56,846 nucleotides of DNA from IMG/VR virus record IMGVR_UViG_3300032046_003054, positions 1-56,846 of that record; one strand, 5' to 3'. Both the position numbers and the translations under genes were made by a program. The DNA is from a virus (taxonomy: Duplodnaviria; Caudoviricetes). Below, piece after piece: positions 1-56,846 of this stretch (positions are counted from its first letter, which is position 1; every line of letters starts with the position of its first letter). The notes under the pieces are model-generated. The model searched no databases and was not told the DNA's origin. It saw only the letters and a program-made list of their open reading frames with translations.

Positions 1-127
1 GGTGAGTATCCCCGTCCATCTTAATCCCGTGGCGTTCCTCACCTAAAAGACCCTTATCAGTCACCGTGTTATAATAGACTGTGGCTATTAAAGGCAACGC
101 AAACGAGGGAATAGAAGTTGCCTGTGA
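1..127. repeat. Exact 127-bp direct repeat of 55806-55932; diverged similarity continues to ~375
   Basis: Base-by-base identity with first mismatch at 128/55933. Confidence 0.95.
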
Positions 128-1012
128 TAAAACCCCAGAAGCATTATAGTAAACCCAATTCATTCCCGTTGCGTCATCTATTGTAATTGAAGTGGTAGTC
201 TTGGAAGTCTTAACTCCATTGATATAAATATCATGATTGCCTGTAATGGTAAACACTCTTGTTGCATTTACAAAACTTAATGTTGCAGTTCTATCCACAA
301 ATCCAGATGGTTCAGTCATTGCGGTAAATACGGTAGGGATTACTACGGAGTTAAATGTCCCTATGCCTGTGGTGGTGAGGTCGCCTGTGAATAAACTATC
401 CCCTGTCGCATTGATGGCGTAAGTTCCGTCTAAAATACTAACTACATTAGTTCCATTATTAATATACAATGCAATTGTTCCATCTGCTAAATAAATATAA
501 TTTGTTAAATCTGTAAAAATTCCAGCAGAACTTCCTAAACCTTTATATGCAGTAATACCAGCTGTTGCATTTGCAAGATAAACTTGTGTTCCACCATCAG
601 TAAAATATCCTGCCCACGTTCCAATGTCATCCCCTAATACCGCCTGATAAGTTGTGCCGAATGTTCCTTTGGCTGTGGTGGTAATAGATCCTGAACCCAT
701 ATCAAGACCCCACGTTGAATCTACTGGATAAATTTTAACTCCATCACCATACCAATAAGAAGCTGAACCTATCCCACCAGAAATCCCTCCAAGCACAGTA
801 TCTGATAAATAAATAGTTTGACCAGGATATATAATATCTGGATTAATTATTTGAGAATTAAGATTCTTTAAATCAGTAAAACTTATCCCATTATTTTGAG
901 CAATATTATATAAATTATCTCCAGATTGCACCGTATAATTTCCATATACAAAATTGGCGAATGAAGATAATCCGATTAAGGCCAACGTAATAATGATTGT
1001 TTTTTTGTTCAT
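1..1012 (-). CDS. Signal peptide + LysM + fibre-like protein (runs off window start; ~890 aa if joined to 55805-54145)
   Basis: Hand-translated, absent from ORF track: MNKKTIIITLALIGLSSFANFVYG, then LysM YTVQSGDNLYNIAQNNGISFTDLKNLNSQIINPDIIYPGQTIYL, then a G/T-rich beta region that becomes near-identical to the 845-aa ORF. Confidence 0.85.
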   Translation of the reverse strand, partial: MNKKTIIITLALIGLSSFANFVYGNYTVQSGDNLYNIAQNNGISFTDLKNLNSQIINPDIIYPGQTIYLSDTVLGGISGGIGSASYWYGDGVKIYPVDSTWGLDMGSGSITTTAKGTFGTTYQAVLGDDIGTWAGYFTDGGTQVYLANATAGITAYKGLGSSAGIFTDLTNYIYLADGTIALYINNGTNVVSILDGTYAINATGDSLFTGDLTTTGIGTFNSVVIPTVFTAMTEPSGFVDRTATLSFVNATRVFTITGNHDIYINGVKTSKTTTSITIDDATGMNWVYYNASGVLSQATSIPSFALPLIATVYYNTVTDKGLLGEERHGIKMDGDTH

Positions 1013-1016
1013 AATT

Positions 1017-1886
1017 TTATGTCCAGCATACTATCTCACAAACTTGATTTGCTGTTGGACTTTGAAAATAAATAGTTTTTCCAGTTAATTTTACCATATC
1101 TAAATGCATTGAAGCTCCGAATGGAATAGTTACATAATTACTACCGGATTCGTTAACCGTAAATGCCATTTTTAATAATGCATTAAGTGCTCTTAATTTT
1201 ACATCAATAATTCTTACATTATTTGGAAGTACCTGTGAATATTCTGTATCAGCCAAAGTCATTGAAACATTATAAATTGTTGGGGCTGATGCTAATTCCG
1301 TATTATCTTCTATTTCCTCCAGCTCATTCTCCGTTTTTGTTAAATCAATTCCAACTCCTCCTCCAAGATTAGTATTAAATTGTGCAGTATAAAAATATTT
1401 ACCATCTTTATCTACCAACCTTACTGGAATTGCTTCTGTGGTTTCTTTATTGCTCACAAAGGCGGAAATCGCCGCCTTTAATCTTGAAACAAGATTTTTT
1501 ATCGCTTCAACAATAATGGGCGAATCTGACTTAGGAAAATTCTTAACTTCTATCTTTTCTGGAAATTTCGGAATTTCAACTTTCGGAATTTCAATTTGGT
1601 TCTTAACAATTATTTCTTTGGTTTCACCCTCCTTTTTTATCAATTCATCTACCTTATTACATAATTCATCTATACTTTTTGCCTTTGAAACCTCCGTTAG
1701 ATATTTGCTTGTCAATATCTCATTTAAAGTTTTTCTTTCTTCTGAAAAAAATTTGGTCAGCTTTTCAATTGCCTCACCTATCTTTTTGTTTCCAATTTCT
1801 TCTGTCTTTTTTTCAGCATCCTTAACAACACCTCCAAGAATATCATCAAGACCTTTTTTTAATTTTTCTAAATCTTCTTTATTCAT
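1017..1886 (-). CDS. Hypothetical, probably virion-associated protein
   Basis: 289 aa, coiled-coil N-terminus and beta-rich C-terminus, overlaps the portal stop. Confidence 0.55.
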   Translation of the reverse strand: MNKEDLEKLKKGLDDILGGVVKDAEKKTEEIGNKKIGEAIEKLTKFFSEERKTLNEILTSKYLTEVSKAKSIDELCNKVDELIKKEGETKEIIVKNQIEIPKVEIPKFPEKIEVKNFPKSDSPIIVEAIKNLVSRLKAAISAFVSNKETTEAIPVRLVDKDGKYFYTAQFNTNLGGGVGIDLTKTENELEEIEDNTELASAPTIYNVSMTLADTEYSQVLPNNVRIIDVKLRALNALLKMAFTVNESGSNYVTIPFGASMHLDMVKLTGKTIYFQSPTANQVCEIVCWT

Positions 1887-4113
1887 CTTTTTCAGAGATT
1901 AAACTCTCCACTTTTTCTCTGGTTTTTTTTAATTTTTGTATTTCTTCATCCATCTCCATTTTTTTATCATCAATTTCATTTTTAATGTTTCTCTGACCAA
2001 TGATAGGAATTATCGTGCACCTGCAATTAACGTGGAGCGGGGGATATTGAACATTACCGTGAACAACATTTTTGAAACTTTCATCTAAATCAACAATCTC
2101 TCCGTCCATTGCCGCACATTCTTCGCAAGTTGCCTCATCAAAAGCAGTAAGCCATTCTTCTGCTTCTACCACACCCGACTGCCTGTATCCCTCTTCTGTT
2201 GCGAAATTAGTAGCCCTTGAAGTCTCCGTTCTCGCTATCCTGAAAGACCTTATTCCTTCGCAGTTGTCAAATACCTCGTTTATCCTTCCAGCAATCTTCC
2301 CAATACCTTCACCTTCCCTTATCCCCACTTCAAGTGCTTCTCTAATAAGTTTATTAGTATGCTCATTCACCTGTTGGGCAAATATAATAGGTTTCTTTTT
2401 AAGAAAAGAAATAATCTGGGCGGTAGCCATATCAAGACTTCCATTAATTCCAACATAGGTCAATGCCAATTTTCCTTCCTCTTTAAGTATCTCTTTAATC
2501 AAAGGGGTAAGAGATATCACAAATGTCGTGCTCTCGCTTGCCTCGTCAAGCAGAATGCTTGAGATATTTATTGCCTTTTCTTCCAAATGTCTGATAACCG
2601 CCCTTCTCTGAACCTCAAAAAGTTTCTTTAATTCAGTCCTAAATCTTCCCTCAAACTTTTCAGAAATATAAATCTGCTGTCTCCAAAATTTCTCTTCTTT
2701 TGACATCTCAATCTTCTCTTTTTTCTCTCCGTTCTTTTTCCTCTTATCAACCAGATAATCTCTAACAATCTTCCCTATCCCATCTTTTATAATTTTCATC
2801 TCCTTCCCCCTTCCGTGAATCTTTTTTAAGATATTCTTTCCTTTGATTGTTTTGCCTTCCGCTGGAGTATTGGGTTCTCCCAATGGCATCAAACTGAAGG
2901 GAATGTAAATCTGGTCTCCGCCATCAACGGGCTCCAAGCCTCTCTCCTTCCTCACCTCATTCCTTGTCATCCACCCGCCCGCAAGGGCAGAATCGTAAAC
3001 TTTCAGTTTGCTCTCCACATTTTCTGGAACTGGGTCTTCAAAATCAAGCCACAGATTGTCCCCGAACAAAGGGACAAAAAATTCGTTCAGTTGTTCAACT
3101 ATCCTCTTCATCTTGGGTTTTATCGTCCATCTGGCAAAGGCGTATGCCCCCGTCTCTGCGTTCGCCAAATTGACATTATCAGTAATTGCAATCACGGATT
3201 TTGGAACCCTGAAAATGGAAAGGATTTTGTCCCTTGTAAATCTTTGCTGTTCCAAAAAGTCCATATCCTTCTGCGATATCTGCATCGCCTGATAACTCAA
3301 ACCCTTCTCCAGTATCGCCATCTTCCCAGATTTTTTCATCCCCTTGAATTTCTTGTTCCACAAATCTTCAAGGTATTTTCTCTGCTCTTTTGTTAAAACT
3401 TGTTCTGTTTTTAAAATAGCATCTGGTCTTGCGGAATTGTACATAAATCTGAGGTTCCACTCTTCCGAATACTTGTCCAGATTAACCGTCTGTTCGGCGG
3501 CTTCAAGAGTCCCCCTTCCCCTCAATGGCTTTACGGGGTTGGGATATTTAATCAAAATTATATCGTCCTTTTCAAAACGCTCTTCTGTTCCATCGTCTTT
3601 TCTATACATATAATAATTAATCAGTCTTTCTCTATCATACTCTATTTTCAACCTGTCTGGTCTCAGCAAATAAATGGAAATTATCTCATCTCCATTTCTT
3701 TCCAAAGCCCAAGGTGCCTCTCCAGAAAGTTCAAGGTATTCCTGCGTCAACCAGAAATGGTCAAACTTGGTGGTAAAATCATTTACCCTGTATAAAACAT
3801 CCAGCAAAGGATGCTCAAAAGTTTCCTTCATCTCTCCACCACCGCCTATCTCGTACAAGTGAAATTCAATTGAGGCAATCTCGTCGCAAATAGCAGACAC
3901 ACAAGAATATACCCAGCCCGTTGCCGACTTTAAATAGTCTATTGGCATCATTCCTTGAGGCAATGTTTCATAAATCCCCTCGTAATCATCTGGTATTTCT
4001 TCCCAAGATACTGACTTCTTTTTAGATAATTTTTCTACTAAAACAATTGGTGCTTTTGAATAACCTAATTTCTCTAAAACGAAATTGACTGGTTTTAAAA
4101 ATGGATTTTCCAT
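1879..4113 (-). CDS. HK97-family portal fused to MuF/SPP1 gp7 minor head domain
   Basis: Portal motifs WVYSCVSAI, LRPDR, DMDFLEQQRF, GWMTRNEVR; MuF motifs RIARTET, WLTAFD..CEEC, PPLHVNCRC. Confidence 0.92.
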   Translation of the reverse strand: MENPFLKPVNFVLEKLGYSKAPIVLVEKLSKKKSVSWEEIPDDYEGIYETLPQGMMPIDYLKSATGWVYSCVSAICDEIASIEFHLYEIGGGGEMKETFEHPLLDVLYRVNDFTTKFDHFWLTQEYLELSGEAPWALERNGDEIISIYLLRPDRLKIEYDRERLINYYMYRKDDGTEERFEKDDIILIKYPNPVKPLRGRGTLEAAEQTVNLDKYSEEWNLRFMYNSARPDAILKTEQVLTKEQRKYLEDLWNKKFKGMKKSGKMAILEKGLSYQAMQISQKDMDFLEQQRFTRDKILSIFRVPKSVIAITDNVNLANAETGAYAFARWTIKPKMKRIVEQLNEFFVPLFGDNLWLDFEDPVPENVESKLKVYDSALAGGWMTRNEVRKERGLEPVDGGDQIYIPFSLMPLGEPNTPAEGKTIKGKNILKKIHGRGKEMKIIKDGIGKIVRDYLVDKRKKNGEKKEKIEMSKEEKFWRQQIYISEKFEGRFRTELKKLFEVQRRAVIRHLEEKAINISSILLDEASESTTFVISLTPLIKEILKEEGKLALTYVGINGSLDMATAQIISFLKKKPIIFAQQVNEHTNKLIREALEVGIREGEGIGKIAGRINEVFDNCEGIRSFRIARTETSRATNFATEEGYRQSGVVEAEEWLTAFDEATCEECAAMDGEIVDLDESFKNVVHGNVQYPPLHVNCRCTIIPIIGQRNIKNEIDDKKMEMDEEIQKLKKTREKVESLISEKDE

Positions 4114-4138
4114 AAAAAATTATTATATTTTTATTTCT

Positions 4139-4175
4139 AAAAAACCACAGATAAGCAATTGCTCACCTGCGGTTT
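4139..4175 (-). terminator. Intrinsic terminator-like hairpin in portal leader (copy A)
   Basis: AAACCGCAGGTGAGC-AATT-GCTTATCTGTGGTTT followed by U-tract. Confidence 0.8.
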
Positions 4176-4201
4176 CTCCGTAAGGCTTTGTATTATTTAA
4201 T

Positions 4202-4229
4202 ATTATAATTAATGAAGCGTGTGTGTCAA
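4202..4229 (-). promoter_or_regulatory. Sigma70-type promoter upstream of portal
   Basis: TTGACA-N16-TATAAT. Confidence 0.75.
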
Positions 4230-4235
4230 GCATTT

Positions 4236-4430
4236 TTAATCATTTGATAAACAAAAGGTTTCTTCAACTGTAATAATTTTTGGTTTTCCATTGTTGATTG
4301 TTATTTCCTTAACCTCTTTTTTATCAAAATAAATTTTGCCGAAGTTCATAACTTCAATCCTGTTAACAAGATTGTATAGTTCCCTATCGTACTTTTTTAA
4401 TATTATAATTTTCTCATTATCTTTTTCCAT
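4236..4430 (-). CDS. Small DUF2292/YezD-like protein
   Basis: 64 aa; helix followed by FGKI...EITINNGKP beta pattern; resemblance judged by eye. Confidence 0.45.
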   Translation of the reverse strand: MEKDNEKIIILKKYDRELYNLVNRIEVMNFGKIYFDKKEVKEITINNGKPKIITVEETFCLSND

Positions 4431-5271
4431 TTTTTATTTTTTCAATTAAATCTTGAAATTCTTTTATGCTCTGCTTGATATCCCATTTTTCTCTTACTTC
4501 TTTCAACCTCAACTCCGCCTCTTTTTTCCTTTCCTTTGGATTCAAAAATCTAATGACATCTTCTTTATTTCTGGCGACTGGCATCCCCAATGCCCAAGCG
4601 GTCAGGGTCTTGTTTGTTGATTTGAATTTTCCCCTCGGTCTGATGTCATCTGGCAACAAAACAAAATCGTGTTCAAGAATCACATCATTAAAACTCCACT
4701 CAGGATTTTCATACTCATATTTTACATTTACATCCGCCTTGATGTATGGCGGTCTGCAATCCGACAAAACCGTCAGTTCCAGATTAAGTTTCTTCAGCGT
4801 TGCAATCGTCGGGTCTAAAAGCTTGGCATTCTGCGAATAGCCAAACCATATTACTTTCTTCGCCTTTTCATCTGTGTGAACTTTCTGCTTGTTGTGGAAA
4901 CTCAAATCCTGCCTGTCTGGTATGAAAACAACGGGCTTGTCCGTGAACTGCTCTATCGCCTCTTTCAGCCCCTCGCTTGAAACTGTGACGGCATCGCAGT
5001 TGTCAATCACCTCTTTTATGGGAACTGTGTCCAGCCAATCTGCGTCACAAATATCCAGTATCTTTATCCCCTTGAATGCCTTAACATAATCCAACATATA
5101 CACCTTCTGAAAAATAATAGTTTCATATATAGCACCTTGCTGAAATAACTCCGCCTCCTCCCAGTTCCTGACATACCAATGACCCCTCAATCTTGAACTG
5201 CCTATTTCTTTACGATTATGAAATTGTTCAAATAAAAGTATCCCTATCGGTTTTTTGTTGTATATTGACAT
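4417..5271 (-). CDS. GT-B-like glycosyltransferase
   Basis: SSRLRG, IIFQK, ILDICD, VIWFGYS, KSTNKTLTAWALGMPV. Confidence 0.75.
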   Translation of the reverse strand: MSIYNKKPIGILLFEQFHNRKEIGSSRLRGHWYVRNWEEAELFQQGAIYETIIFQKVYMLDYVKAFKGIKILDICDADWLDTVPIKEVIDNCDAVTVSSEGLKEAIEQFTDKPVVFIPDRQDLSFHNKQKVHTDEKAKKVIWFGYSQNAKLLDPTIATLKKLNLELTVLSDCRPPYIKADVNVKYEYENPEWSFNDVILEHDFVLLPDDIRPRGKFKSTNKTLTAWALGMPVARNKEDVIRFLNPKERKKEAELRLKEVREKWDIKQSIKEFQDLIEKIKNGKR

Positions 5272-5273
5272 AA

Positions 5274-6346
5274 TTATATTTTCGTGTTTAATGCTTTTGA
5301 AATCAAATTTCGCCAGTCACTCTGGAAACGTTCCTTGCTAAATAATTTTAGAGCGGTCTCCTTTCCCCTCTGACCGATTTCCACCGCTTCCTTGTAATTG
5401 AATATGCACCACGCTATCTTTTTTGCGGCATCCTCTGGGTCATCCCTGCATATAAAACCATTGACCCCGTCTTCTATGAAAGTGTCGGCATCCTGATGCT
5501 TTGTTGAAACCACACAGCATCCGCTGAACATCGCCTCAGTCCTCGTCCTCGGCATTGGCGAGCCGATTGTCGGGTTGAAATACACCAGCGTCTTTGACAT
5601 AAAATCACGATACTCTTCAAAGGAAGCGAAGTTGGAGTCCTGTGCAATCCATATCATCTCTATCCCATATTTGTTTTTCAGAAGCTCTCTGGTTTCGTTA
5701 AAAAGGTTTCTCCCGTAATACTTCTCCCCGATACCTGCGGCAGAAATAAAGGTGGCACACCTCGGCTCCTTGACATTATCACGCCAGTCCTTCTCGTCCA
5801 GCCCGTGGATTATTGTCTGACCCCAGCCCCACTGCTCCCTCGCCTTGTGAGAATTGACCACCATCTCCCTGACATTCCTGTTGCTCTTGACAAGTTCCTC
5901 CATTTTCTTTTTAGCCCAGACCATTGAGTTCTCTTCTGTCGCCCCGTATCCGTCCAGAACACACATTTGCATAAACATTTCGGGGTAGACAGGCGTCCCG
6001 TGATTTATCACTATAATCGGGATATCATCTATCTGCTCCAAGAGTTGCCTGAAAAGTTTCGCCTTTCCCAGATGGAGAACAAGACACTGCTGGTCTGCGT
6101 GCAGAATTGCCAAGTCGTATTTCCCCTTCTCGTAATAAGGCGTCCACTTCAAGTGCGAAGGCATCATCCTCGCCCTGTTGTCCCACTTCCTTGTGTAGTT
6201 TATAAGATAAGTCCAGTCAATAAAGTCCATCTTCAAAAGTTCCGCCTGATGGGAAATATGCTTTTTCAGTGCCACGGAACTGAGAAGACCCTGATTTTTC
6301 GGGTTGGTAGTTCCGTGGCACTTTTTATATTATTATTTATTTCCAT
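5274..6346 (-). CDS. GT4 glycosyltransferase interrupted near the N-terminus (main ORF 5274-6275, upstream segment 6346-6266)
   Basis: EAMFSGCCVVS and IEDGVNGF GT4 motifs; first beta-strand KIRVFSVPWH lies in another frame ending in TGA. Confidence 0.8.
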
Positions 6347-6391
6347 ATTGTTTTGTTTAAAAATAATTTTTCCAATAATCTCTACGACCTT

Positions 6392-7138
6392 TTATTTTTC
6401 CGCTTTTTTAATATCCTCCTCCTGCCTCAAAAAGTTGCAATGCCGACACAATTCAATCTTCTCCCGCTCGCCCTTTCTCAGCCACTCCCTAATCTGCCTG
6501 AACTTCGGGCAGTTCCAGAGCTTGAGCACATCCTCGTCCATAACATTTCCAGCCACGGTCGTGTAGTAGTAATCGGAACAGCACAGCACCATATCGCCCA
6601 GATAGTTTATCATAACCTGTTGCAGTCCCTTGGGGCAGGGTCTCCTAACCAGAACATCGGGACCGACATCTATGTTTCCCCCACGGTTCATAAAAACCTT
6701 ATTCCTGTCCTGCTCAAAAATCTTTAGCAACCTGACACTGACCCCATCCTCCATATCCTTGAACCTTTTATATGTCTCCTCACGGTAGCAAGTAATCAAA
6801 ATCTGGCTCAGCCCCTTCTCAAAAAGCATACGCACATAATCTTGGTCAATGGCGATTCCGTTGCTCCCAATCATAATGGGATTGTCTGGGAATAATGCCC
6901 TTGTCCGCCTAATCCAATCTGGCAGACGCTTATCCAATGTCGGCTCGTTAAAGTCGTATGGCGAAATCCTGCCCCTGAAATCCATCTTCTTCAAGTCGTC
7001 CATTATCTTAAAGTAAATACGCTCCTCCATCAGCTCCCCGTGCTTCTCAATCTTTGAGTTGGGGCAGGTCGGGCAGTTGAGGTTGCACCCGTGATAGGTC
7101 TCAATTTGAATTATCTTAAACTCATCTAATTTAGTCAT
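6392..7138 (-). CDS. Radical SAM/SPASM-domain protein
   Basis: CNLNCPTC, FNEP, NRGG, INYLGDMVLCC, C-terminal CxxC. Confidence 0.92.
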   Translation of the reverse strand: MTKLDEFKIIQIETYHGCNLNCPTCPNSKIEKHGELMEERIYFKIMDDLKKMDFRGRISPYDFNEPTLDKRLPDWIRRTRALFPDNPIMIGSNGIAIDQDYVRMLFEKGLSQILITCYREETYKRFKDMEDGVSVRLLKIFEQDRNKVFMNRGGNIDVGPDVLVRRPCPKGLQQVMINYLGDMVLCCSDYYYTTVAGNVMDEDVLKLWNCPKFRQIREWLRKGEREKIELCRHCNFLRQEEDIKKAEK

Positions 7139-8712
7139 AATGTTTTGTCCCCGAACAATTTATAGTTTAACAATTTCGCCCGAATCATATCCTTCCTCTT
7201 TTGGGGCGTCATCTTGCTTGACCTCATTTCAGTCGCCTTGGCACTGGGAAGATATTCCAACTTGAAATCCTGCTCCCTATAACGGGTTCTCAGTTCCTGC
7301 GAAGCCCCGCCCCAAACATCTATCCTCTCATTGAACATCCCCGCCATAATCAGATGCTTCCTGCGGATGGCACTAAAATTCTCAACAAAACTCTTCTTGC
7401 CCCCCCCTTTTTCCCCGAAGAACCAAATCTTTTTTTCATCAGCCATAATGGCATCAACAAAATTTTTGACAGCATTTTTATCTGGGCAGAACCTGCTGTC
7501 ACAGAAAACCAGAATGTCTCCAATCGCCTCAACCACTCCCAGATTGCGAGCCATCGCCAGATTGTATCCCTCCCTTTCGGTGTATATCTGCTTGACCGTT
7601 ATCTTTGCATCAAAAATAATCTCCCTTTTTTCCACCTCATCCCAGACCACAACCGCCTCAATGTTCTTGTGCGTCTGCTCGGACAGGGCGTCAATGATTT
7701 TTCTGACCAAATCTTCCCTGTCATAAGTTGCTGGTATAATAACACTAACACAGGACTGGTCAGGAAACATCACGGAATTATAAAGTTTCTCATATTCCTT
7801 TGCCAAATACTGGGGCGTGAATCTCTTGACCGCCTGCCAACCATTATTTCTCAGCTTCTTCCTCAGCTCCAAATCCTCCATTGCCCTTTTGATTTTCTCC
7901 TTCATCTGCTCATAGTTTCCATACTCAAATAAAAGAACATCCCTCTCATCCTCAACAATATCCGCCGCCATACCGTTTGGCGTGGTCACCACAGGAACTC
8001 CGCAGGCAAGTGCCTCCAAGAAAGGGAGAGTGCCTCCTTCGTGGTCAGGTTCGCTGTTGCCGACATACAGGGCTATGCTCTTAAAAAAGTTAAGCCTCTG
8101 CTCGTCTGGGCACTGGTAGAAATCATACCTCATATTGTCCTTGTGCTCTTTTGGAATGCCATTCCAGTAGTCCAATTTGTCCAACTTTCCCATAATATAA
8201 AGCGGATATCCGAGTTCATAGCAAGCCCGAGCAATCTCCTTCAAGCCCTTCCACGGCACAACCCTTCCAGCATAACCCACCGCCATTTCCTTTGGCGAGT
8301 AGTCCTCAATCCATTCAAAGTAATCAAAGTCGGGGACATTCTCAATCTTCCTGACCCTCAAAGGATAAAGTTGATTCAGGGTGTTGTAATAGGCATTGGT
8401 CTTGACCACCAGAGCGTCAAAATCCTTCCACTTGTCCATCTGCTTATTTGGCATCGTATGATAAGTCAAAATCTTTTTTTTATCTTTTAATTCTGGTATT
8501 TTCTCGCAAAGTTGCCAAGCCACATTCCAATACTGGAAATCAACAATATCAACATCCTTGATTGCCTGCCTGATTTCTTCCAAGTGGTCTTCAATATCCC
8601 GTGGTGGACAATAAATAAGCTTCCACTCAATCTGTGGATTATACTTGCGGATGTAATTACACAACTGACCGATGCTCCAAGGTAAATCAGGAATTTGTAA
8701 AATTCTTAACAT
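7135..8712 (-). CDS. GT4 + GT2 bifunctional glycosyltransferase
   Basis: GYAGRVVPWKG, LEALACGVPV; then VSVIIPA, ARNLGV, ILVFCDS. Confidence 0.9.
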   Translation of the reverse strand: MLRILQIPDLPWSIGQLCNYIRKYNPQIEWKLIYCPPRDIEDHLEEIRQAIKDVDIVDFQYWNVAWQLCEKIPELKDKKKILTYHTMPNKQMDKWKDFDALVVKTNAYYNTLNQLYPLRVRKIENVPDFDYFEWIEDYSPKEMAVGYAGRVVPWKGLKEIARACYELGYPLYIMGKLDKLDYWNGIPKEHKDNMRYDFYQCPDEQRLNFFKSIALYVGNSEPDHEGGTLPFLEALACGVPVVTTPNGMAADIVEDERDVLLFEYGNYEQMKEKIKRAMEDLELRKKLRNNGWQAVKRFTPQYLAKEYEKLYNSVMFPDQSCVSVIIPATYDREDLVRKIIDALSEQTHKNIEAVVVWDEVEKREIIFDAKITVKQIYTEREGYNLAMARNLGVVEAIGDILVFCDSRFCPDKNAVKNFVDAIMADEKKIWFFGEKGGGKKSFVENFSAIRRKHLIMAGMFNERIDVWGGASQELRTRYREQDFKLEYLPSAKATEMRSSKMTPQKRKDMIRAKLLNYKLFGDKTL

Positions 8713-8923
8713 ATTTTTTAATCTTAATCCAAACTTTTTGATACCATTTCAATTTAATGATTTCAGATTCTTTGATTGTTTCGCTGATTGGCGAAACTTC
8801 TGGTGGCTTGTAAAACTTTATATTCTTGATTTCTTTCCTAATAACTCCAATATTGCTATCACATATTGCATGCATTCGTCCAGGAGTAATTCTAATTATT
8901 CTATAAATATCTACTTTTCGCAT
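8687..8923 (-). CDS. Hypothetical protein
   Basis: 78-aa ORF overlapping both neighbours in the operon. Confidence 0.5.
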   Translation of the reverse strand: MRKVDIYRIIRITPGRMHAICDSNIGVIRKEIKNIKFYKPPEVSPISETIKESEIIKLKWYQKVWIKIKKYVKNFTNS

Positions 8924-9468
8924 TCTACAATTATCTTATAAATGTTATCTTTGAACTTTATGTTCTTGAAACCAACATTTTTCAATTCTTCCTCCATTAT
9001 CTCTCTGGTAAAAATGTTCCTATGGTGGTCATAAGGATTTTTTGAAGCACCCGTAAAGCTGAAAAGCCAACGCACGGAATTTATCACCGCCTTCCCCTGA
9101 CACTTCTGACACTTCGGGTTGGCGACAAAACCTTCCTGACTTTCCGCTTTATGCGGAACGCATTCGCATATCTGCTTGTTGACATAATACTCCATCGCCT
9201 TTCCGCAGTCAGGAACCTGTATGTAAAGTGTGCCCCCATAATCCAAAATGCGATACCATTCTTTCAAAACCTTCGGGGTGTCCCTAAAAGACAAATGCTC
9301 CAAGAACTCTATTGCCACTATTTTATCTGCCTCATTATCTTTGGCGAATGGATAAGGAACATCCGTCAAATCGTAGACTATATCAACATTCCCCGCAATG
9401 TTGAGCGTGTCCACATTGACATAACCGCTTATTGATTTACGACCGCACCCGAAATTAAATTTCTTCAT
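8911..9468 (-). CDS. Class I SAM-dependent methyltransferase
   Basis: FNFGCG, YVNVD, EFLEHL, EWYRILDYGG.LYIQVPD. Confidence 0.88.
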   Translation of the reverse strand: MKKFNFGCGRKSISGYVNVDTLNIAGNVDIVYDLTDVPYPFAKDNEADKIVAIEFLEHLSFRDTPKVLKEWYRILDYGGTLYIQVPDCGKAMEYYVNKQICECVPHKAESQEGFVANPKCQKCQGKAVINSVRWLFSFTGASKNPYDHHRNIFTREIMEEELKNVGFKNIKFKDNIYKIIVECEK

Positions 9469-9591
9469 CTTCTAAAATCTCTTTAATTTTTTTAGTTATA
9501 TTTTCAGCAACATATTCTGCTCCTTTATTCCCGATTAAAACAATTGCCATTCCTGCTATCAAAGAATAAATTTGTTCTTCTTGTTCTTTTG

Positions 9592-10269
9592 TCATAATTC
9601 GCACAACATCTTCCAGCCGACTTTTCTCAATTCTTGAAAAGCCTGCTCTTTTTGCTGTTTGTATTTCTTATTTTCATTATCCCTATCTAGCAATAGCGTG
9701 CATCTCGGCTCTATTGAAATCAACCTGTATCCCCTCAATCTCGCCAAATAACTATGCCACAAATCATCAGCGTGATTATATCTTTGGTAAAAATTACTCT
9801 CAACCAACCTCGACTCAACCTCAAATAGACTGCGACCCCGCACGCTCCCGCCCCCGCCAATGTAATCAACCTCTGTTCCGTATGACAGTTTTATCGCCAG
9901 TTCCCCTCTATAACTTTTTGGATTCAGCAATTTTGAATACCAACCCAATACACATTTATCCCCAAACTTCAAATACTCCTTAAAATGATATTCAACGAAG
10001 TCAGGTGCCAAATCCTCATCGTCGTCAAAGCAAATAATAGGGTCTCCTTGCGTTTTATTTACCAAAGCCCACCTGTCCCCCGTCCCCACATTTTTTTCGC
10101 TGTTAAAGACCAATAAACGCTCTTTCGGGAAATCAATTTTTAATGCCTTTCCGCTATTATTCCAAATACTAACATTAAAATTGTCAATAGTTTGTTCCCT
10201 CAATTGCTTCATTATATCACCAATTCTGTCCCATCTTTTATAGATGGCGAAAATCACGTCAATTTCCAT
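9592..10269 (-). CDS. GT2/GT-A glycosyltransferase
   Basis: VIFAIYKR, ICFDDD (DxD), ADDLW. Confidence 0.8.
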   Translation of the reverse strand: MEIDVIFAIYKRWDRIGDIMKQLREQTIDNFNVSIWNNSGKALKIDFPKERLLVFNSEKNVGTGDRWALVNKTQGDPIICFDDDEDLAPDFVEYHFKEYLKFGDKCVLGWYSKLLNPKSYRGELAIKLSYGTEVDYIGGGGSVRGRSLFEVESRLVESNFYQRYNHADDLWHSYLARLRGYRLISIEPRCTLLLDRDNENKKYKQQKEQAFQELRKVGWKMLCEL

Positions 10270-10912
10270 TCCTTTTGTAAAAATAATGGTAAAGATGTTT
10301 GTAAATCTCCGACCTGTATTTATCTGCCAGAAACCTTTCTATCTTTTCCCCGTTCTCCTTTTTGTGTATCTCCATTGAAATCTGGCTTATCCTGTCAAAA
10401 ATCTCATTCGGACAATTAACCAATATCTCAAGTTCCGCATCCTCGCAGTCCATCTTTAAAAAATCGCACTTCTCTATCTTGTTATCAATGAAAATCTTTT
10501 CCAAAGAAATTATATTAACATATTCATATTCTTTCGGATTTTCTAAATATAAACTATGCCCCCCGTTGCAGTTTTCATCCTTAAAAAGTTGTGTCCTGTC
10601 AGAAGGCATTGAAGAAACCGCCAACTTAAAGCACTTTATTCTGTCTTCCAAATGGTTCAGCTTGATATTTTCAACCAGTATTTCATAGTTCTCTTTCTCT
10701 GGTTCAAAGGCATATATGGTCGCCCCTCTGCTGGCACACAAGATTGAAGTCCCCCCGATGTGGGCACCGATGTCAATTACGACTTTCGGCTCTTTCGGGA
10801 CTCTATATCTATCTAGTAATATCTCAACTCCACTCACAGTTTCCTTGTCAAAGATATCTCTGACTTTGAACTTTAACCCGTTGATTTCTATTTGCTCTGT
10901 TTGATTTCCCAT
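10259..10912 (-). CDS. FkbM-family methyltransferase
   Basis: VIDIGAHIG, YAFEP, FLKMDCEDAE, MEIH. Confidence 0.92.
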   Translation of the reverse strand: MGNQTEQIEINGLKFKVRDIFDKETVSGVEILLDRYRVPKEPKVVIDIGAHIGGTSILCASRGATIYAFEPEKENYEILVENIKLNHLEDRIKCFKLAVSSMPSDRTQLFKDENCNGGHSLYLENPKEYEYVNIISLEKIFIDNKIEKCDFLKMDCEDAELEILVNCPNEIFDRISQISMEIHKKENGEKIERFLADKYRSEIYKHLYHYFYKRNGN

Positions 10913-11496
10913 AAATATAACCCACCCTCTGGGTTGTCTATTATTTTATATTTCTCCATTATCAATTCCCTGAAATCCTTCTGCTGTTCTTTCGCCCCTT
11001 TCATATGCCCCGATTTGCTAAATCTTTCATCTCCAGTTTCATCATCTGGGATAAATGGATAACTCGTAGTCCACAAATACTTCACCTTCGCTTCTATGCA
11101 TTGTTTCAAGGTGTCAATGGGGCTTTCCAAATGGTCTAAAACCTCCCCGAAAATTATCAGGTCATAGTCAAAAGATTTTAACCCCTCTTCAATGCTGATA
11201 AAATTGCAATCAAGTTTATCCAATTCACACCTATATTTGACAAAATCAACATACATTTTGAAATCATAAAAAGTTGATTTAGCTCCGTTCTTAGCGAGCA
11301 GTATGCCGTAATCCCCGATACTGCAGCCGAAATCCAAAACCCTCAAGCCGAACATTTTATCTTTCAAGTTCTTCAAAACTATATTCGCTTCGTGATATCT
11401 GTCGTAGTCAATCATCATCCTCCTGATGTAGAAGTCCTTCTCCCCCTGATAGTTTTCACAGATATCCGTTCTTATTTTCTCTTCTTTTGGGGTCAT
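10888..11496 (-). CDS. Class I SAM-dependent methyltransferase
   Basis: VLDFGCSIG, YDLII.GEVLDHL. Confidence 0.88.
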   Translation of the reverse strand: MTPKEEKIRTDICENYQGEKDFYIRRMMIDYDRYHEANIVLKNLKDKMFGLRVLDFGCSIGDYGILLAKNGAKSTFYDFKMYVDFVKYRCELDKLDCNFISIEEGLKSFDYDLIIFGEVLDHLESPIDTLKQCIEAKVKYLWTTSYPFIPDDETGDERFSKSGHMKGAKEQQKDFRELIMEKYKIIDNPEGGLYLWEIKQSK

Positions 11497-12215
11497 TTTT
11501 TTATTAAATTAGGATAAACCTTTTCCCTGTATTTATTAAAGTGGAACATCGCAATCTCCTTCTCTGGCTGACAGGACATACAGATTAAAGAACCGTCTTT
11601 TTCCATCTTTAACTTTGGAGAATAATGATTTTCCATTCCATTATGGCAATGCCAAGAATAGAACTCTGTCTTAATCATACCATCTTTCATCGCCTTTTTA
11701 ACTACTCCACTAAAACCACCTGTTTCGTAATTTCTTTTATCGTAGTCATACTCGTCAAAATTGTGGTAAACAACATCCGAAAAAATCTTTTCCCAACCGA
11801 CATACTTCCTAAAAAGATTATTGACATTCTTATTGTTTCTCATTATGGAGAACATCCCGTTCATTGCCTTATCGTCCCCAGAAATAATATCGCACCTGCC
11901 CAATAGAGTATCTGTTATGAACCTGTCCAACCTGCCATATACAAGGTCAAAATTCGTGTATCCCCAGAAATCATAACCCTTGATATAATCCTCAAAGATA
12001 ACCCCGAATGCTGGTGCGAAATCGCAGGGCTTTGAGGTATACCCAGACAAATCTGGCTTTACTTCCGTCTTTTTTTCAATAAGCTCTGCAAAAATCGCCT
12101 TATCCCTGAATATCAGCCACTCAAAGCCATATTGCTTCAAGCCATTTATATTTTCCATATATTGGTCTAACCACTTCATCTCCCCAAAAAATGGCAGAAT
12201 AAATAGTGTTCTCAT
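11493..12215 (-). CDS. DUF6625-like putative glycosyltransferase
   Basis: LPFFG, KPCDFAPAFG.IFEDY, YDFWGYTNFDLVYG, FDE; start reassigned to MRTLF. Confidence 0.75.
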   Translation of the reverse strand: MRTLFILPFFGEMKWLDQYMENINGLKQYGFEWLIFRDKAIFAELIEKKTEVKPDLSGYTSKPCDFAPAFGVIFEDYIKGYDFWGYTNFDLVYGRLDRFITDTLLGRCDIISGDDKAMNGMFSIMRNNKNVNNLFRKYVGWEKIFSDVVYHNFDEYDYDKRNYETGGFSGVVKKAMKDGMIKTEFYSWHCHNGMENHYSPKLKMEKDGSLICMSCQPEKEIAMFHFNKYREKVYPNLIKK

Positions 12216-12796
12216 ATCTTTGTTGCCTTGACAAGGCATCCGATTTCATTATGTGCCTTGTATCCACTCATCGCCCTCATCTTATTTTTGCTGAAAAAAT
12301 CCATCAACATTTCCCCGTCCTCCGTTGTTCTCGGCTTCAACTCTTCTATCTTGAACCCAGCTTTTTCCATCAATTTTTCTACGCCCCATTTAGTCAACCT
12401 TATAAAATCCTGACCTTCGGGCTTGTGAACGGGATAGATAAAGTGTGTGGAAAAATATAAAATACCACCTTTTTTCAGCAACAGATTGATATTCTCCAAT
12501 GCCTGAACTATATTCCACAGGTATTCCGAAACTTCCAAACAGAATGCCACATCAAAATAATTCAAATAAGTTATGACATTGCTTTCACCCATTCCAACAT
12601 TCAAGTCGCAAACAATATCTGTCTTCTCGCCATTATGGGGGATTTCCAAATCCAATCCGACCAATTCTTTGACATTGAAACTTCTGGTTCTGTCTTTTAT
12701 GTTTTTTTTGTTTGAACCTGCATCCAAAACTTTGTCGCAATCCACATCAATTGTTTTCAACCACATTTCAAGTTGTTCTTTCGTTCCCAAAGACAT
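12212..12796 (-). CDS. Class I SAM-dependent methyltransferase
   Basis: VLDAGS, FDVAFCLEVSEY, LKKGGILY, DFIRLT. Confidence 0.85.
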   Translation of the reverse strand: MSLGTKEQLEMWLKTIDVDCDKVLDAGSNKKNIKDRTRSFNVKELVGLDLEIPHNGEKTDIVCDLNVGMGESNVITYLNYFDVAFCLEVSEYLWNIVQALENINLLLKKGGILYFSTHFIYPVHKPEGQDFIRLTKWGVEKLMEKAGFKIEELKPRTTEDGEMLMDFFSKNKMRAMSGYKAHNEIGCLVKATKI

Positions 12797-12807
12797 AATT
12801 TTATTTA

Positions 12808-13776
12808 TTAAAAATAACTTGCCTTTTTAATTCCGAATTTATCCTCTAACCAGCCGAACGCCCCATATCCTAACATATCTGGGGTCATCGCCTTTATCTT
12901 CTCCCTGATAATCTGCGGGTGCTTCTCCAACGGGACTGCCGTCTGCGGTCTTGCAAACTTCCCCAGTATCTCCTCCTTCAAAAAATCAGGAATGCCGTCC
13001 CTCTCAACATTTTCGCCAAGGTCTTTCATTTTTGATATTTTTATCCATTTATATTCCAAATTTTTCTGCTTTATGGTCGCCTTCAAGTTCCTATATCTCA
13101 ATTCCTTTACCGTCTCTATGTTTTGAAAGGTATAGTTATAGTTGTGTATGGTGGTAATGCTGTCATCAATCTCGCTCTTTGTGAACTTCTGCCCGAAGTT
13201 TATCCCGTTCTCAGTCAGTTTGTAAATTATCGGAATGTTCCCCCAACCGTGGCTGACCAAATCCACCCCCCACTTCACATTCAAACCCCTCTGCTTGCAG
13301 TTGTCCCTGAAAACAAGGAAAGGAGTCTGCTTTTTGATGTAATGCCTGTCCACTAAAATATAATTCAATCTGTTGTATTGCAAGATGCACTTCCCCCTTT
13401 TCGCCTTCAATTCGCAGTCCTCCCTGAAATTATACTTCTTGTTCACAATCCCCACACACTCTTCATCAAGAATGAAATCCACATCAAACTTGAAAACTGC
13501 GTCCCCCGTGCATTCCTCATACCCCCTGTTGAAGTTGTGGCTCATCCTTGAATAAAACCAGTCCTCCTCCCACTTTGTGTCCTCGTCGCAAACTATCCTG
13601 ATTTTGCTATCGCCTATGTCTTTAATCGCCTCTATAGTCCCATCCGTTGAGCCTCCGTCAATCACAACCAGTTCATCAACCACTGGAAGAAAACTCCTGA
13701 TGCTCTCAATGAAAGGATAGTTAAATTTCAGGGAATTGGTTGTAAGGCAAAAACCCGAGATTTTAAGACTACTCAT
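12808..13776 (-). CDS. GT2 glycosyltransferase
   Basis: VDELVVIDGGSTDGT, FKFDVD. Confidence 0.88.
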   Translation of the reverse strand: MSSLKISGFCLTTNSLKFNYPFIESIRSFLPVVDELVVIDGGSTDGTIEAIKDIGDSKIRIVCDEDTKWEEDWFYSRMSHNFNRGYEECTGDAVFKFDVDFILDEECVGIVNKKYNFREDCELKAKRGKCILQYNRLNYILVDRHYIKKQTPFLVFRDNCKQRGLNVKWGVDLVSHGWGNIPIIYKLTENGINFGQKFTKSEIDDSITTIHNYNYTFQNIETVKELRYRNLKATIKQKNLEYKWIKISKMKDLGENVERDGIPDFLKEEILGKFARPQTAVPLEKHPQIIREKIKAMTPDMLGYGAFGWLEDKFGIKKASYF

Positions 13777-14630
13777 AGTTTTTTGAATACCTCTAAATAA
13801 TTATCCCCCATCTCCTCCAAACTTATCACCCCTTTTTTTATCTGCTCTGGTATCCCACCGCCATCTTCTTCCCATAAAATCTCCGTCTCGCAGGCAAGTG
13901 CCTCGTTGACCACATTTGAGTTCGCTTCATTTGAAAAGGGACATAGAAGCACATCTGCCGACCTCATAATCTTTGCCAGTTCCCGCCTGTCCTCAACCAC
14001 GCCCCAGAACTTGTATCTCTTCTCCGCCCCGCCAAAAAGGTCAAAATTGTATTCAAGGTTCTCTGGGCTGAACTTCCCGACAATCCAAAGGTGTGCCTCT
14101 GGGTTGTGGAAGAATAACATCATAAAATCATACCACGCTTTCTCCCATCTCTTTGTCTCGTCCCTGCTTGAACGGACATATAGATATTGCGGATTTCCCT
14201 GTCTCAATATCGTTTCCCCCTCTGGCTTGAATATCTCGGTATCAACCCCGTTGAGAATCACCGCCCCGTCCCTCTTAACAAAGGGCATAATGAAACTCTT
14301 TGCCCACTCGGACTGGTAGACGATGGCGTCTGCTACCTGCGAAAAATCATATAATCTTGGAACTCCTGTGTTTCTATTGCGACTATTTCTCGGACAATTG
14401 TCAATACGAAGCACTACTTTCTTCCCCGCCTTTTTTGCCTCATAGACCTCATCCCTCTGAGCCATAGTAGGTCCCGTGATAAAATAAATATCGCAATCCT
14501 GCCACCTTTCTACAAAATCCACCTTGCCTTTCAGTGCCTTGATTATGTTTGAGGTGAACGACCAGCCCCCTCCAATAATTGAATCTTTGGCTTTTTGTGG
14601 AATAAAAATTCTCATTTTATTCTGTTTCAA
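13773..14630 (-). CDS. GT4 glycosyltransferase
   Basis: IIGGGWSF, ILNGVDTEIF, EANSNVVNEALAC. Confidence 0.9.
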   Translation of the reverse strand: MKQNKMRIFIPQKAKDSIIGGGWSFTSNIIKALKGKVDFVERWQDCDIYFITGPTMAQRDEVYEAKKAGKKVVLRIDNCPRNSRNRNTGVPRLYDFSQVADAIVYQSEWAKSFIMPFVKRDGAVILNGVDTEIFKPEGETILRQGNPQYLYVRSSRDETKRWEKAWYDFMMLFFHNPEAHLWIVGKFSPENLEYNFDLFGGAEKRYKFWGVVEDRRELAKIMRSADVLLCPFSNEANSNVVNEALACETEILWEEDGGGIPEQIKKGVISLEEMGDNYLEVFKKL

Positions 14631-14808
14631 AATTCTCTTCTAATACTTCAAATTTACATTTATATGCTCCAACTTTAATAAATTGGTAATTCTCCCCAGT
14701 CATTAATCTTTTTTGTCTTATGTGTGCAACAAGCATAGAAAATGTCATTTCAAATTCCTGTTCTAATTCTTTAATTTCAATAAGTTTTATCTTTTCTAAA
14801 TCTTTCAT
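14617..14808 (-). CDS. Hypothetical protein
   Basis: 63-aa ORF in operon. Confidence 0.5.
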   Translation of the reverse strand: MKDLEKIKLIEIKELEQEFEMTFSMLVAHIRQKRLMTGENYQFIKVGAYKCKFEVLEENFETE

Positions 14809-14812
14809 AACA

Positions 14813-15574
14813 TTATTTTATCTCGTAATAAGGAATATCCATCCTGCGAGGATATCCGATTTTTGTCATCTGTTCGTCCATATAAGCCAAGAAGTCCTCC
14901 AAGAACTCCCACTGGTGATACTTCTCCAATTCCCAGGAATGTGACCATGCTTCAAACCTCCCGCCCTCCTCAATCACCTCGTCAAACTTTGCCTTTGCAT
15001 ATTCCGTCCAAACAAGCAGGTTCGGCACCTTTTCATATTCTGTTATCTCACAACTGTTGACAATGTCGTATTTTCTAAATGGCATTATGTGAACAGTCGG
15101 TCTCGCCTCAAAAGGGTCTTTGGGAAAATCTATACAACCAGCCTTCACGGTTCTCGCCTCTAAAAAACCAGCCCTCTTGACCACTTCCTTGACCCTGTCG
15201 CTGAACCTGCCCCTCGGATAGCAGAACCTCCTGACCTCATAGTTCGGATTGATATTTGTCCTGATGACACTTTCCAGCATCTTCTTCCCCTCAACAATCT
15301 CGTATTCCAGCTCTTTGTCGGTAAGTTCGTTGAACTCCCTCGGGTGCGTGACGCTGTGTGCCCCAATCTCAAACAAGTCCTTCGTTATCTTGCACATCTC
15401 ACAGTTCGGCAGTGTGCCAGCCAACTGCCTGACCTGATGGTCTGACAAATCCCTCGCCTTAACTGGAATGTAGAATACCGCAGGTATCTTGTATTTAATC
15501 AGCATATCCGCAAGAGTGAGGTCAAGTTGGTCACCGTCGTCAAAACTCGCAAATATTTTTATTCTTTTTGACAT
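14813..15574 (-). CDS. Polysaccharide deacetylase (CE4/NodB-like)
   Basis: SFDDG, EIGAHSVTHP, FCYPRG, WSHSWE; likely start MSKRIK. Confidence 0.9.
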   Translation of the reverse strand: MSKRIKIFASFDDGDQLDLTLADMLIKYKIPAVFYIPVKARDLSDHQVRQLAGTLPNCEMCKITKDLFEIGAHSVTHPREFNELTDKELEYEIVEGKKMLESVIRTNINPNYEVRRFCYPRGRFSDRVKEVVKRAGFLEARTVKAGCIDFPKDPFEARPTVHIMPFRKYDIVNSCEITEYEKVPNLLVWTEYAKAKFDEVIEEGGRFEAWSHSWELEKYHQWEFLEDFLAYMDEQMTKIGYPRRMDIPYYEIK

Positions 15575-16065
15575 ATAAAATAATTTATCCAATAATTTCT
15601 ATTATGATTGGTTTTTAAATGACAATCATTACATAAAGTTATCAGATTATTCGGATTGCAATTCTTTTTATTATAATCTATATGATGAACGGTCAATTTT
15701 CTTCTTTCTTCTAATTCTGTTTTTCCACAAACTTTACATTTTCTTCTGTCCCTATTCCTGATGACTTCTTTCAAATCCTCATTAAACTCCAACCCGTATG
15801 GCTCAAAAGAGCTTCCATTATTCCAAAAGGGATGATTTTTTCCTTTCTTAAATTCTGATTTCGGATGATTTCCAATTTTAAATTCAGTTTTAGGAGAAGA
15901 ATGTTGACCTTTATGTGATTCTATCATTTTTTTTCTTGCTTCTTCTGTGGGTCTTCTTCCTATTGCTTTTTCTTTTATTTTATTTTTTGTTTCATCTGAA
16001 ACAATATGACCTTTTTGAAAGGTATAAGCGTTTTTGTATTTGGGATGTCCTTTTGGAAATGCCAT
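15559..16065 (-). CDS. Free-standing HNH homing endonuclease (NUMOD3-like N-terminus)
   Basis: IRNRD..CKVCG, VHHIDYNKKN...NLITLCNDCH. Confidence 0.92.
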   Translation of the reverse strand: MAFPKGHPKYKNAYTFQKGHIVSDETKNKIKEKAIGRRPTEEARKKMIESHKGQHSSPKTEFKIGNHPKSEFKKGKNHPFWNNGSSFEPYGLEFNEDLKEVIRNRDRRKCKVCGKTELEERRKLTVHHIDYNKKNCNPNNLITLCNDCHLKTNHNRNYWINYFICQKE

Positions 16066-16114
16066 ATTACCTTATTATAAACCAAAACAACACAAAAAGC
16101 AAAAAATGTCTATC

Positions 16115-16519
16115 TTAATTCTTTTTGGTTCCATAGATTTTCTTTGGCTCTCTTAATATTGCATCTATATCTTTAAGCATCTCTTCTTCGTTCAATGCCG
16201 AAGACAAACAATCATCTCTCTCCTTTTTCATAGAAACAACATCTGTTAAATCCTTTTCCTTCACTTTCAAACTGTTCTCCCATTGGACTATCAGTTCCCT
16301 GTCCTTATCCTTTCCTTTCAGTTTTTCGTTTGAGATGTCCTCCCTTATCTTAGTAATATCCTTTGTAAGAACTTCAATCGCCCCATCACCCCTAAATTCT
16401 ACAAATTTCTTGTTGAAGCGATAGGCGTCAAAATAGTGCCTTATGATATTGTCTATCCACTTTATCCTCGTTGCTTTTAATGCTCTTTTTATTTCTCTGT
16501 TGTTAAATTCTATTGGCAT
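16115..16519 (-). CDS. Hypothetical coiled-coil protein
   Basis: 134-aa ORF in operon. Confidence 0.55.
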   Translation of the reverse strand: MPIEFNNREIKRALKATRIKWIDNIIRHYFDAYRFNKKFVEFRGDGAIEVLTKDITKIREDISNEKLKGKDKDRELIVQWENSLKVKEKDLTDVVSMKKERDDCLSSALNEEEMLKDIDAILREPKKIYGTKKN

Positions 16520-17382
16520 AATTTTATAATTTCATTTTTAAATTTATGTCTGGGCTTCCAGCCGACCTTTTTGTCCGCCTTCCTGATATCCGCATAGCTG
16601 TATCGGACATCAACTTCGGGCATTGGAACCTCCCTCACTTTTAAATTCGGATATTTGCTCTTCACTATCTTTATCAATTTGTTCAATGTTATCACCTCCG
16701 AACCACCCAGATTGAAAGTCGCAAAATTATCCTTCGGCTCGTAGTCAATCAACTTAATTATTCCGTCCGCCAAATCATCAACGTGGGTATATCCCCTTGC
16801 CGACCTGCCGTCCCCGTATTTGACAAACTCCGTCCCTTTCCTGCCCGCCTCAATTAACTTTCTAACAACCATATCCTCCCTCCCGTTCTCCCCGTAAACG
16901 GTGAAAGGTCTGAAAACTATGACTGGAATCTTAGCACTGAACATCCTACAAACCATCTCTGCCCCCTTTTTACTAACAGCATAGGGCGACATCTGTGAAT
17001 TACATTCCATTGTTTCGCTTAAAGGCGAAACTTCATTGCCATAAACAGACGAGGAAGAGGCAAATAGGAACTTCTTTACCCCCGTCCTCAAAGCCCATTT
17101 CAAAAGCCAGTATGTCCCAGTTATATTAGTTTCAAAATACTGGTCTGGTATTTCAAGCGACTTCCTGACCCCCGCCAAAGCGGCAAGATGGATTACAATG
17201 TCTGGCTTGGCATTTTTCAAAACGCATTCAACATTATTTTCCTTTCTTATATCATCTAAAATGGCATCATTTTTTATATCCATTCCACAAACATCATACC
17301 CCAACTCCTTTAATCTTTTGAAAAGAACCCTACCGATAAACCCATCTGAACCTGTAATAATAATTTTATATTTTTCTGTCAT
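16510..17382 (-). CDS. NAD-dependent epimerase (UDP-glucuronate 4-epimerase-like)
   Basis: ITGSDGFIG, HLAALAGVR, ASSSSVYG, YAVSK, FTVYG..GREDM. Confidence 0.92.
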   Translation of the reverse strand: MTEKYKIIITGSDGFIGRVLFKRLKELGYDVCGMDIKNDAILDDIRKENNVECVLKNAKPDIVIHLAALAGVRKSLEIPDQYFETNITGTYWLLKWALRTGVKKFLFASSSSVYGNEVSPLSETMECNSQMSPYAVSKKGAEMVCRMFSAKIPVIVFRPFTVYGENGREDMVVRKLIEAGRKGTEFVKYGDGRSARGYTHVDDLADGIIKLIDYEPKDNFATFNLGGSEVITLNKLIKIVKSKYPNLKVREVPMPEVDVRYSYADIRKADKKVGWKPRHKFKNEIIKLCQ

Positions 17383-17579
17383 CTTAATTTCCTAAAAATT
17401 ATCCTGCCTATTTCCGACCTCTTAGGCAATTCAACTATTACCCTGTCCCCGACAATTATCTTTATCTTGTTTATCATCAGTTTGCCAGCAGTATAAACCC
17501 TTATCGTTATTCCACTATCTAACAGAACCTTGAATTGGGCATTTGGCAAACATTCTGAAATTGTTCCTTCAATTTTCAT
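17379..17579 (-). CDS. infA: Translation initiation factor IF-1
   Basis: EGTISECLPNAQFKVLLDSG...GKL..NKIKIIVGDRVIVEL...GRIIFR. Confidence 0.92.
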   Translation of the reverse strand: MKIEGTISECLPNAQFKVLLDSGITIRVYTAGKLMINKIKIIVGDRVIVELPKRSEIGRIIFRKLR

Positions 17580-17697
17580 TTCTTTGGTGGGTCATCACTT
17601 TCTAACTTTTTGTATTTCGGCTCTTTACCTATCTTGTTAATAATCCAAGCAATAAAGATAATGACAACCATTATTATAAAAATTATTACTATCATAT

Positions 17698-18513
17698 TCA
17701 AATAAATGACTTAAATCCTTGTTTAGAAAGCAATTCATCGTTATACTTGTCTGTCGCTTTCAAGATTGGAAGATTAATACCCAAATTATCAGCAAAATCA
17801 ATTATTGCCTTTGTGTCTTTCGGCAAACACTTACCCCAGTATCCTCTCTTACCTTTGTGCATAATCGTCAGATGTGTTCTTCCAACTCGCCTATCTGCCG
17901 CCAATCCATCAACTACCTCTTCCCACTGCTCTTCTGTCAGACCAAACCCTTTAACCAAATCATACATCTCATTATTGTGTGCCACCTTTATTGAAAACCA
18001 GATATTTTTGACATACTTAATAAACTCTGCCACTTCGCTCGGAACTATCCTCTCGTGTGAAGCCAAAGGAAGTTGTTGTATGACATCCTTCGCCACATTT
18101 TTACTCTTATCCGTATAGCCAATTATCTGACTATCTGGAAAAGACATATCCTGGTCTGCTGTTTCTTCTGTCAAAAATTCGGGGTTGAATAAGATTTTAT
18201 GCTCTGGAAACTCGCTCTGCAACAATTGCGTTGTTCCTGGTGGAATTGTTGACTTAATGATAATTATCTTTCCATCATCCAATTCATAAATTACATCTCT
18301 CACAAGATTAACATTACAACCCTTCCCAATTTCATAGGGAGTCGGTAAGCAGATGTAGATATAGTCCGCCTTATTGACTTCCTCCATAGAGCCGATGCCC
18401 TTTTTGTCAAATAGGAATAAATTATAGTGCGTCTTCTTTTCAAAGTATCTTCGCAATGCACCCCCGACCATTCCAATTCCAATTATTCCAATCTTATACT
18501 TTTTTTCTGCCAT
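17698..18513 (-). CDS. UDP-glucose/GDP-mannose dehydrogenase-family protein (lacks C-terminal domain)
   Basis: GIIGIGMVG, CLPTP, IKSTIPPGT, NPEFL, GYWGKCLPKD. Confidence 0.9.
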   Translation of the reverse strand: MAEKKYKIGIIGIGMVGGALRRYFEKKTHYNLFLFDKKGIGSMEEVNKADYIYICLPTPYEIGKGCNVNLVRDVIYELDDGKIIIIKSTIPPGTTQLLQSEFPEHKILFNPEFLTEETADQDMSFPDSQIIGYTDKSKNVAKDVIQQLPLASHERIVPSEVAEFIKYVKNIWFSIKVAHNNEMYDLVKGFGLTEEQWEEVVDGLAADRRVGRTHLTIMHKGKRGYWGKCLPKDTKAIIDFADNLGINLPILKATDKYNDELLSKQGFKSFI

Positions 18514-18651
18514 ATTTTTTTCTTTTTATTATTAAATTATTACAGTCAATTCCATAACTTTTAAGTTCTTTTTTTAATCTTTTAATGGCTTGTAATTTAG
18601 CCCGCTTTAACGCTTCCTGATATCGTTTATTATCCAATAAAATCGGCATCT

Positions 18652-19665
18652 TCATATAAGTTTATCTGTCCAACTTTTTGGAGTCAACTCATTTATTATC
18701 TCTATGGAAAGGTGATACTTGAACCTCTTTGTTCCCCTTGCTTTTATGTAGTCAATCATCTCTTTTAATCCATCTTTTAATTTCCATTCGGTTTTGTAGC
18801 CGAGCAACCTTCTCGCTTTATCTGCACAACAATTAGCCTCTTTAACTTCTTGCGGTCTGCCCTTTAAATAAATGGGCTTCAAATCAAATCCTATCTGAAA
18901 TGCTATTGCCTCGGCTAATTCTTTTATAGTAATAAATTCCTCATCGGGACCGATGTTTATTACCTCTCCTACCACATTATCTTGAAAAGCGAGTTTGACC
19001 AGAGACGTGATGTCGTCCTTGACATAACTGAAACATCTCTTCTGGCTTCCGTCCCCGTAAATTATCGGTTGCTGACCTTGGAGCATCTTGTTTATGAAAA
19101 TTGAAGCAACATTCCTGAAAGGGTCGTCATACTTCTGCCTCGGACCTATGATATTATGTGGAACTGCTATCACATATTCCATTCCGTGAACTTCTGCAAG
19201 ATTTCTTAAAAGCAATTCCGATGCGTATTTCCCTATCCCATATGGGTCTTGCGGTTGGCAAACCATATCTTCTGTGAACGGAACTGGGTTAGTCCCGTAG
19301 CGAGCCATAGAGGATAACATAATAAATCTTTTAACCTTGTTCTGTATTGCTGCTGAGATGACGGAAGAAGTAGCCAGATAGATATTCTCGGCAATCAGGT
19401 GCGGGCTGAAAACACTCAATCCCTCGTATGCGGTAGCGGCACAATGGTAAACCACATCTGCCCCTTTCATTATCTTAACCATCGTGTTGAGATATTTGCA
19501 GTCCGCCAAATGAAATTCTACCTTATCAGATACATTGTCCTGATAGCCACCTATCAAATTGTCGCAACCGATTACCCGATGACCCAACTTTAAAAATTCG
19601 TCGGCAAGGTGGCTCCCCAAAAATCCTGCACAGCCTGTTATAAAAATAGTTTTCTTTTCATTCAT
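18652..19665 (-). CDS. NAD-dependent epimerase/dehydratase
   Basis: ITGCAGFLGSHL, PYGIGK, HNIIGPRQ, GDGSQKRCF. Confidence 0.93.
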   Translation of the reverse strand: MNEKKTIFITGCAGFLGSHLADEFLKLGHRVIGCDNLIGGYQDNVSDKVEFHLADCKYLNTMVKIMKGADVVYHCAATAYEGLSVFSPHLIAENIYLATSSVISAAIQNKVKRFIMLSSMARYGTNPVPFTEDMVCQPQDPYGIGKYASELLLRNLAEVHGMEYVIAVPHNIIGPRQKYDDPFRNVASIFINKMLQGQQPIIYGDGSQKRCFSYVKDDITSLVKLAFQDNVVGEVINIGPDEEFITIKELAEAIAFQIGFDLKPIYLKGRPQEVKEANCCADKARRLLGYKTEWKLKDGLKEMIDYIKARGTKRFKYHLSIEIINELTPKSWTDKLI

Positions 19666-19822
19666 TTTCTAAATCTTTTAATTTTAATTTTTCTAATTTA
19701 TTTTTCCACAATATTTTATGTGCGTAATGATGGATAGGCGGAGTCTTTCTTGTCCTATGATTGCGGTGCACTTTTCCCCATAAAACTTTGCTTCCTTTTG
19801 CTAATTTGAATTTTGTTTGCAT
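19658..19822 (-). CDS. Small basic hypothetical protein (54 aa)
   Basis: Hand-translated MQTKFKLAKG...DLENE*; fills the gap and overlaps the next start. Confidence 0.4.
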   Translation of the reverse strand: MQTKFKLAKGSKVLWGKVHRNHRTRKTPPIHHYAHKILWKNKLEKLKLKDLENE

Positions 19823-19824
19823 TT

Positions 19825-20151
19825 TTATATCTTTGTAATTTCTATTATAATATAATCAACTTTTGAAATAAACTTCCTCGCCTGTAAAATCCAAATCTTC
19901 CTGTCGTCCTCAATGTATCCCTTCTTGACAATAATATCAAGCAATAATTTTTCCAGATTGTCAACATCAATTCTCTTTGCATTCTTCAAATAAAACTCCA
20001 AATACACCGCAACCTCACCCTTTATTTTATCACACTTGGGAAGCAGAAGCAAAACCTCTTTTTCATAATCTTCATAATCTTTCGTCTTGAAACGCCTGCC
20101 TTTGAAAGCCCTGTTTATACTCAATGGCTTAATGTCAATTTGTATCCTCAT
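19825..20151 (-). CDS. rusA: RusA-like Holliday junction resolvase
   Basis: PLSIN, IDVDNL.K.LLD, IEDDRKI. Confidence 0.85.
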   Translation of the reverse strand: MRIQIDIKPLSINRAFKGRRFKTKDYEDYEKEVLLLLPKCDKIKGEVAVYLEFYLKNAKRIDVDNLEKLLLDIIVKKGYIEDDRKIWILQARKFISKVDYIIIEITKI

Positions 20152-21320
20152 ACAATTGTTAGCAAAGGGCTCTCCTCCTCTAAGAAGGAATACTCCCCAT
20201 ATCTTCCAGCATCCATTGCGTGGTCATTCACCTTAACTGGTTCATCCTTAAAATCCTCACTAGTTATTTTTCCTTGTTTATCCTTCCACGAATACGATTT
20301 TATCTCTTTTAGTATGTTCACCGACCTTTTTGTTATGAACAACTTATGACTCTTGATATAGTCAATGCCCGCCTGCACCGCCTTGTCGGCAGGCACGATG
20401 TTGAACCCCGCGTCTTGTATCTCCTTTATTCTTGATGGGTCTGTGTCCGAAACTATCCTGTCGGACTCGGATATCTTCAAGTCCTTCAGCTTCCCTATCA
20501 GTTGCTGGTTCGTCAGGTGGCTCTGGTAGAGCATCTCATCCCAGTAGCAATCCTTGTCCTTCTCAACTATCCTCACAAGTGCCGATGGGTTGTTATACCC
20601 GAAGTCCAATCCATAAATTGCTCTATCATAACTTTCAGGTAATTCATCGCAATACTGCCAATGGGTATAGATGACATTCTCGGTTATGCCCCTCAACCCA
20701 AGCCCATAAATCCGCCAGTAGTTCTTGTCCATCTGCTGATAACCCTCAATCTCCCTGACCAATTCTTCCGCCAGAAAAGGATTGTCCTTATAGGTTGAAC
20801 GTATGACCGTGCAGTTCTTCTTTGTCTGGAGCTCGTCGTAAATCCAGTGAAACTGGTGCGAGGGGTTGTAGTCCATAAATATCTGCTTGTCCGTCCTCAT
20901 TGACATCTGCCTGTAATCCTCAAGGTTGAACTCATTCGCCTCATTCATCCACAGATAATTCCTTCTCCTGCTCCTGACCTTCATCGGCTCGTCAATTGAA
21001 ATAAAATCAACCTCGTTCGTCTTATATCTGAAAATGTGCTCCGACTTATTGTGCAAATCCTCCCTGTAAATACCCATATCCCTGACAATGCTGAAAAAGT
21101 CCTTCATAGCCGTAGCCCTCAATGCTGGAAAGGTCTTTCTGGCTATCGTCAACTGACAATTGTTTTCTTCCAGTAGTATTATCGCAAATAGTTGTGCTAA
21201 TGAATAAGTTTTACTACTCCCAGTGCCTCCCTCATTAATAACGATTCTATATTTTTTATCTCTAAACTCCTGCAGGTTCTTCTGGAATACTATTGTGCTC
21301 TTCAGGTTTATTTCCGTCAT
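20148..21320 (-). CDS. terL: Terminase large subunit (PBSX family)
   Basis: EGGTGSSKT, WMNEANE, DYNP, STYKDNPF, GLDFGY, NDHAMDAGRY. Confidence 0.95.
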   Translation of the reverse strand: MTEINLKSTIVFQKNLQEFRDKKYRIVINEGGTGSSKTYSLAQLFAIILLEENNCQLTIARKTFPALRATAMKDFFSIVRDMGIYREDLHNKSEHIFRYKTNEVDFISIDEPMKVRSRRRNYLWMNEANEFNLEDYRQMSMRTDKQIFMDYNPSHQFHWIYDELQTKKNCTVIRSTYKDNPFLAEELVREIEGYQQMDKNYWRIYGLGLRGITENVIYTHWQYCDELPESYDRAIYGLDFGYNNPSALVRIVEKDKDCYWDEMLYQSHLTNQQLIGKLKDLKISESDRIVSDTDPSRIKEIQDAGFNIVPADKAVQAGIDYIKSHKLFITKRSVNILKEIKSYSWKDKQGKITSEDFKDEPVKVNDHAMDAGRYGEYSFLEEESPLLTIV

Positions 21321-21837
21321 TTTTTTGTATTATTTCTATCTTAATTTTATTTATATCCTCTTCCGCCCCGATGCCCAGCTTCTGGATGTTAATTGGTAGC
21401 CCCAATTCTATTTGTATTCGTTTGTATATTTCACTAATACTATCTGAATATTGTTTAAAAAAAGTATAATCATTTTTATTCAAAGGTTTTTCAGGATTTG
21501 GATTCACTATTCTTCCAAGTATTTCAAGATATTTTGAGTCTAAACCAAAAAGCAATTTTTTATTAATTAAAAGGTCTTGAAGGGATATTTTTAACTTTTC
21601 CATTAACTCTTTATCTGCTTGTTTTTGTATATTTTCTACTCTTTTTTGTTTCCAAACTTTTTTCTCTTCTGTCCAACCCTCAACTTTGCTTTTTATCCAT
21701 CCGCTGTGTTCCACCGTTTCCGCACCCAATTTTGACTTAATAAAAGTAAATGATTCTAATATATCAGAATTAAAAAATTCCTGCTTCAAAGCATCCCAGT
21801 CATATTTGGCTCTTCCTTCTTTTATTTCTTCTGTCAT
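21262..21837 (-). CDS. Putative terminase small subunit
   Basis: Overlaps terL start; KYDWDALKQEF N-terminus, helical body, KIKIEII tail. Confidence 0.6.
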   Translation of the reverse strand: MTEEIKEGRAKYDWDALKQEFFNSDILESFTFIKSKLGAETVEHSGWIKSKVEGWTEEKKVWKQKRVENIQKQADKELMEKLKISLQDLLINKKLLFGLDSKYLEILGRIVNPNPEKPLNKNDYTFFKQYSDSISEIYKRIQIELGLPINIQKLGIGAEEDINKIKIEIIQKNDGNKPEEHNSIPEEPAGV

Positions 21838-23054
21838 AGTTTTGTTGCCTTTTGATTAGTAAATTTTTCAAAACGGTCAATAATAACTTGACAATACTTT
21901 TCATCTATTTCCATCATATAACATTTTCTATTTAATTGTTCGCAGGCGATTAGGGTGCTTCCTGAACCACCAAAGAGGTCTAATACTATTTGATTTCTTT
22001 CAGAATATCTTTCTAAAATTTCTTTCATCAAATTTAATTGTTTAGGACAACTATGTCCCCCCACATCTTTTTGTCTTATATTATTAATTTCAAAAATATC
22101 GCTATTCTCTACAATAAATCTTTTTGCTGTTTCTACATTTTTAATAACTTCTTCGTCTAAAATCTTTAAGTCTCCTGTTAAAATATCATTTGGAATTTTT
22201 CTTCTTTTAATTTTTTTAGCATAAATTAAAATCGGTTCCCAAATACTAAATAAACTAATCCTACTTCCACTTGTTTTATTTCTTGCTATCCAAATTGCTG
22301 TTCCTAATGGTCTTTCTATATTATACCACATCTTCAAATTCCATTTCCCAATAGTCAAAATAATAATAGGAACAAATTTTATAAGTTCTCTAAACCATAA
22401 TTCACACCATTCTCTGTATTCTTTGGTTTCTTTTTTATCCAAAAAATCCCAATAATCATAACCAATATTATATGGCGGGTCACAAAAAGAAATATCCGCC
22501 TTCTCTCCCCCCATCAGCTTTTCCACATCTTTCTTTTTTGTGCTATCCCCACATAATAATCTATGATTTCCAAGTTGGTATAAATCCCCCAATTTAACCA
22601 ATGGTTCTTTAATTTTTTCGTATTCCTCCTCTGCATCAAAATCATCTTCATTGGTTTTTAATCCAAAAATCTCATCTAATTCATCTGATTCAAATCCCAC
22701 ATCTTTTAACATATCTTCATTAAAATTTGCCAATTCTTCAAAATTCCATTCACCCAAATTTTTATTTGCTCTCAAAAGATATTCCCAATGTTCTTCTTCG
22801 GTTAATTGTCTATTCGGCACTCGGACATCTATTTCCTCTCCTTGTTTCCCGTCTAATTTCAAAAGAATTATTCTTTGATGCCCTGAGATTATCCTATTAT
22901 CCAAATTTATTGCGGGAATTTCTACCAAATTAAACTTCTTTAAAGATTTCTTCAAATCTTCCGCTTGCTTTTCGGTCATTTGTCTTGGATTCCCTTCTGT
23001 CGGGATTAACTCTCCAATTTTTCTCTTTTCGGTATGCCAAATTAATTTTTCCAT
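21834..23054 (-). CDS. ParB-N domain + N4/N6 DNA methyltransferase
   Basis: NPRQ, ISGHQR; HRLLCGDST, CDPPY, HSCPK, LDLFGGSGSTLIA. Confidence 0.92.
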   Translation of the reverse strand: MEKLIWHTEKRKIGELIPTEGNPRQMTEKQAEDLKKSLKKFNLVEIPAINLDNRIISGHQRIILLKLDGKQGEEIDVRVPNRQLTEEEHWEYLLRANKNLGEWNFEELANFNEDMLKDVGFESDELDEIFGLKTNEDDFDAEEEYEKIKEPLVKLGDLYQLGNHRLLCGDSTKKKDVEKLMGGEKADISFCDPPYNIGYDYWDFLDKKETKEYREWCELWFRELIKFVPIIILTIGKWNLKMWYNIERPLGTAIWIARNKTSGSRISLFSIWEPILIYAKKIKRRKIPNDILTGDLKILDEEVIKNVETAKRFIVENSDIFEINNIRQKDVGGHSCPKQLNLMKEILERYSERNQIVLDLFGGSGSTLIACEQLNRKCYMMEIDEKYCQVIIDRFEKFTNQKATKL

Positions 23055-23080
23055 TTTTATCTTATAAATTTATTAACCCA

Positions 23081-23141
23081 ACATTTCCCCGCCTTTTTTC
23101 TAAAAACGCTTCCTGCGGGCAATTAAGGCGTAAAGTTATAG
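23081..23141 (-). repeat. 61-bp dispersed element, inverted copy of 38875-38935
   Basis: 49/61 identical in an ungapped hand alignment. Confidence 0.85.
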
Positions 23142-23160
23142 GCTCAAATCTGCTGACACC

Positions 23161-23931
23161 CTATAACTTTGCCGATAATCTCCTCTGGCCTTCCAAATAC
23201 AGCTTATTCCAAGAATAGTTCGGTTCAAACATTTTATGCTTATCATTCTTTATTATCTTACAATAATCTGGATATTTTTTCATTAAATAAATACAGTGTT
23301 CTTTAACAAGTTCTCCGTTCCTATAAAAAACTTCAAGCCCCCCTTTCTGTGTCGCCATTTTGTGAACAAACATATACTCATTCCAAGTAGCAGTTTTATA
23401 TCCATTCAAAAGAAGTCTTGCCGTTAATTCCCTATCATTAAACATTTTCAAGTTTTCATCATACCCTCCCGCTTTTTTCAACTTTTCAGCATCAATAAAA
23501 ACCAATCCCCAGCCTTGTGTAATCATTTTTATCGGTTTCTCATAATACCAATTATGTCCTATAAAACTAACGCTCAATTGTGCCAAGTCAAAATTCTTAA
23601 TTATAGCTTCACCCTCTTTCAAAAATATGTCAATCTCTTCTGGTTTAACAGTTTCCGACTTTTCTCTTGTTATTCTTTTTTTAAGCCCATAAATATCATC
23701 ATCACTAAATAGATAGTATTTCTCTTTATTTTTAAGCGTATAATCTATTAAAGCATTTGAAAAATATCCGAAGCCAGCATCATTTTTTTCCAGTTTAACT
23801 ATTTCTAAGTCTGGATTTTCTTTTTTATATTCATCATAAAACTGCGGTTCAACAAATAGAACTATTTTCTTGTCAAATATCTTTTTAAGGGAGAATTGTA
23901 GTCGTTGTCGGCTTCCAACTAATATCTTCAT
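23161..23931 (-). CDS. GT-A glycosyltransferase, TET-associated (TAGT/GREB1-like) type
   Basis: ILVGSRQR, FVEPQFYDEY, FSDDDI, NDREL, QKGGL; context next to ParB and radical SAM genes. Confidence 0.65.
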   Translation of the reverse strand: MKILVGSRQRLQFSLKKIFDKKIVLFVEPQFYDEYKKENPDLEIVKLEKNDAGFGYFSNALIDYTLKNKEKYYLFSDDDIYGLKKRITREKSETVKPEEIDIFLKEGEAIIKNFDLAQLSVSFIGHNWYYEKPIKMITQGWGLVFIDAEKLKKAGGYDENLKMFNDRELTARLLLNGYKTATWNEYMFVHKMATQKGGLEVFYRNGELVKEHCIYLMKKYPDYCKIIKNDKHKMFEPNYSWNKLYLEGQRRLSAKL

Positions 23932-25192
23932 TGGTTTTGAAAGTTATCATTAACTTTATAAATTATATTTCCCTCTTGGTCAATTCCCATTGGCTTCAAA
24001 TATCCTGCAAAATACAGATAAGGGCAGTATCCTTGTTTCTTGGTTGTATTCCACAAAGACCTTACATATTCTTTCCCATTCTGTATCTTCCTTTTCCTTG
24101 AACACATTCTACTTCTCGCTATCCAAATCTCTCCACTCTTGAAAACCTGTGCCCAATCAATACTCGCTTCCACATCTTTCCAATAAACTATGCCTTTTTC
24201 CTTCGCAATTTTCAATGCCAAATTAAATGGCGAAGTCATAAAATTACAACTATCTGCTAATCCGCAACAACTTAGATTATCATTTAAAAATTTGAAATGC
24301 GGGTCTGAAATTGCAAAGCGTAATCCCAATTCGTGGCATAATTCTTTCATTCTATAAACATATTTCTCTTTTAGTTTTGGATTCAATCGCATATAAGAAA
24401 CTGCACCCGTGCTCAATTTCCTGTAATACTCAAAAATATCATATCCCAGCACTTTGCTTAATATCTCATATCTTTCCCGAACTTTTACCCCAGCCATTCT
24501 CTGAATGCAAAGCCATTCAACTGATATGGCTTCCGCCCCGCATTCGTGTGCCTTCCTTATCAAATCTTCATAACAATTACTCGTAATGCCTTGCAGGAAT
24601 GGTCTAATCCTAATTATCTGGGGAATGCCCATATCGTGATAAAACTTCATCGTGGCGAACCTTTCTGACGAACTGGGAGCGTTAACTTCTATCTGTCTAG
24701 CTTCTTCATCATCATCAGTTATAATCGTCCACATTATAACAAAGTTTTTTGACCCCCTAAATGCTTCAATGTATTCTGGCTTCATCAGGGTTCTCGCCCC
24801 TTTTGTGCAAATACGAATAGGATAATCTAATTCTCTAAAAAACTTTACCAATTTCAAACTCTCACCTTCTTTTTCTTCTATGGTATCAAATGGGTCTGTC
24901 AATCCGCCCCACTGCATCATCTTTTTGTTTTTAATGAAAATCTCATAAAACTTTTTTGATTGTTTATCTCCTGCTTTCCCACTAAAAATCTTTTTAATCC
25001 TTTCAATGTTCACTTTTGTAATCCAATCACCCTTCTCTTCTCTTGAATTACAAGCTGGATTATTAGCCCTTATCATCCAAGAAAAACAGTAAAGACATTG
25101 ATAACCACAGGTGCTATACGTGTCAAATGTTAATGGAACTGAACAATCCATCGTTTCGTACGATAAACGAGGAGAATTATAGGTCGCCTTCA
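23928..25192 (-). CDS. Radical SAM protein, spore-photoproduct-lyase-like family
   Basis: DTYSTCGYQCLYCF, WGGLTDPF, TK, AP.SSERF, CCG; likely start MKATYNSPR. Confidence 0.88.
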
Positions 25193-25743
25193 TTTTGGAA
25201 ATAATTTGTCCACTTTTTTCTTCCATAATTTGTTTTACTATGACAACTATTACATAAAGAAATCAAATTTTTAGGGTCTGAATTTTTCTTATTATAATCT
25301 ATATGATGAACATACAAAACTTTAAATTTTTTCTTACACAATCTACAATGATATTTATCTCTTTTTCTAATAAGTATTTTTAATTCTTCATCAAAATTAA
25401 AGTCATATGGCTCTCTTGAAATTCCACCCCGCCAGTTTGAATTATCTTTTCCCTTATATTGTGGTGGTTTTATTCCTAATCTTAAATTAGCTTCTCTTTG
25501 TTTTTGTTTTGTTTCTTCTGAATGCTTTTTACCCGTAAAGCCCTTACTAAATAATGGATGTCCTTTTTTGAATCCACATTTTCCTTCTGCCACAGCATTT
25601 TTGATACTTTTTCTATGTTTTTCAGATAATTTCCTACCTATGTGAAATTTTCTAATTTTTTCCTTTGTTTCATCTGTATGATGTTTCCCAAGCCAACCAT
25701 TATTGCCTTTCAAAAATCTACCTTTTTTATCTCTTTTAATCAT
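25177..25743 (-). CDS. Free-standing NUMOD3-HNH endonuclease
   Basis: GKHHTDETKEK, GKKHSEETK, VHHIDYNKKN..NLISLCNSCH. Confidence 0.92.
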   Translation of the reverse strand: MIKRDKKGRFLKGNNGWLGKHHTDETKEKIRKFHIGRKLSEKHRKSIKNAVAEGKCGFKKGHPLFSKGFTGKKHSEETKQKQREANLRLGIKPPQYKGKDNSNWRGGISREPYDFNFDEELKILIRKRDKYHCRLCKKKFKVLYVHHIDYNKKNSDPKNLISLCNSCHSKTNYGRKKWTNYFQNEGDL

Positions 25744-25760
25744 AACTTAATCTTGGACTA

Positions 25761-26531
25761 TTATAAGATGCTTTCATTTATAAGTTTCATTAGTTTTTCA
25801 CAATTTGGTTCCTTCTCTCCATCAGGCGTCTCAAAAAAATCGCACGCTTTTTTATAATCTTCTACATTTGGAAAAAAGAAAATAAGCAATGGTCTTTGTC
25901 CGAATTTCTTACCCTCAATATCTGACTTCTCTGTCGGCACATATTTTTTATAGGAATAAATATCAGCCATTGCTTCTGCTCTCTTTGAATCAATCCCATC
26001 ATCCATAAATTTTTTAATCAAAGCATTTCTTTCTGCCTGCACATTTTCGTTAGAATCTAGTTCCCCTAAATCCCTGTTTTCAGCAATACTCAAAATAAAA
26101 TCCAGACGACGGTTGTCCTCTGGAAGCAATTTAATAAGGCTTTCTCTTGGAACAGACAAGTCAATAATAGTTTTCAACAGCACTGCCCTTTTTGTCAAAT
26201 CCTGCGTTCCTTTCAATTCATTTAAAGTAGCCAGCAAGAGCATTTCCGTCTTATCATCCACATCCCAGACATCGCACTCCACCTCTTTATATTCAAGTTG
26301 CTTCAAAGCCCATAACCTGTTGTGCCCGTCAATAATACGATAACCCTCTGGCTTACCATCGGTGTTTTTAATATCAAATTCTGTCGGTGGCTCTGATATC
26401 CTCCTGACAATTATCCTCGGATATTTCCCGCCCTGCTCCTTGATGTTTGAAACCAGTTTTTCCCTGATTTCATCAAGCATCACATTAGCATTTAAAAGAT
26501 TATTTTTTATCTCTTGTATTTTTATTAGCAT
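25761..26531 (-). CDS. ParB/Srx N-terminal domain protein
   Basis: NANVM, IIVR, YRIIDGHNRLWAL, LNELKG. Confidence 0.85.
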   Translation of the reverse strand: MLIKIQEIKNNLLNANVMLDEIREKLVSNIKEQGGKYPRIIVRRISEPPTEFDIKNTDGKPEGYRIIDGHNRLWALKQLEYKEVECDVWDVDDKTEMLLLATLNELKGTQDLTKRAVLLKTIIDLSVPRESLIKLLPEDNRRLDFILSIAENRDLGELDSNENVQAERNALIKKFMDDGIDSKRAEAMADIYSYKKYVPTEKSDIEGKKFGQRPLLIFFFPNVEDYKKACDFFETPDGEKEPNCEKLMKLINESIL

Positions 26532-26566
26532 AGTTGTAGTTCTTTCGCTGATTTGCGAAACAACTT

Positions 26567-26950
26567 TTATTTAATTTTATTTAGAAATTCATAAAAATCC
26601 CTCCACTCGTTTTTTATCTCCACGATGTCTCCGTTCGGATTTTTAACCTGCCTCCACTTTAAGAAGGCGTCTTCAACTTCCTCCTGCACAAACAAAACCT
26701 TGCCCAAACTTTCAGCCAAATCTTCAATTATCTTGTCCTGACATTCAATTTTCGCCTTCGCCTTTGCTTCAATCTGGCGAACACGCTCCCTCGTCAAGTA
26801 TAGTTTATCACCTATCTCCTGCAAGGAAAATCCCTGCTCCCTCAGACTCAGGACGGTCTTCTCGTTCTTTTTCAGTCCGGCAATAAAAGGATAGACAAGG
26901 TCTTTATCCTTTATTTCGGTTTCAAGTATAATTTTTATCTGATTTTTCAT
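26567..26950 (-). CDS. Sigma-70 region 4 HTH protein
   Basis: SLQEIGDKLYLTRERVRQIEAKA. Confidence 0.85.
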   Translation of the reverse strand: MKNQIKIILETEIKDKDLVYPFIAGLKKNEKTVLSLREQGFSLQEIGDKLYLTRERVRQIEAKAKAKIECQDKIIEDLAESLGKVLFVQEEVEDAFLKWRQVKNPNGDIVEIKNEWRDFYEFLNKIK

Positions 26951-27197
26951 TGTCTATTGGTTTTGATTCAACCTTTTTTTGGGGCAGTCCGTATTGTCTA
27001 TTGGTTTATTAATTATTTTTAAAATATTCTATCTGTTTTTCCCAAAACTTTCTATGAGGGCTACTCCTGTTCTCATTTATCAATTTAATATATTTTAAAA
27101 CCTTATTGGCGTGAGTTCTTTGTTTTTGATGAGATTTCTCTCCTGCTGATTTTAGTTTTTTTCTATTTGGCATATTGGTTTATTAATTTAATACCCT

Positions 27198-27395
27198 TCA
27201 TAGATATAATAACTCTTTTAATTTCTTAAATGCCTTTTTAAAGGTTGGTTCACAAAAACCCACTCCTGCCCCTGCAAAATTCTTGGTTTCAATACAATAA
27301 AGTTTGTCCTTATATTCGCAGTTGTTTTTAGTTCCTTTTCTTTCTCTTATTCTGCGAACCTTTATTGTTAGATATAATATTTCTTCGTCTTTCAT
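27198..27395 (-). CDS. Hypothetical protein
   Basis: 65-aa ORF, ATGA-coupled to upstream gene. Confidence 0.5.
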   Translation of the reverse strand: MKDEEILYLTIKVRRIRERKGTKNNCEYKDKLYCIETKNFAGAGVGFCEPTFKKAFKKLKELLYL

Positions 27396-27835
27396 TGGAT
27401 TAAGAGTTTAAGCAAATCTTCTGGTAAAACTGCACCATCTTTCCACTGCTTTCTACACCATTTTATCATCCTTTCTTTCTCACTCTTTACTCCTTCCTCA
27501 AAAGCCTTCTTCTCAAAGAATTTGTCGTATCCTCTTTTTTGCCCGACTTCTTTCCAAACACTCACACTATAGCAGGGGTCTTTTTGTCCTTCTTTGTAAG
27601 AGAGTTCTTTTTGGGCGGAAATAAAAAGGACAATTTCTTCATAATCCATACCTTCGTGCCATTTTTTGGAAAATTCTTCCTGCCAAGTTTGGGTTGGATA
27701 ACATATTTCACAATCTTTTCTCCCACAGGGTTCGTTATTCCAGTTCTTTTCTTTGGTGGGTGGGACTTTCTTTAATGGACTTCCATCTTTATTTCTTGTT
27801 TCTAACAAATCAATATTATTTCTTGTTTCTAACAT
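27392..27835 (-). CDS. Hypothetical protein with duplicated LETRN motif
   Basis: 147 aa; CxxxxCxxC. Confidence 0.55.
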   Translation of the reverse strand: MLETRNNIDLLETRNKDGSPLKKVPPTKEKNWNNEPCGRKDCEICYPTQTWQEEFSKKWHEGMDYEEIVLFISAQKELSYKEGQKDPCYSVSVWKEVGQKRGYDKFFEKKAFEEGVKSEKERMIKWCRKQWKDGAVLPEDLLKLLIQ

Positions 27836-27869
27836 ATTATTTTGTTTAATTATTTATTGACTAACCTCT

Positions 27870-28016
27870 TCATTCTTTTTCCTCGTGTCTAATTGTTGCT
27901 TTGACATAACCTTCCTCTTTTGTAGCAGGTCTAAAAGTTTTTTTAACTACTCTCATACCGCATTTTTGGCAATACTCTCGGTTTTTATCTAAAATATGTT
28001 CACAATTATTTTTCAT
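27870..28016 (-). CDS. Small Cys-containing protein (48 aa)
   Basis: Hand-translated MKNNCEH...YCQKCG...EEKE*. Confidence 0.5.
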   Translation of the reverse strand: MKNNCEHILDKNREYCQKCGMRVVKKTFRPATKEEGYVKATIRHEEKE

Positions 28017-28045
28017 TTTCTTTCTCTTTAATAATATTCCTCAGA

Positions 28046-28177
28046 GAGAGTGGGCTGGGCGAGAGGTGCAAGCTCTGACCTTGCATTTCCCCGATGGTCG
28101 GGGAAGTTAGTTTTGCACTAACGATGGATATTCCCAGCTGGAATATTACCCACTCCTCTCTCACTCAACCCGCTCTC
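28046..28177 (-). ncRNA. Candidate structured RNA, copy 1 (closing stem + four internal hairpins)
   Basis: GAGAGCGGGTTGAGT...GCCCAGCCCACTCTC arms shared with copy 2; GC-rich intergenic segment. Confidence 0.55.
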
Positions 28178-28178
28178 C

Positions 28179-28478
28179 CTACCTATGGGTGGGGGTTGTT
28201 GTGTAATATATCGGCATTCCTAAATTCCTAACTTCAAATACTATCCTTTCACGCTCTTTTATATATGCACCGCAAAATATCATTAATGCCGACAATTCAT
28301 TTTCATCAAGTAAATTTGTCTGAGCTAAATTTCTACCAAAAATAAACATATCAGCTGGCCAATTTATATTACTTTTTTTAGATGTAATCGTAAATTGCGG
28401 GGTATTATCTTTATCTTTCCAAAATTGCATTGAAAATAAAGCATTTTTTATTAACTTGTAATCTCTACTTTTCTTCAT
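28179..28478 (-). CDS. Cassette-array hypothetical protein
   Basis: Starts in repeat R3; last codons PTHR* are encoded by repeat R4. Confidence 0.6.
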   Translation of the reverse strand: MKKSRDYKLIKNALFSMQFWKDKDNTPQFTITSKKSNINWPADMFIFGRNLAQTNLLDENELSALMIFCGAYIKERERIVFEVRNLGMPIYYTTTPTHR

Positions 28479-28513
28479 ATTTATTTTATTTACTTTCTTT
28501 TTCCTCTCCCTAC

Positions 28514-28720
28514 CTATGGGAGGGGGTTAAAGTATTTTTCTATTTCTTCAAATTGATTTTCTTCTAAGAATTTAATTTGATATTTTTTCTTTAACGCTCC
28601 CCATTCTTCTTTTTTTAATCCCATAGCTTTAACAAGACCTATAATGTCATCTCTATTGTGCACTCCGTGGCAAAAACCAAGTAATTGCTGTTCAGCTTTC
28701 ATTAGATTTATGTTGTTCAT
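28514..28720 (-). CDS. Cassette-array hypothetical protein
   Basis: Start reassigned to the ATG in repeat R3 (MNNINL); ends NPLP* within R4. Confidence 0.6.
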   Translation of the reverse strand: MNNINLMKAEQQLLGFCHGVHNRDDIIGLVKAMGLKKEEWGALKKKYQIKFLEENQFEEIEKYFNPLP

Positions 28721-28751
28721 ATTTATTTTATTTAATTTCTTTTTCCTAAAA

Positions 28752-28844
28752 GAGAGTGGGCTGGGCAAGGGATATGTGGAACCGCCCCACCTACTTTACT
28801 GCAGTAAGTAGCACTCATCTTTATCCCCTACTCAACCCGCTCTC
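28752..28844 (-). ncRNA. Candidate structured RNA, copy 2 (same closing stem, different interior)
   Basis: Same 15-nt arms; inner stem GGGATA/TATCCC and two hairpins. Confidence 0.55.
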
Positions 28845-28862
28845 CCTACCTATGGGTGGGGG

Positions 28863-29087
28863 TTAACCATCGTGAATACATAACTCCCATTTACATTTAG
28901 GACATTTTATCGCTGTATAATAATCTCCAACTCCCACTATGAATTCTGTACCACCGCATTTCTTACACTTTACTTTTGAAGCAGGGACTTTGTCATAACA
29001 TTGACCTATTTCAAATTCATCATCATCTGTTTTTATGATTACGTCTTCATAATTTGGTTGTTCATAGTCTTCGTTAAATTTCTTCAT
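28863..29087 (-). CDS. Cassette-array zinc-ribbon protein
   Basis: CKKC...CPKC; starts in R3. Confidence 0.65.
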   Translation of the reverse strand: MKKFNEDYEQPNYEDVIIKTDDDEFEIGQCYDKVPASKVKCKKCGGTEFIVGVGDYYTAIKCPKCKWELCIHDG

Positions 29088-29124
29088 ATTTATTTTATTT
29101 TACTTTCTTTTTCCTTCTCGGGGG

Positions 29125-29376
29125 TTAAATCGCACTTCTCGCATACTTATCAAAAATCTTGTTTCTTTTAATCTTATCAGTTTCTACTTTGTATTTTTCA
29201 AAGTATTTATCCTCCATATAATAAGCCATCATATAAGCCCAAGGGTCTGAATCAAAAGTGGATTTACTTACTACCCCGCCACATAATGAACCGCCACGAT
29301 TCCTAAAAGTGCTTTCTCCCTTCTCTAAAATTTTAGGTTCTTCTCTTTTTTCTTTTGATATTGAGTTTGTGGGCAT
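29125..29376 (-). CDS. Cassette-array hypothetical protein (MPTNSISKE start)
   Basis: Starts in repeat R2. Confidence 0.6.
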   Translation of the reverse strand: MPTNSISKEKREEPKILEKGESTFRNRGGSLCGGVVSKSTFDSDPWAYMMAYYMEDKYFEKYKVETDKIKRNKIFDKYARSAI

Positions 29377-29381
29377 AGGAG

Positions 29382-29723
29382 TTAAGATTTTAATAATGAT
29401 TCGTTTTTACAATTTGAACATTCTGCTTTTTTCTCTAATGTTGTGATTGCAACATGAGTCCCCATTACCCTACCCAACGCTACAATTTGTTTAGCGTGTT
29501 TTTCACAGCAATCTACTGGTCCAGTCACCCAATGGACTGTGCAAGTCGCTGGATATTTTATTTCTTTTTCCTTCTCCTGCCACCAAGTTTTATATCCTTT
29601 TGCTTTTGGGCAACTTATTAAATGCCCTATTTCCTCTCCGGTTTCTTCTGTAAAAGGACAGATGCACTTTGCTTCGGCTTTACTTCTTTTTCTTTCTTCT
29701 TTTGATATTGAGTTTGTGGGCAT
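29382..29723 (-). CDS. Cassette-array Cys-rich protein (MPTNSISKE start)
   Basis: Starts in R2; CIC..H..SC, CCEKH, CSNC. Confidence 0.65.
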   Translation of the reverse strand: MPTNSISKEERKRSKAEAKCICPFTEETGEEIGHLISCPKAKGYKTWWQEKEKEIKYPATCTVHWVTGPVDCCEKHAKQIVALGRVMGTHVAITTLEKKAECSNCKNESLLKS

Positions 29724-29730
29724 AGGGGGT

Positions 29731-29922
29731 TTAGGTTGTTTTTTTAGATGAATTAAATTCTTCCGCCAATTTTTCTACATCTATGCCATTACTATCAACT
29801 TCTTTTCCACATTTAATACATTCATAATGTCCACCTATCGCTCCCCGAGGTTCTTCTCTTGCATATTCCATTACTCCTATGATTTTTGCTTTACAGCATT
29901 TAGATTTTATTTCTTTTTCCAT
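29731..29922 (-). CDS. Cassette-array zinc-finger protein (MEKE start)
   Basis: Starts in R1; SKCC...CIKCG. Confidence 0.65.
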   Translation of the reverse strand: MEKEIKSKCCKAKIIGVMEYAREEPRGAIGGHYECIKCGKEVDSNGIDVEKLAEEFNSSKKTT

Positions 29923-29979
29923 AGTGGTTAGTTTATTTAATTTCTTTTTCCTTCTCGGCTTCTTTTGATATGTGGTTAG

Positions 29980-30132
29980 TTAATTTTCTTCTAATAATTT
30001 AATAATTCCCAATGTTATGGCTTTTAAATAGTAATTACTTATTCTCCAAACAGAATCGTCTTCTGTGGCTTTTTCTATCAACTTTTTCATTTCTTTAATT
30101 ATTTCTTCTTTTGATATTGAGTTTGTGGGCAT
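29980..30132 (-). CDS. Cassette-array small protein, 50 aa (MPTNSISKE start)
   Basis: Hand-translated MPTNSISKEEIIKEMKK...LLEEN*. Confidence 0.55.
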   Translation of the reverse strand: MPTNSISKEEIIKEMKKLIEKATEDDSVWRISNYYLKAITLGIIKLLEEN

Positions 30133-30138
30133 AGGTAA

Positions 30139-30297
30139 TTAATTAAGGGGAGCTGATAAAGCATATCCACAGAATGGACAAGTATGCAAATCACCATTAC
30201 TATAAATAAGTTTATCTTTTCTCGGCACTACCTCTTTTTTACAGCAAGCACAATATTCTTTTTTTGTTTCTTTTGTTTCTTTTATTTCTTTTTCCAT
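30139..30297 (-). CDS. Cassette-array zinc-ribbon protein, 52 aa (MEKE start)
   Basis: Hand-translated MEKEIKETK..YCACC...CPFCG..PLN*. Confidence 0.6.
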   Translation of the reverse strand: MEKEIKETKETKKEYCACCKKEVVPRKDKLIYSNGDLHTCPFCGYALSAPLN

Positions 30298-30302
30298 AGT
30301 GG

Positions 30303-30506
30303 TTAGTAATTAAACATTTCATCTTCTCCTGAATACTTTCTTTCACGGTCATCTCCAAGTTTTGCTAAAACCTTTCCTTGTTTTGTTAGCAAATATCTGA
30401 CTCGTCTTATTGGGTCTTCTGGCGTTCCTTTTCCTTCATTGACTTCTACTTTTAATAATTCTACCATTTTTGCATCTCTAAAATTTGCGTATGTTTCTTT
30501 TTCCAT
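30303..30506 (-). CDS. Cassette-array hypothetical protein (MEKE start)
   Basis: GKGTPEDPIRRV; both start and stop lie inside R1 copies. Confidence 0.65.
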   Translation of the reverse strand: MEKETYANFRDAKMVELLKVEVNEGKGTPEDPIRRVRYLLTKQGKVLAKLGDDRERKYSGEDEMFNY

Positions 30507-30732
30507 AGTGGTTAGTTGGTTAGGTTAATAATACGGGGGATTAATTTTCTTTTTTATAACGAATAATTATTATCGATTTATCTCCGTTTTGCTTAAATTC
30601 TTTAATATCAAAGTTTTCACTGTCAAAAAATCTTTTAATCGGAGTGTTATATGGGGCGTGGATGATAATTTCTGTTTCTTCAAATAATCCATTTTTAATT
30701 GTATTATCTTTTTCGGCCATAAAATTAAGTGT

Positions 30733-31041
30733 TTAATTTGTATTCTCTTGTTTTCTCAAAATACGACAAGGGATAATATAAACCTCCACATCACTTCCTT
30801 TTATTAATTCTATCGGATATTTTTGGATTTCGGTTGCTTTTATACATTTTATTTGTTCGTGTTTAAACCAGGTCAAATCAATTATTCCATCTAACTCCGC
30901 CCTGTAATCCACCAGTTTCTTATTAAGACCCAGATACCATTCCCCTTCTTTGCCTCCATACTTTTGCCAATAGTTAAAAAGTGGGGTTTGAATATGGATT
31001 CTTGTCGCATTTCTCTCTTTGTGTTTTTTTAAGTATTGCAT
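30733..31041 (-). CDS. Hypothetical protein
   Basis: 102 aa, overlaps the replication gene stop. Confidence 0.55.
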   Translation of the reverse strand: MQYLKKHKERNATRIHIQTPLFNYWQKYGGKEGEWYLGLNKKLVDYRAELDGIIDLTWFKHEQIKCIKATEIQKYPIELIKGSDVEVYIIPCRILRKQENTN

Positions 31042-31775
31042 AGTTCCAAGTATTTTTTAACTGCTGTTTCAATTTTGAAATCCTCTCCACCCCACCCCTT
31101 AAGCCACGCATATGCTTTATCCAGCATCTCACAAGCCCTATCCGTCTGACCATCGCACAGTTCAAGGAGTTGTTTCGCCGCCCGCAAATGTCTTTTATAA
31201 TCATCTGGCTCTTGGTTGGTGATTTGCAGATAATAATCCACTACGATAGCTATTTTATTCATATTTGCAGGGCGAAACTTTAGTTTCGCATTATAATTAT
31301 TCTTATGTTTTTCTTTAATGTTATTCTTTGAGGTGTTTTGGGACCCACTTTCTGGTGCTATTAGACCCACTTTCGTTGTTTTAGGCTCCACTTTCAAGGT
31401 GGTCGTTTGAGCACCACTTTCTATTTTATTAGCCAAAACCCCATTTTCATATTCTTCTATATTTATCTTCCACAAATCAACCATTAAAAACTGTCTTACA
31501 CTTCCACCCCTTACTTTTACTGGCTCTGTTTCTTTTATCCACTTTCTTGCTAAAAGTTTTTTAATTGTATTTCCAACGGTTTGTTTATGAGCCCCCATTT
31601 TTTTTGATAAAGTGTTTATTGAGGCATAACAACTTCCCTTTTCTCCCGCAATTCTTTTCATTATCAAATATAAACTTTGCTCATAAGCAGTAGAATGATT
31701 CACCACCATATTAGGTATTTGGGTATAATATTTTCTGTCTCCGCTTTCATCTATGATTTGTATTTTTTCTTCCAT
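31029..31775 (-). CDS. Replication initiator / replisome organiser (winged HTH)
   Basis: YTQIPN, CYASINTLSKKMG...TIKKLLARKWI, low-complexity linker. Confidence 0.75.
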   Translation of the reverse strand: MEEKIQIIDESGDRKYYTQIPNMVVNHSTAYEQSLYLIMKRIAGEKGSCYASINTLSKKMGAHKQTVGNTIKKLLARKWIKETEPVKVRGGSVRQFLMVDLWKINIEEYENGVLANKIESGAQTTTLKVEPKTTKVGLIAPESGSQNTSKNNIKEKHKNNYNAKLKFRPANMNKIAIVVDYYLQITNQEPDDYKRHLRAAKQLLELCDGQTDRACEMLDKAYAWLKGWGGEDFKIETAVKKYLELCNT

Positions 31776-31793
31776 AATTTTATCCTTTAACTC

Positions 31794-31828
31794 ATTATCT
31801 CTTTATCACAACCCGTTGTCAAGCCCCC
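31794..31828 (-). promoter_or_regulatory. Early promoter
   Basis: GGGGGC-TTGACA-ACGGG...N17-GATAAT. Confidence 0.75.
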
Positions 31829-31858
31829 TACAAGCACACCGCTAAAATGTCAATCTCT

Positions 31859-32206
31859 TCACCTGTAATTCTCCCTGTATTTTCTGATAAATTCCTTATC
31901 AATTTCTTCAAACACATAATTGTTTTTCAAGAGATATCTAAAAACTTTTACCAGCATCATCTTTTCGTTTTCTATTCGGTGAAGTTCGGGATTATACAAA
32001 TGGCAACCTTCGTTGTGAATTGGAAAGGAATTGCATACAGATTTATTGAATTCGCCAATCTTGTAATCGGAACTTGGACTTGATTTTATATGATGAAAAC
32101 AATCCGCCCCGCTTTCCTCACACAAAAAGCAACGGAAATTAAATGCCCACACCGAGTTCAATTTCTCTCTATCAAAACGATATTTAAGTCCTGTTCTTTT
32201 CATCAA
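31859..32206 (-). CDS. HNH-like (NinG/DUF968-like) nuclease
   Basis: CFLC...FHHI...N..PIH..CH. Confidence 0.55.
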   Translation of the reverse strand: MMKRTGLKYRFDREKLNSVWAFNFRCFLCEESGADCFHHIKSSPSSDYKIGEFNKSVCNSFPIHNEGCHLYNPELHRIENEKMMLVKVFRYLLKNNYVFEEIDKEFIRKYRENYR

Positions 32207-32669
32207 GTTTTTTTATCTCTGGTTTTTCCCTAAAAATTCTTTTACACATTCGGCATCCCCAAACTATCATTTCTTCCAAGTCGTGCTGGCATTCCTCAGC
32301 GGGATTGGTCGGTAGATATTTTTGTTTTATCTTTGACCAACTGATGTTTTTTCCTTCTTCAAAAACCGACCAAGATTCGCTATCTGGCGAAACAATCTTG
32401 AACTTCTCATAGAACTGGATAGCTCTTGCTAAGTCAGAATAATTGATTCCAATATCTATTGCTAACTTCCTTAAAAAACCAGCATTGCCCTTTCCATATT
32501 TATTATAAAGTTCGTCATTGAATATCCTTTCCCCCAATCTTCCATAAGTCAAGATTTTTTCCATACGGAAGTTGAAGACGCCCTCAACTATGATGCTTTG
32601 GCACTCTTCTACAAGGGCTGAATAAGAGTCATCATTTCTCAATTCCACTAAATTGTGCTCTTCTTCCAT
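32184..32669 (-). CDS. DUF1016 N-terminal (YhcG-N)-like protein
   Basis: ILTYGRLGERI, YG....LRKLAIDI, AIQFYEKF, ISWSKI. Confidence 0.6.
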   Translation of the reverse strand: MEEEHNLVELRNDDSYSALVEECQSIIVEGVFNFRMEKILTYGRLGERIFNDELYNKYGKGNAGFLRKLAIDIGINYSDLARAIQFYEKFKIVSPDSESWSVFEEGKNISWSKIKQKYLPTNPAEECQHDLEEMIVWGCRMCKRIFREKPEIKKLDEKNRT

Positions 32670-32702
32670 ATTTTTAGTTTATTTAAGCGTTCTAATTGCC
32701 TC

Positions 32703-32981
32703 TTACAGAGGTTTTCGTGGCAGAACCGAACCGATGCCCGTCTCCACTGAAAACCCCTGTTTTTGAAGCCTTTTGGCGACTATCTGCTTATGTCGGCACG
32801 GTCTTTTGAAGACACCAGCTGGACAGTCGCAGACCAGATGCCCGTCCCTGAAATACTCAACAATGTGCCAGCTTCCTTTCTTGCTTTTGCTCGGAACTTT
32901 GAAAGCCTTGATTGCCAGCATTTCCCTTGAAGATGAAAAATCTTTGCAGGCTTTCATTTCAAAAAGGAATGTCTTTAACAT
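32703..32981 (-). CDS. SWIM zinc-finger protein
   Basis: VPSKS...CDCPAG....CRH; true start probably MLAIK. Confidence 0.7.
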   Translation of the reverse strand: MLKTFLFEMKACKDFSSSREMLAIKAFKVPSKSKKGSWHIVEYFRDGHLVCDCPAGVFKRPCRHKQIVAKRLQKQGFSVETGIGSVLPRKPL

Positions 32982-33351
32982 CTATTCCCTCCTCATTATC
33001 TTCAATAACTGGGATTTCTTCTTCACTTTCACCATTAGCCTTCGGCTTTGAAACCACGAAGGAACTCCTATATCCTGCAGGGGTTTTGTTCCTTTTCATC
33101 TCAATCACAACAACATCATTCGGTTCGTAGTCAACCAATTGCGAGATGAGTGAGGCAGAAGAGGTAAAAATCTCCTTCTCCTCCCCGTCCTGCAAGACCT
33201 TTATCAGAATGCCCTCAACGTCCTTTCCTGCATCGTCTTGAATTGTTTTCTTTTCGTCTGAAATCAACTTTACCAAAACCTTCGGGGTTTTTTTGAAGGA
33301 TATCCTGTTGCCCCAACCTTTTTCTTTGCTAAATGTTTTCGCTGAATCCAT
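32959..33351 (-). CDS. Putative single-stranded DNA-binding protein
   Basis: Beta-rich body, acidic tail ending DIPF. Confidence 0.6.
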   Translation of the reverse strand: MDSAKTFSKEKGWGNRISFKKTPKVLVKLISDEKKTIQDDAGKDVEGILIKVLQDGEEKEIFTSSASLISQLVDYEPNDVVVIEMKRNKTPAGYRSSFVVSKPKANGESEEEIPVIEDNEEGIDVKDIPF

Positions 33352-33391
33352 AAATGTTTTTATTTATTTAATTTTATTATTCTCCGACCTT

Positions 33392-33619
33392 TTATTTTTT
33401 ACTTTTTTCCTCAACTAACTTTGATACTGCCTCATTTAACTCTTTGGCTTTCAATTCTTTGGTTTTTCCAATAATAGCATAAATTATTACTGCAAAAATA
33501 CCAAATAATAAGCCCATAAAGATAGCCAATCCCTTGCTCCTTCCATTTCTTTCGGCTATCCTATAACACCAATATGCTAAACCTGCTATGATTACAAATG
33601 GTATAATTATTTCTGTCAT
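33392..33619 (-). CDS. Small two-TM membrane protein
   Basis: IAERNGRS between two hydrophobic segments. Confidence 0.7.
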   Translation of the reverse strand: MTEIIIPFVIIAGLAYWCYRIAERNGRSKGLAIFMGLLFGIFAVIIYAIIGKTKELKAKELNEAVSKLVEEKSKK

Positions 33620-34092
33620 ATTTTTATTTTATTTAATTGTTTTTGTTTCCGACCTTTGTTTCTATAATTAGGAGTTAATTGATGACAATTTTTACAAAGA
33701 GTAATACCATTATCAATGATAAATCTTAATCGTGGATAGTTAATCCATTCTTTAATATGATGAGTTTCTAAATTGCCTCCAACTTTTTTGCAAACTTGAC
33801 ATCTATAACCATCTCTTGCAAGCACTGCTTTTCGCCAAAAATACATTTTTGAACTTGCTCTTTCTAATTGATTTTTTAAAGATACGCCACCTTTCCAATT
33901 TGGATTTTTATCACCTCTCATTTTTTGAGAACATTTTAAATTTCTTTTGCCCCACATTGGATTATTTTCTCCCATCATTCTCTTAGAGTGTTCTGGTCGT
34001 TTTTTTCCTAAATTCCATTTATTACCCAATTTTGCTTTGGCCATTTTATCTCTATGCTCTTTTGTAAATTTTGTTCCTTTTATTGTGGACAT
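33616..34092 (-). CDS. Free-standing HNH endonuclease
   Basis: NPNWKGG, WRKAVLARDGYRCQVC, HHIK..NGITLCKNCH; likely start MSTIK. Confidence 0.9.
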   Translation of the reverse strand: MSTIKGTKFTKEHRDKMAKAKLGNKWNLGKKRPEHSKRMMGENNPMWGKRNLKCSQKMRGDKNPNWKGGVSLKNQLERASSKMYFWRKAVLARDGYRCQVCKKVGGNLETHHIKEWINYPRLRFIIDNGITLCKNCHQLTPNYRNKGRKQKQLNKIKI

Positions 34093-34271
34093 TTTTTTAT
34101 AAAACAAGAATTGCAAAAATGTTCGTGCTCTCTCTTTTCTTTCCCATTTATTTCGGCTATTGAATACTCAGGTATAATATATCCACAAAAATTACAGAGT
34201 GGCAACCCGCATTCGCAACAATAGTGATTTGCTTCTATTTTATTTTCTATATCGTAGGCACAGGTTTCCAT
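34080..34271 (-). CDS. Small zinc-finger (B-box-like) protein
   Basis: CCECG.PLC..C...FC..C. Confidence 0.6.
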   Translation of the reverse strand: METCAYDIENKIEANHYCCECGLPLCNFCGYIIPEYSIAEINGKEKREHEHFCNSCFIKKCPQ

Positions 34272-34275
34272 TATA

Positions 34276-35271
34276 TTATTTTTGGCTTTTAATTATTTTT
34301 TCTTTCTCTTTTTCTTTCAGTTCGTCATTCATAGGCTTAATCATTTTATCCATTTTTTCTTCCCACTCCTCCTTTGACTTACACCCAGTTATTGTTGGCA
34401 AATACATACTCCAACCAATCTCCCAGTTTGGAACATACATACCCTTTGTTTTGTAAGATTTCTTATCCATCTGAAACTTAACCGACTTGCTTTCATCAAA
34501 AATTATCTCCTGCGGTTTTGGCGGCTCTTTCTTCTCTCTGATATATTTTGTCATCAGCATTACATCGTCTTCCCATAATTTATTCAACTTCGGGTCGTCT
34601 AATCTCAAAGGAAACTCGGCAGTTGTCAAATCATCTTTTGAGATATAAAGAATTCTTCCTTCTGGAAGTTTTGTCGCCTTCATTCCAGTAAACAACTGCA
34701 TTTTATGGTGGGGATATGCGTCTGAAAGATAATCTTTTTTAGCCCAGAAGACCATACTGTTCACCGACTTTATTTCATAAACCAAATCCTTCAAACCATC
34801 AGGATATTTTGCAGACAACTCATCAACCAAAGCCCTCGCTATTCTTTCAATAGTCGGCATCAAAACAAATAAAGGATTTGAATCAAGTTCTTTTTTAACT
34901 TTTGCCCAATCAGGTTTTCCCCCAGCAATGAAGTCTGGCTTAACGCTAATCCTCAAATGCTCGGTATCTGCTGGAATTTCATACCATTTATTATCATATT
35001 TCAACAGCCCAGAAACAATTAAGACATACCCTATTATTCTTTCAAAGAAATCCCCAGCGGCAAAAACCCTCAAAGTTCTCTCATCATAATCAAAGTCCAT
35101 TTTAACCCCCGTCATTTTCAAATACCTTTCATAGTGATTTTTCCCAATCTCCGAAGCCCAGATATGCTCCCTCGGCTCTAACTTTTTATCTTTCCTTTGA
35201 AGAGTAAGTTGGGTGTTCCAGATGCCCTGAACAGACCAACCCTCTGGCTCTACTTTTTTTAAGTTCTCCAT
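34276..35271 (-). CDS. PD-(D/E)xK (Cas4-like) exonuclease
   Basis: IWASEIG, KPDF, YEIKS, H.MQL, ILYISKD. Confidence 0.75.
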   Translation of the reverse strand: MENLKKVEPEGWSVQGIWNTQLTLQRKDKKLEPREHIWASEIGKNHYERYLKMTGVKMDFDYDERTLRVFAAGDFFERIIGYVLIVSGLLKYDNKWYEIPADTEHLRISVKPDFIAGGKPDWAKVKKELDSNPLFVLMPTIERIARALVDELSAKYPDGLKDLVYEIKSVNSMVFWAKKDYLSDAYPHHKMQLFTGMKATKLPEGRILYISKDDLTTAEFPLRLDDPKLNKLWEDDVMLMTKYIREKKEPPKPQEIIFDESKSVKFQMDKKSYKTKGMYVPNWEIGWSMYLPTITGCKSKEEWEEKMDKMIKPMNDELKEKEKEKIIKSQK

Positions 35272-35275
35272 TTTT

Positions 35276-35467
35276 TTATGATTTAATTATATTATCTTTC
35301 CCGACCTTTGCTTCTTCTTTGTTCGCCTCTCTCCAAAGATACTCATACTTCTGCAACAAATCAGCGACAGCTATATGGACTATCTTTGTCATCGGGCAAT
35401 TTAATTTTCTTGCGACTATCCTTATTTTTTTAATTTGGTCTTCTGCAAGACGTGGCGAATTTGACAT
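35276..35467 (-). CDS. Ribbon-helix-helix-like regulator
   Basis: Short strand-helix-helix pattern; first gene after an early promoter. Confidence 0.55.
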   Translation of the reverse strand: MSNSPRLAEDQIKKIRIVARKLNCPMTKIVHIAVADLLQKYEYLWREANKEEAKVGKDNIIKS

Positions 35468-35504
35468 ATCTTTTTTATTTTTAATAATAATACCTCATAC
35501 CTTA

Positions 35505-35539
35505 ATTATCTTCTTTTCCTGACCTGTTGTCAAGCCCCC
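35505..35539 (-). promoter_or_regulatory. Early promoter
   Basis: GGGGGC-TTGACA-ACAGG...N17-GATAAT. Confidence 0.75.
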
Positions 35540-35549
35540 TAAAAAATAA

Positions 35550-35870
35550 CTATCCAACTTTTAATGTTTTGATATTAAACTCACTTATTCTTTTTTCCCC
35601 GCAATGCAAATCTCTTTCAATTCCCAATCCACCTATACCCTTAAAACTTTCTAATTCCTGTAAGGAGAAAGAACCCCATTCATCATTGTGGTCTCCGAAT
35701 AAACTGACATATCCAAAAAAGATTTTATCTTCTGAGTCGTATTCGGTAGCCCACCAAGTTCCTATCCCTGTCGGATTAAAAAACTTGGCTACAACTATCG
35801 GGTCTTTTTCATTTTCCTGACTGCCAATCTCTGCAAACCTTTTTTCTAATTCTTTTGTTAATAGTTTCAT
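35550..35870 (-). CDS. DUF2958 family protein
   Basis: MKLLTKEL, KFFNP.G.GTWWATE, FFGYV, EWGSFSLQEL, IERDL. Confidence 0.85.
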   Translation of the reverse strand: MKLLTKELEKRFAEIGSQENEKDPIVVAKFFNPTGIGTWWATEYDSEDKIFFGYVSLFGDHNDEWGSFSLQELESFKGIGGLGIERDLHCGEKRISEFNIKTLKVG

Positions 35871-35988
35871 ATTTGTCTTAAAATATCTTTTAGCCTCTTA
35901 ATTTTAAGTTCTAATTGCCAATCTAAGGGGTTTTTATTTGAAAGCCGAACATCTGCCCGCCCCTTTTCTTAAATTGGCAATTTGGTTT

Positions 35989-36297
35989 TTATAGATATTT
36001 TTCAAACTTTTTATTATACGACCTTTGTATTTTATCCGCCTTCTTGTGCCAGTTATGTTTTACAATCTTATCGTTAAAATTATCCTCATCTAACAATTCC
36101 ACTTCTGTCGGATAGTCAATCTCAAAAGAATAGTAAGCCCCGAAGTCGTGAGGATTGAGGAACTTCCTAACCCCACCCCCAATTTTCCCGAATCTCCTTT
36201 TAAGAAAAGCATAGGCGTTTTCTTTTAACTTTCTATATTCTTCCGTTGTCAAATCTATTGAAACAGGGAAATCTATTGTTGTATAAGTTCCGTACAT
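35989..36297 (-). CDS. Hypothetical protein
   Basis: 102 aa, PHDFGAY motif. Confidence 0.6.
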   Translation of the reverse strand: MYGTYTTIDFPVSIDLTTEEYRKLKENAYAFLKRRFGKIGGGVRKFLNPHDFGAYYSFEIDYPTEVELLDEDNFNDKIVKHNWHKKADKIQRSYNKKFEKYL

Positions 36298-36491
36298 CTT
36301 ATCTTGGAAAAGTGCAGTAGATAAGGAATGCCACGAAGGCCAGTAAACATAACACGAACTGGTCTATGAATTCCCTTCTCTCTTGCCACTTCTCTGTTTT
36401 AATTTTATTGAAATAGTTTTTTAATGCGTAGTTCATTTTTTTTTGCTTTCTGGCTGAGGCGGGTTAAAGTGTTTCCGTCCTTTCCAGAAAA

Positions 36492-36617
36492 TTATTTAAT
36501 AATAAATTCGCTTAAAATCGTATCTCCTTTTCCTATATTGCAATCCCGACAAGATGTGATATAGTTTTCAACTTTGTTCAATCCACCCTTACTTTATAAA
36601 CATAATTTTTTAGCCAT
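36492..36617 (-). pseudogene. Remnant of an HNH endonuclease
   Basis: MAKKLCL* followed in the same frame by SKGGLNKVENYITSCRDCNIGKG (HNH C-terminal half only). Confidence 0.65.
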
Positions 36618-36718
36618 ATTTTTTAGACGAGGAGAGAATTGATTGCTTCAAAACTCTCCCCTCGTCTGCAATCAATTTTTATTTCTTTTCTGGTATTTCG
36701 CCAGAGAAACCCTTTTTT

Positions 36719-38116
36719 TTACTTAAAGAAATCGGGCTCTTTAAGTGCTATTACTATTAAGTCACCCGCAAGGCCAGTCAGGCATTCGTGGTATGACATC
36801 TCGGTATGGTTTCCTTTGCTGTGAGCCAATTCGTGGATTATCAAGCCGAGCATCTCGCCTTTCAAGCCGTCCCACCAGTCCGCAGGAATCTTGCTGACAT
36901 TGAAAGATAAAACATTGCCCCCGAAGTCTGCCATTTCCGTTGCCTCGCTCTTGAAGAAGCTCACTTTTATCTTTATCCCCAAAATTTGTTCGGCAATTTT
37001 TGCCACCAATAGTCCTATCTTTTCCTGTTTGGAATTTGGCTCAACGGTGGTTGCTCCCACCAAACTTTTCCCGAATAAATCAGTGGAAGAACTCATCAAG
37101 TCATCCTTTTTAATTTTATCCCACTCATCCTTAGAAAGCTCTGAACCATAAACCACATTGAACCCGTGAGAAATTGCCTCATCTATTGAGTTAGGGTCAA
37201 AAGGATTTGCCACAACAACTTTGTCCCCGAACCTTTTCTTAACTATTTCACTGACCGCCTCTTTCACTATCCTTCCATTGCCAGTTGCCTCTCTCACCCA
37301 AATATCTGAACTCTCGGACTTGTCTATTTCCTGATAGGTCATATTAAGAACTTCTGCAAAAATATTGCTTAGATATTTCTGCGAAACTGTTTCCCTATCA
37401 ATTCCCATAGGAACTTTTTGCTGGATGCTGATGTCATATTTACAGTCTATCTCACAGATAGGAAGCCCCATCTCATAGAGAATTGCCTTTTCAAAACTCT
37501 TTGCATAAACCCATATCTCTGTTTTCCTTTGCATTTTTTTCATTATTCCATTTTCCTCAATTTCCGTTTCAAGGCTTGTTGAAATTATCTGCTCGGGCGT
37601 ATGGTAGTGTCTTTCAATTCCGTTGACTATAAACTCAATCCCCTCCGGCACAAGATACTTTGAAATCTCATTAAGCATTTCATCGTATTCTTCCTTTTTC
37701 ATTTTAACCCATAAGACAACCTCGCTTCCCAGTTCTCTTTTTTGCATTACATTCCTTCTCCCTTCTTTTTCAAAAACTATGGTTCCTTTGGTTGTGGTTA
37801 TCTTTGCCCTTGTCGCCAATGCTATCGCTTGTTTCTCTCCCACATTAAACCTTCCCCTTTTCTGCGGGTCGGTTCTTTTAGAAGTGGACTTGAATAAAGT
37901 GAAGGCATCGGTCAAGTCTTTGAATCCCTCCGGGCTATCATCTATCACTTTTATCTGAGCTTCCTTTCCCTCATAAGACAATTCAACCTCACACTTTTTG
38001 ATATTCTCATCCCAAGCATTCTGAACCAACTCTCTTAAGATATAGTGTTTTGGCTTTCCTGCTTGTAAAGACTTAAGTCCCTCCTTTGATACTTCAAACC
38101 AATTTTTGCTTTTCAT
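36719..38116 (-). CDS. GHKL ATPase with C-terminal HExxH zincin-like domain
   Basis: RELVQNAWD, DDSPEG, RGRFNVGEK, GSEV; C-terminal IIHELAH. Confidence 0.8.
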   Translation of the reverse strand: MKSKNWFEVSKEGLKSLQAGKPKHYILRELVQNAWDENIKKCEVELSYEGKEAQIKVIDDSPEGFKDLTDAFTLFKSTSKRTDPQKRGRFNVGEKQAIALATRAKITTTKGTIVFEKEGRRNVMQKRELGSEVVLWVKMKKEEYDEMLNEISKYLVPEGIEFIVNGIERHYHTPEQIISTSLETEIEENGIMKKMQRKTEIWVYAKSFEKAILYEMGLPICEIDCKYDISIQQKVPMGIDRETVSQKYLSNIFAEVLNMTYQEIDKSESSDIWVREATGNGRIVKEAVSEIVKKRFGDKVVVANPFDPNSIDEAISHGFNVVYGSELSKDEWDKIKKDDLMSSSTDLFGKSLVGATTVEPNSKQEKIGLLVAKIAEQILGIKIKVSFFKSEATEMADFGGNVLSFNVSKIPADWWDGLKGEMLGLIIHELAHSKGNHTEMSYHECLTGLAGDLIVIALKEPDFFK

Positions 38117-38184
38117 TTTGTTAGGTTTTTTTTAATTATATTTTATTTTGGTTTTTACAACTTTTCCTTGTTGCGACCTTTTAT

Positions 38185-38427
38185 TTAAACCGACCAATTT
38201 CCTTCTTCGTCTTGCGTTGCTCCGTGGGCTTCTGCCCAATTTTCATTAAAATCTGTCGGACACTGGTTCGGCCTGTATTCATACAATCTTTCCTGCTCCT
38301 GCTCTTCCATCTCGTCCAACTTGCTTTCAAGGTAGTTCTCTTCCATCTCCCGCCAGTTTTTGGCGTCCAACATCAGTTGCAGTTTTCTGCCCGCCCTTGT
38401 TAGGTATCTTATTATGTTTTCCATCAT
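38185..38427 (-). CDS. Hypothetical acidic protein
   Basis: 80-aa early ORF. Confidence 0.55.
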   Translation of the reverse strand: MMENIIRYLTRAGRKLQLMLDAKNWREMEENYLESKLDEMEEQEQERLYEYRPNQCPTDFNENWAEAHGATQDEEGNWSV

Positions 38428-38438
38428 ATTTTTTAATT

Positions 38439-38702
38439 TTATTTTATTAAACCTCTAATGACCTTTTTTGCTTTGAGAAGTTTTTTTGTCTCAGCAATGC
38501 TTAATTGCTTACCTACCTTCTCCATTTTTTTCAATTCCTTTAAATTCATCTTAACTCCGTGATTTTGCAACCTTACTTGTAAAACTTTTAGATTACAATT
38601 ATCGCAACATCTTCCGTCTTTTAAGGGTAAAGCGTTATTTCCAAAATGGGTATAATTACCTTTGCAGAGACAGCACTTTCCTTTTTCTTTATAGTTATTC
38701 AT
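38439..38702 (-). CDS. Small zinc-finger protein (first early gene)
   Basis: CCLC...GNNA.P...GRCCDNCN. Confidence 0.65.
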   Translation of the reverse strand: MNNYKEKGKCCLCKGNYTHFGNNALPLKDGRCCDNCNLKVLQVRLQNHGVKMNLKELKKMEKVGKQLSIAETKKLLKAKKVIRGLIK

Positions 38703-38763
38703 TTTATTATTTTATTGTTTTTATTTTTCCGACCTTTGTTTTGGAGTTATCCCCTCCATATTC

Positions 38764-38800
38764 ATTTTCGCTCTTTCCAACCCCGTTGTCAAGCCCCCCC
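38764..38800 (-). promoter_or_regulatory. Early promoter
   Basis: GGGGGC-TTGACA-ACGGG...N17-GAAAAT. Confidence 0.7.
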
Positions 38801-38874
38801 CATAAAATAAAATGAAATAAAACCCTCTTTTATGGCTTTTACCTCTGTTTCCCCTATAAATGCCTAAATGCCCC

Positions 38875-38935
38875 CTGTAATTTTGCCTCTTAATTGCCCG
38901 TAGGAAGCGTTAGAAATAAAAAGGCGGGGAGATGT
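38875..38935 (+). repeat. 61-bp dispersed element, inverted copy of 23081-23141
   Basis: 49/61 identity; core CTTAATTGCCCGYAGGAAGCGTT and AAAAAGGCGGGGA. Confidence 0.85.
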
Positions 38936-39102
38936 CCGCCCCTGTTTGTAGAGGAAAGTTGTTTCGCTATTTGGCGAATTAACTAAAAAGCCTCCTACAA
39001 AAGACAAGCTTATGGGAGGCACAAAATTGACAATTTTAGTTTCTGTTATTATAATGACGTTTAAAAGAGCGGTTTTATTACACTTTGTCAATTTCAAATC
39101 CT

Positions 39103-39564
39103 TCAAAAACCTCTCTTCTTACATTGTAAATTATCCCTATGTTCCATACACCAACAATCCCATAAATACATTTTGCCCTGCGAGAATAATTTAGCCGCAC
39201 AATTCAGGTTCTTATAGGCATCAAATCTATCATCTACATCACTACAACTCCTGAGCCAAGTTGAAAGCGTAAATTGACTCACGCCTTTTGATATTTTACC
39301 AACACCAACTGCATTCGGATTAAATCCCGACTCGCATTTTATAGTTTGGTAAAAATCATCAGATAGCCCATATTTGGCTTTTAAGAAACTTATAGCCTGT
39401 TTAATCTCTGCATCAGTGGTTAAAATCACTGTAGAAGCACCAGAATCGTCTGTGGCGTGTTTTACTGGTATAGTGGTGGTTTTGTATGTTGGCAATGCCA
39501 AGCCCCTTAAATAACCATTTTTGAGGTCTTGTTTAATCCCGTGAATAGCAGTTGTTGCAATCAA
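39103..39564 (-). CDS. Lytic transglycosylase (SLT/lysozyme-like); start uncertain
   Basis: IKCESGFNPNA...SKGVSQF...TW, NLNCA; frame is open upstream through a hydrophobic stretch. Confidence 0.85.
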   Translation of the reverse strand: MIATTAIHGIKQDLKNGYLRGLALPTYKTTTIPVKHATDDSGASTVILTTDAEIKQAISFLKAKYGLSDDFYQTIKCESGFNPNAVGVGKISKGVSQFTLSTWLRSCSDVDDRFDAYKNLNCAAKLFSQGKMYLWDCWCMEHRDNLQCKKRGF

Positions 39565-39640
39565 CCCTGTGAGAATTATAAAGACACAAATTTTGGGTAG
39601 TTCATTACCTTATTTTATCAAACCAAGAGGGGTTGTCAAT

Positions 39641-39907
39641 CTATTTTCCACTCCCCAAGATACCTGTGGCAATTTCCTTCCCCTTGTCCAAGTTGTCGTA
39701 AATACCCGAAGTAAGGGCTCCTAAAAAAATTCCGTTCAAAACACTTGCCACTGTAAAACTCCAAGTCCCCAAGCATACCACAATAATACCGACGACCAAA
39801 CTTAGCAATGGAAGCCATTGTGTAGGAATTTTGGTAGTCTTGATAACGTAAATAAGAATACCAATTATCACTACCGCAGAAGTTCCACCAATTAATGTTA
39901 TATCCAT
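39641..39907 (-). CDS. Holin
   Basis: Three hydrophobic segments, WLPLLSLVVG, LTSGIYD; follows the endolysin. Confidence 0.8.
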   Translation of the reverse strand: MDITLIGGTSAVVIIGILIYVIKTTKIPTQWLPLLSLVVGIIVVCLGTWSFTVASVLNGIFLGALTSGIYDNLDKGKEIATGILGSGK

Positions 39908-39944
39908 ATCTTTTCCGCAACCTTATTGATTCGGTTGGCGGATG

Positions 39945-40931
39945 TTAAATAAATAACGCATTTAATTTTGCCCGAGTAATTGGACCCACCCTTCCATTCT
40001 GGATAATCCCGTATCTTTGCTGAAAAACTTTTACCGCATCCAGCGTCACTGCTCCAAAATAGCCAGTGGATTTTTGCTCTGCCGACATACACCCGAGAAA
40101 TTTCATACAATCCTGTAAAATCTTAACCTCGTTATTATTTAGTCCCTGCCACAAATCATTGTTAAATTGATACTTCGGCTTGCTATTCGGGTCTGGCAAA
40201 AATTCATCTGGTCTGTCAACCGTCACCGCCCAAGCCTCAAAGGGCTGGTATGTCTGCAGAAAATAGAACAGCCCCTTGTCCCCCCACTGCTCTCCAAAGG
40301 AGTTCTGCCCGTTGACATACTGGACATCAAAGCCGATGCCCACTGTGGCGTGCCCGAAAGTTATCGGAGTGGTAAGTTTTATGTATGCCGTATTCCAGCC
40401 GTTCGGACTCCCTTTGAAGCCAAGCAGAATTGCACCGAATTCGTATATCGCCCTCTTGATTGAATCAAAATCGCAGTCCACTTGCACATACCCGCCTATC
40501 TTGTAGTTTGCCGCCTCCGCCTCCGTCCCGTTCAGCGGCTTGGCACCGTAATCCTTCAGCACCTTCAATCCAATCCTCAAATATGTCCCCTTGTAATCGG
40601 GAATGCCATCTATCTCCTTACACTTCCTGTAAATCCAGTCAGGGTCAAACTCTATGAAATTGCCCTCCCGCCTCTCCAAAAATTCCTTTATGGTGGAACA
40701 GGAATAGGCGACACATTCGGAGGTCGTTCCCTGATTTTTTATTGTCAGGACATAGGGTATCCTGTATTTCTCGGGCAAGGGCGTTATCTCCCTGCTTACC
40801 GCACCCAAGACATCCTCCATTTTTACATCACGGAAATCCAATGGGCTTGGCAAAGCCCCATTACGCCAGTCCTCCGATGCTTCCTCTTTCCTGACAAATA
40901 AATCTTTAACCCACTTTATTAAATTGAACAT
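39945..40931 (-). CDS. Putative endolysin: papain-like C1 peptidase + peptidoglycan-binding domain
   Basis: NQG...ECVAYS, GHA, QNSFGEQWGDKG; EVKILQ...GYFGAVTLDAVKVFQ...GRVGPITRAKLN. Confidence 0.85.
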   Translation of the reverse strand: MFNLIKWVKDLFVRKEEASEDWRNGALPSPLDFRDVKMEDVLGAVSREITPLPEKYRIPYVLTIKNQGTTSECVAYSCSTIKEFLERREGNFIEFDPDWIYRKCKEIDGIPDYKGTYLRIGLKVLKDYGAKPLNGTEAEAANYKIGGYVQVDCDFDSIKRAIYEFGAILLGFKGSPNGWNTAYIKLTTPITFGHATVGIGFDVQYVNGQNSFGEQWGDKGLFYFLQTYQPFEAWAVTVDRPDEFLPDPNSKPKYQFNNDLWQGLNNNEVKILQDCMKFLGCMSAEQKSTGYFGAVTLDAVKVFQQRYGIIQNGRVGPITRAKLNALFI

Positions 40932-40994
40932 AAGTTTATCATATTTGTTTCTCTGCCATAATTCTTTAATTGTTTATTGGGCTTCCCATAATAT

Positions 40995-41789
40995 TTATTC
41001 TACTTCCCAAAGAATTTTTGCCGTATTAGCTATAGTTGAAGATAAATCAGCCCAAGTTAAAGTTATATTTGTTCCATCAACTGCAATAGTCGCTTTCTGT
41101 CCCACTTCTCCACCCGCATTTTTCCAAGCGACCCAAACTACATACGAATTACTATTACCACTCGTTGAATATGCACCCACAGAAGTTTGTACAGAGCCTC
41201 CATTATAAACACAACTAGTATTAGTTCCATCATAAGAACCTATTGAGGTCGCAAGTGTATGAAATGTTCCATCATCGGCTGTTGCCGATATTCTTACTTT
41301 TTTAGGTGTTCTACCTAATCCGTGTGCTGTGTTAACAGCTCCTGTCGCAGCGTCTAATGCTCTTGTTATGGTCCCATTTTTTCTTGTTGCTGGACTACCA
41401 TCCACATAAGTCTTAACTGCATTTTGAGAAGGGACTTTACCATCGGAAGACCCCAGTGCGACATTGGTATCTATGCCTATCCTTGAAAGCATCTGGAAGT
41501 ATGTGCCATCATAAACCACCGCCACAATTTGCCCCGCCAGAATATCATCAGTCGCCAAGTCCACATTAAGGTTTTTCTTAATCGTCAGAGCCCCGATGGC
41601 ATTTATGTTAAGCGTGCAGGCTCCTGTGTTTGCCACATCCGCCTTGAAGGCGTAAATCCTCCCCGCCTCGTAGGAAGTTCCGCACCCCCCGATTGTGATG
41701 GCGTAGGCATCGTCCCCGTGCGAGGACGCCGCATACCACTCAAAGTCCGCCGCCTTGACCTCTTTTGCTGTTGCTATTTTTTCTCCCAT
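40995..41789 (-). CDS. Tail fibre / distal tail protein
   Basis: FKADVANTGACTLNINAIG, VYDGTYFQM, VPSQNAVKTYVD, HGLGRTPK. Confidence 0.7.
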   Translation of the reverse strand: MGEKIATAKEVKAADFEWYAASSHGDDAYAITIGGCGTSYEAGRIYAFKADVANTGACTLNINAIGALTIKKNLNVDLATDDILAGQIVAVVYDGTYFQMLSRIGIDTNVALGSSDGKVPSQNAVKTYVDGSPATRKNGTITRALDAATGAVNTAHGLGRTPKKVRISATADDGTFHTLATSIGSYDGTNTSCVYNGGSVQTSVGAYSTSGNSNSYVVWVAWKNAGGEVGQKATIAVDGTNITLTWADLSSTIANTAKILWEVE

Positions 41790-41825
41790 ATTTTTTTAAC
41801 TTATTGTTATTTTATAATCAATTGA

Positions 41826-42383
41826 CTATGAAATCGTAATTTTGTAGTCAATGGTAAGCGACTCTGTATTTGACTTTGTCAAGGGCAGTTCTGCTGTCTC
41901 TGGGTCTGCTATCCTTGAAAACAACTGCCCACTGTCCGCACCAACCCCCCCATCAATGAAATGCCCGACCTCCTTGTATGTCCCCGTTGTTTCTGTTGCC
42001 GTAAAAAAGGTTGAGATGTAAGCCACGTTAGCTGAATAGGTTTTTGAGCTTATGAGTTTCCTGAACACCTCCGTCCCGAGTTTTATATTGGCATTTGCCG
42101 AACCAGTCGGGTCTGTCCCCAAGGCACAATAGTTCAACACCCCAGTATAAGTAAGTGTATTAGATAGAATCATAGCAAACACCGTCCTGCCAACTGTCGG
42201 GATAAGGTTTGGGATTACCACTCTCCTCTTTAAGAACTTGCTGTGGAGTTCGTCAACAAGACTCCTGTATTCCTGCCCAAATGCTTTAGAAATTCTGCTC
42301 TGCAAATTTTGAGCTTCCAAACTGCTCATATCGCAAATACTCAAAATTGCCTCCCCTTTTATTTTTATATTTTCTTTGAACAT
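41826..42383 (-). CDS. Tail structural protein
   Basis: NLIPTVGR, ALGT, LGTEVFRK, KEVG.F, LFSR, LTIDYKITI. Confidence 0.65.
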   Translation of the reverse strand: MFKENIKIKGEAILSICDMSSLEAQNLQSRISKAFGQEYRSLVDELHSKFLKRRVVIPNLIPTVGRTVFAMILSNTLTYTGVLNYCALGTDPTGSANANIKLGTEVFRKLISSKTYSANVAYISTFFTATETTGTYKEVGHFIDGGVGADSGQLFSRIADPETAELPLTKSNTESLTIDYKITIS

Positions 42384-42402
42384 AATTTTTTATTTTAATT
42401 TA

Positions 42403-43923
42403 TTAAACATAATTACAAGACCTGTCATAGAAGGCGGGGCGTTTTCGGTCAGCATCATTTACTGGGAAATAACCGCCATACACCCACAGAGGAGGGCTGT
42501 CCTTGATTATCCTTATCAATGTTTCCCCTATCGTCATCGTGTCAATGCTCATTAAATCCAGCTTGAAATCTGGGTCGTTCAATTTCAAGGTTTCCGAAAA
42601 GGTCATCGTGTCAATGCCCGTCAAGTCCATCAAAACATCAAGCACCTCGCCCTCCTGCCTCATCACCCCGATTTTCTTGTTTGTGTCGTCAATCTGCTTC
42701 TGCAAAAACTCTATAATCCCCATCACCCTTGCGGTAGAGGCACTGACCTCATATTCAAACCTGTCGGGCGTGATTGTCTTTGATACCACTTTTGTAATCG
42801 TGAAATCCTGATTCAGTGTCCTGATGTCTGACTGTATGTTTATTCTCTGCCCCGACCTCAACCCCGACCTGTTCGTCTTTAATGTAGCATTTTTTATCGG
42901 CAAAGCATAGTCTATGAACTCCGCCTGTGCCCTCTGCCTTGCCGCTTCCTTTGTTTTTATCAATTTGTCAACTATAACGAACTCATAATTCCCATAAACT
43001 GAAACAGATGCACTATTTTTTGCCTTGACAATAACCGTGACCAATGGCGTTCCTGTGACAAGTACATCCCCAGTTACTGGTGCGGTTGCAAACCTCAACA
43101 CCTTTTCCTGGTAGTTCCACAGACAGTCGTGGGTGGCTGGGTCATCCAAGAAATCAACACCGACATTCAGGGGGGCACCGCCACCGACCGTGACCGTTGG
43201 CATCACATCGTACCGATAGGGCAGTTTGAAAATCTTTGTCACGTTGTCCCCAGCCCCCACCTTGTCCGTCCTGCTGTCGCCGACATACTCCCCGCCCCTC
43301 ACGTAGACTATGTTCTTCAGCTGCTTTGTGTCGTCAACTATTTCCAAACTGTTGAAGACATAATTCCCGTTGGTATCTGTCAGGTCAAAGGGGGTGGTTT
43401 CCCCCACCGCCTTGCTGAAAAAATGGATGTCCTTGTTGTAATCAATGTAATAATCATATCCGATTAACTCCGCCAGCTCTTTTAAGCAATCAGAAGGTTT
43501 CTTATAATTAAATAAAATATACTCCAAGGTGATTCCCGTCGCCTCAACGTGATTGCCAGTGAAAGTCGGGGCATAATCTGCAATAATATGTGCCACAATA
43601 TCCTCAACTAAATGGTCATCGTAAGTATCAAATACCAATTTTCTGTCAAGCAAATATGTATAATCTATGCATTGGACATCATAATTTAACAACTTCCCTT
43701 CTATCGTTTCCTGAACTTTTACAATTATGCCACCGAATATCTTGTCCGCACCGTCATAGACAATTATTTCGCTATCAACAACTGGCTTCCAAATGCGACC
43801 CTGATAACTTATTGCCGTAAAATTCAAGGTGTCAACCTGTGATGTGATTATGTCCTCTTTTTTGAAAGATTTCCAATCTATGTAATCCCTTTTTTCTGAA
43901 CCGTTCACAAGAATGCTTATCAT
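42403..43923 (-). CDS. Tail tip / baseplate hub protein
   Basis: Follows TMP; IFGGII, LKELAE..GYDYYID..KDIHF, GLRSGQ. Confidence 0.75.
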   Translation of the reverse strand: MISILVNGSEKRDYIDWKSFKKEDIITSQVDTLNFTAISYQGRIWKPVVDSEIIVYDGADKIFGGIIVKVQETIEGKLLNYDVQCIDYTYLLDRKLVFDTYDDHLVEDIVAHIIADYAPTFTGNHVEATGITLEYILFNYKKPSDCLKELAELIGYDYYIDYNKDIHFFSKAVGETTPFDLTDTNGNYVFNSLEIVDDTKQLKNIVYVRGGEYVGDSRTDKVGAGDNVTKIFKLPYRYDVMPTVTVGGGAPLNVGVDFLDDPATHDCLWNYQEKVLRFATAPVTGDVLVTGTPLVTVIVKAKNSASVSVYGNYEFVIVDKLIKTKEAARQRAQAEFIDYALPIKNATLKTNRSGLRSGQRINIQSDIRTLNQDFTITKVVSKTITPDRFEYEVSASTARVMGIIEFLQKQIDDTNKKIGVMRQEGEVLDVLMDLTGIDTMTFSETLKLNDPDFKLDLMSIDTMTIGETLIRIIKDSPPLWVYGGYFPVNDADRKRPAFYDRSCNYV

Positions 43924-45647
43924 ATTCTTATGTTATTTTTAAGTGTTTCAATAATCAAATCCCCTATCTTCTGAGCCGCCTCCCTGTCAGACATAAAGGT
44001 ATTCCCAGTTATTGTGATGTTCATCCCACCGATTCCCGCACCGACCAGGGCACCAGTTTTCGGGACGACATACTCCCCCCGATGCAACAGATAGGGACCC
44101 GTCTGATAAATCGCACCTCCCTCCTGTTTTGAACTAAACAATCCAGTTACTCCTTTGGCTATACCACTTACTCCTGCCCCTATAAACTGTGCGGCTTTCT
44201 GTCCCCACTCATAGATTGCTTTGAAAGCATCAACTATAGCATTCAAACTAGTAACAAAAGTATTTATTGCACCAATCGCCACTTTTATTAAAAAATTTGT
44301 CAAATCAGTAATCACTGTTAAAACCTTAACAACAAAATCAATTAACTTTATTATAATATTTACCACAAGAACCAATGCACCATACAGTGCTGCACCCAAT
44401 ATAATCACCAATGGTTGTATCGCATTCCAAAATGCCAATAATGTGGGTAAAAGTTGGGTGGATATCGTTTTCCATAGATTCTGCAAAGCAGGCCACAGTC
44501 TGGTTGACAATGTATCCCATAATTTTTCAAAAGCAGGAGCAAGAAAGTCAACTGCCATACTCCATAAAGCTGTTAATACCGGCAGAATGTTAGTCGTGAA
44601 ATATCCGTAGAGTTCTCTGACAATCTCTATCAAATTCTGAATTTTTTCCCATACCCAACCCATTGCATCGCTTAAATCATTAAAGATATTTTTGGCTATC
44701 GTAATTGGGTTTATCTCCCTAATTTTTTCCAGTAATAAGCCCCAATTGATATGTAGTTGAGAAACATACCAAACCAATCCGCCAATAATTACTAAAACCA
44801 AGCCTACCGGACCTGCCAATGCTGAAAAGCCTCCGATAATAGCTGGTAAAATTAGACCGAGAGTTCCCACCACCGCCACAAGACCGCTGACTGCAAGACC
44901 AGCAAGAATGATATTCCTTGTCAATTCGGGGTTCTTCTCAGTCCATTCAAGTATTCTGTCTACTACTGGCTGAATTTTTGCAAGCAGTTCAATAAGTATT
45001 GGAAGAAAAGCATTGCCTATCGCCTCTTTCACATTGGTGATTTGAACATTCAGTATAGCCATTTTGCCAGCAAAAGTATCAGCGAATGCTAATGCCTGAC
45101 CTCCCACTTTCTGTTGCAGGATACTAAGTGCCTCCATCGGCGAAGCAGTATCTTTTATAATAATTCCATATTGTAAAAGAGCCTTGCCAGAACCAGACAA
45201 AGCCATATTGACCAATTTAGTTGCAGAATCCAGGTCAAGACTTTTAGCTCTCGCCAAGTCCAGCGTGACATTTAATAAAGTTTGAGCATCTTTGACATCG
45301 TTAGTTCTCTGATAAAATTTTGCCAAACTGTTTGCGGTATCCTCATCATCAAAACCCAATCTGACCATTGCTTTTGCGGTTTCCAAAAGTTGTTTTTTAG
45401 CTTCTTCTCCCGCTTTGCCCATAGTCGCCATCGTGGCATTAAACTTAGCCATTTCGGTTTGTGCTCTGGATGCCGCACTCACACTCATAACCAAACCAGC
45501 AGAAATCGCAGCAAAAGCGGCGGTACCAATTATCGCCATATCTTTGAATACTGGCTTCATATCCTCAATACTTCCCTGTATCTGCTTGGCTACCTTTGAA
45601 GCCTCGTCTAATATCCTTACTACAATACTAATGTCTTCAGTTGGCAT
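43920..45647 (-). CDS. Tape measure protein
   Basis: Ala-rich amphipathic helices, W-periodic repeats, GG..TGPYLLHRGEYVVP. Confidence 0.9.
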   Translation of the reverse strand: MPTEDISIVVRILDEASKVAKQIQGSIEDMKPVFKDMAIIGTAAFAAISAGLVMSVSAASRAQTEMAKFNATMATMGKAGEEAKKQLLETAKAMVRLGFDDEDTANSLAKFYQRTNDVKDAQTLLNVTLDLARAKSLDLDSATKLVNMALSGSGKALLQYGIIIKDTASPMEALSILQQKVGGQALAFADTFAGKMAILNVQITNVKEAIGNAFLPILIELLAKIQPVVDRILEWTEKNPELTRNIILAGLAVSGLVAVVGTLGLILPAIIGGFSALAGPVGLVLVIIGGLVWYVSQLHINWGLLLEKIREINPITIAKNIFNDLSDAMGWVWEKIQNLIEIVRELYGYFTTNILPVLTALWSMAVDFLAPAFEKLWDTLSTRLWPALQNLWKTISTQLLPTLLAFWNAIQPLVIILGAALYGALVLVVNIIIKLIDFVVKVLTVITDLTNFLIKVAIGAINTFVTSLNAIVDAFKAIYEWGQKAAQFIGAGVSGIAKGVTGLFSSKQEGGAIYQTGPYLLHRGEYVVPKTGALVGAGIGGMNITITGNTFMSDREAAQKIGDLIIETLKNNIRI

Positions 45648-45655
45648 AATGCTTA

Positions 45656-45856
45656 TTATTTCCTTTGTTCTTTGTTCTGATACGAACTTTCTATATTCTT
45701 CGTTTCCAGAATCAGGTCAACAAACCACAAAGGTTGCTTGAGATATTGCTGGTAAGTCCAGTGCATCTCACGGCATAGCAAGACAATCTTTACCTCTTCC
45801 GAGACACTGCCTTTCCCTCTTTCCAAAACATCAAAATAATCACTTGCTATATCCCG
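45656..45856 (-). CDS. Tail assembly chaperone -1 frameshift extension (gpT-like)
   Basis: A-AAA-AAC slippery site, then a 66-codon frame RDIASDY...CREMHWTYQQYLKQPLWFV ending just before TMP. Confidence 0.8.
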   Translation of the reverse strand, partial: RDIASDYFDVLERGKGSVSEEVKIVLLCREMHWTYQQYLKQPLWFVDLILETKNIESSYQNKEQRK

Positions 45857-46182
45857 TTTTTTTTTTCGGTTATCCCCCCAGTTATTGCGGTAATCTCTTT
45901 CATAAGTTCCGCAAACTCATCCGCCTTAAAATCCAAAATTGTCTCAAGAATATTCTCGGTTTTTCCATCAATAGAAACAATCGCCATTTCTATATTTTTA
46001 TTTTCAATCTGGCTTATTACCTCTGGTGGGATACTATCAATTTTTGCCTCTCCCTCATCAAGTCCAAACTTAATACCTTTTAGAAGAACATCTCTTACCT
46101 CCCTGTTTTCCCTAACGGTTAGGTAAGTCTTCAGCACGATTTCGTGCCCAGCGATATTTATTTTTTTGGTTTCTCTTTCCAT
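45847..46182 (-). CDS. Tail assembly chaperone (gpG-like)
   Basis: Between tail tube and TMP; likely start MERETK. Confidence 0.8.
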   Translation of the reverse strand: MERETKKINIAGHEIVLKTYLTVRENREVRDVLLKGIKFGLDEGEAKIDSIPPEVISQIENKNIEMAIVSIDGKTENILETILDFKADEFAELMKEITAITGGITEKKNGI

Positions 46183-46183
46183 A

Positions 46184-47152
46184 TTAGTAAGAAACAACAT
46201 TATTCGTAAGTGCAAAAGTGCTCCAAAGTCTCACTTGTGCCAAATCAAATAATATTTCAAATGTTAACTTCTGCGATGCGATGTCCTCCAACCCTTCTGC
46301 GTGCTCCCACTCCGAGAAGAAAACCTTCGGGAAAATCAGGTTCAGTGTCGGCTTCTGGGTGGCACCAATCAACTTGTTGTTCACAAGCTGTATCTGCATT
46401 GCCTTTACCGAGCCGTTGAGCATATAGTCCCTCCAAGTCCTGTCCTCGTAGTTCAACTCCAAATCGCCTGTAATCTTGAACCCTTTCAGCACTATGTCCT
46501 CGGGCTCAAGCGTCCCAAGCACGTCAATCTTCTCCACATTCTTCTCTATCTTGATTGTCAGTTTTTTCAGGCTGACTGCGGTGCCCAGATTATCAATGGT
46601 AGAACCAACTTTGAATACCAAGTCCTTTGAAGTGAACCTGTTGTCAATTGAATAGCTCGGCGTTGTTGCGGTAGAGTCCTGATGAACCTTTGAAATCCAG
46701 TTTGCCACATAGGTTACAATCTTGCCGAGTGCGATATCTATCGTAAGCGAGTTTATCATCGCCAACCTGAACCTCAAATCGTCAATGGAATCATGCACCA
46801 AAATTGACAAACTTGGATGTTGTACCTGATTATCTAAAGTGTAAACGTGGTTATACACTCCTGTTTCTGGATTTGCTGGCGTATCAGTCCCGCACAAAGC
46901 CAGAAGAATAAGACCGAAGGAGTTGACGTTAATCTCCCCCTCTATGTCGCCCTCAGCCCATTGGCTGGTCACGTATCCAGTCATAGCGGCATCCGAGATA
47001 TGCCCATAGCTCCCGCCCACCATTGACTTAGCGGCTTTGTCGTCAAAAGATATGGCGGTTTTTGGTATCCAATAGGTTGCGGAAGCACCAGTCCCTCTTG
47101 GTGATTCCTTACCGATTCCCACAGATACAAGCCGCCCCGTGAATTTTGCCAT
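46184..47152 (-). CDS. Major tail tube protein
   Basis: GIGKES.RGT, YNHVYT, ITGDLEL; position in tail module. Confidence 0.85.
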   Translation of the reverse strand: MAKFTGRLVSVGIGKESPRGTGASATYWIPKTAISFDDKAAKSMVGGSYGHISDAAMTGYVTSQWAEGDIEGEINVNSFGLILLALCGTDTPANPETGVYNHVYTLDNQVQHPSLSILVHDSIDDLRFRLAMINSLTIDIALGKIVTYVANWISKVHQDSTATTPSYSIDNRFTSKDLVFKVGSTIDNLGTAVSLKKLTIKIEKNVEKIDVLGTLEPEDIVLKGFKITGDLELNYEDRTWRDYMLNGSVKAMQIQLVNNKLIGATQKPTLNLIFPKVFFSEWEHAEGLEDIASQKLTFEILFDLAQVRLWSTFALTNNVVSY

Positions 47153-47213
47153 TTGCTTTTTTTGTTTTCTTTATTTTTTTCAGAAAACAATTTTTAATTT
47201 TTATTATTTTTAA

Positions 47214-47639
47214 TTATGTTATAGAAAATGATATCAAAATCTTAATCTCTAATTCTCCGACGATGTAAGGAGGTTCACTTCTAACCTCACCAAGCATCGG
47301 CGAACAGATTATCATCATCTCCTGTGCTGGTAGTGAAATCCCGCTCAACTGCTGGTCTTCGTCAAACGCCTCAATGATGTCGTCCACTACCCCGTCCACA
47401 ATGTTCCTCGCCTTCTGTTCGCCCATCTCCGCATCACACTTTTGAAGAACGAACACCTTGAAGACATAAGTCCTCTTGTTCTCCGTCGTGGTCTCAAACT
47501 CGCCCTCATTCCTTGCTGATGCAATCATCACCGCTGGGAAGCCCTGAAACTCCTCGTTCGGATAATCCGCCACCTCTTGTATGGAATTTATGGTTCCCAG
47601 TTTCTCCTTTATTTTCTGTTTGATAGTCGCAAAGCTCAT
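47214..47639 (-). CDS. Tail terminator-like protein
   Basis: Position before tail tube; size; FPAV. Confidence 0.6.
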   Translation of the reverse strand: MSFATIKQKIKEKLGTINSIQEVADYPNEEFQGFPAVMIASARNEGEFETTTENKRTYVFKVFVLQKCDAEMGEQKARNIVDGVVDDIIEAFDEDQQLSGISLPAQEMMIICSPMLGEVRSEPPYIVGELEIKILISFSIT

Positions 47640-47971
47640 TTGTTTATCAAAATTTTAATTGCATTTCCAAATTCTTTTTTGATGGCATCAACTGCTTTTT
47701 CTGCTCCCCATTTCATAAAAGGTTTTCTTCTATGAACATAAATTGCATAATCCGTATGCGGTGCTATAATCGCCTGCAAAATATTGAATACAGAACTAAT
47801 ACTTGCCCTTAGTCTACCAGTAATAACTGGAGTAACTTTTTTTGCTTCTCCCTCCACAAGATATGCCGACCTTTTGATTGCTTTATCCATCTCACTGATA
47901 AAATCACTCGGCATATCCTTGAACTTCTTCACCACTTCATCCAGACCTTTTAATGTAATTGTGATTGGCAT
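47636..47971 (-). CDS. HK97 gp10-like tail completion protein
   Basis: AK..TPV.TGRLRASI, YAIYVH, KPFM. Confidence 0.85.
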   Translation of the reverse strand: MPITITLKGLDEVVKKFKDMPSDFISEMDKAIKRSAYLVEGEAKKVTPVITGRLRASISSVFNILQAIIAPHTDYAIYVHRRKPFMKWGAEKAVDAIKKEFGNAIKILINK

Positions 47972-47973
47972 TT

Positions 47974-48309
47974 TTATACTATTGAAGATTTAATTTTTAC
48001 AACGATGCACTCTTTGTGCACGAAATTCCCCAATTGTGCAGGAATACTGACTGCGTTCACCCTATATTCATCATTGTTCTCATCAATCAATTTATCATCA
48101 ACCTGAATGTCCGCATCCTCCTCACAGAACATCCTGAAGGTCTTGCCTATCGCCCCGCCAATCATTGCCGTTTTTTCTTCCGCCAGCCTCTGTATGCTGA
48201 CATCTATCTCCGCAGTCACGGTGGAATAGTGCGTCTTGGTGGTACTCCCAGAAACCGCTACAAGCCGTGCCACTAAAATTTGATTCGTAAGTAAATTTGT
48301 AAATGTCAT
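47974..48309 (-). CDS. Head closure (stopper) protein
   Basis: Position; ADIQVDDKL...EYRV. Confidence 0.65.
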   Translation of the reverse strand: MTFTNLLTNQILVARLVAVSGSTTKTHYSTVTAEIDVSIQRLAEEKTAMIGGAIGKTFRMFCEEDADIQVDDKLIDENNDEYRVNAVSIPAQLGNFVHKECIVVKIKSSIV

Positions 48310-48314
48310 TTTAT

Positions 48315-48911
48315 TTAAACAGACAAGATTCTGTGCATATCAAGTATATTTGTAATCCCCAATGCCTGTGCCTTGCTTGAGACATCTGAATAAGAAACTG
48401 AATATTCCCCCAGCCTTTCCTGCGTTACATCCCCGCTAGTTATATTGTAATCCTCCAAGATTTCTGCAACAAGTTTTGTCGCCGCCAATTCTATATCCGC
48501 AGGAACCGTTACCGAATTACCGAATGTGCCCGTAATCTTGACATTCTGATGTCCCGTCGGAAAAATGCCGATAGGTGCATTGTCCAGATTTATAATAATC
48601 TTCTGCTTTGGGGTCTCATTTGCTGGCTCAAGATAGTATTCATTTGCATTGTCCAAGGTGTAATCCACATTCCCGTCTTCATCCAGTATCTCTATTTTGC
48701 TTACCGTCAAAATATCATCAACAAGCAAAATTTTTGTCCCATCCCCATCATAAAGTTTTGATGTCGCACTTTCCTGCTCAAATTCCCTGCCACAATATGT
48801 ATTTATAAAATTCGTAACCGAAGATATGAAATCCGTGAGGGAAGTCAAGGGACTGGGCAGAGCCGACAATCCAAGATAAGCAAGAACCTTAGATTGGGTT
48901 GTATATGGCAT
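48315..48911 (-). CDS. Head-tail connector (adaptor)
   Basis: INTYCGR.F, YDGDG, VPADIELA, ERLGEYSVSY. Confidence 0.85.
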   Translation of the reverse strand: MPYTTQSKVLAYLGLSALPSPLTSLTDFISSVTNFINTYCGREFEQESATSKLYDGDGTKILLVDDILTVSKIEILDEDGNVDYTLDNANEYYLEPANETPKQKIIINLDNAPIGIFPTGHQNVKITGTFGNSVTVPADIELAATKLVAEILEDYNITSGDVTQERLGEYSVSYSDVSSKAQALGITNILDMHRILSV

Positions 48912-48913
48912 AA

Positions 48914-49126
48914 TTATAATTCTTTAATTTTATATTTTTTTCTACCAGTGGTTCTCATCATTTTGTCCGCAGGTGCTTTTTCAAAGTTCGTGTTCTGGTA
49001 GGTATTCTCGTTAAATAAAACTGCTGTCCCGCTGTCAATAAGACCGTGGACTATATTATTATCAAATACGTCAATGTCTCCAACATTCTTGTCCTTCCAA
49101 TTTTTTATAAAAATAACTTTTTTCAT
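48914..49126 (-). CDS. Small post-capsid protein
   Basis: V.FIK....GDI.....LIDSG.A, APADKM. Confidence 0.6.
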   Translation of the reverse strand: MKKVIFIKNWKDKNVGDIDVFDNNIVHGLIDSGTAVLFNENTYQNTNFEKAPADKMMRTTGRKKYKIKEL

Positions 49127-49252
49127 CTTTGATTAACCCCCTAAAACGTTCATTTAACGCCCTAATTACTCGCTATGGGGGTTTTCTCTATTTTCGGGGG
49201 AAAAGGTGCGGTTGAAGACATCAGCCTCCCAAATCCCCCGAAAAATCAATCT

Positions 49253-49824
49253 TTACGGAATTGAACTCAATTTTCGCATAGCCGCTTCAAGTACACAAGT
49301 ACCACCAATACGTTCCACAACTCTGATTCCGACCTGGTCATACTCCCATGCCGTCCCCGCCTCCCCTGACACAGTAACAGTGATGGTCTTTCGGTCGCCA
49401 AGCCAGTATCCCAGCTTAAAGTCCCCGAAATAAATCTCGTCATCTCCAATCCAGTTATTTTCAATAACAGGATAGCCCTGAACCGTGGCTGGCTGTCCAG
49501 CGGACATAGGTTCTTGCCAGATGTATCTGTTATTACTATCCTTCACCTTTCTCAAATCTCTGATGTTAGAATTATTCGCCAGAATTATGGCATTCTTCCT
49601 GTATTTAGCAGGAAGTGCATAAATCAGGTCAATAACATCATCAAAATCAAGAAGTCCTGAACAGGTCACGGCTGTGATAGAACAATTAGCCAAACCAGTT
49701 GGTTGACCAGTGCCAGAACCTCGAGTGATAACCCTATCTTCTTCCTCTCTTAATGCTTCAGAAAACAAACCGATAATTAGTTGGGTGATATTGTAATCAT
49801 AAGCATCCTCAATCAATTCTTCTG
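49253..49824 (-). CDS. Major capsid protein (HK97 fold), exon 2
   Basis: SEELIEDA after splicing, GSGTGQPTG, KDSNNRYIW, FGDF; spliced product 386 aa. Confidence 0.92.
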
Positions 49825-50775
49825 CATTTATGTTATCGTAAGAGTTTTTTATCTCCTACTTCTCTATGTCTCCATAGAGGTCGGCATACATCATCTCCTG
49901 TTCTTTAAAAATTTATACACATTAGTTTAGAAAACTTTTCAATAAAGTATTTCCTGTTTTTTAAGGCATTTGATTTGTTGTGGCAAAGTGAACAAAGCGT
50001 AATTAGGTGGTTCGGTTCAATATCTTTCTTGTCATAAAAAATATGATGGACTGGGAAAGCCTTCTCTTCCTTTTTCCATTCCCTTTGGCAATTCCTGCAA
50101 GTATGATTATCTCTTTCTCTGATAAATTCCTTTAACCTTTCATCAAATCCGAAATTATATGGGAACTTTGAACTTCCCCCATTCCAATTTGGATTCTTCT
50201 CTTTCGCCAAGAATGGCTTATCTTTATTCCAAGGAATTCTACCGCTCATATTTTTTCTCGTCTCATCAGAAGCCTTTCTACCTATCGCCTTTATCCTTAT
50301 AATTTCCTTTGCTTTTGCAGAATGTTTTCTTCCCCACATAGGATTTTTCCTTCCAAATCTTGCACTTCCATACATTCCATTTTTAATCCCCAATTGAACC
50401 CCAAGTTTTGGATTTTCTTTTCTTCTCTTCACCATAGCATCGCTCAATTTCTTTCTTGTGTTTTCTGATATTGGTATTAACTTTCTAATTTTCCAAGCCT
50501 CTTTAAGCCTTCTTTTATGCTCTTCGGAGAATGTTTTTTTGGTTATCTTTTTCATAACCTTATTTTATACCTTTCCGAAGAGGTTGTCAATAATGTGTTT
50601 AAATTTTTAAAGAACAGAAGGACGGTTTTCGTGGGGATATTATTGTCCCATAAGGACTCAATCCCTATGCTCTACACCTTTCAAACCATTGCTGGTCTGA
50701 GTTGGCTCGGTATTGTCCATCTTGAAAGATGGGTGTCCACCGAATTTACCGCCTTTTTTATGCCCCAGATAATTA
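49825..50775 (-). mobile_element. Group I intron (951 nt) in the major capsid gene
   Basis: P1 UAUGCCU/GGGCAUA with U-G at the 5' splice site; terminal G; core-like AATTCGGTGGACACC...ATACCGAGCCAA; splicing restores KVAAILYASEELIED. Confidence 0.9.
49905..50555 (-). CDS. Intron-encoded NUMOD3-HNH homing endonuclease
   Basis: NPMWGRKHS, IRERD..C..C, VHHIFYDK...LITLCSLCH; own promoter TTGACA-N17-TAAAAT at 50562-50590. Confidence 0.92.
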   Translation of the reverse strand: MKKITKKTFSEEHKRRLKEAWKIRKLIPISENTRKKLSDAMVKRRKENPKLGVQLGIKNGMYGSARFGRKNPMWGRKHSAKAKEIIRIKAIGRKASDETRKNMSGRIPWNKDKPFLAKEKNPNWNGGSSKFPYNFGFDERLKEFIRERDNHTCRNCQREWKKEEKAFPVHHIFYDKKDIEPNHLITLCSLCHNKSNALKNRKYFIEKFSKLMCINF

Positions 50776-51364
50776 AGGCATACAATATCGCTGCCACCTT
50801 ATAAGCGGTCAGCGTCTTCTGATAGAATTCAGCGGAAGTTGTAGTCTTTTGCGTATTCTCAGCAGTCCAATAAACCTTCGGCTTTGCGGTTAATGAAGGG
50901 ATATTCATTGACACCCTCAACATCGGAACAACCCTAACCAGACTCCTCATCGTGTTCGGCTCTTCCAAATCACGGATAAGTTCCGCCCTAAACTCGGTGG
51001 GTACCAAGTAACCGCCATCGGCTGAAGTCCCCTCTGACAATGCTTTTAAGGCAACCCTATCTTTCTGGCAGAGTGCTGTGAAGAACCCTACAATCTTCTG
51101 CTCCTTCGTCAGGGCATTGACATCATCTTTGCTCACATCTTCCTTGCCAAAGATTTTTGTCATAAGGGTTGTGTCTTTCCTTGAAGTTTTCATCTGTTCA
51201 AGCATTGTCTTGATTTTATTCAAGCCCAAGCTTTTTTCAATCTTGGAAGTCAGTTTCTCAACTTCCTCGTCCAGTCCTTTTTCTGCATCAGGCTCTTTTT
51301 CTGGCTCTTTCTCTGGTTCTTTTTCAGGTTCTTTTTCTGGGTCTACTTTTTCTTCATCAATCAT
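50776..51364 (-). CDS. Major capsid protein, exon 1
   Basis: KALSEGTSADGGYLVPTEF, WTAE; PEKE tetrapeptide repeats at the N-terminus. Confidence 0.92.
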
Positions 51365-52437
51365 AAATTTTCTTTATTTTTCAATAAATCGTTAATAATT
51401 TTATCTACATTTTGTAGAGCCCGCACTGTAATTCGGTTCTTCCGTGATTTATGTGCCTCCTCCCTGCGACCTTGAAGCGATTTGCCTTCTCCGTTGTCCA
51501 AGGGCTTGTTTGCCAACTGGCGTAAGTCTCTTAAAACGGAAACCGCATTTTTCATTGAAGTAATAGCATCATCTATCGCTCCCAATGTTTTATCAGATAA
51601 AACTCTCCCTTCTTTTTCTATATCTTCTATCTTTTCATCTTTTTCAATTTCTTTTTGTTTCTCCGAAGCAGGTTCAAAGCTTCCATCGTGTGAACTGCAA
51701 TGGCTTTTCGCACTATCGGCTGTCCAGACATCTTTATCATATCTCATCGCCTGTATCTCCGCCTTGTCATCTTTTATCCCATAGATTACATCAATACATT
51801 TTCCATCGTGTTTGATTTCACAATTCTTTCTGGCAAACCTATCATATTTATCAGGACTATTTAATCTACAAGAATGTTCATTTGGGTATGGTTTAATATC
51901 CATTATTTCTTCCAAATCCTTATTGCATTCAGGACATTCTTTATTCATTTTATCAAGCCATTTGATAATCTCTTTTTCATTATCAGGGCTATAACTTTTA
52001 GCCGCTAACATTAAAGCTTCAGCATTTGCTGGAACAGGAACAGCTGAAATTTCAAGCAACTCCTGTTTCGCAATAATATGTCTATCCTGCTCATCAAACT
52101 GCAACGGAATAAATCCGACAGACCAAGCTTTCATAATTGGCGGTTCTGCCATAAACATCGCTTTTATCTCTCTGGCAAGTTGAGTGATTTCATGGAATAT
52201 CGGTTCAAAAACAAGTTGATTATTTTGAATTTTAATATTCTTGGCATAACCGATTGGAGGCTCATCATATTTGTGGGCAAACAAAAGAATGGGATTTTTC
52301 TTGAAATTTTTCAAATCCCAACCATCCACCTTGACAACATCGCCAACCCTGTCCTTGGTATCTGTTGAAGCAATAGCTAAAAGTTTTTCTCCAACCTTTT
52401 CTGTTAATGCCTCTATTTCCCTTTTTATATTTTCCAT
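51361..52437 (-). CDS. HK97-family prohead protease with extra C-terminal domains
   Basis: DRVGD, NPILLFAH..PPIG, WSVGF, ELLEISAVPVPAN; PYPNEHSCRL domain; EGRVLS. Confidence 0.93.
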   Translation of the reverse strand: MENIKREIEALTEKVGEKLLAIASTDTKDRVGDVVKVDGWDLKNFKKNPILLFAHKYDEPPIGYAKNIKIQNNQLVFEPIFHEITQLAREIKAMFMAEPPIMKAWSVGFIPLQFDEQDRHIIAKQELLEISAVPVPANAEALMLAAKSYSPDNEKEIIKWLDKMNKECPECNKDLEEIMDIKPYPNEHSCRLNSPDKYDRFARKNCEIKHDGKCIDVIYGIKDDKAEIQAMRYDKDVWTADSAKSHCSSHDGSFEPASEKQKEIEKDEKIEDIEKEGRVLSDKTLGAIDDAITSMKNAVSVLRDLRQLANKPLDNGEGKSLQGRREEAHKSRKNRITVRALQNVDKIINDLLKNKENL

Positions 52438-52452
52438 AAATTTTTCAAATCT

Positions 52453-52947
52453 TTATTTATTTAGATTTGATATCTTTAATAATTTTCTAAAATATTTAAT
52501 CCAGTAATTTCTATTACCATTTGTTTTTCCGTGACAAGAATGACATAAGGTTATCAAATTATCTTGATTACAATTTTTCTTATCATAATCTTTATGGTGT
52601 ACATAAACCGCTGGTTCTTTACCACAAACTTGGCAAGTATATTTATCTCGTTTTCTAATAGCTCGTTTCAAATCTATAGTCCAATCTATCGTATATGGCT
52701 CATAAGATAATCCACCTTTCCAATTAGGATTATTCTCACCACTTAATTGGAAACACTTTTTTCCTTTATGCCAAGGAATATTACCATTTTTAAACTCATT
52801 ATTTGGGTGAAATCCTTTTTGAAAACCTTGATTAGGTTTATTTTTTCTACCTTTTGCAAATTGATTTCCTTTCTTAAACTCATTTTTAGGATGATGCCCT
52901 TTCTTGAATAAACTACTATTTCCATTTTTAAATATTCCTCTTGGCAT
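52453..52947 (-). CDS. Free-standing HNH endonuclease
   Basis: FKKG repeats, IRKRDKYTCQVC, VHHKDY..NLITLCHSCH; start reassigned to MPRG downstream of the terminator. Confidence 0.9.
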   Translation of the reverse strand: MPRGIFKNGNSSLFKKGHHPKNEFKKGNQFAKGRKNKPNQGFQKGFHPNNEFKNGNIPWHKGKKCFQLSGENNPNWKGGLSYEPYTIDWTIDLKRAIRKRDKYTCQVCGKEPAVYVHHKDYDKKNCNQDNLITLCHSCHGKTNGNRNYWIKYFRKLLKISNLNK

Positions 52948-52962
52948 ATTATTTCTTTTTTT

Positions 52963-53002
52963 AAAAAAAACCCAAAGATAAGTAATCACTTACCTTCGGG
53001 TC
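52963..53002 (-). terminator. Intrinsic terminator-like hairpin (copy B)
   Basis: GACCCGAAGGTAAGT-GATT-ACTTATCTTTGGGTT followed by U-tract. Confidence 0.8.
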
Positions 53003-53028
53003 CTCCGTCAGGTTTTAGATTAGTTTAT

Positions 53029-53056
53029 TTTATAATTTATTAAAGATGATTGTCAA
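53029..53056 (-). promoter_or_regulatory. Sigma70-type promoter for the head-tail operon
   Basis: TTGACA-N16-TATAAA. Confidence 0.72.
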
Positions 53057-53063
53057 TACCTTA

Positions 53064-53279
53064 TCATTTTTTCTGAATTAAAATTAAATCTTTATCTATT
53101 TGAATTTGCCCTGTTTGTTTTACAGATTGCACTATCTGATTTACTGCTATATTGAAACCTTGTTGCAACAATTTATTCTTAAGATTTAACCAGCCGAAAT
53201 AATATACATTCCCAATTACCGATGCCAAAACTGCTATGATTGCTATACTTATTAAAATATTGCGTATTATTTTATTCAT
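53064..53279 (-). CDS. Small membrane-anchored protein
   Basis: N-terminal TM segment. Confidence 0.6.
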   Translation of the reverse strand: MNKIIRNILISIAIIAVLASVIGNVYYFGWLNLKNKLLQQGFNIAVNQIVQSVKQTGQIQIDKDLILIQKK

Positions 53280-53367
53280 ATTTTTATGTGTTAATTATTT
53301 TTAAAAATATAGGGGATTAGTCCTTTATGTTCTTGGTTTTATTTTTAACCAATCCCCCTTTTACAAC

Positions 53368-53583
53368 CTATTTTCTTACAGGGATAGTGATGCTTTCGTC
53401 TGGTTCTCCATCTACGGAAAACCATATCGGGTCCGACTTTGGTGGTCTCTGCGGATATTTTCCGCAAAGCACAAAGTTGTGCAAATAGCATCTTCCATAA
53501 TCTCCTCTCTCTTGGCAGATTTTATGGTCGCACAAGACCATTTGAAGGTCGTGCTTCATTCCATTTGTAATTTCCTTTTTCAT
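53368..53583 (-). CDS. Small Cys/His protein
   Basis: 71-aa ORF. Confidence 0.45.
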   Translation of the reverse strand: MKKEITNGMKHDLQMVLCDHKICQERGDYGRCYLHNFVLCGKYPQRPPKSDPIWFSVDGEPDESITIPVRK

Positions 53584-53603
53584 AGGTTGTCTCCTAAAAA
53601 GAA

Positions 53604-53888
53604 CTACTTTGATAATACTCCTTTTATTTCTCCAAGTTTTCCAGATAAATCTGTATGCATATCAGTAATTGCTTTTGTCATTTTATCATTTCCACAATTT
53701 ATTGCTTCCAAAATATCTCCCAAATGATTTTCCCCTATTGCTATTGTGGCGTCGTATTGTTTTTTTTCATAATTATTATCTGGCGGATTATATCTTTTTA
53801 AAACATACTTAAAAAGTTCGTATCCTTTTTCTATGATAAAAATTAAGGCTACGCCAGCAATTCCTAATTGGTATATTTCTAATTCCAT
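53604..53888 (-). CDS. BhlA/XhlA-like single-TM protein (possible holin)
   Basis: QLGIAGVALIFII TM followed by coiled coil. Confidence 0.55.
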   Translation of the reverse strand: MELEIYQLGIAGVALIFIIEKGYELFKYVLKRYNPPDNNYEKKQYDATIAIGENHLGDILEAINCGNDKMTKAITDMHTDLSGKLGEIKGVLSK

Positions 53889-53908
53889 TTTAGTTTATTT
53901 TACTTGTT

Positions 53909-54112
53909 TTAGATTTTGCTTGTATCAACTCCTGCGTCTGTTATCTCTCTTAACTTGGCGTCTATGTCATCAATCTGGGCTTGTAATCTTACTTTATTCG
54001 CTTTTAGACCTTTAACATACATCTCTGTTGCCATAGTCCTTTTTGGCTGTTGTATCGGAGATGGCGTTATCTCTACTTTTGTATTGTCCTCACTTATTTT
54101 TATAATATCCAT
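53909..54112 (-). CDS. Small coiled-coil protein (possible fibre chaperone)
   Basis: 67 aa, directly after the fibre gene. Confidence 0.5.
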   Translation of the reverse strand: MDIIKISEDNTKVEITPSPIQQPKRTMATEMYVKGLKANKVRLQAQIDDIDAKLREITDAGVDTSKI

Positions 54113-54144
54113 ATGTTTTTTATTTAATTATATTAATAATTTTA

Positions 54145-56682
54145 TTACGGAAGCAAACCCAGTAAATCAATTAAATTCTGTTCTGTTAATGTTGTCGAAC
54201 CGATTACAATACTTCCCGCTGATGTTGTTATGTTTCCCGTGACATCAACATTCCCTGTAAACAAACTATTTCCTACCGCATTTATGGCGTAAGTTCCGTC
54301 TGCTAAACCAACTGAATCACCGAAGCCTACAAAATATCCTGCTTTTGTATTTGCATCATCTCCTAATATTGCCTGATAAGTTGAACCAAATGTTCCTTTG
54401 CCTGTGGTAATTATATCTCCATTGCCATAAATCGTCAGAACATCAGTTGCCCAATTTCTCCACACAGCCAAAACTCCAGTAGTGCCTATACTACTTACTC
54501 CTGTTGTTCCATTCCATTTCCCGCCCCTGAATACCATTGTCGGTTGTGTCGCTCCGGGAGAAGCCGTTCCTATCACTCCCCCCATCAATAGTGGAACGGT
54601 AGTCGCTGTCGTATCGCTTCCTGTAAAACCTGTTATTTGCATCCCGCCTTTAGTTGCCCCCGTCGCAGTAACATCTATATAACCGACTGTATTAGTATCA
54701 ATAGTATTTACATTCCATACTCCTGTATAATTTGGTATCGTAGTCCCTATGTCCCGTCTTACGATTGACGACCTCGGAGAAGACAAGTTTCCGCTTATCT
54801 GAAGTGGATGAACCATACCTGTATTTGGAGTTGAGCCTATATATTCTGTGGGAACAACGATATTTCCTACAAAAGTCGCAAGACCCGCCTCATCAATCGT
54901 AAGTTGTAATGTAGGCGTTCCGCTGTTTGTAGTCCAGAACTTTAATCCGCTATCCGTATCCGCTTCGGTTGTGGCGTGAAACCAGTCGCTTACCTTATAT
55001 GCTGAAATCTTTGCGGCTTCGTGGAGTGATACTACCGAGTTGATACTTTGAGTGAGATTGAATACAAGGTCGGAGGTCTGTGCTACTTGTCCTGTTAATG
55101 GAGTGAAGTTATTATTAAGGTTTAGTAAGGTAAAAGCGGCATTGCTATTATTTCCTGCGAAAGTGGATACCCCTGCTCCGAGAGTGCCTGTGGTTGTATA
55201 ATTATCAGTTCTACCTGATACCCCAGATAACCAGTATTGTGAGTGGTCATCATCCGTAAGACCTGTCAATACCCCGTGGTCTGTGGCGACATAAGTTCCA
55301 GCAGGTAAGTTTGATACTGTTCTTAAATCTTGTACTTCCTCATAAGGCGTAGCGTCATTTCTTAAAATAACCCTATAAAGAAGTTTCATCTCTTGGTATG
55401 GCAGAGTTCCTAAAGTCAAACTTTCATACTTGTTATTTGTCCTTGCATCAGCGATTGCAGTGTCTTGTCTTTGTCCCATCAACGAAACAATTGGCGTAGT
55501 GGTATCATTAGTGGCGAATATCCAATAAGCAACATATTTATTAGAATCCATAGCGGTTAAGGTATTTCCATTATTATAGTAAAGATTTCCGCCAGAAGTA
55601 TAATAATAAACTGTCTGTCCCGCAAGCCATTTGAAATCCGCCGCACCGTCTTTATAGAGGATGTTGCAGGTTGTCTTTGCTGGGGTAATGGTGTGTTCTA
55701 AATCTTCATCATCTATAACGCCTAAAGCTATTGAGAAAGTAGTATCTCCGAAAGTTCCAGCCAAACCACTTTCGTATCTTGTGCCTACGGTATTATGTAA
55801 AAGATGGTGAGTATCCCCGTCCATCTTAATCCCGTGGCGTTCCTCACCTAAAAGACCCTTATCAGTCACCGTGTTATAATAGACTGTGGCTATTAAAGGC
55901 AACGCAAACGAGGGAATAGAAGTTGCCTGTGAAAGAACTCCAGAGGCATTATAGTAAACCCAATTCATTCCCGTTGCGTCATCTATTGTAATTGAAGTGG
56001 TAGTCTTGGAAGTCTTAACTCCATTGATATAAATATCATGATTGCCTGTGATGGTAAACACTCTTGTAGCGTCTACGAAACTTAATGTTGCAGTTCTATC
56101 CACAAATCCAGATGGTTCAGTCATTGCGGTAAAGACTGTAGGTATTACTACTGAGCCGAATGTCCCTGTGCCTGTGGTGAGAAAGTCAAACGTCCCTGTC
56201 TTGTTGCCTGTGATATCAATCTGGTCTTCATCAATAATCCAGTATGAACTTGACTCTGCTTCTAGCCATACACCTGACATGAACTCCCAAAGGATATAGT
56301 CTAATAAATCCCATAACATCCACCCTTCTTCTGGTGCTTCCTCTACCCATCCACCTTCACCTGTCCATTCATAAATATATCCGTCCGTCCATCCACTTCC
56401 CGACCCATCAGCTCCATATCTGTCTCCCACATCTGGGTCTGCTGGCAGTCCTGTAGATGGGTCATACCATTCTATTATGGGAGGTCTGAACCAATCACAC
56501 TCCAACTCGTCTAGAGTGTTTAATGATTTCTGAACGTTGTCATCAGCAGCACTTAGATTTTTATCAAAAGCAGACGTGTCTGTTCTAATACGTGCCGCTA
56601 AGGGGTCAGCAGCATATACATTCTGACCAAAAATGAGTAGAGAGCATAAAAGAACCGCTATTGCTTGATATATTCGCACCAT
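54145..56682 (-). CDS. Secreted fibre-like protein, 845 aa (N-terminal ~250 aa possibly from a variant genome)
   Basis: Signal peptide MVRIYQAIAVLLCSLLIFGQNVYA; DHGVLTGLTDDDHSQY; T/G-rich beta repeats. Confidence 0.7.
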   Translation of the reverse strand: MVRIYQAIAVLLCSLLIFGQNVYAADPLAARIRTDTSAFDKNLSAADDNVQKSLNTLDELECDWFRPPIIEWYDPSTGLPADPDVGDRYGADGSGSGWTDGYIYEWTGEGGWVEEAPEEGWMLWDLLDYILWEFMSGVWLEAESSSYWIIDEDQIDITGNKTGTFDFLTTGTGTFGSVVIPTVFTAMTEPSGFVDRTATLSFVDATRVFTITGNHDIYINGVKTSKTTTSITIDDATGMNWVYYNASGVLSQATSIPSFALPLIATVYYNTVTDKGLLGEERHGIKMDGDTHHLLHNTVGTRYESGLAGTFGDTTFSIALGVIDDEDLEHTITPAKTTCNILYKDGAADFKWLAGQTVYYYTSGGNLYYNNGNTLTAMDSNKYVAYWIFATNDTTTPIVSLMGQRQDTAIADARTNNKYESLTLGTLPYQEMKLLYRVILRNDATPYEEVQDLRTVSNLPAGTYVATDHGVLTGLTDDDHSQYWLSGVSGRTDNYTTTGTLGAGVSTFAGNNSNAAFTLLNLNNNFTPLTGQVAQTSDLVFNLTQSINSVVSLHEAAKISAYKVSDWFHATTEADTDSGLKFWTTNSGTPTLQLTIDEAGLATFVGNIVVPTEYIGSTPNTGMVHPLQISGNLSSPRSSIVRRDIGTTIPNYTGVWNVNTIDTNTVGYIDVTATGATKGGMQITGFTGSDTTATTVPLLMGGVIGTASPGATQPTMVFRGGKWNGTTGVSSIGTTGVLAVWRNWATDVLTIYGNGDIITTGKGTFGSTYQAILGDDANTKAGYFVGFGDSVGLADGTYAINAVGNSLFTGNVDVTGNITTSAGSIVIGSTTLTEQNLIDLLGLLP

Positions 56683-56846
56683 ACCACCTCACCTGTTACT
56701 GGAGCAGACGTCATCGTGAACGTCCCCTCATCTTCATCTGTCTCCGTATAATCAACATCTGGCTGCATAGTCAGTTGGTCTCTATGCACCTTCAATGTTC
56801 CAGCCACATATGGACTTAAGGTAGTAAATATAACCAGAATTCCATT
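56658..56846 (-). CDS. Partial structural-type protein (3' end only)
   Basis: Hand-translated ...FTTLSPYVAGTLKVHRDQLTMQPDVDYTET...FTMTSAP..GEVVWCEYIKQ*. Confidence 0.6.
   Translation of the reverse strand, partial: NGILVIFTTLSPYVAGTLKVHRDQLTMQPDVDYTETDEDEGTFTMTSAPVTGEVVWCEYIKQ

Follow-up and report, generated by a model that had tools for sequence, protein, structure and literature searches.

Two groups of virion genes in the virus record studied here, one beginning with the portal gene and the other leading to the prohead protease and capsid genes, are each preceded by a promoter, a strong predicted intrinsic terminator and, overlapping the foot of that terminator, a small conserved RNA hairpin. 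The best explanation, to which we give roughly an even chance, is that these units are transcriptional gates on late (virion) genes, opened by a protein through local hairpin-competition antitermination. That the units are regulated terminator gates is probable, and that the gate factor is the 64-aa product of the gene beside the first gate is a serious candidate reading, which we place a little short of evenly balanced. Late-gene timing is understood for few phages and, to our knowledge, for none infecting Patescibacteria. Literature searches, as far as their listings show, turned up no description of such a gate.

The window, i.e., the whole stretch of DNA that was analysed, is an entire linear virus record of 56,846 bases with a GC content of 38% and an estimated completeness of 67%. 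Every credible gene lies on the minus strand, and a Shine-Dalgarno sequence is present for few of them, most having none. Replication genes and a 15-kb block of sugar and methyl transferases (PHROGs/Pfam) are encoded in addition to the following genes.

1879-4113, minus strand: portal gene with a fused SPP1 gp7-like head morphogenesis domain (phrog_2662, E 2.6e-120; PF04860 and PF04233 on homologues)
4236-4430, minus strand: 64-aa small protein of family S1 (family HMM E 4e-24), last gene before gate A
20148-21320, minus strand: large terminase (PHROGs/Pfam)
52946-52453, minus strand: HNH endonuclease, first gene behind gate B (PHROGs)
52437-51361, minus strand: prohead protease (PHROGs), with capsid, connector and tail genes coming next
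about 52.4 to 39.1 kb, minus strand: prohead protease, capsid, connector, tail, tape measure and lysis genes (PHROGs/Pfam)

The portal gene is the first gene behind gate A. Its closest counterparts in binned genomes carry labels of the Patescibacteria group (Magasanikbacteria at 46%, L168; a 386-kb contig at 40%, L169; Shapirobacteria, L171), and a portal at 59% (L167) comes from a bin labelled as an archaeon. Judging from bin labels, which can err, the hosts are likely bacteria of the candidate phyla radiation/Patescibacteria.

Both gates follow one layout, in which a sigma-70-type promoter is followed after 16 nt by the 10-mer CCTKACGGAG, an 18-19-bp hairpin, a T-run and a gene start. Copy A thus reads TTGACA, 16 nt, TATAAT, 16 nt, CCTTACGGAG, hairpin, T6 and portal ATG, and copy B reads TTGACA, 16 nt, TATAAA, 16 nt, CCTGACGGAG, hairpin, T8 and ATG, with these positions:

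4229-4224 (-35, TTGACA) and 4207-4202 (-10, TATAAT), minus strand: promoter A with a 16-nt spacer, read from the sequence
4185-4176, minus strand: 10-mer motif A, 16 nt after the -10
4165-4186, minus strand: 5' hairpin A, candidate antiterminator or protein operator (fold dG -6.0), containing the 10-mer
4178-4139, minus strand: predicted intrinsic terminator A, a hairpin including the T6 run at 4144-4139 (dG -25.8 kcal/mol, z -5.8)
4113, minus strand: portal ATG, 25 nt after the T6 run of copy A
53056-53051 (-35, TTGACA) and 53034-53029 (-10, TATAAA), minus strand: promoter B with a 16-nt spacer, read from the sequence
53012-53003, minus strand: 10-mer motif B, 16 nt after the -10
52992-53013, minus strand: 5' hairpin B, two-tier like A (fold dG -7.7), containing the 10-mer
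52963-53006, minus strand: predicted intrinsic terminator B, a hairpin at 53006-52965 and a T8 run (dG -22.9 kcal/mol, z -4.5)
52946, minus strand: ATG 17 nt beyond the T8 run of copy B, starting the HNH endonuclease gene, with prohead protease and capsid following

Re-reading the sequence bore out the succession of promoter, 16 nt, motif, hairpin, T-run and portal ATG that an initial annotation of this DNA had described for copy A, as well as its second copy at 52963-53056, which has the same order and 16-nt spacings and precedes the HNH, protease and capsid genes. The 64-aa gene ends, as described there, just upstream of the -35 of A, its stop lying 6 nt before it; at its other end the ORF overlaps an upstream glycosyltransferase-like gene by 14 nt. 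The hairpin at A had been given as 15 bp. It is real, but its size is 18 pairs when G-U pairs and an A/U extension are counted, with a core of 14 bp.

None of 200 shuffles folds as well as hairpin A or hairpin B. In scans of the gene strand, no other clean terminator is as strong as these two, and promoter A is the only promoter site with zero mismatches. Three compensatory pair changes distinguish the two hairpins, and the G-U pairs in both are valid only in gene-strand RNA. From this anatomy we infer that transcription stops at the hairpins. The exact 10-mer occurs twice in the window against about 0.08 expected from base composition; with one mismatch it occurs four times against 2.2 expected, which is not unusual. 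A covariance model of the whole unit built from both copies, a check that the initial annotation had proposed, gave no gene-strand match other than A and B (E about 1e-14), and weak echoes of the same hairpins on the opposite strand (E 0.03 and 0.32). The whole gate unit, as against the 10-mer alone, is beyond chance. Elsewhere in the window, intergenic promoters of this type (35533, 31822, 39639 and 50590) lack a terminator behind them, so the gates are specific to virion genes.

Several other functions for the leader were considered and set aside. A leader peptide could be read in A as a 9-codon GTG frame after GGAG, but B lacks a start codon there. In T4 genes 38 and 25, a hairpin brings the Shine-Dalgarno site to the ATG; such delivery was rejected for the window, whose ATGs lie 25 and 17 nt beyond the T-run, in a host that makes little use of Shine-Dalgarno sites. 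In relatives whose ATG closely trails the T-run, a hairpin-delivered Shine-Dalgarno sequence is possible. A CsrA-type GGA site and the preQ1 and guanidine-II riboswitches have no Rfam support, and the GGA is lost in some subclades. Rfam gave no match at gathering score in the window, all matches within 4090-4260 at E up to 10 lying far below that score.

The initial annotation took the linear 10-mer to be the binding site of the antiterminator. Comparison of 14 leaders does not support this part of the proposal as it stood, as the 10-mer covers only half of a covarying hairpin and is better read as its 5' half. In this hairpin, an outer tier of 4 bp surrounds an inner one of 3 bp (CGG/CCG in A), which closes a 5-nt purine-rich loop beginning with A. 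The hairpin is flanked, roughly, by C-Y-N-A at its 5' end and by R-G-G at its 3' end. The 3' strand of the inner helix is also the foot of the terminator, i.e., the first part of its 5' arm, and in the closest subclade the conserved block runs beyond the 10-mer into this foot. An alternative hairpin sharing a strand with the terminator 5' arm, as in RAT- and HutP-controlled leaders, is present. A and B fold into the same two-tier shape, at -6.0 and -7.7 kcal/mol, and taken alone these small hairpins are not unusually stable (z about -1.9).

When 14 leaders, chosen only by clade, were aligned with MAFFT, 92.9% of inner-helix cells were paired, two of the three pairs of the helix changed on both sides, and none of 500 shuffles reached its covariation score. 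The inner helix comprises only 3 pairs. The pair sets observed include CGG/CCG, TGG/CCA, CCG/CGG and CAG/CTG, with CGA/TCG and AAG/CTT in second copies. Inner-helix pairing of 100% in another set of sequences is uninformative, as its rows were picked by a pattern that requires pairing.

Portal homologues number in the hundreds in metagenomes. From 160 loci around such homologues, 116 were distinct and had at least 200 nt upstream of the portal, and 72 of these carry a hairpin (dG -10 or lower) and T-run within 45 nt of the portal start, in agreement with the proposal of a conserved promoter-leader-terminator gate ahead of structural genes; in 35 of the 72, by hand count, the upstream sequence fits a permissive promoter pattern. 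The exact 10-mer is absent from all 160 related loci, and the element is conserved as a structure and not as the sequence CCTKACGGAG. The terminator covaries as well: in an alignment of 8 sequences fitted to the model, 92.5% of cells pair, both sides vary in 8 of the 15 pairs, and none of 500 shuffles attains the covariation score. A scan of viral contigs for the exact promoter and motif yielded 6 loci representing 3 independent sequences, none with a hairpin, which we take as chance or ordinary ribosome-binding sites.

Repeated gates are found in several relatives. L038, a 58.5-kb contig with a portal 54% identical to that of the window, carries two gates whose leaders are nearly identical; their positions, before the portal and directly before the prohead protease, correspond to those of A and B. 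L114 and L122 have a second hairpin-terminator ahead of a protease-capsid gene, and L018 has a second motif-terminator after the portal. These positions bear on the idea of a mobile promoter-terminator cassette that spread within the genome without any switching role. T4-type phages carry promoter-stem-loop cassettes, and such an origin would account for two near-identical copies in one genome, one of them (B) adjoining a homing-type HNH gene. We nevertheless hold it to be very improbable, since L038 has gates at the same two positions and no HNH gene there, the copies of the window differ by compensatory changes, unlike recent duplicates, and the model finds no further copies.

Immediately upstream of the gate, the 116 loci carry ORFs of three small-protein families: S1, to which the 64-aa protein belongs, in 20 loci; S2, a Com-like zinc ribbon of 56-89 aa, in 21; and S3, a zinc ribbon of the Mu Com type, in 13. 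One S3 member (L019) passes Pfam Zn_ribbon_Com (PF10122) at 25.2 bits. The three swapped families are unrelated or distant, and one is related to the known leader-binding protein Com. About 40 further loci have the terminase gene directly upstream, and in L093 the terminase gene sits between S1 and the gate. A six-frame search of the window revealed no S2 or S3 homologue. Median pI is near neutral for S1 (6.8, n=40), in contrast to the basic S2 (9.1) and S3 (8.8), which counts against the 64-aa protein as the gate factor.

The 64-aa protein had been described as resembling DUF2292/YezD. This holds for its family, which was linked by blastp single linkage at E 1e-5 and forms a coherent 40-sequence alignment: two more distant S1 members exceed the DUF2292 (PF10055) gathering cut-off of 22 bits (L154 at 29.3, L074 at 25.8), L125 comes close, and 2 of the 10 closest S1 members match DUF2292, with a best E of 8e-4. 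It does not hold for the 64-aa protein alone, which has no Pfam match, DUF2292 included, at E up to 1. S1 as a family thus appears distantly related to DUF2292. For the 64-aa protein we found no PDB relative, and the ESM Atlas gave neither a model nor a feature match.

The leader motif changes with the protein family. CTTACG occurs in 10 of the 21 S2 leaders versus 0.33 expected, with loops of the TTACGA type, ACTACG in 8 of the 13 S3 leaders versus 0.23 expected, and S1 leaders have the ACGG-purine type of hairpin. Our main argument for the 64-aa protein as gate factor is this replacement of small proteins by one another at a single position, each with its own RNA motif, and it leaves the small upstream protein of the initial annotation as the best candidate by comparison. 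The co-occurrence of gate and small gene across phages, which that annotation had suggested examining, is in line with the proposal: by family HMMs, 49 of the 116 loci have both, 34 neither, 23 the gate only and 10 the protein only (odds ratio 7.2, Fisher 3e-6, a p value that overstates the case because relatives are not independent). Some of the protein-only loci are start-codon miscalls, and two of them (L009 and L010) do have gates. Outside the window, the two-copy model at E 0.05 or lower matches 6 loci, of which 5 have an S1 gene within 212 nt of the portal start and one (L014) has no S1.

Not every gate has such a neighbour. No S1 gene lies beside gate B, although one factor could serve both gates, and in 23 gated loci the DNA examined contains no gene for such a small protein. 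Both observations count against the 64-aa protein as the factor and fit a factor-free attenuator or small RNA gene, in which a constitutive RNA of roughly 60 nt is made, a fixed read-through sets the dose of the downstream genes or the RNA acts in trans, and the neighbouring small protein is unrelated. Promoter and terminator already constitute a complete small RNA gene, for which lambda 6S RNA is a precedent. We consider this explanation unlikely: the gate always lies directly before the start codon of a virion gene, its conserved covarying hairpin overlaps the terminator, and the motif type follows the neighbouring protein family. Strong terminators ahead of the highly needed capsid gene also speak against a simple reduction of dose.

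A processive mechanism like that of lambda Q would instead employ an unrecognised DNA- or polymerase-binding protein that loads at a sigma-dependent, promoter-proximal pause and renders polymerase resistant to terminators. The candidate regulator does lie directly upstream of the promoter, as lambda Q does, both copies keep the same 16 nt between promoter and motif, and a -10-like hexamer (TAATAC or TAATCT) follows 6 nt past the -10 in both copies and in L122, L093, L007 and L038, in DNA that is AT-rich. However, in accordance with the initial annotation, no Q- or N-like gene was recognised among 96 ORFs searched with PHROGs or 33 searched with Pfam. The covariation of the conserved element is that of an RNA, the element overlaps the terminator, and L038 and L114 have a second gate with its own motif a few kb downstream, which a processive system would not need. 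On balance, Q-like control is quite improbable, somewhat more so than the factor-free unit.

The zinc ribbons in related phages raise the question of a translational switch of the Mu Com/mom kind, in which hairpin and U-run form an operator and a small protein activates or represses translation of portal and head genes, termination being unaffected. Cousins of the window phage have Com-like zinc ribbons in the same position, and Com is a translational activator (PMC6483171). Furthermore, the portal ATG lies only 4-10 nt past the T-run in many relatives, two bacterial loci introduced below have a GGAGG close to a start codon, and most genes of the phage lack a Shine-Dalgarno sequence. Against this, the hairpin with its T-run is a canonical intrinsic terminator that does not include the start codon, the ATGs of the window lie 25 nt (A) and 17 nt (B) past the T-run, and translation alone hardly accounts for a promoter placed immediately ahead of a terminator. 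A translational switch therefore seems to us an unlikely alternative, with about the same standing as the factor-free unit, and we retain the reading as protein-opened terminator gates.

Bacterial DUF2292 genes provide a parallel. The loci examined number 14 and come from two phyla: 201 genomes of one phylum contributed 9, and 301 Patescibacteria genomes contributed 5. In 9 of the 14, a GACC-stem-loop-GGAGG hairpin follows the gene on the same strand within about 100 nt; 3 have it at a greater distance downstream, 1 has it on the opposite strand and 1 lacks it. Directly behind the motif, six loci (L221, L225, L229, L230, L231 and L233) have a terminator-type hairpin, followed by a T-run in five and by at least the start of one in L225. 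In L230 the succession of DUF2292 gene, TTGACA-17-TAAATT promoter, hairpin, terminator and an ATG 3 nt further on matches the phage layout, and in L224 and L227 the GGAGG of the motif lies 6-7 nt ahead of the start codon. At gathering score, Rfam gave no match in 7 of the bacterial DUF2292 loci and L154.

Phage and bacterial hairpins appear to share a common plan of C-Y-N-A flank, stem, A-first loop, stem and R-G-G. The phage locus L154 joins the two sets, as its S1 protein passes DUF2292 and its leader hairpin, which has the bacterial flanks, overlaps the terminator. Searches across the two sets gave weak results. A model of the bacterial motif did not find copies A and B at E up to 10; with a model of the phage hairpin, the best match in the 14 bacterial loci is a motif instance at a weak E of 0.34, and 4 of 15 matches fall on motif instances. 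A descriptor written after both sets had been seen, and hence circular, finds only A and B on the gene strand of the window; the same post hoc descriptor matches 8 of the 14 bacterial loci at the motif and 1 more elsewhere, at a background of 0.12% per 120 nt, a suggestive outcome.

The protein of the window shares with DUF2292/YezD (PF10055) a signature of [YF]G, a beta strand and G-x-P, and differs from it in scoring below the Pfam cut-off and in an 8-residue insertion. The bacterial gene precedes a small hairpin with C-Y-N-A and R-G-G flanks, which the phage S1 gene appears to do as well, and, at several loci, a terminator and the next gene. A search of titles and abstracts yielded no description of a function for DUF2292/YezD. 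Tentatively, and with more doubt than confidence, we suggest that DUF2292/YezD proteins are widespread small RNA-binding antiterminators that read a tiny terminator-fused hairpin, acting on cellular operons in bacteria and, in phages of candidate-phyla-radiation bacteria, as a late timer that is interchangeable with Com-like zinc ribbons.

For the window, the proposed course of events would be as follows. The near-consensus host-type promoter would fire, and about 10 nt into the transcript the small two-tier hairpin would form. As polymerase advances, the 3' strand of this hairpin would be drawn into the much stronger intrinsic terminator, and transcription would stop about 60 nt from its start, shortly ahead of the gene. 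A phage protein holding the small hairpin would leave the bottom pairs of the terminator open and so permit read-through, into the portal genes at gate A and into the protease and capsid genes at gate B. The flanks of the hairpin (C-Y-N-A and R-G-G) may be part of the site of this protein, and the likeliest protein is the 64-aa product of 4236-4430, for which we infer RNA binding and a positive effect on read-through. Since the 64-aa gene closes the long preceding gene block, its product would act as a timer.

If the proposal is correct, a whole clade of phages times virion production by means of a small protein and a terminator-fused hairpin of roughly 25 nt, with a protein component that has been swapped between unrelated families. 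It would also provide a first function for DUF2292/YezD, none having been found in the literature searched, and a compact, portable protein-RNA switch would join the known antitermination systems.

Among these systems, lambda late control comprises the Q gene, pR', qut, 6S RNA and tR'. The analogy with pR'/tR' that the initial annotation drew fits in its logic: in the window, too, a strong promoter is followed by an immediate terminator before late genes, the gene closest upstream of the promoter is that of the candidate regulator, and a short terminated RNA of about 60 nt is predicted. It does not fit in its anatomy, which here is an RNA hairpin overlapping the terminator with one copy per gate. 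No Q homologue was found, a conserved RNA hairpin takes the place of the DNA site between -35 and -10, and each gate, of which a genome has two or more, possesses a site of its own. Lambda N, a small phage protein, reads the boxB hairpin of the nut sites to pass terminators. In the window, too, the 5' part of the leader has a small hairpin whose 5-nt loop is rich in purines, there are two such sites per genome, and a small phage protein may read them to pass terminators. The window nevertheless has no arginine-rich peptide or boxA, its hairpin overlaps the terminator, and nothing suggests processivity.

Mu Com binds a CC(N)2-3GAG hairpin-loop motif in the leader of the next gene, mom, as a translational activator (PMC6483171). 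As proposed here, the regulator is very small and its gene immediately precedes the regulated one, and in both systems the motif adjoins an inhibitory structure, which is a start-codon hairpin in mom (PMC6483171) and the predicted terminator in the window. The hexamer ACGGAG is common to the window motif and the mom leader as quoted in that paper (PMC6483171), although the window motif is CC(N)5GAG and not CC(N)2-3GAG. No Com-like protein is encoded in the window; in related phages, genes for Com-like zinc ribbons occupy the position that the 64-aa gene has here.

Competition between a weak 5' hairpin and a strong terminator characterises protein-dependent antitermination, as in BglG, SacY and LicT with RAT and HutP with the Bacillus subtilis hut leader, all RNA-binding antiterminators whose antiterminator hairpin overlaps the terminator; the hut order is hutP-terminator-hutH. 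The protein of the window is neither of the CAT/PRD type nor HutP (no Pfam match, no PDB relative), its putative hairpin target has far fewer pairs (3+4), nothing points to an input from a ligand or from phosphorylation, and the system would be a late switch of a phage. The same weak 5' hairpin nevertheless shares its 3' strand with a strong terminator, the gene of the candidate regulator lies directly upstream of that terminator, and action would be local, with one site per terminator. The RNA hairpin overlapping the terminator and the separate copy at each gate thus point to local antitermination of the RAT/HutP kind.

Each of the two gates, the promoter-hairpin-terminator units that precede the portal gene (copy A) and the HNH, prohead protease and capsid genes (copy B), carries a second hexamer behind its promoter:

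4196-4191, minus strand: -10-like hexamer TAATAC of copy A, 6 nt after the promoter's -10
53022-53017, minus strand: -10-like hexamer TAATCT of copy B, 6 nt after the promoter's -10

A -10-like hexamer following the -10 was seen again in the related phage loci L122, L093, L007 and L038; possible roles are that of the start-site region and that of a sigma-dependent pause element. The phage also encodes a small protein, possibly a late activator or small terminase, whose only domain is sigma-70 region 4:

26567-26950, minus strand: 127-aa sigma-70 region 4 protein (Pfam, E 1.7e-10)

Within the region behind copy B, the major capsid gene is split in two parts (49253-51364, minus strand), and an HNH endonuclease gene with a promoter of its own lies between them:

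50681-51364, minus strand: capsid N-terminal part
at 50590, minus strand: promoter of the HNH gene, TTGACA-17-TAAAAT
49905-50555, minus strand: HNH endonuclease gene
49253-49816, minus strand: capsid C-terminal part

The capsid gene of L038 is continuous, and the interruption looks like an intron or other mobile insertion; a search of it for an intron gave no Rfam match at E up to 1.

Two terminators on the minus strand (38989 and 38812) close the late region, and they are adjoined by a perfect promoter that points the other way from every gene, so that antisense transcription might run from it into the lysis and tail genes:

39027-39055, plus strand: promoter TTGACA-17-TATAAT

Between the terminase and the small protein and portal genes lies an island of glycosyltransferases, methyltransferases, a radical-SAM-like protein and sugar-nucleotide enzymes, with a possible role in virion or DNA glycosylation:

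4417-19665, minus strand: 15-kb transferase island
4417-5271, minus strand: 284-aa gene for a GT1-like protein (ESM Atlas)
6276-6391: hairpin of very high stability (plus strand, dG -33.5 kcal/mol), then a T-run
17379-17579, minus strand: gene for a 66-aa protein homologous to the translation initiation factor IF-1 (E 7e-16 to Pfam eIF-1a)

The hairpin fills the whole 116-nt gap separating two transferase genes. The family of the GT1-like gene was found upstream of the small-protein families S1 (distantly DUF2292-like) or S2 (zinc-ribbon) in 34 related loci. The phage-borne IF-1 homologue is notable given that Shine-Dalgarno sites are absent from most genes of the same phage.

A search of seven bacterial DUF2292 loci found no Rfam family for the hairpin adjoining these genes. 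In the bacterial loci (L220-L233) this hairpin ends in GGAGG, and because the GGAGG lies 6-7 nt upstream of a start codon in L224 and L227, the hairpin may act as a translational control in some operons and as a control of termination elsewhere.

Follow-up and report, generated by a model that had tools for sequence, protein, structure and literature searches.

The closest described counterparts of the gene array reported here are the promoter-early stem-loop (PeSL) cassettes that T4-type phages carry in their hyperplastic regions (Arbiol et al., 2010, PMC2839356; Comeau et al., 2014, PMC4122927). In the parts of these two reports on which we draw, the cassette combines a strong sigma-70-like early promoter with a terminator stem-loop, and mini-circles are described as arising by recombination between neighbouring cassettes. 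A second group, the start-associated sequences (SAS/ESAS) of Cluster K mycobacteriophages, comprises a 13-bp repeat with a Shine-Dalgarno core (consensus GGGATAGGAGCCC) located 3-7 bp upstream of the start; the sections of Pope et al. (2011, PMC3203893) concerned with these repeats treat SAS as a translation-initiation signal and not as an exchange point. The third point of comparison is the bicistronic-design, or two-cistron, expression elements of synthetic biology, as outlined in part of PMC5995908.

The array analysed here, in which small ORFs are joined by four families of repeats (R1-R4), is probably of the PeSL-type kind already known; it is set apart by the R2 leader, the R3 tail and three-frame stop blocks. 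As in the portions of the PeSL reports cited above, small non-essential ORFs are separated by short regulatory cassettes that recur, these cassettes are the sites of insertions, deletions and replacements (here deduced from seven arrays that include no closely related pair), chimeric cassettes are left after exchange, a dedicated recombinase is absent and a stem-loop adjoins the start signals. Relative to the same portions, the present repeats differ in that they take in the start codon together with as many as 10 codons (R2), a C-terminal tail that is translated (R3) and the stop blocks (R4, R1). No canonical sigma-70 promoter is evident, stem-loops are present at some junctions only and combine a conserved base with variable tops, and the phage is siphovirus-like, probably of Patescibacteria, and not a T4-type myovirus.

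Genome setting of the array

The window, by which we mean the whole stretch of DNA analysed (56,846 bases), is an IMG/VR record, 67% complete, of an uncultured tailed phage from sediment; the host is probably a member of the Patescibacteria (CPR). Pfam identifies an HK97-type capsid, a Terminase_3 large terminase and a Phage_tube_2 tail tube, a siphovirus-like set, and detects none of the T4-type core genes expected of a T4-type myovirus in the window. A Shine-Dalgarno-like tetramer precedes only 12 of the 88 starts, and the genome is largely without Shine-Dalgarno sites. The window has no tRNA or tmRNA genes, and nothing in it reaches the Rfam gathering threshold. The array and its flanks are as follows.

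27870..30720, minus strand: array of 11 small accessory ORFs (48-113 aa)
31029-31775: replication-initiator gene, on one flank of the array
26567-26950: gene whose protein has only region 4 of sigma-70, on the other flank

The first-pass annotation had described nine unrelated ORFs of 50-113 aa, several of them zinc ribbons. All nine are present on the minus strand, and their unrelatedness holds for the full set, since blastp finds no match among the window's 11 array ORFs. The array is longer than first described (27870-30720, 11 ORFs). The zinc ribbons are putative: CxxC pairs are present, and the Pfam matches are weak (E 0.003-0.01) and below curated cut-offs. No array ORF belongs to a known family above the curated cut-offs of Pfam, PHROGs or NCBIfam. 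The 83-aa cargo protein (ORF 29125-29376) has 30 homologue clusters, and the R2-encoded N-terminus is found in none of 12 aligned homologues. The model of this family has a mean pLDDT of 74, with low confidence for the N-terminal 33 residues, and Foldseek returns no PDB match for it at E up to 0.001. The anti-defence or host-takeover role suggested for the cargo in the first-pass annotation is putative.

Repeat families at the junctions

R1 (22 nt), R2 (30 nt) and R4 (25 nt) are each present in three exact copies, as the first-pass annotation had counted. R3, given there as three copies plus a partial one, is found twice when up to three mismatches are allowed (28474 and 28716) and once as a partial copy (29935-29954); these two copies are exact, but the third (29083-29114) contains one inserted A. 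All copies of R1-R4 are on the minus strand and none lies outside the array in the window, with 0.00 copies expected from shuffles.

30494..30515, minus strand: R1 copy 1, start MEKET of the 67-aa ORF 30303-30506
30507-30528, minus strand: long form of R1 at copy 1, TTAACCTAACCAACTAACCACT, TAA in all three frames
30285..30306, minus strand: R1 copy 2, TAA is the stop of ORF 30303-30506, ATG starts the 52-aa ORF 30139-30297
29910..29931, minus strand: R1 copy 3, starts the 63-aa ORF 29731-29922
29910-29958, minus strand: intact R3-R1 junction
30106..30135, minus strand: R2 copy 1, ATG plus MPTNSISKEE, in-frame fusion to the 50-aa ORF 29980-30132
29697..29726, minus strand: R2 copy 2, in-frame fusion to the 113-aa composite ORF 29382-29723
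29350..29379, minus strand: R2 copy 3, in-frame fusion to the 83-aa ORF
29083..29114, minus strand: R3 copy with 1-nt insertion, upstream of the 74-aa ORF 28863-29087
28716..28747, minus strand: R3 copy upstream of the 68-aa ORF 28514-28720
28474..28505, minus strand: R3 copy upstream of the 99-aa ORF 28179-28478
28840..28864, minus strand: R4 copy, TAA frame is the stop of ORF 28863-29087
28504..28528, minus strand: R4 copy, first TAG is the stop of ORF 28514-28720
28173..28197, minus strand: R4 copy, second TAG is the stop of ORF 28179-28478

Repeats of this kind might have caused a chimeric or mis-ordered assembly, and the Logan unitigs of the probable source run do break exactly at the repeats, with no single listed piece spanning the array. 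Against this, the window is covered from end to end, in the correct order and with 0 differences, by eight unitigs, the repeats (22-35 nt) are assumed to be shorter than the reads and the modules also occur in independent contigs from other samples. We regard the probability of an assembly artefact as negligible.

The same modules in other phage contigs

A search for R1-R4 in other phages, proposed in the first-pass annotation, showed the same junctions flanking unrelated cargo. In blastn comparisons of the window array with G001, L032 and L036-L039, the junction modules recur at 90-100% identity in all six contigs. There are 161 between-contig matches, of which 160 are 19-68 nt long and located at junctions; the exception, of 235 nt, covers a gene common to L036 and L037. 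Among the 56 array ORFs of at least 30 aa in the seven arrays there are only two homologous pairs. G001, which is 99% complete, has a large terminase only 32.7% identical to that of the window, and yet its R1, R2 and R3-like modules are 90-100% identical. Homology that is limited to junctions between unrelated cargo, in phages with terminases 33% identical, requires exchange in the modules or beside them.

Because the metagenome loci were retrieved with an exact R2 20-mer, identity within these 20 nt is by construction and the independent evidence consists of the flanks and the other modules only. Five of the 12 metagenome loci (L033, L035, L040, L042 and L043) were rejected as chance 20-mer matches, which extend no further than the 20-mer and have GC-rich surroundings and no module flanks; L034 and L041, being copies of G001, were also left out. 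R4 was not found in IMG/VR.

Stop and start signals

The repeats carry start and stop signals as had been claimed: R1 and R2 supply ATGs, R4 and R1 supply stops. R4 (with the preceding T) and long R1 contain stops in all three frames, a property of only 0.2% of shuffles of the same composition. The stop codon is used in a different reading frame in each of the window's three R4 copies, and over five R4 copies the upstream ORF ends at the TAA (three), the first TAG (one) or the second TAG (one). Three-frame stops are also present upstream of other starts in this A/T-rich genome (9 of 78 within 22 nt, 12 of 78 within 26 nt).

R2 is used in two ways. Six of 12 genuine copies are fused in frame to differing cargo. 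The other six (G001_4509, L036_667, L037_779, L038_586, L038_1103 and L039_732; none of the three window copies) are free leader ORFs of 11-13 codons (MPTNSISKEEI followed by a stop, and variants) whose end overlaps the next ATG, as ATATGA in five copies and through an internal ATG in L038_1103. Some leader-type copies precede methyltransferase genes. Capsid-targeting tags are known from T4 internal proteins; we set aside such a role for MPTNSISKEE, since the copies that form free mini-ORFs make up half of the total and the tag is missing from the homologues of the cargo.

Mutalik et al. reportedly described bicistronic design in 2013. The six leader-type R2 copies resemble such elements, as far as the account of them cited above goes, in having a short leader cistron that overlaps the next start, with initiation that would be independent of the downstream gene. 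R2 differs from them in being natural and phage-borne and in also serving as an in-frame N-terminal fusion; a Shine-Dalgarno sequence for the second cistron is not evident, only a purine-rich AAGAAG, and any activity of the leader is putative. Raising or standardising downstream translation is a candidate function of the R2 leader, supported indirectly by the predicted folding energies of the R2 start regions given below.

Several properties would be expected if the modules were expression signals only (translation starts, RegA-like operators, promoter elements or RNA processing sites) and had no role in exchange; T4 RegA is a repressor with such operators. R2 conservation begins exactly at the ATG and spans 27-33 nt, with a variable flank upstream. 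R1, R2 and R3 are unstructured, A-rich start regions: their predicted folding energies (n = 9) are 0 to -2.0 kcal/mol versus a median of -3.4 at the other 79 starts, all nine are less structured than this median and the R2 regions (0 to -0.2 kcal/mol) rank 1st-9th least structured of 88. The motif AGGT[CA]GG is found 20 times on the gene strand versus three times on the other, and nine of the 20 are 33-49 nt before a start. These nine include the R4-R3 junction, where R3 at 28474..28505 abuts R4 (28504-28528) and places AGGTAGG 37 nt before the ATG of ORF 28179-28478. AGGT[CA]GG 33-39 nt and TAAAAT ~ 12 nt before the ATG would form a promoter-like geometry. Consensus sigma-70 promoters are not enriched in the region (20 versus 17.7 expected), and intrinsic terminators number four versus 3.8 expected from shuffles, none of them terminator-like on the gene strand. 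We infer that the modules have a role in expression. Their likeness could also be maintained by selection for expression alone, which is compatible with a recombination role. A role in expression without any in exchange is nevertheless unlikely, because junction-limited homology around unrelated cargo in such distant phages requires exchange in the modules or beside them, and because the fusion and the empty cassette described below are rearrangements with end points inside modules.

SAS repeats, in the sections of the report that describe them, share with the present modules an asymmetric, one-orientation placement at the starts of non-structural genes of various families and a proposed role in translation initiation; a subset of SAS also has upstream inverted repeats. 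The modules differ from them in overlapping the ATG and running past it, and in having no Shine-Dalgarno core. The SAS consensus has one match in the window (5355, two mismatches, not at a start) versus 0.82 expected.

A fusion ORF and an empty cassette

Two places in the array have the form of rearranged junctions.

29555..29581, minus strand: collapsed junction inside the 113-aa ORF, GAGAAGGAAAAAGAAATAAAAT, translated EKEKEIK
29932..29979, minus strand: empty cassette ('scar') of R1 5' part, R2 3' part and R3 tail

Residues 51-113 of the 113-aa ORF match free-standing proteins of 62-69 aa; one of them, P0121, is 87% identical and begins with MEKEIK, a start of the R1 type. For residues 17-55 the match is to the C-terminus of P0124. 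The joint is the exact product expected of deletion between copies of the 12-nt GGAAAAAGAAAT common to R3 and R1, the undeleted form being exemplified by the intact R3-R1 junction listed above. Two cassettes, fused where an R3/R1 junction has collapsed, make up the 113-aa ORF. The first-pass annotation had noted that 29932-29979 is built of R1, R2 and R3 fragments, and direct reading bears this out: on the gene strand the first 8 nt of R1 are followed by the last 13 nt of R2 and then by an R3 copy. The scar has no ATG and reads ISKEAEKEKEIK and a stop in the R2 frame. It is an empty cassette, in which a start module is joined directly to a tail module without cargo.

How cassettes may be exchanged

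On balance we think it probable that the modules are adaptors for expression and at the same time crossover points of short homology, in the manner of the PeSLs of T4-type phages. The locus would then be a hyperplastic accessory-gene array in which a few standard junction modules link the small genes. At R4 or long R1 the upstream gene would terminate in whatever frame it arrives, R2 would provide a portable start (ATG plus ~ 10 codons) for in-frame fusion or as a free leader with translational coupling and the 5' part of R3 would double as a C-terminal EKEKEIK-stop tail. Some junctions would have, in addition, an RNA stem-loop on the sense strand whose base is conserved. The same modules of 20-50 nt are found repeatedly inside one genome and in phages that co-infect; through recombination between them, of the general short-homology type, cassettes may be deleted, fused, inserted and exchanged with no dedicated site-specific recombinase. 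The enzymes involved, like the direction and rate of events, are what we infer.

The first-pass annotation had called the array recombinase-free, and Pfam indeed detects no integrase, serine recombinase or transposase among the 74 window ORFs, nor any of these in G001 (34 scanned of 49 ORFs of at least 70 aa). Its proposed drivers fared unevenly. RusA is present (E 2.8e-12), the exonuclease is weakly supported (PHROG Cas4-domain, E 4.8e-4; PDB Cas4 4ic1, E 0.18) and no SSB was found by Pfam, PHROGs or NCBIfam.

Exchange could instead be driven by free-standing HNH-NUMOD3 homing endonucleases that cut a junction module in a co-infecting phage, with repair copying the neighbouring cargo. There are five HNH endonuclease ORFs in the window and more in G001 and L032, and an HNH gene of L032 ends beside a CTCTCTGAGGAATATTATTAAAGAGAA module identical to the one after stem-loop A (see below). 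However, the window array itself contains no HNH gene, a cut site for these nucleases is not known and plain repeat-to-repeat deletion explains the fusion and the scar; we judge homing to be very unlikely.

Stem-loops at some junctions

Two GC-rich stem-loops, missed in the first-pass annotation, lie between R4 and the next start region.

28046..28179, minus strand: stem-loop A, 134 nt, base same as B, interior of four hairpins
28752..28846, minus strand: stem-loop B, 95 nt, conserved base GGGAGAGCGGGTTGAG / CCCAGCCCACTCTC, element-specific upper stem

They belong to a family (n = 7) with a conserved base, two fixed unpaired positions and variable, self-complementary tops of 63-260 nt. When cognate and non-cognate arms were compared, the cognate arms paired best in all seven. 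RNAalifold recovers the base helix from six stem-loops but awards it no credit for covariation (term +1.94), since there is no variation in the base and no alignment of the tops. Three conserved G-U pairs are confined to the sense strand, which points to RNA and not to folded DNA. Rfam at E up to 1 returns nothing in three stem-loop-bearing loci.

Integrons encode the tyrosine recombinase IntI beside the array and have an attC site (R''-L''...L'-R') at the 3' end of every cassette, with consensus cores RYYYAAC and GTTRRRY. The array shares with them its single direction, small and mostly promoterless cassettes, unrelated cargo and, at some junctions, an imperfect palindrome whose ends are conserved and whose centre varies. 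Were the stem-loops attC-like folded sites for an unrecognised enzyme, their common base, variable tops and cognate pairing would fit, as would the L032 arms, which enclose a 62-aa ORF, and the GTTGAGT in four of seven 5' arms, which matches the GTTRRRY core. The likeness to integrons put forward in the first-pass annotation nevertheless fails. No tyrosine or serine recombinase (IntI included) was found in the ORFs scanned, with the limit that the window record is incomplete; the palindromes occupy a minority of junctions (two of the 10 that are internal to the window array) and resemble RNA structures of the sense strand; the 3' arms, read directly, contain no RYYYAAC partner, and the arms carry no R''/R' core pair; and the exchange points are in start and stop modules. 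A site-specific system of this type is thus highly improbable, and crossover at the expression modules remains our preferred reading.

A possible shared cassette standard

More tentatively, sediment phages, probably of Patescibacteria, may share a 'plug-and-play' cassette standard of stop block, leader cistron and optional stem-loop. It is possible, though doubtful, that within this standard R4 or long R1 acts as the stop block, R2 as a Shine-Dalgarno-independent start via fusion or termination-reinitiation and the stem-loop in processing or termination. If so, the standard would be a common currency for gene exchange across a phage community, beyond a local repeat of one genome, because it is kept at the nucleotide level while core genes have diverged to ~ 33% identity. 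The array suggests a way in which phages of ultra-small bacteria, largely lacking Shine-Dalgarno sites, might trade their tiny accessory genes and express them: a few standard junctions would end any incoming frame, restart translation and give homology for swaps between distant phages. The R2 leader ORF and the three-frame stop blocks would extend the PeSL idea into coding sequence, and resemble designs reached independently by synthetic biologists. As sequence tags, the modules could further serve to collect from metagenomes the accessory genes that are mobile in this phage group.

Alternative joints and related loci

Circles joining repeat copies, which the first-pass annotation had suggested looking for, were not seen among Logan contigs, a further difference from the mini-circles described in the cited parts of the PeSL reports. 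The one backward joint (30123 to 28727) fits better with a chimeric R3/R2 junction that belongs to another genome. The alternative joints among the Logan contigs are of low depth, with short sides of 20-33 nt and placement at 85% likeness; joints of this sort frequently derive from other organisms or repeats, and in most cases deletion and replacement are indistinguishable. A depth spike at 30123-30339 is an effect of low-complexity T runs.

A close relative of the window phage is absent from the collections searched, which offer no before/after pair for gain or loss in the array. INPHARED phages have no DNA match to the window (blastn, distant mode), and a single-protein search of IMG/VR with the initiator gave no related loci; the best match of the initiator protein in the collections searched is 52% identical. 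The terminase has relatives 57-67% identical at eight loci, on contigs too short to reach the array. Only two weak matches were obtained when 18 window proteins were compared by tblastn with L004-L016. One relative, L013, has its own, different start-junction repeats, with a 14-mer common to nine of its 33 starts.

Junction repeats and small ORFs of the array

The four families of junction repeats that the first-pass annotation had described in the array (27870..30720, minus strand) are real. R1, R2 and R4 each occur three times and only within the array, with 0.00 copies expected from shuffles. R3, also entirely inside the array, has two copies at ≤ 3 mismatches; its third copy carries one extra A, and a further copy is partial. 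The nine ORFs exist as well and are mutually unrelated; none matched a Pfam, PHROG or NCBIfam family above the curated cut-off, and the zinc-ribbon matches of the array ORFs are weak (E 0.003-0.01). The scar (29932-29979), a cassette without an ORF, consists of CTAACCAC (R1), ATATCAAAAGAAG (R2 end) and CCGAGAAGGAAAAAGAAATTAAATAAA (R3) in that order. Its translation in the R2 frame is ISKEAEKEKEIK followed by a stop, without an ATG. It is a start module abutting a tail module, with zero cargo between them.

Stop and start signals of the modules

R4 plus the preceding T (T-TAA-CCCCCACCCA-TAG-G-TAG-GGAGAG) supplies one stop per frame, and each of the three window copies is used in a different frame. 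Counted over all five R4 copies, ORFs end at TAA in three, at the first TAG in one and at the second TAG in one. In its long form (TTAACCTAACCAACTAACCACT followed by ATG), R1 carries TAA in all three frames. Three-frame stops arise in 0.2% of same-composition shuffles, but since they are also present at other starts of this A/T-rich genome (9/78 within 22 nt, 12/78 within 26 nt), the property is suggestive rather than decisive for R4 and long R1.

R2 is conserved from the ATG onward for 27-33 nt, and its upstream flank is variable. Six of the 12 genuine copies, including all three in the window, are fused in frame to differing cargo. In the other six, R2 stands free as an ORF of 11-13 codons, and the end of this ORF overlaps the following ATG (ATATGA in five, an internal ATG in L038_1103), with methyltransferase genes downstream of some. 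This is the layout of a translation-coupling leader cistron. Often the upstream cargo ends in ...EKEKEIK and a stop translated from the 5' part of R3 (L032_101, L037_811, P0124). Predicted folding at all nine R1/R2/R3 start regions is weaker than the median of the other 79 starts.

The motif AGGT[CA]GG has 20 copies on the gene strand versus three on the other strand. Nine of the 20 copies lie 33-49 nt upstream of a start, including one at the R4-R3 junction (37 nt).

Window 38735, 35307, 33655, 33390, 28515, 17420, 16568, 10315, minus strand: motif AAAGGTCGG (AGGT[CA]GG), 33-49 nt before annotated starts

This distribution fits a promoter-like element, and the motif may be a promoter specific to the phage whose leaders are very short or missing; a canonical sigma-70 scan gave no enrichment. 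At motif-bearing starts TAAAAT is often found ∼ 12 nt upstream of the ATG. A protein with sigma-70 region 4 only is encoded at 26567-26950.

Modules in other phages

A search of IMG/VR by exact words from R1 and R2 matched one further phage record, G001 (39,277 bases, 99% complete), whose array is cut off by the contig ends. The large terminases of G001 and the window are 32.7% identical, and their arrays have no cargo in common. An R2 20-mer matched 12 loci among the metagenome contigs (five by chance, two G001 again and five genuine, L032 and L036-L039); identity inside the 20-mer is by construction, and the independent signal is the R2 extension together with R1, R3 and R4 of the same loci. 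When the seven arrays were compared by blastn, 160 of the 161 between-contig matches were 19-68 nt long and located at junctions. The sole long match, of 235 nt at 86% identity, corresponds to a gene present in both L036 and L037. Among 56 array ORFs, with the first 5-11 residues masked, only two homologous pairs were found. By these comparisons the modules are common to other phages and the cargo differs.

The spread of the trait was measured by counting starts that have a common 14-mer within -30 to +15. Such starts number 14/94 in the window, 7/70 in G001, and 9/33 and 2/29 in the related phage loci L013 and L014; the repeats at L013 start junctions are its own sequences. The remaining 22 loci examined gave none on the strand carrying the query-matched gene, so the trait marks a subgroup and is not general to the relatives. 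In L013, an IMG/VR phage with a 59% identical initiator, the repeats (TAACCCCCTAACCCCTATATCAAGATG, n = 5; CTAACCAATAAAATAAGATGAAAG, n = 3) precede small ORFs at 1868-3916. Long tandem arrays are present in L014 (4156-4696, 12-66 nt units) and in another related phage locus, L016 (12561-12788, 6-nt units of GAGCGG/GAGTAG type).

Traces of rearrangement

Homologues of the 113-aa ORF (29382-29723) form two groups. Residues 51-113 are matched by four free-standing proteins of 62-69 aa, and one of them, P0121 (87% identical), begins MEKEIKYPATC, an R1-type start. P0124 (116 aa) ends in a segment corresponding to residues 17-55. The joint inside the window ORF, GAGAAGGAAAAAGAAAT-AAAAT, is exactly the product expected of a deletion between two copies of the 12-nt GGAAAAAGAAAT, one in R3 and one in the opening codons of R1; an undeleted R3-R1 junction is present at 29910-29958. 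The 83-aa cargo is one of a family of small proteins with 30 clusters at E ≤ 0.001. Because the MPTNSISKE extension occurs in 0/12 aligned family members, R2 was joined onto a pre-existing gene. Recombination at junctions bearing ready-made stop and start signals, as first proposed, is supported; the suggested anti-defence or host-takeover function of the cargo is not.

Parts of the window were found in four sediment sequencing runs (X1-X4), of which X1 is the probable source. Logan unitigs of X1 end at the repeats, yet tile the window in order with 0 differences. Contigs from X1-X4 link the modules differently (for example 27807 to 28021, 28866 to 29087, 28740 to 29078 and 29958 to 30100), and also join the R3 upstream region to the coding start of R2 through an intervening CATA (30123 to 28727). 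These joints have sides of 20-33 nt and low depth at an 85% likeness threshold, and deletion and replacement look the same in them. They agree with a mosaic picture but could equally derive from other phages with the same modules. Next to the array, the 147-aa ORF (27392-27835), which begins with a duplicated LETRN motif, has 83 other letters in X2 and X3 contigs instead of 162 bases at window 27397-27560.

Stem-loops

Two GC-rich elements lie between R4 and the following start region:

28046-28179, array: stem-loop A
28752-28846, array: stem-loop B

On the gene strand they fold at -72.4 kcal/mol (z -7.2) and -54.5 kcal/mol (z -4.5). They have a common base (GGGAGAGCGGGTTGAG / CCCAGCCCACTCTC) and different interiors. 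The family has five additional members, two of them in G001 and the others in L032, L059 and L060 (one per contig). The upper stems vary in sequence between elements and are complementary within each: in 7/7 elements the best partner of the 5' arm is its cognate 3' arm, with mean pairing energies of -33.7 (cognate) versus -23.3 kcal/mol for whole arms and -18.6 (cognate) versus -10.4 kcal/mol for inner arms alone. Loops range from ∼ 19 nt to ∼ 210 nt, and in L032 the arms flank a 62-aa ORF. Rfam gave no match to the stem-loops. Such paired arms could also act as attC-like DNA, a minor alternative; folding of the other strand is weaker (z -5.0 and -2.5), and three conserved G-U pairs occur on the sense strand only. 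We infer that the stem-loops are sense-strand RNA structures that serve processing or termination and correspond to the stem-loop within the PeSLs (promoter-early stem-loop cassettes) of T4-type phages.

Relation to known systems

The integron analogy drawn in the first-pass annotation fails on integrase and on attC. The closest known counterpart is the PeSL-mediated modular shuffling of T4-type phages (PMC2839356, PMC4122927). Compared with it, the window array differs in its coding leader (R2), translated tail (R3) and three-frame stop blocks, in being without a canonical promoter and in phage type. The start-associated sequences (SAS/ESAS) of Cluster K mycobacteriophages (PMC3203893) are positioned much like the window modules; their consensus is absent from the window.

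Phage genome and host

The IMG/VR virus record is linear (56,846 bases, CheckV completeness 67%), with every long ORF on the minus strand. Pfam identified an HK97-type capsid, prohead protease, portal, large terminase and tail tube, as well as RusA, a DNA methylase, a replication initiator and numerous sugar-modification enzymes. The likely host is a CPR bacterium, since initiator relatives from species-representative genomes fall in Patescibacteria MAGs at 12/13 loci (1/13 in a Sphingobacteriaceae MAG). A Shine-Dalgarno-like tetramer is present at -18 to -4 of 12/88 window starts, and the 20 nt upstream of starts are 52% A.

Between the portal and large terminase genes, ∼ 15 kb (4417-19665, minus strand) are taken up by sugar-modification genes, among them those for glycosyltransferases, radical SAM/SPASM enzymes, methyltransferases (FkbM and others), epimerases, a UDP-glucose dehydrogenase and a polysaccharide deacetylase. 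This sugar-modification load is unusual given the phage size; the set in G001 is smaller. A candidate DNA hypermodification cluster at 21834-25226 (minus strand) combines a DNA methylase whose N-terminal part is ParB-like with an adjacent TET-associated glycosyltransferase (TAGT, E 1.4e-10) and radical SAM protein.

The major capsid gene is in two pieces (49253-51364, minus strand), probably through an intron or homing-endonuclease insertion:

50681-51364, minus strand: capsid piece 1, Phage_capsid profile positions 1-81
49905-50555, minus strand: HNH-NUMOD3 endonuclease ORF between the pieces (Pfam)
49253-49816, minus strand: capsid piece 2, Phage_capsid profile positions 92-278

Five free-standing HNH endonuclease ORFs are present in this one 57-kb record, four of the five with NUMOD3:

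52453-52989, 49905-50555, 33616-34116, 25177-25743, 15559-16065: HNH endonuclease ORFs by family matches
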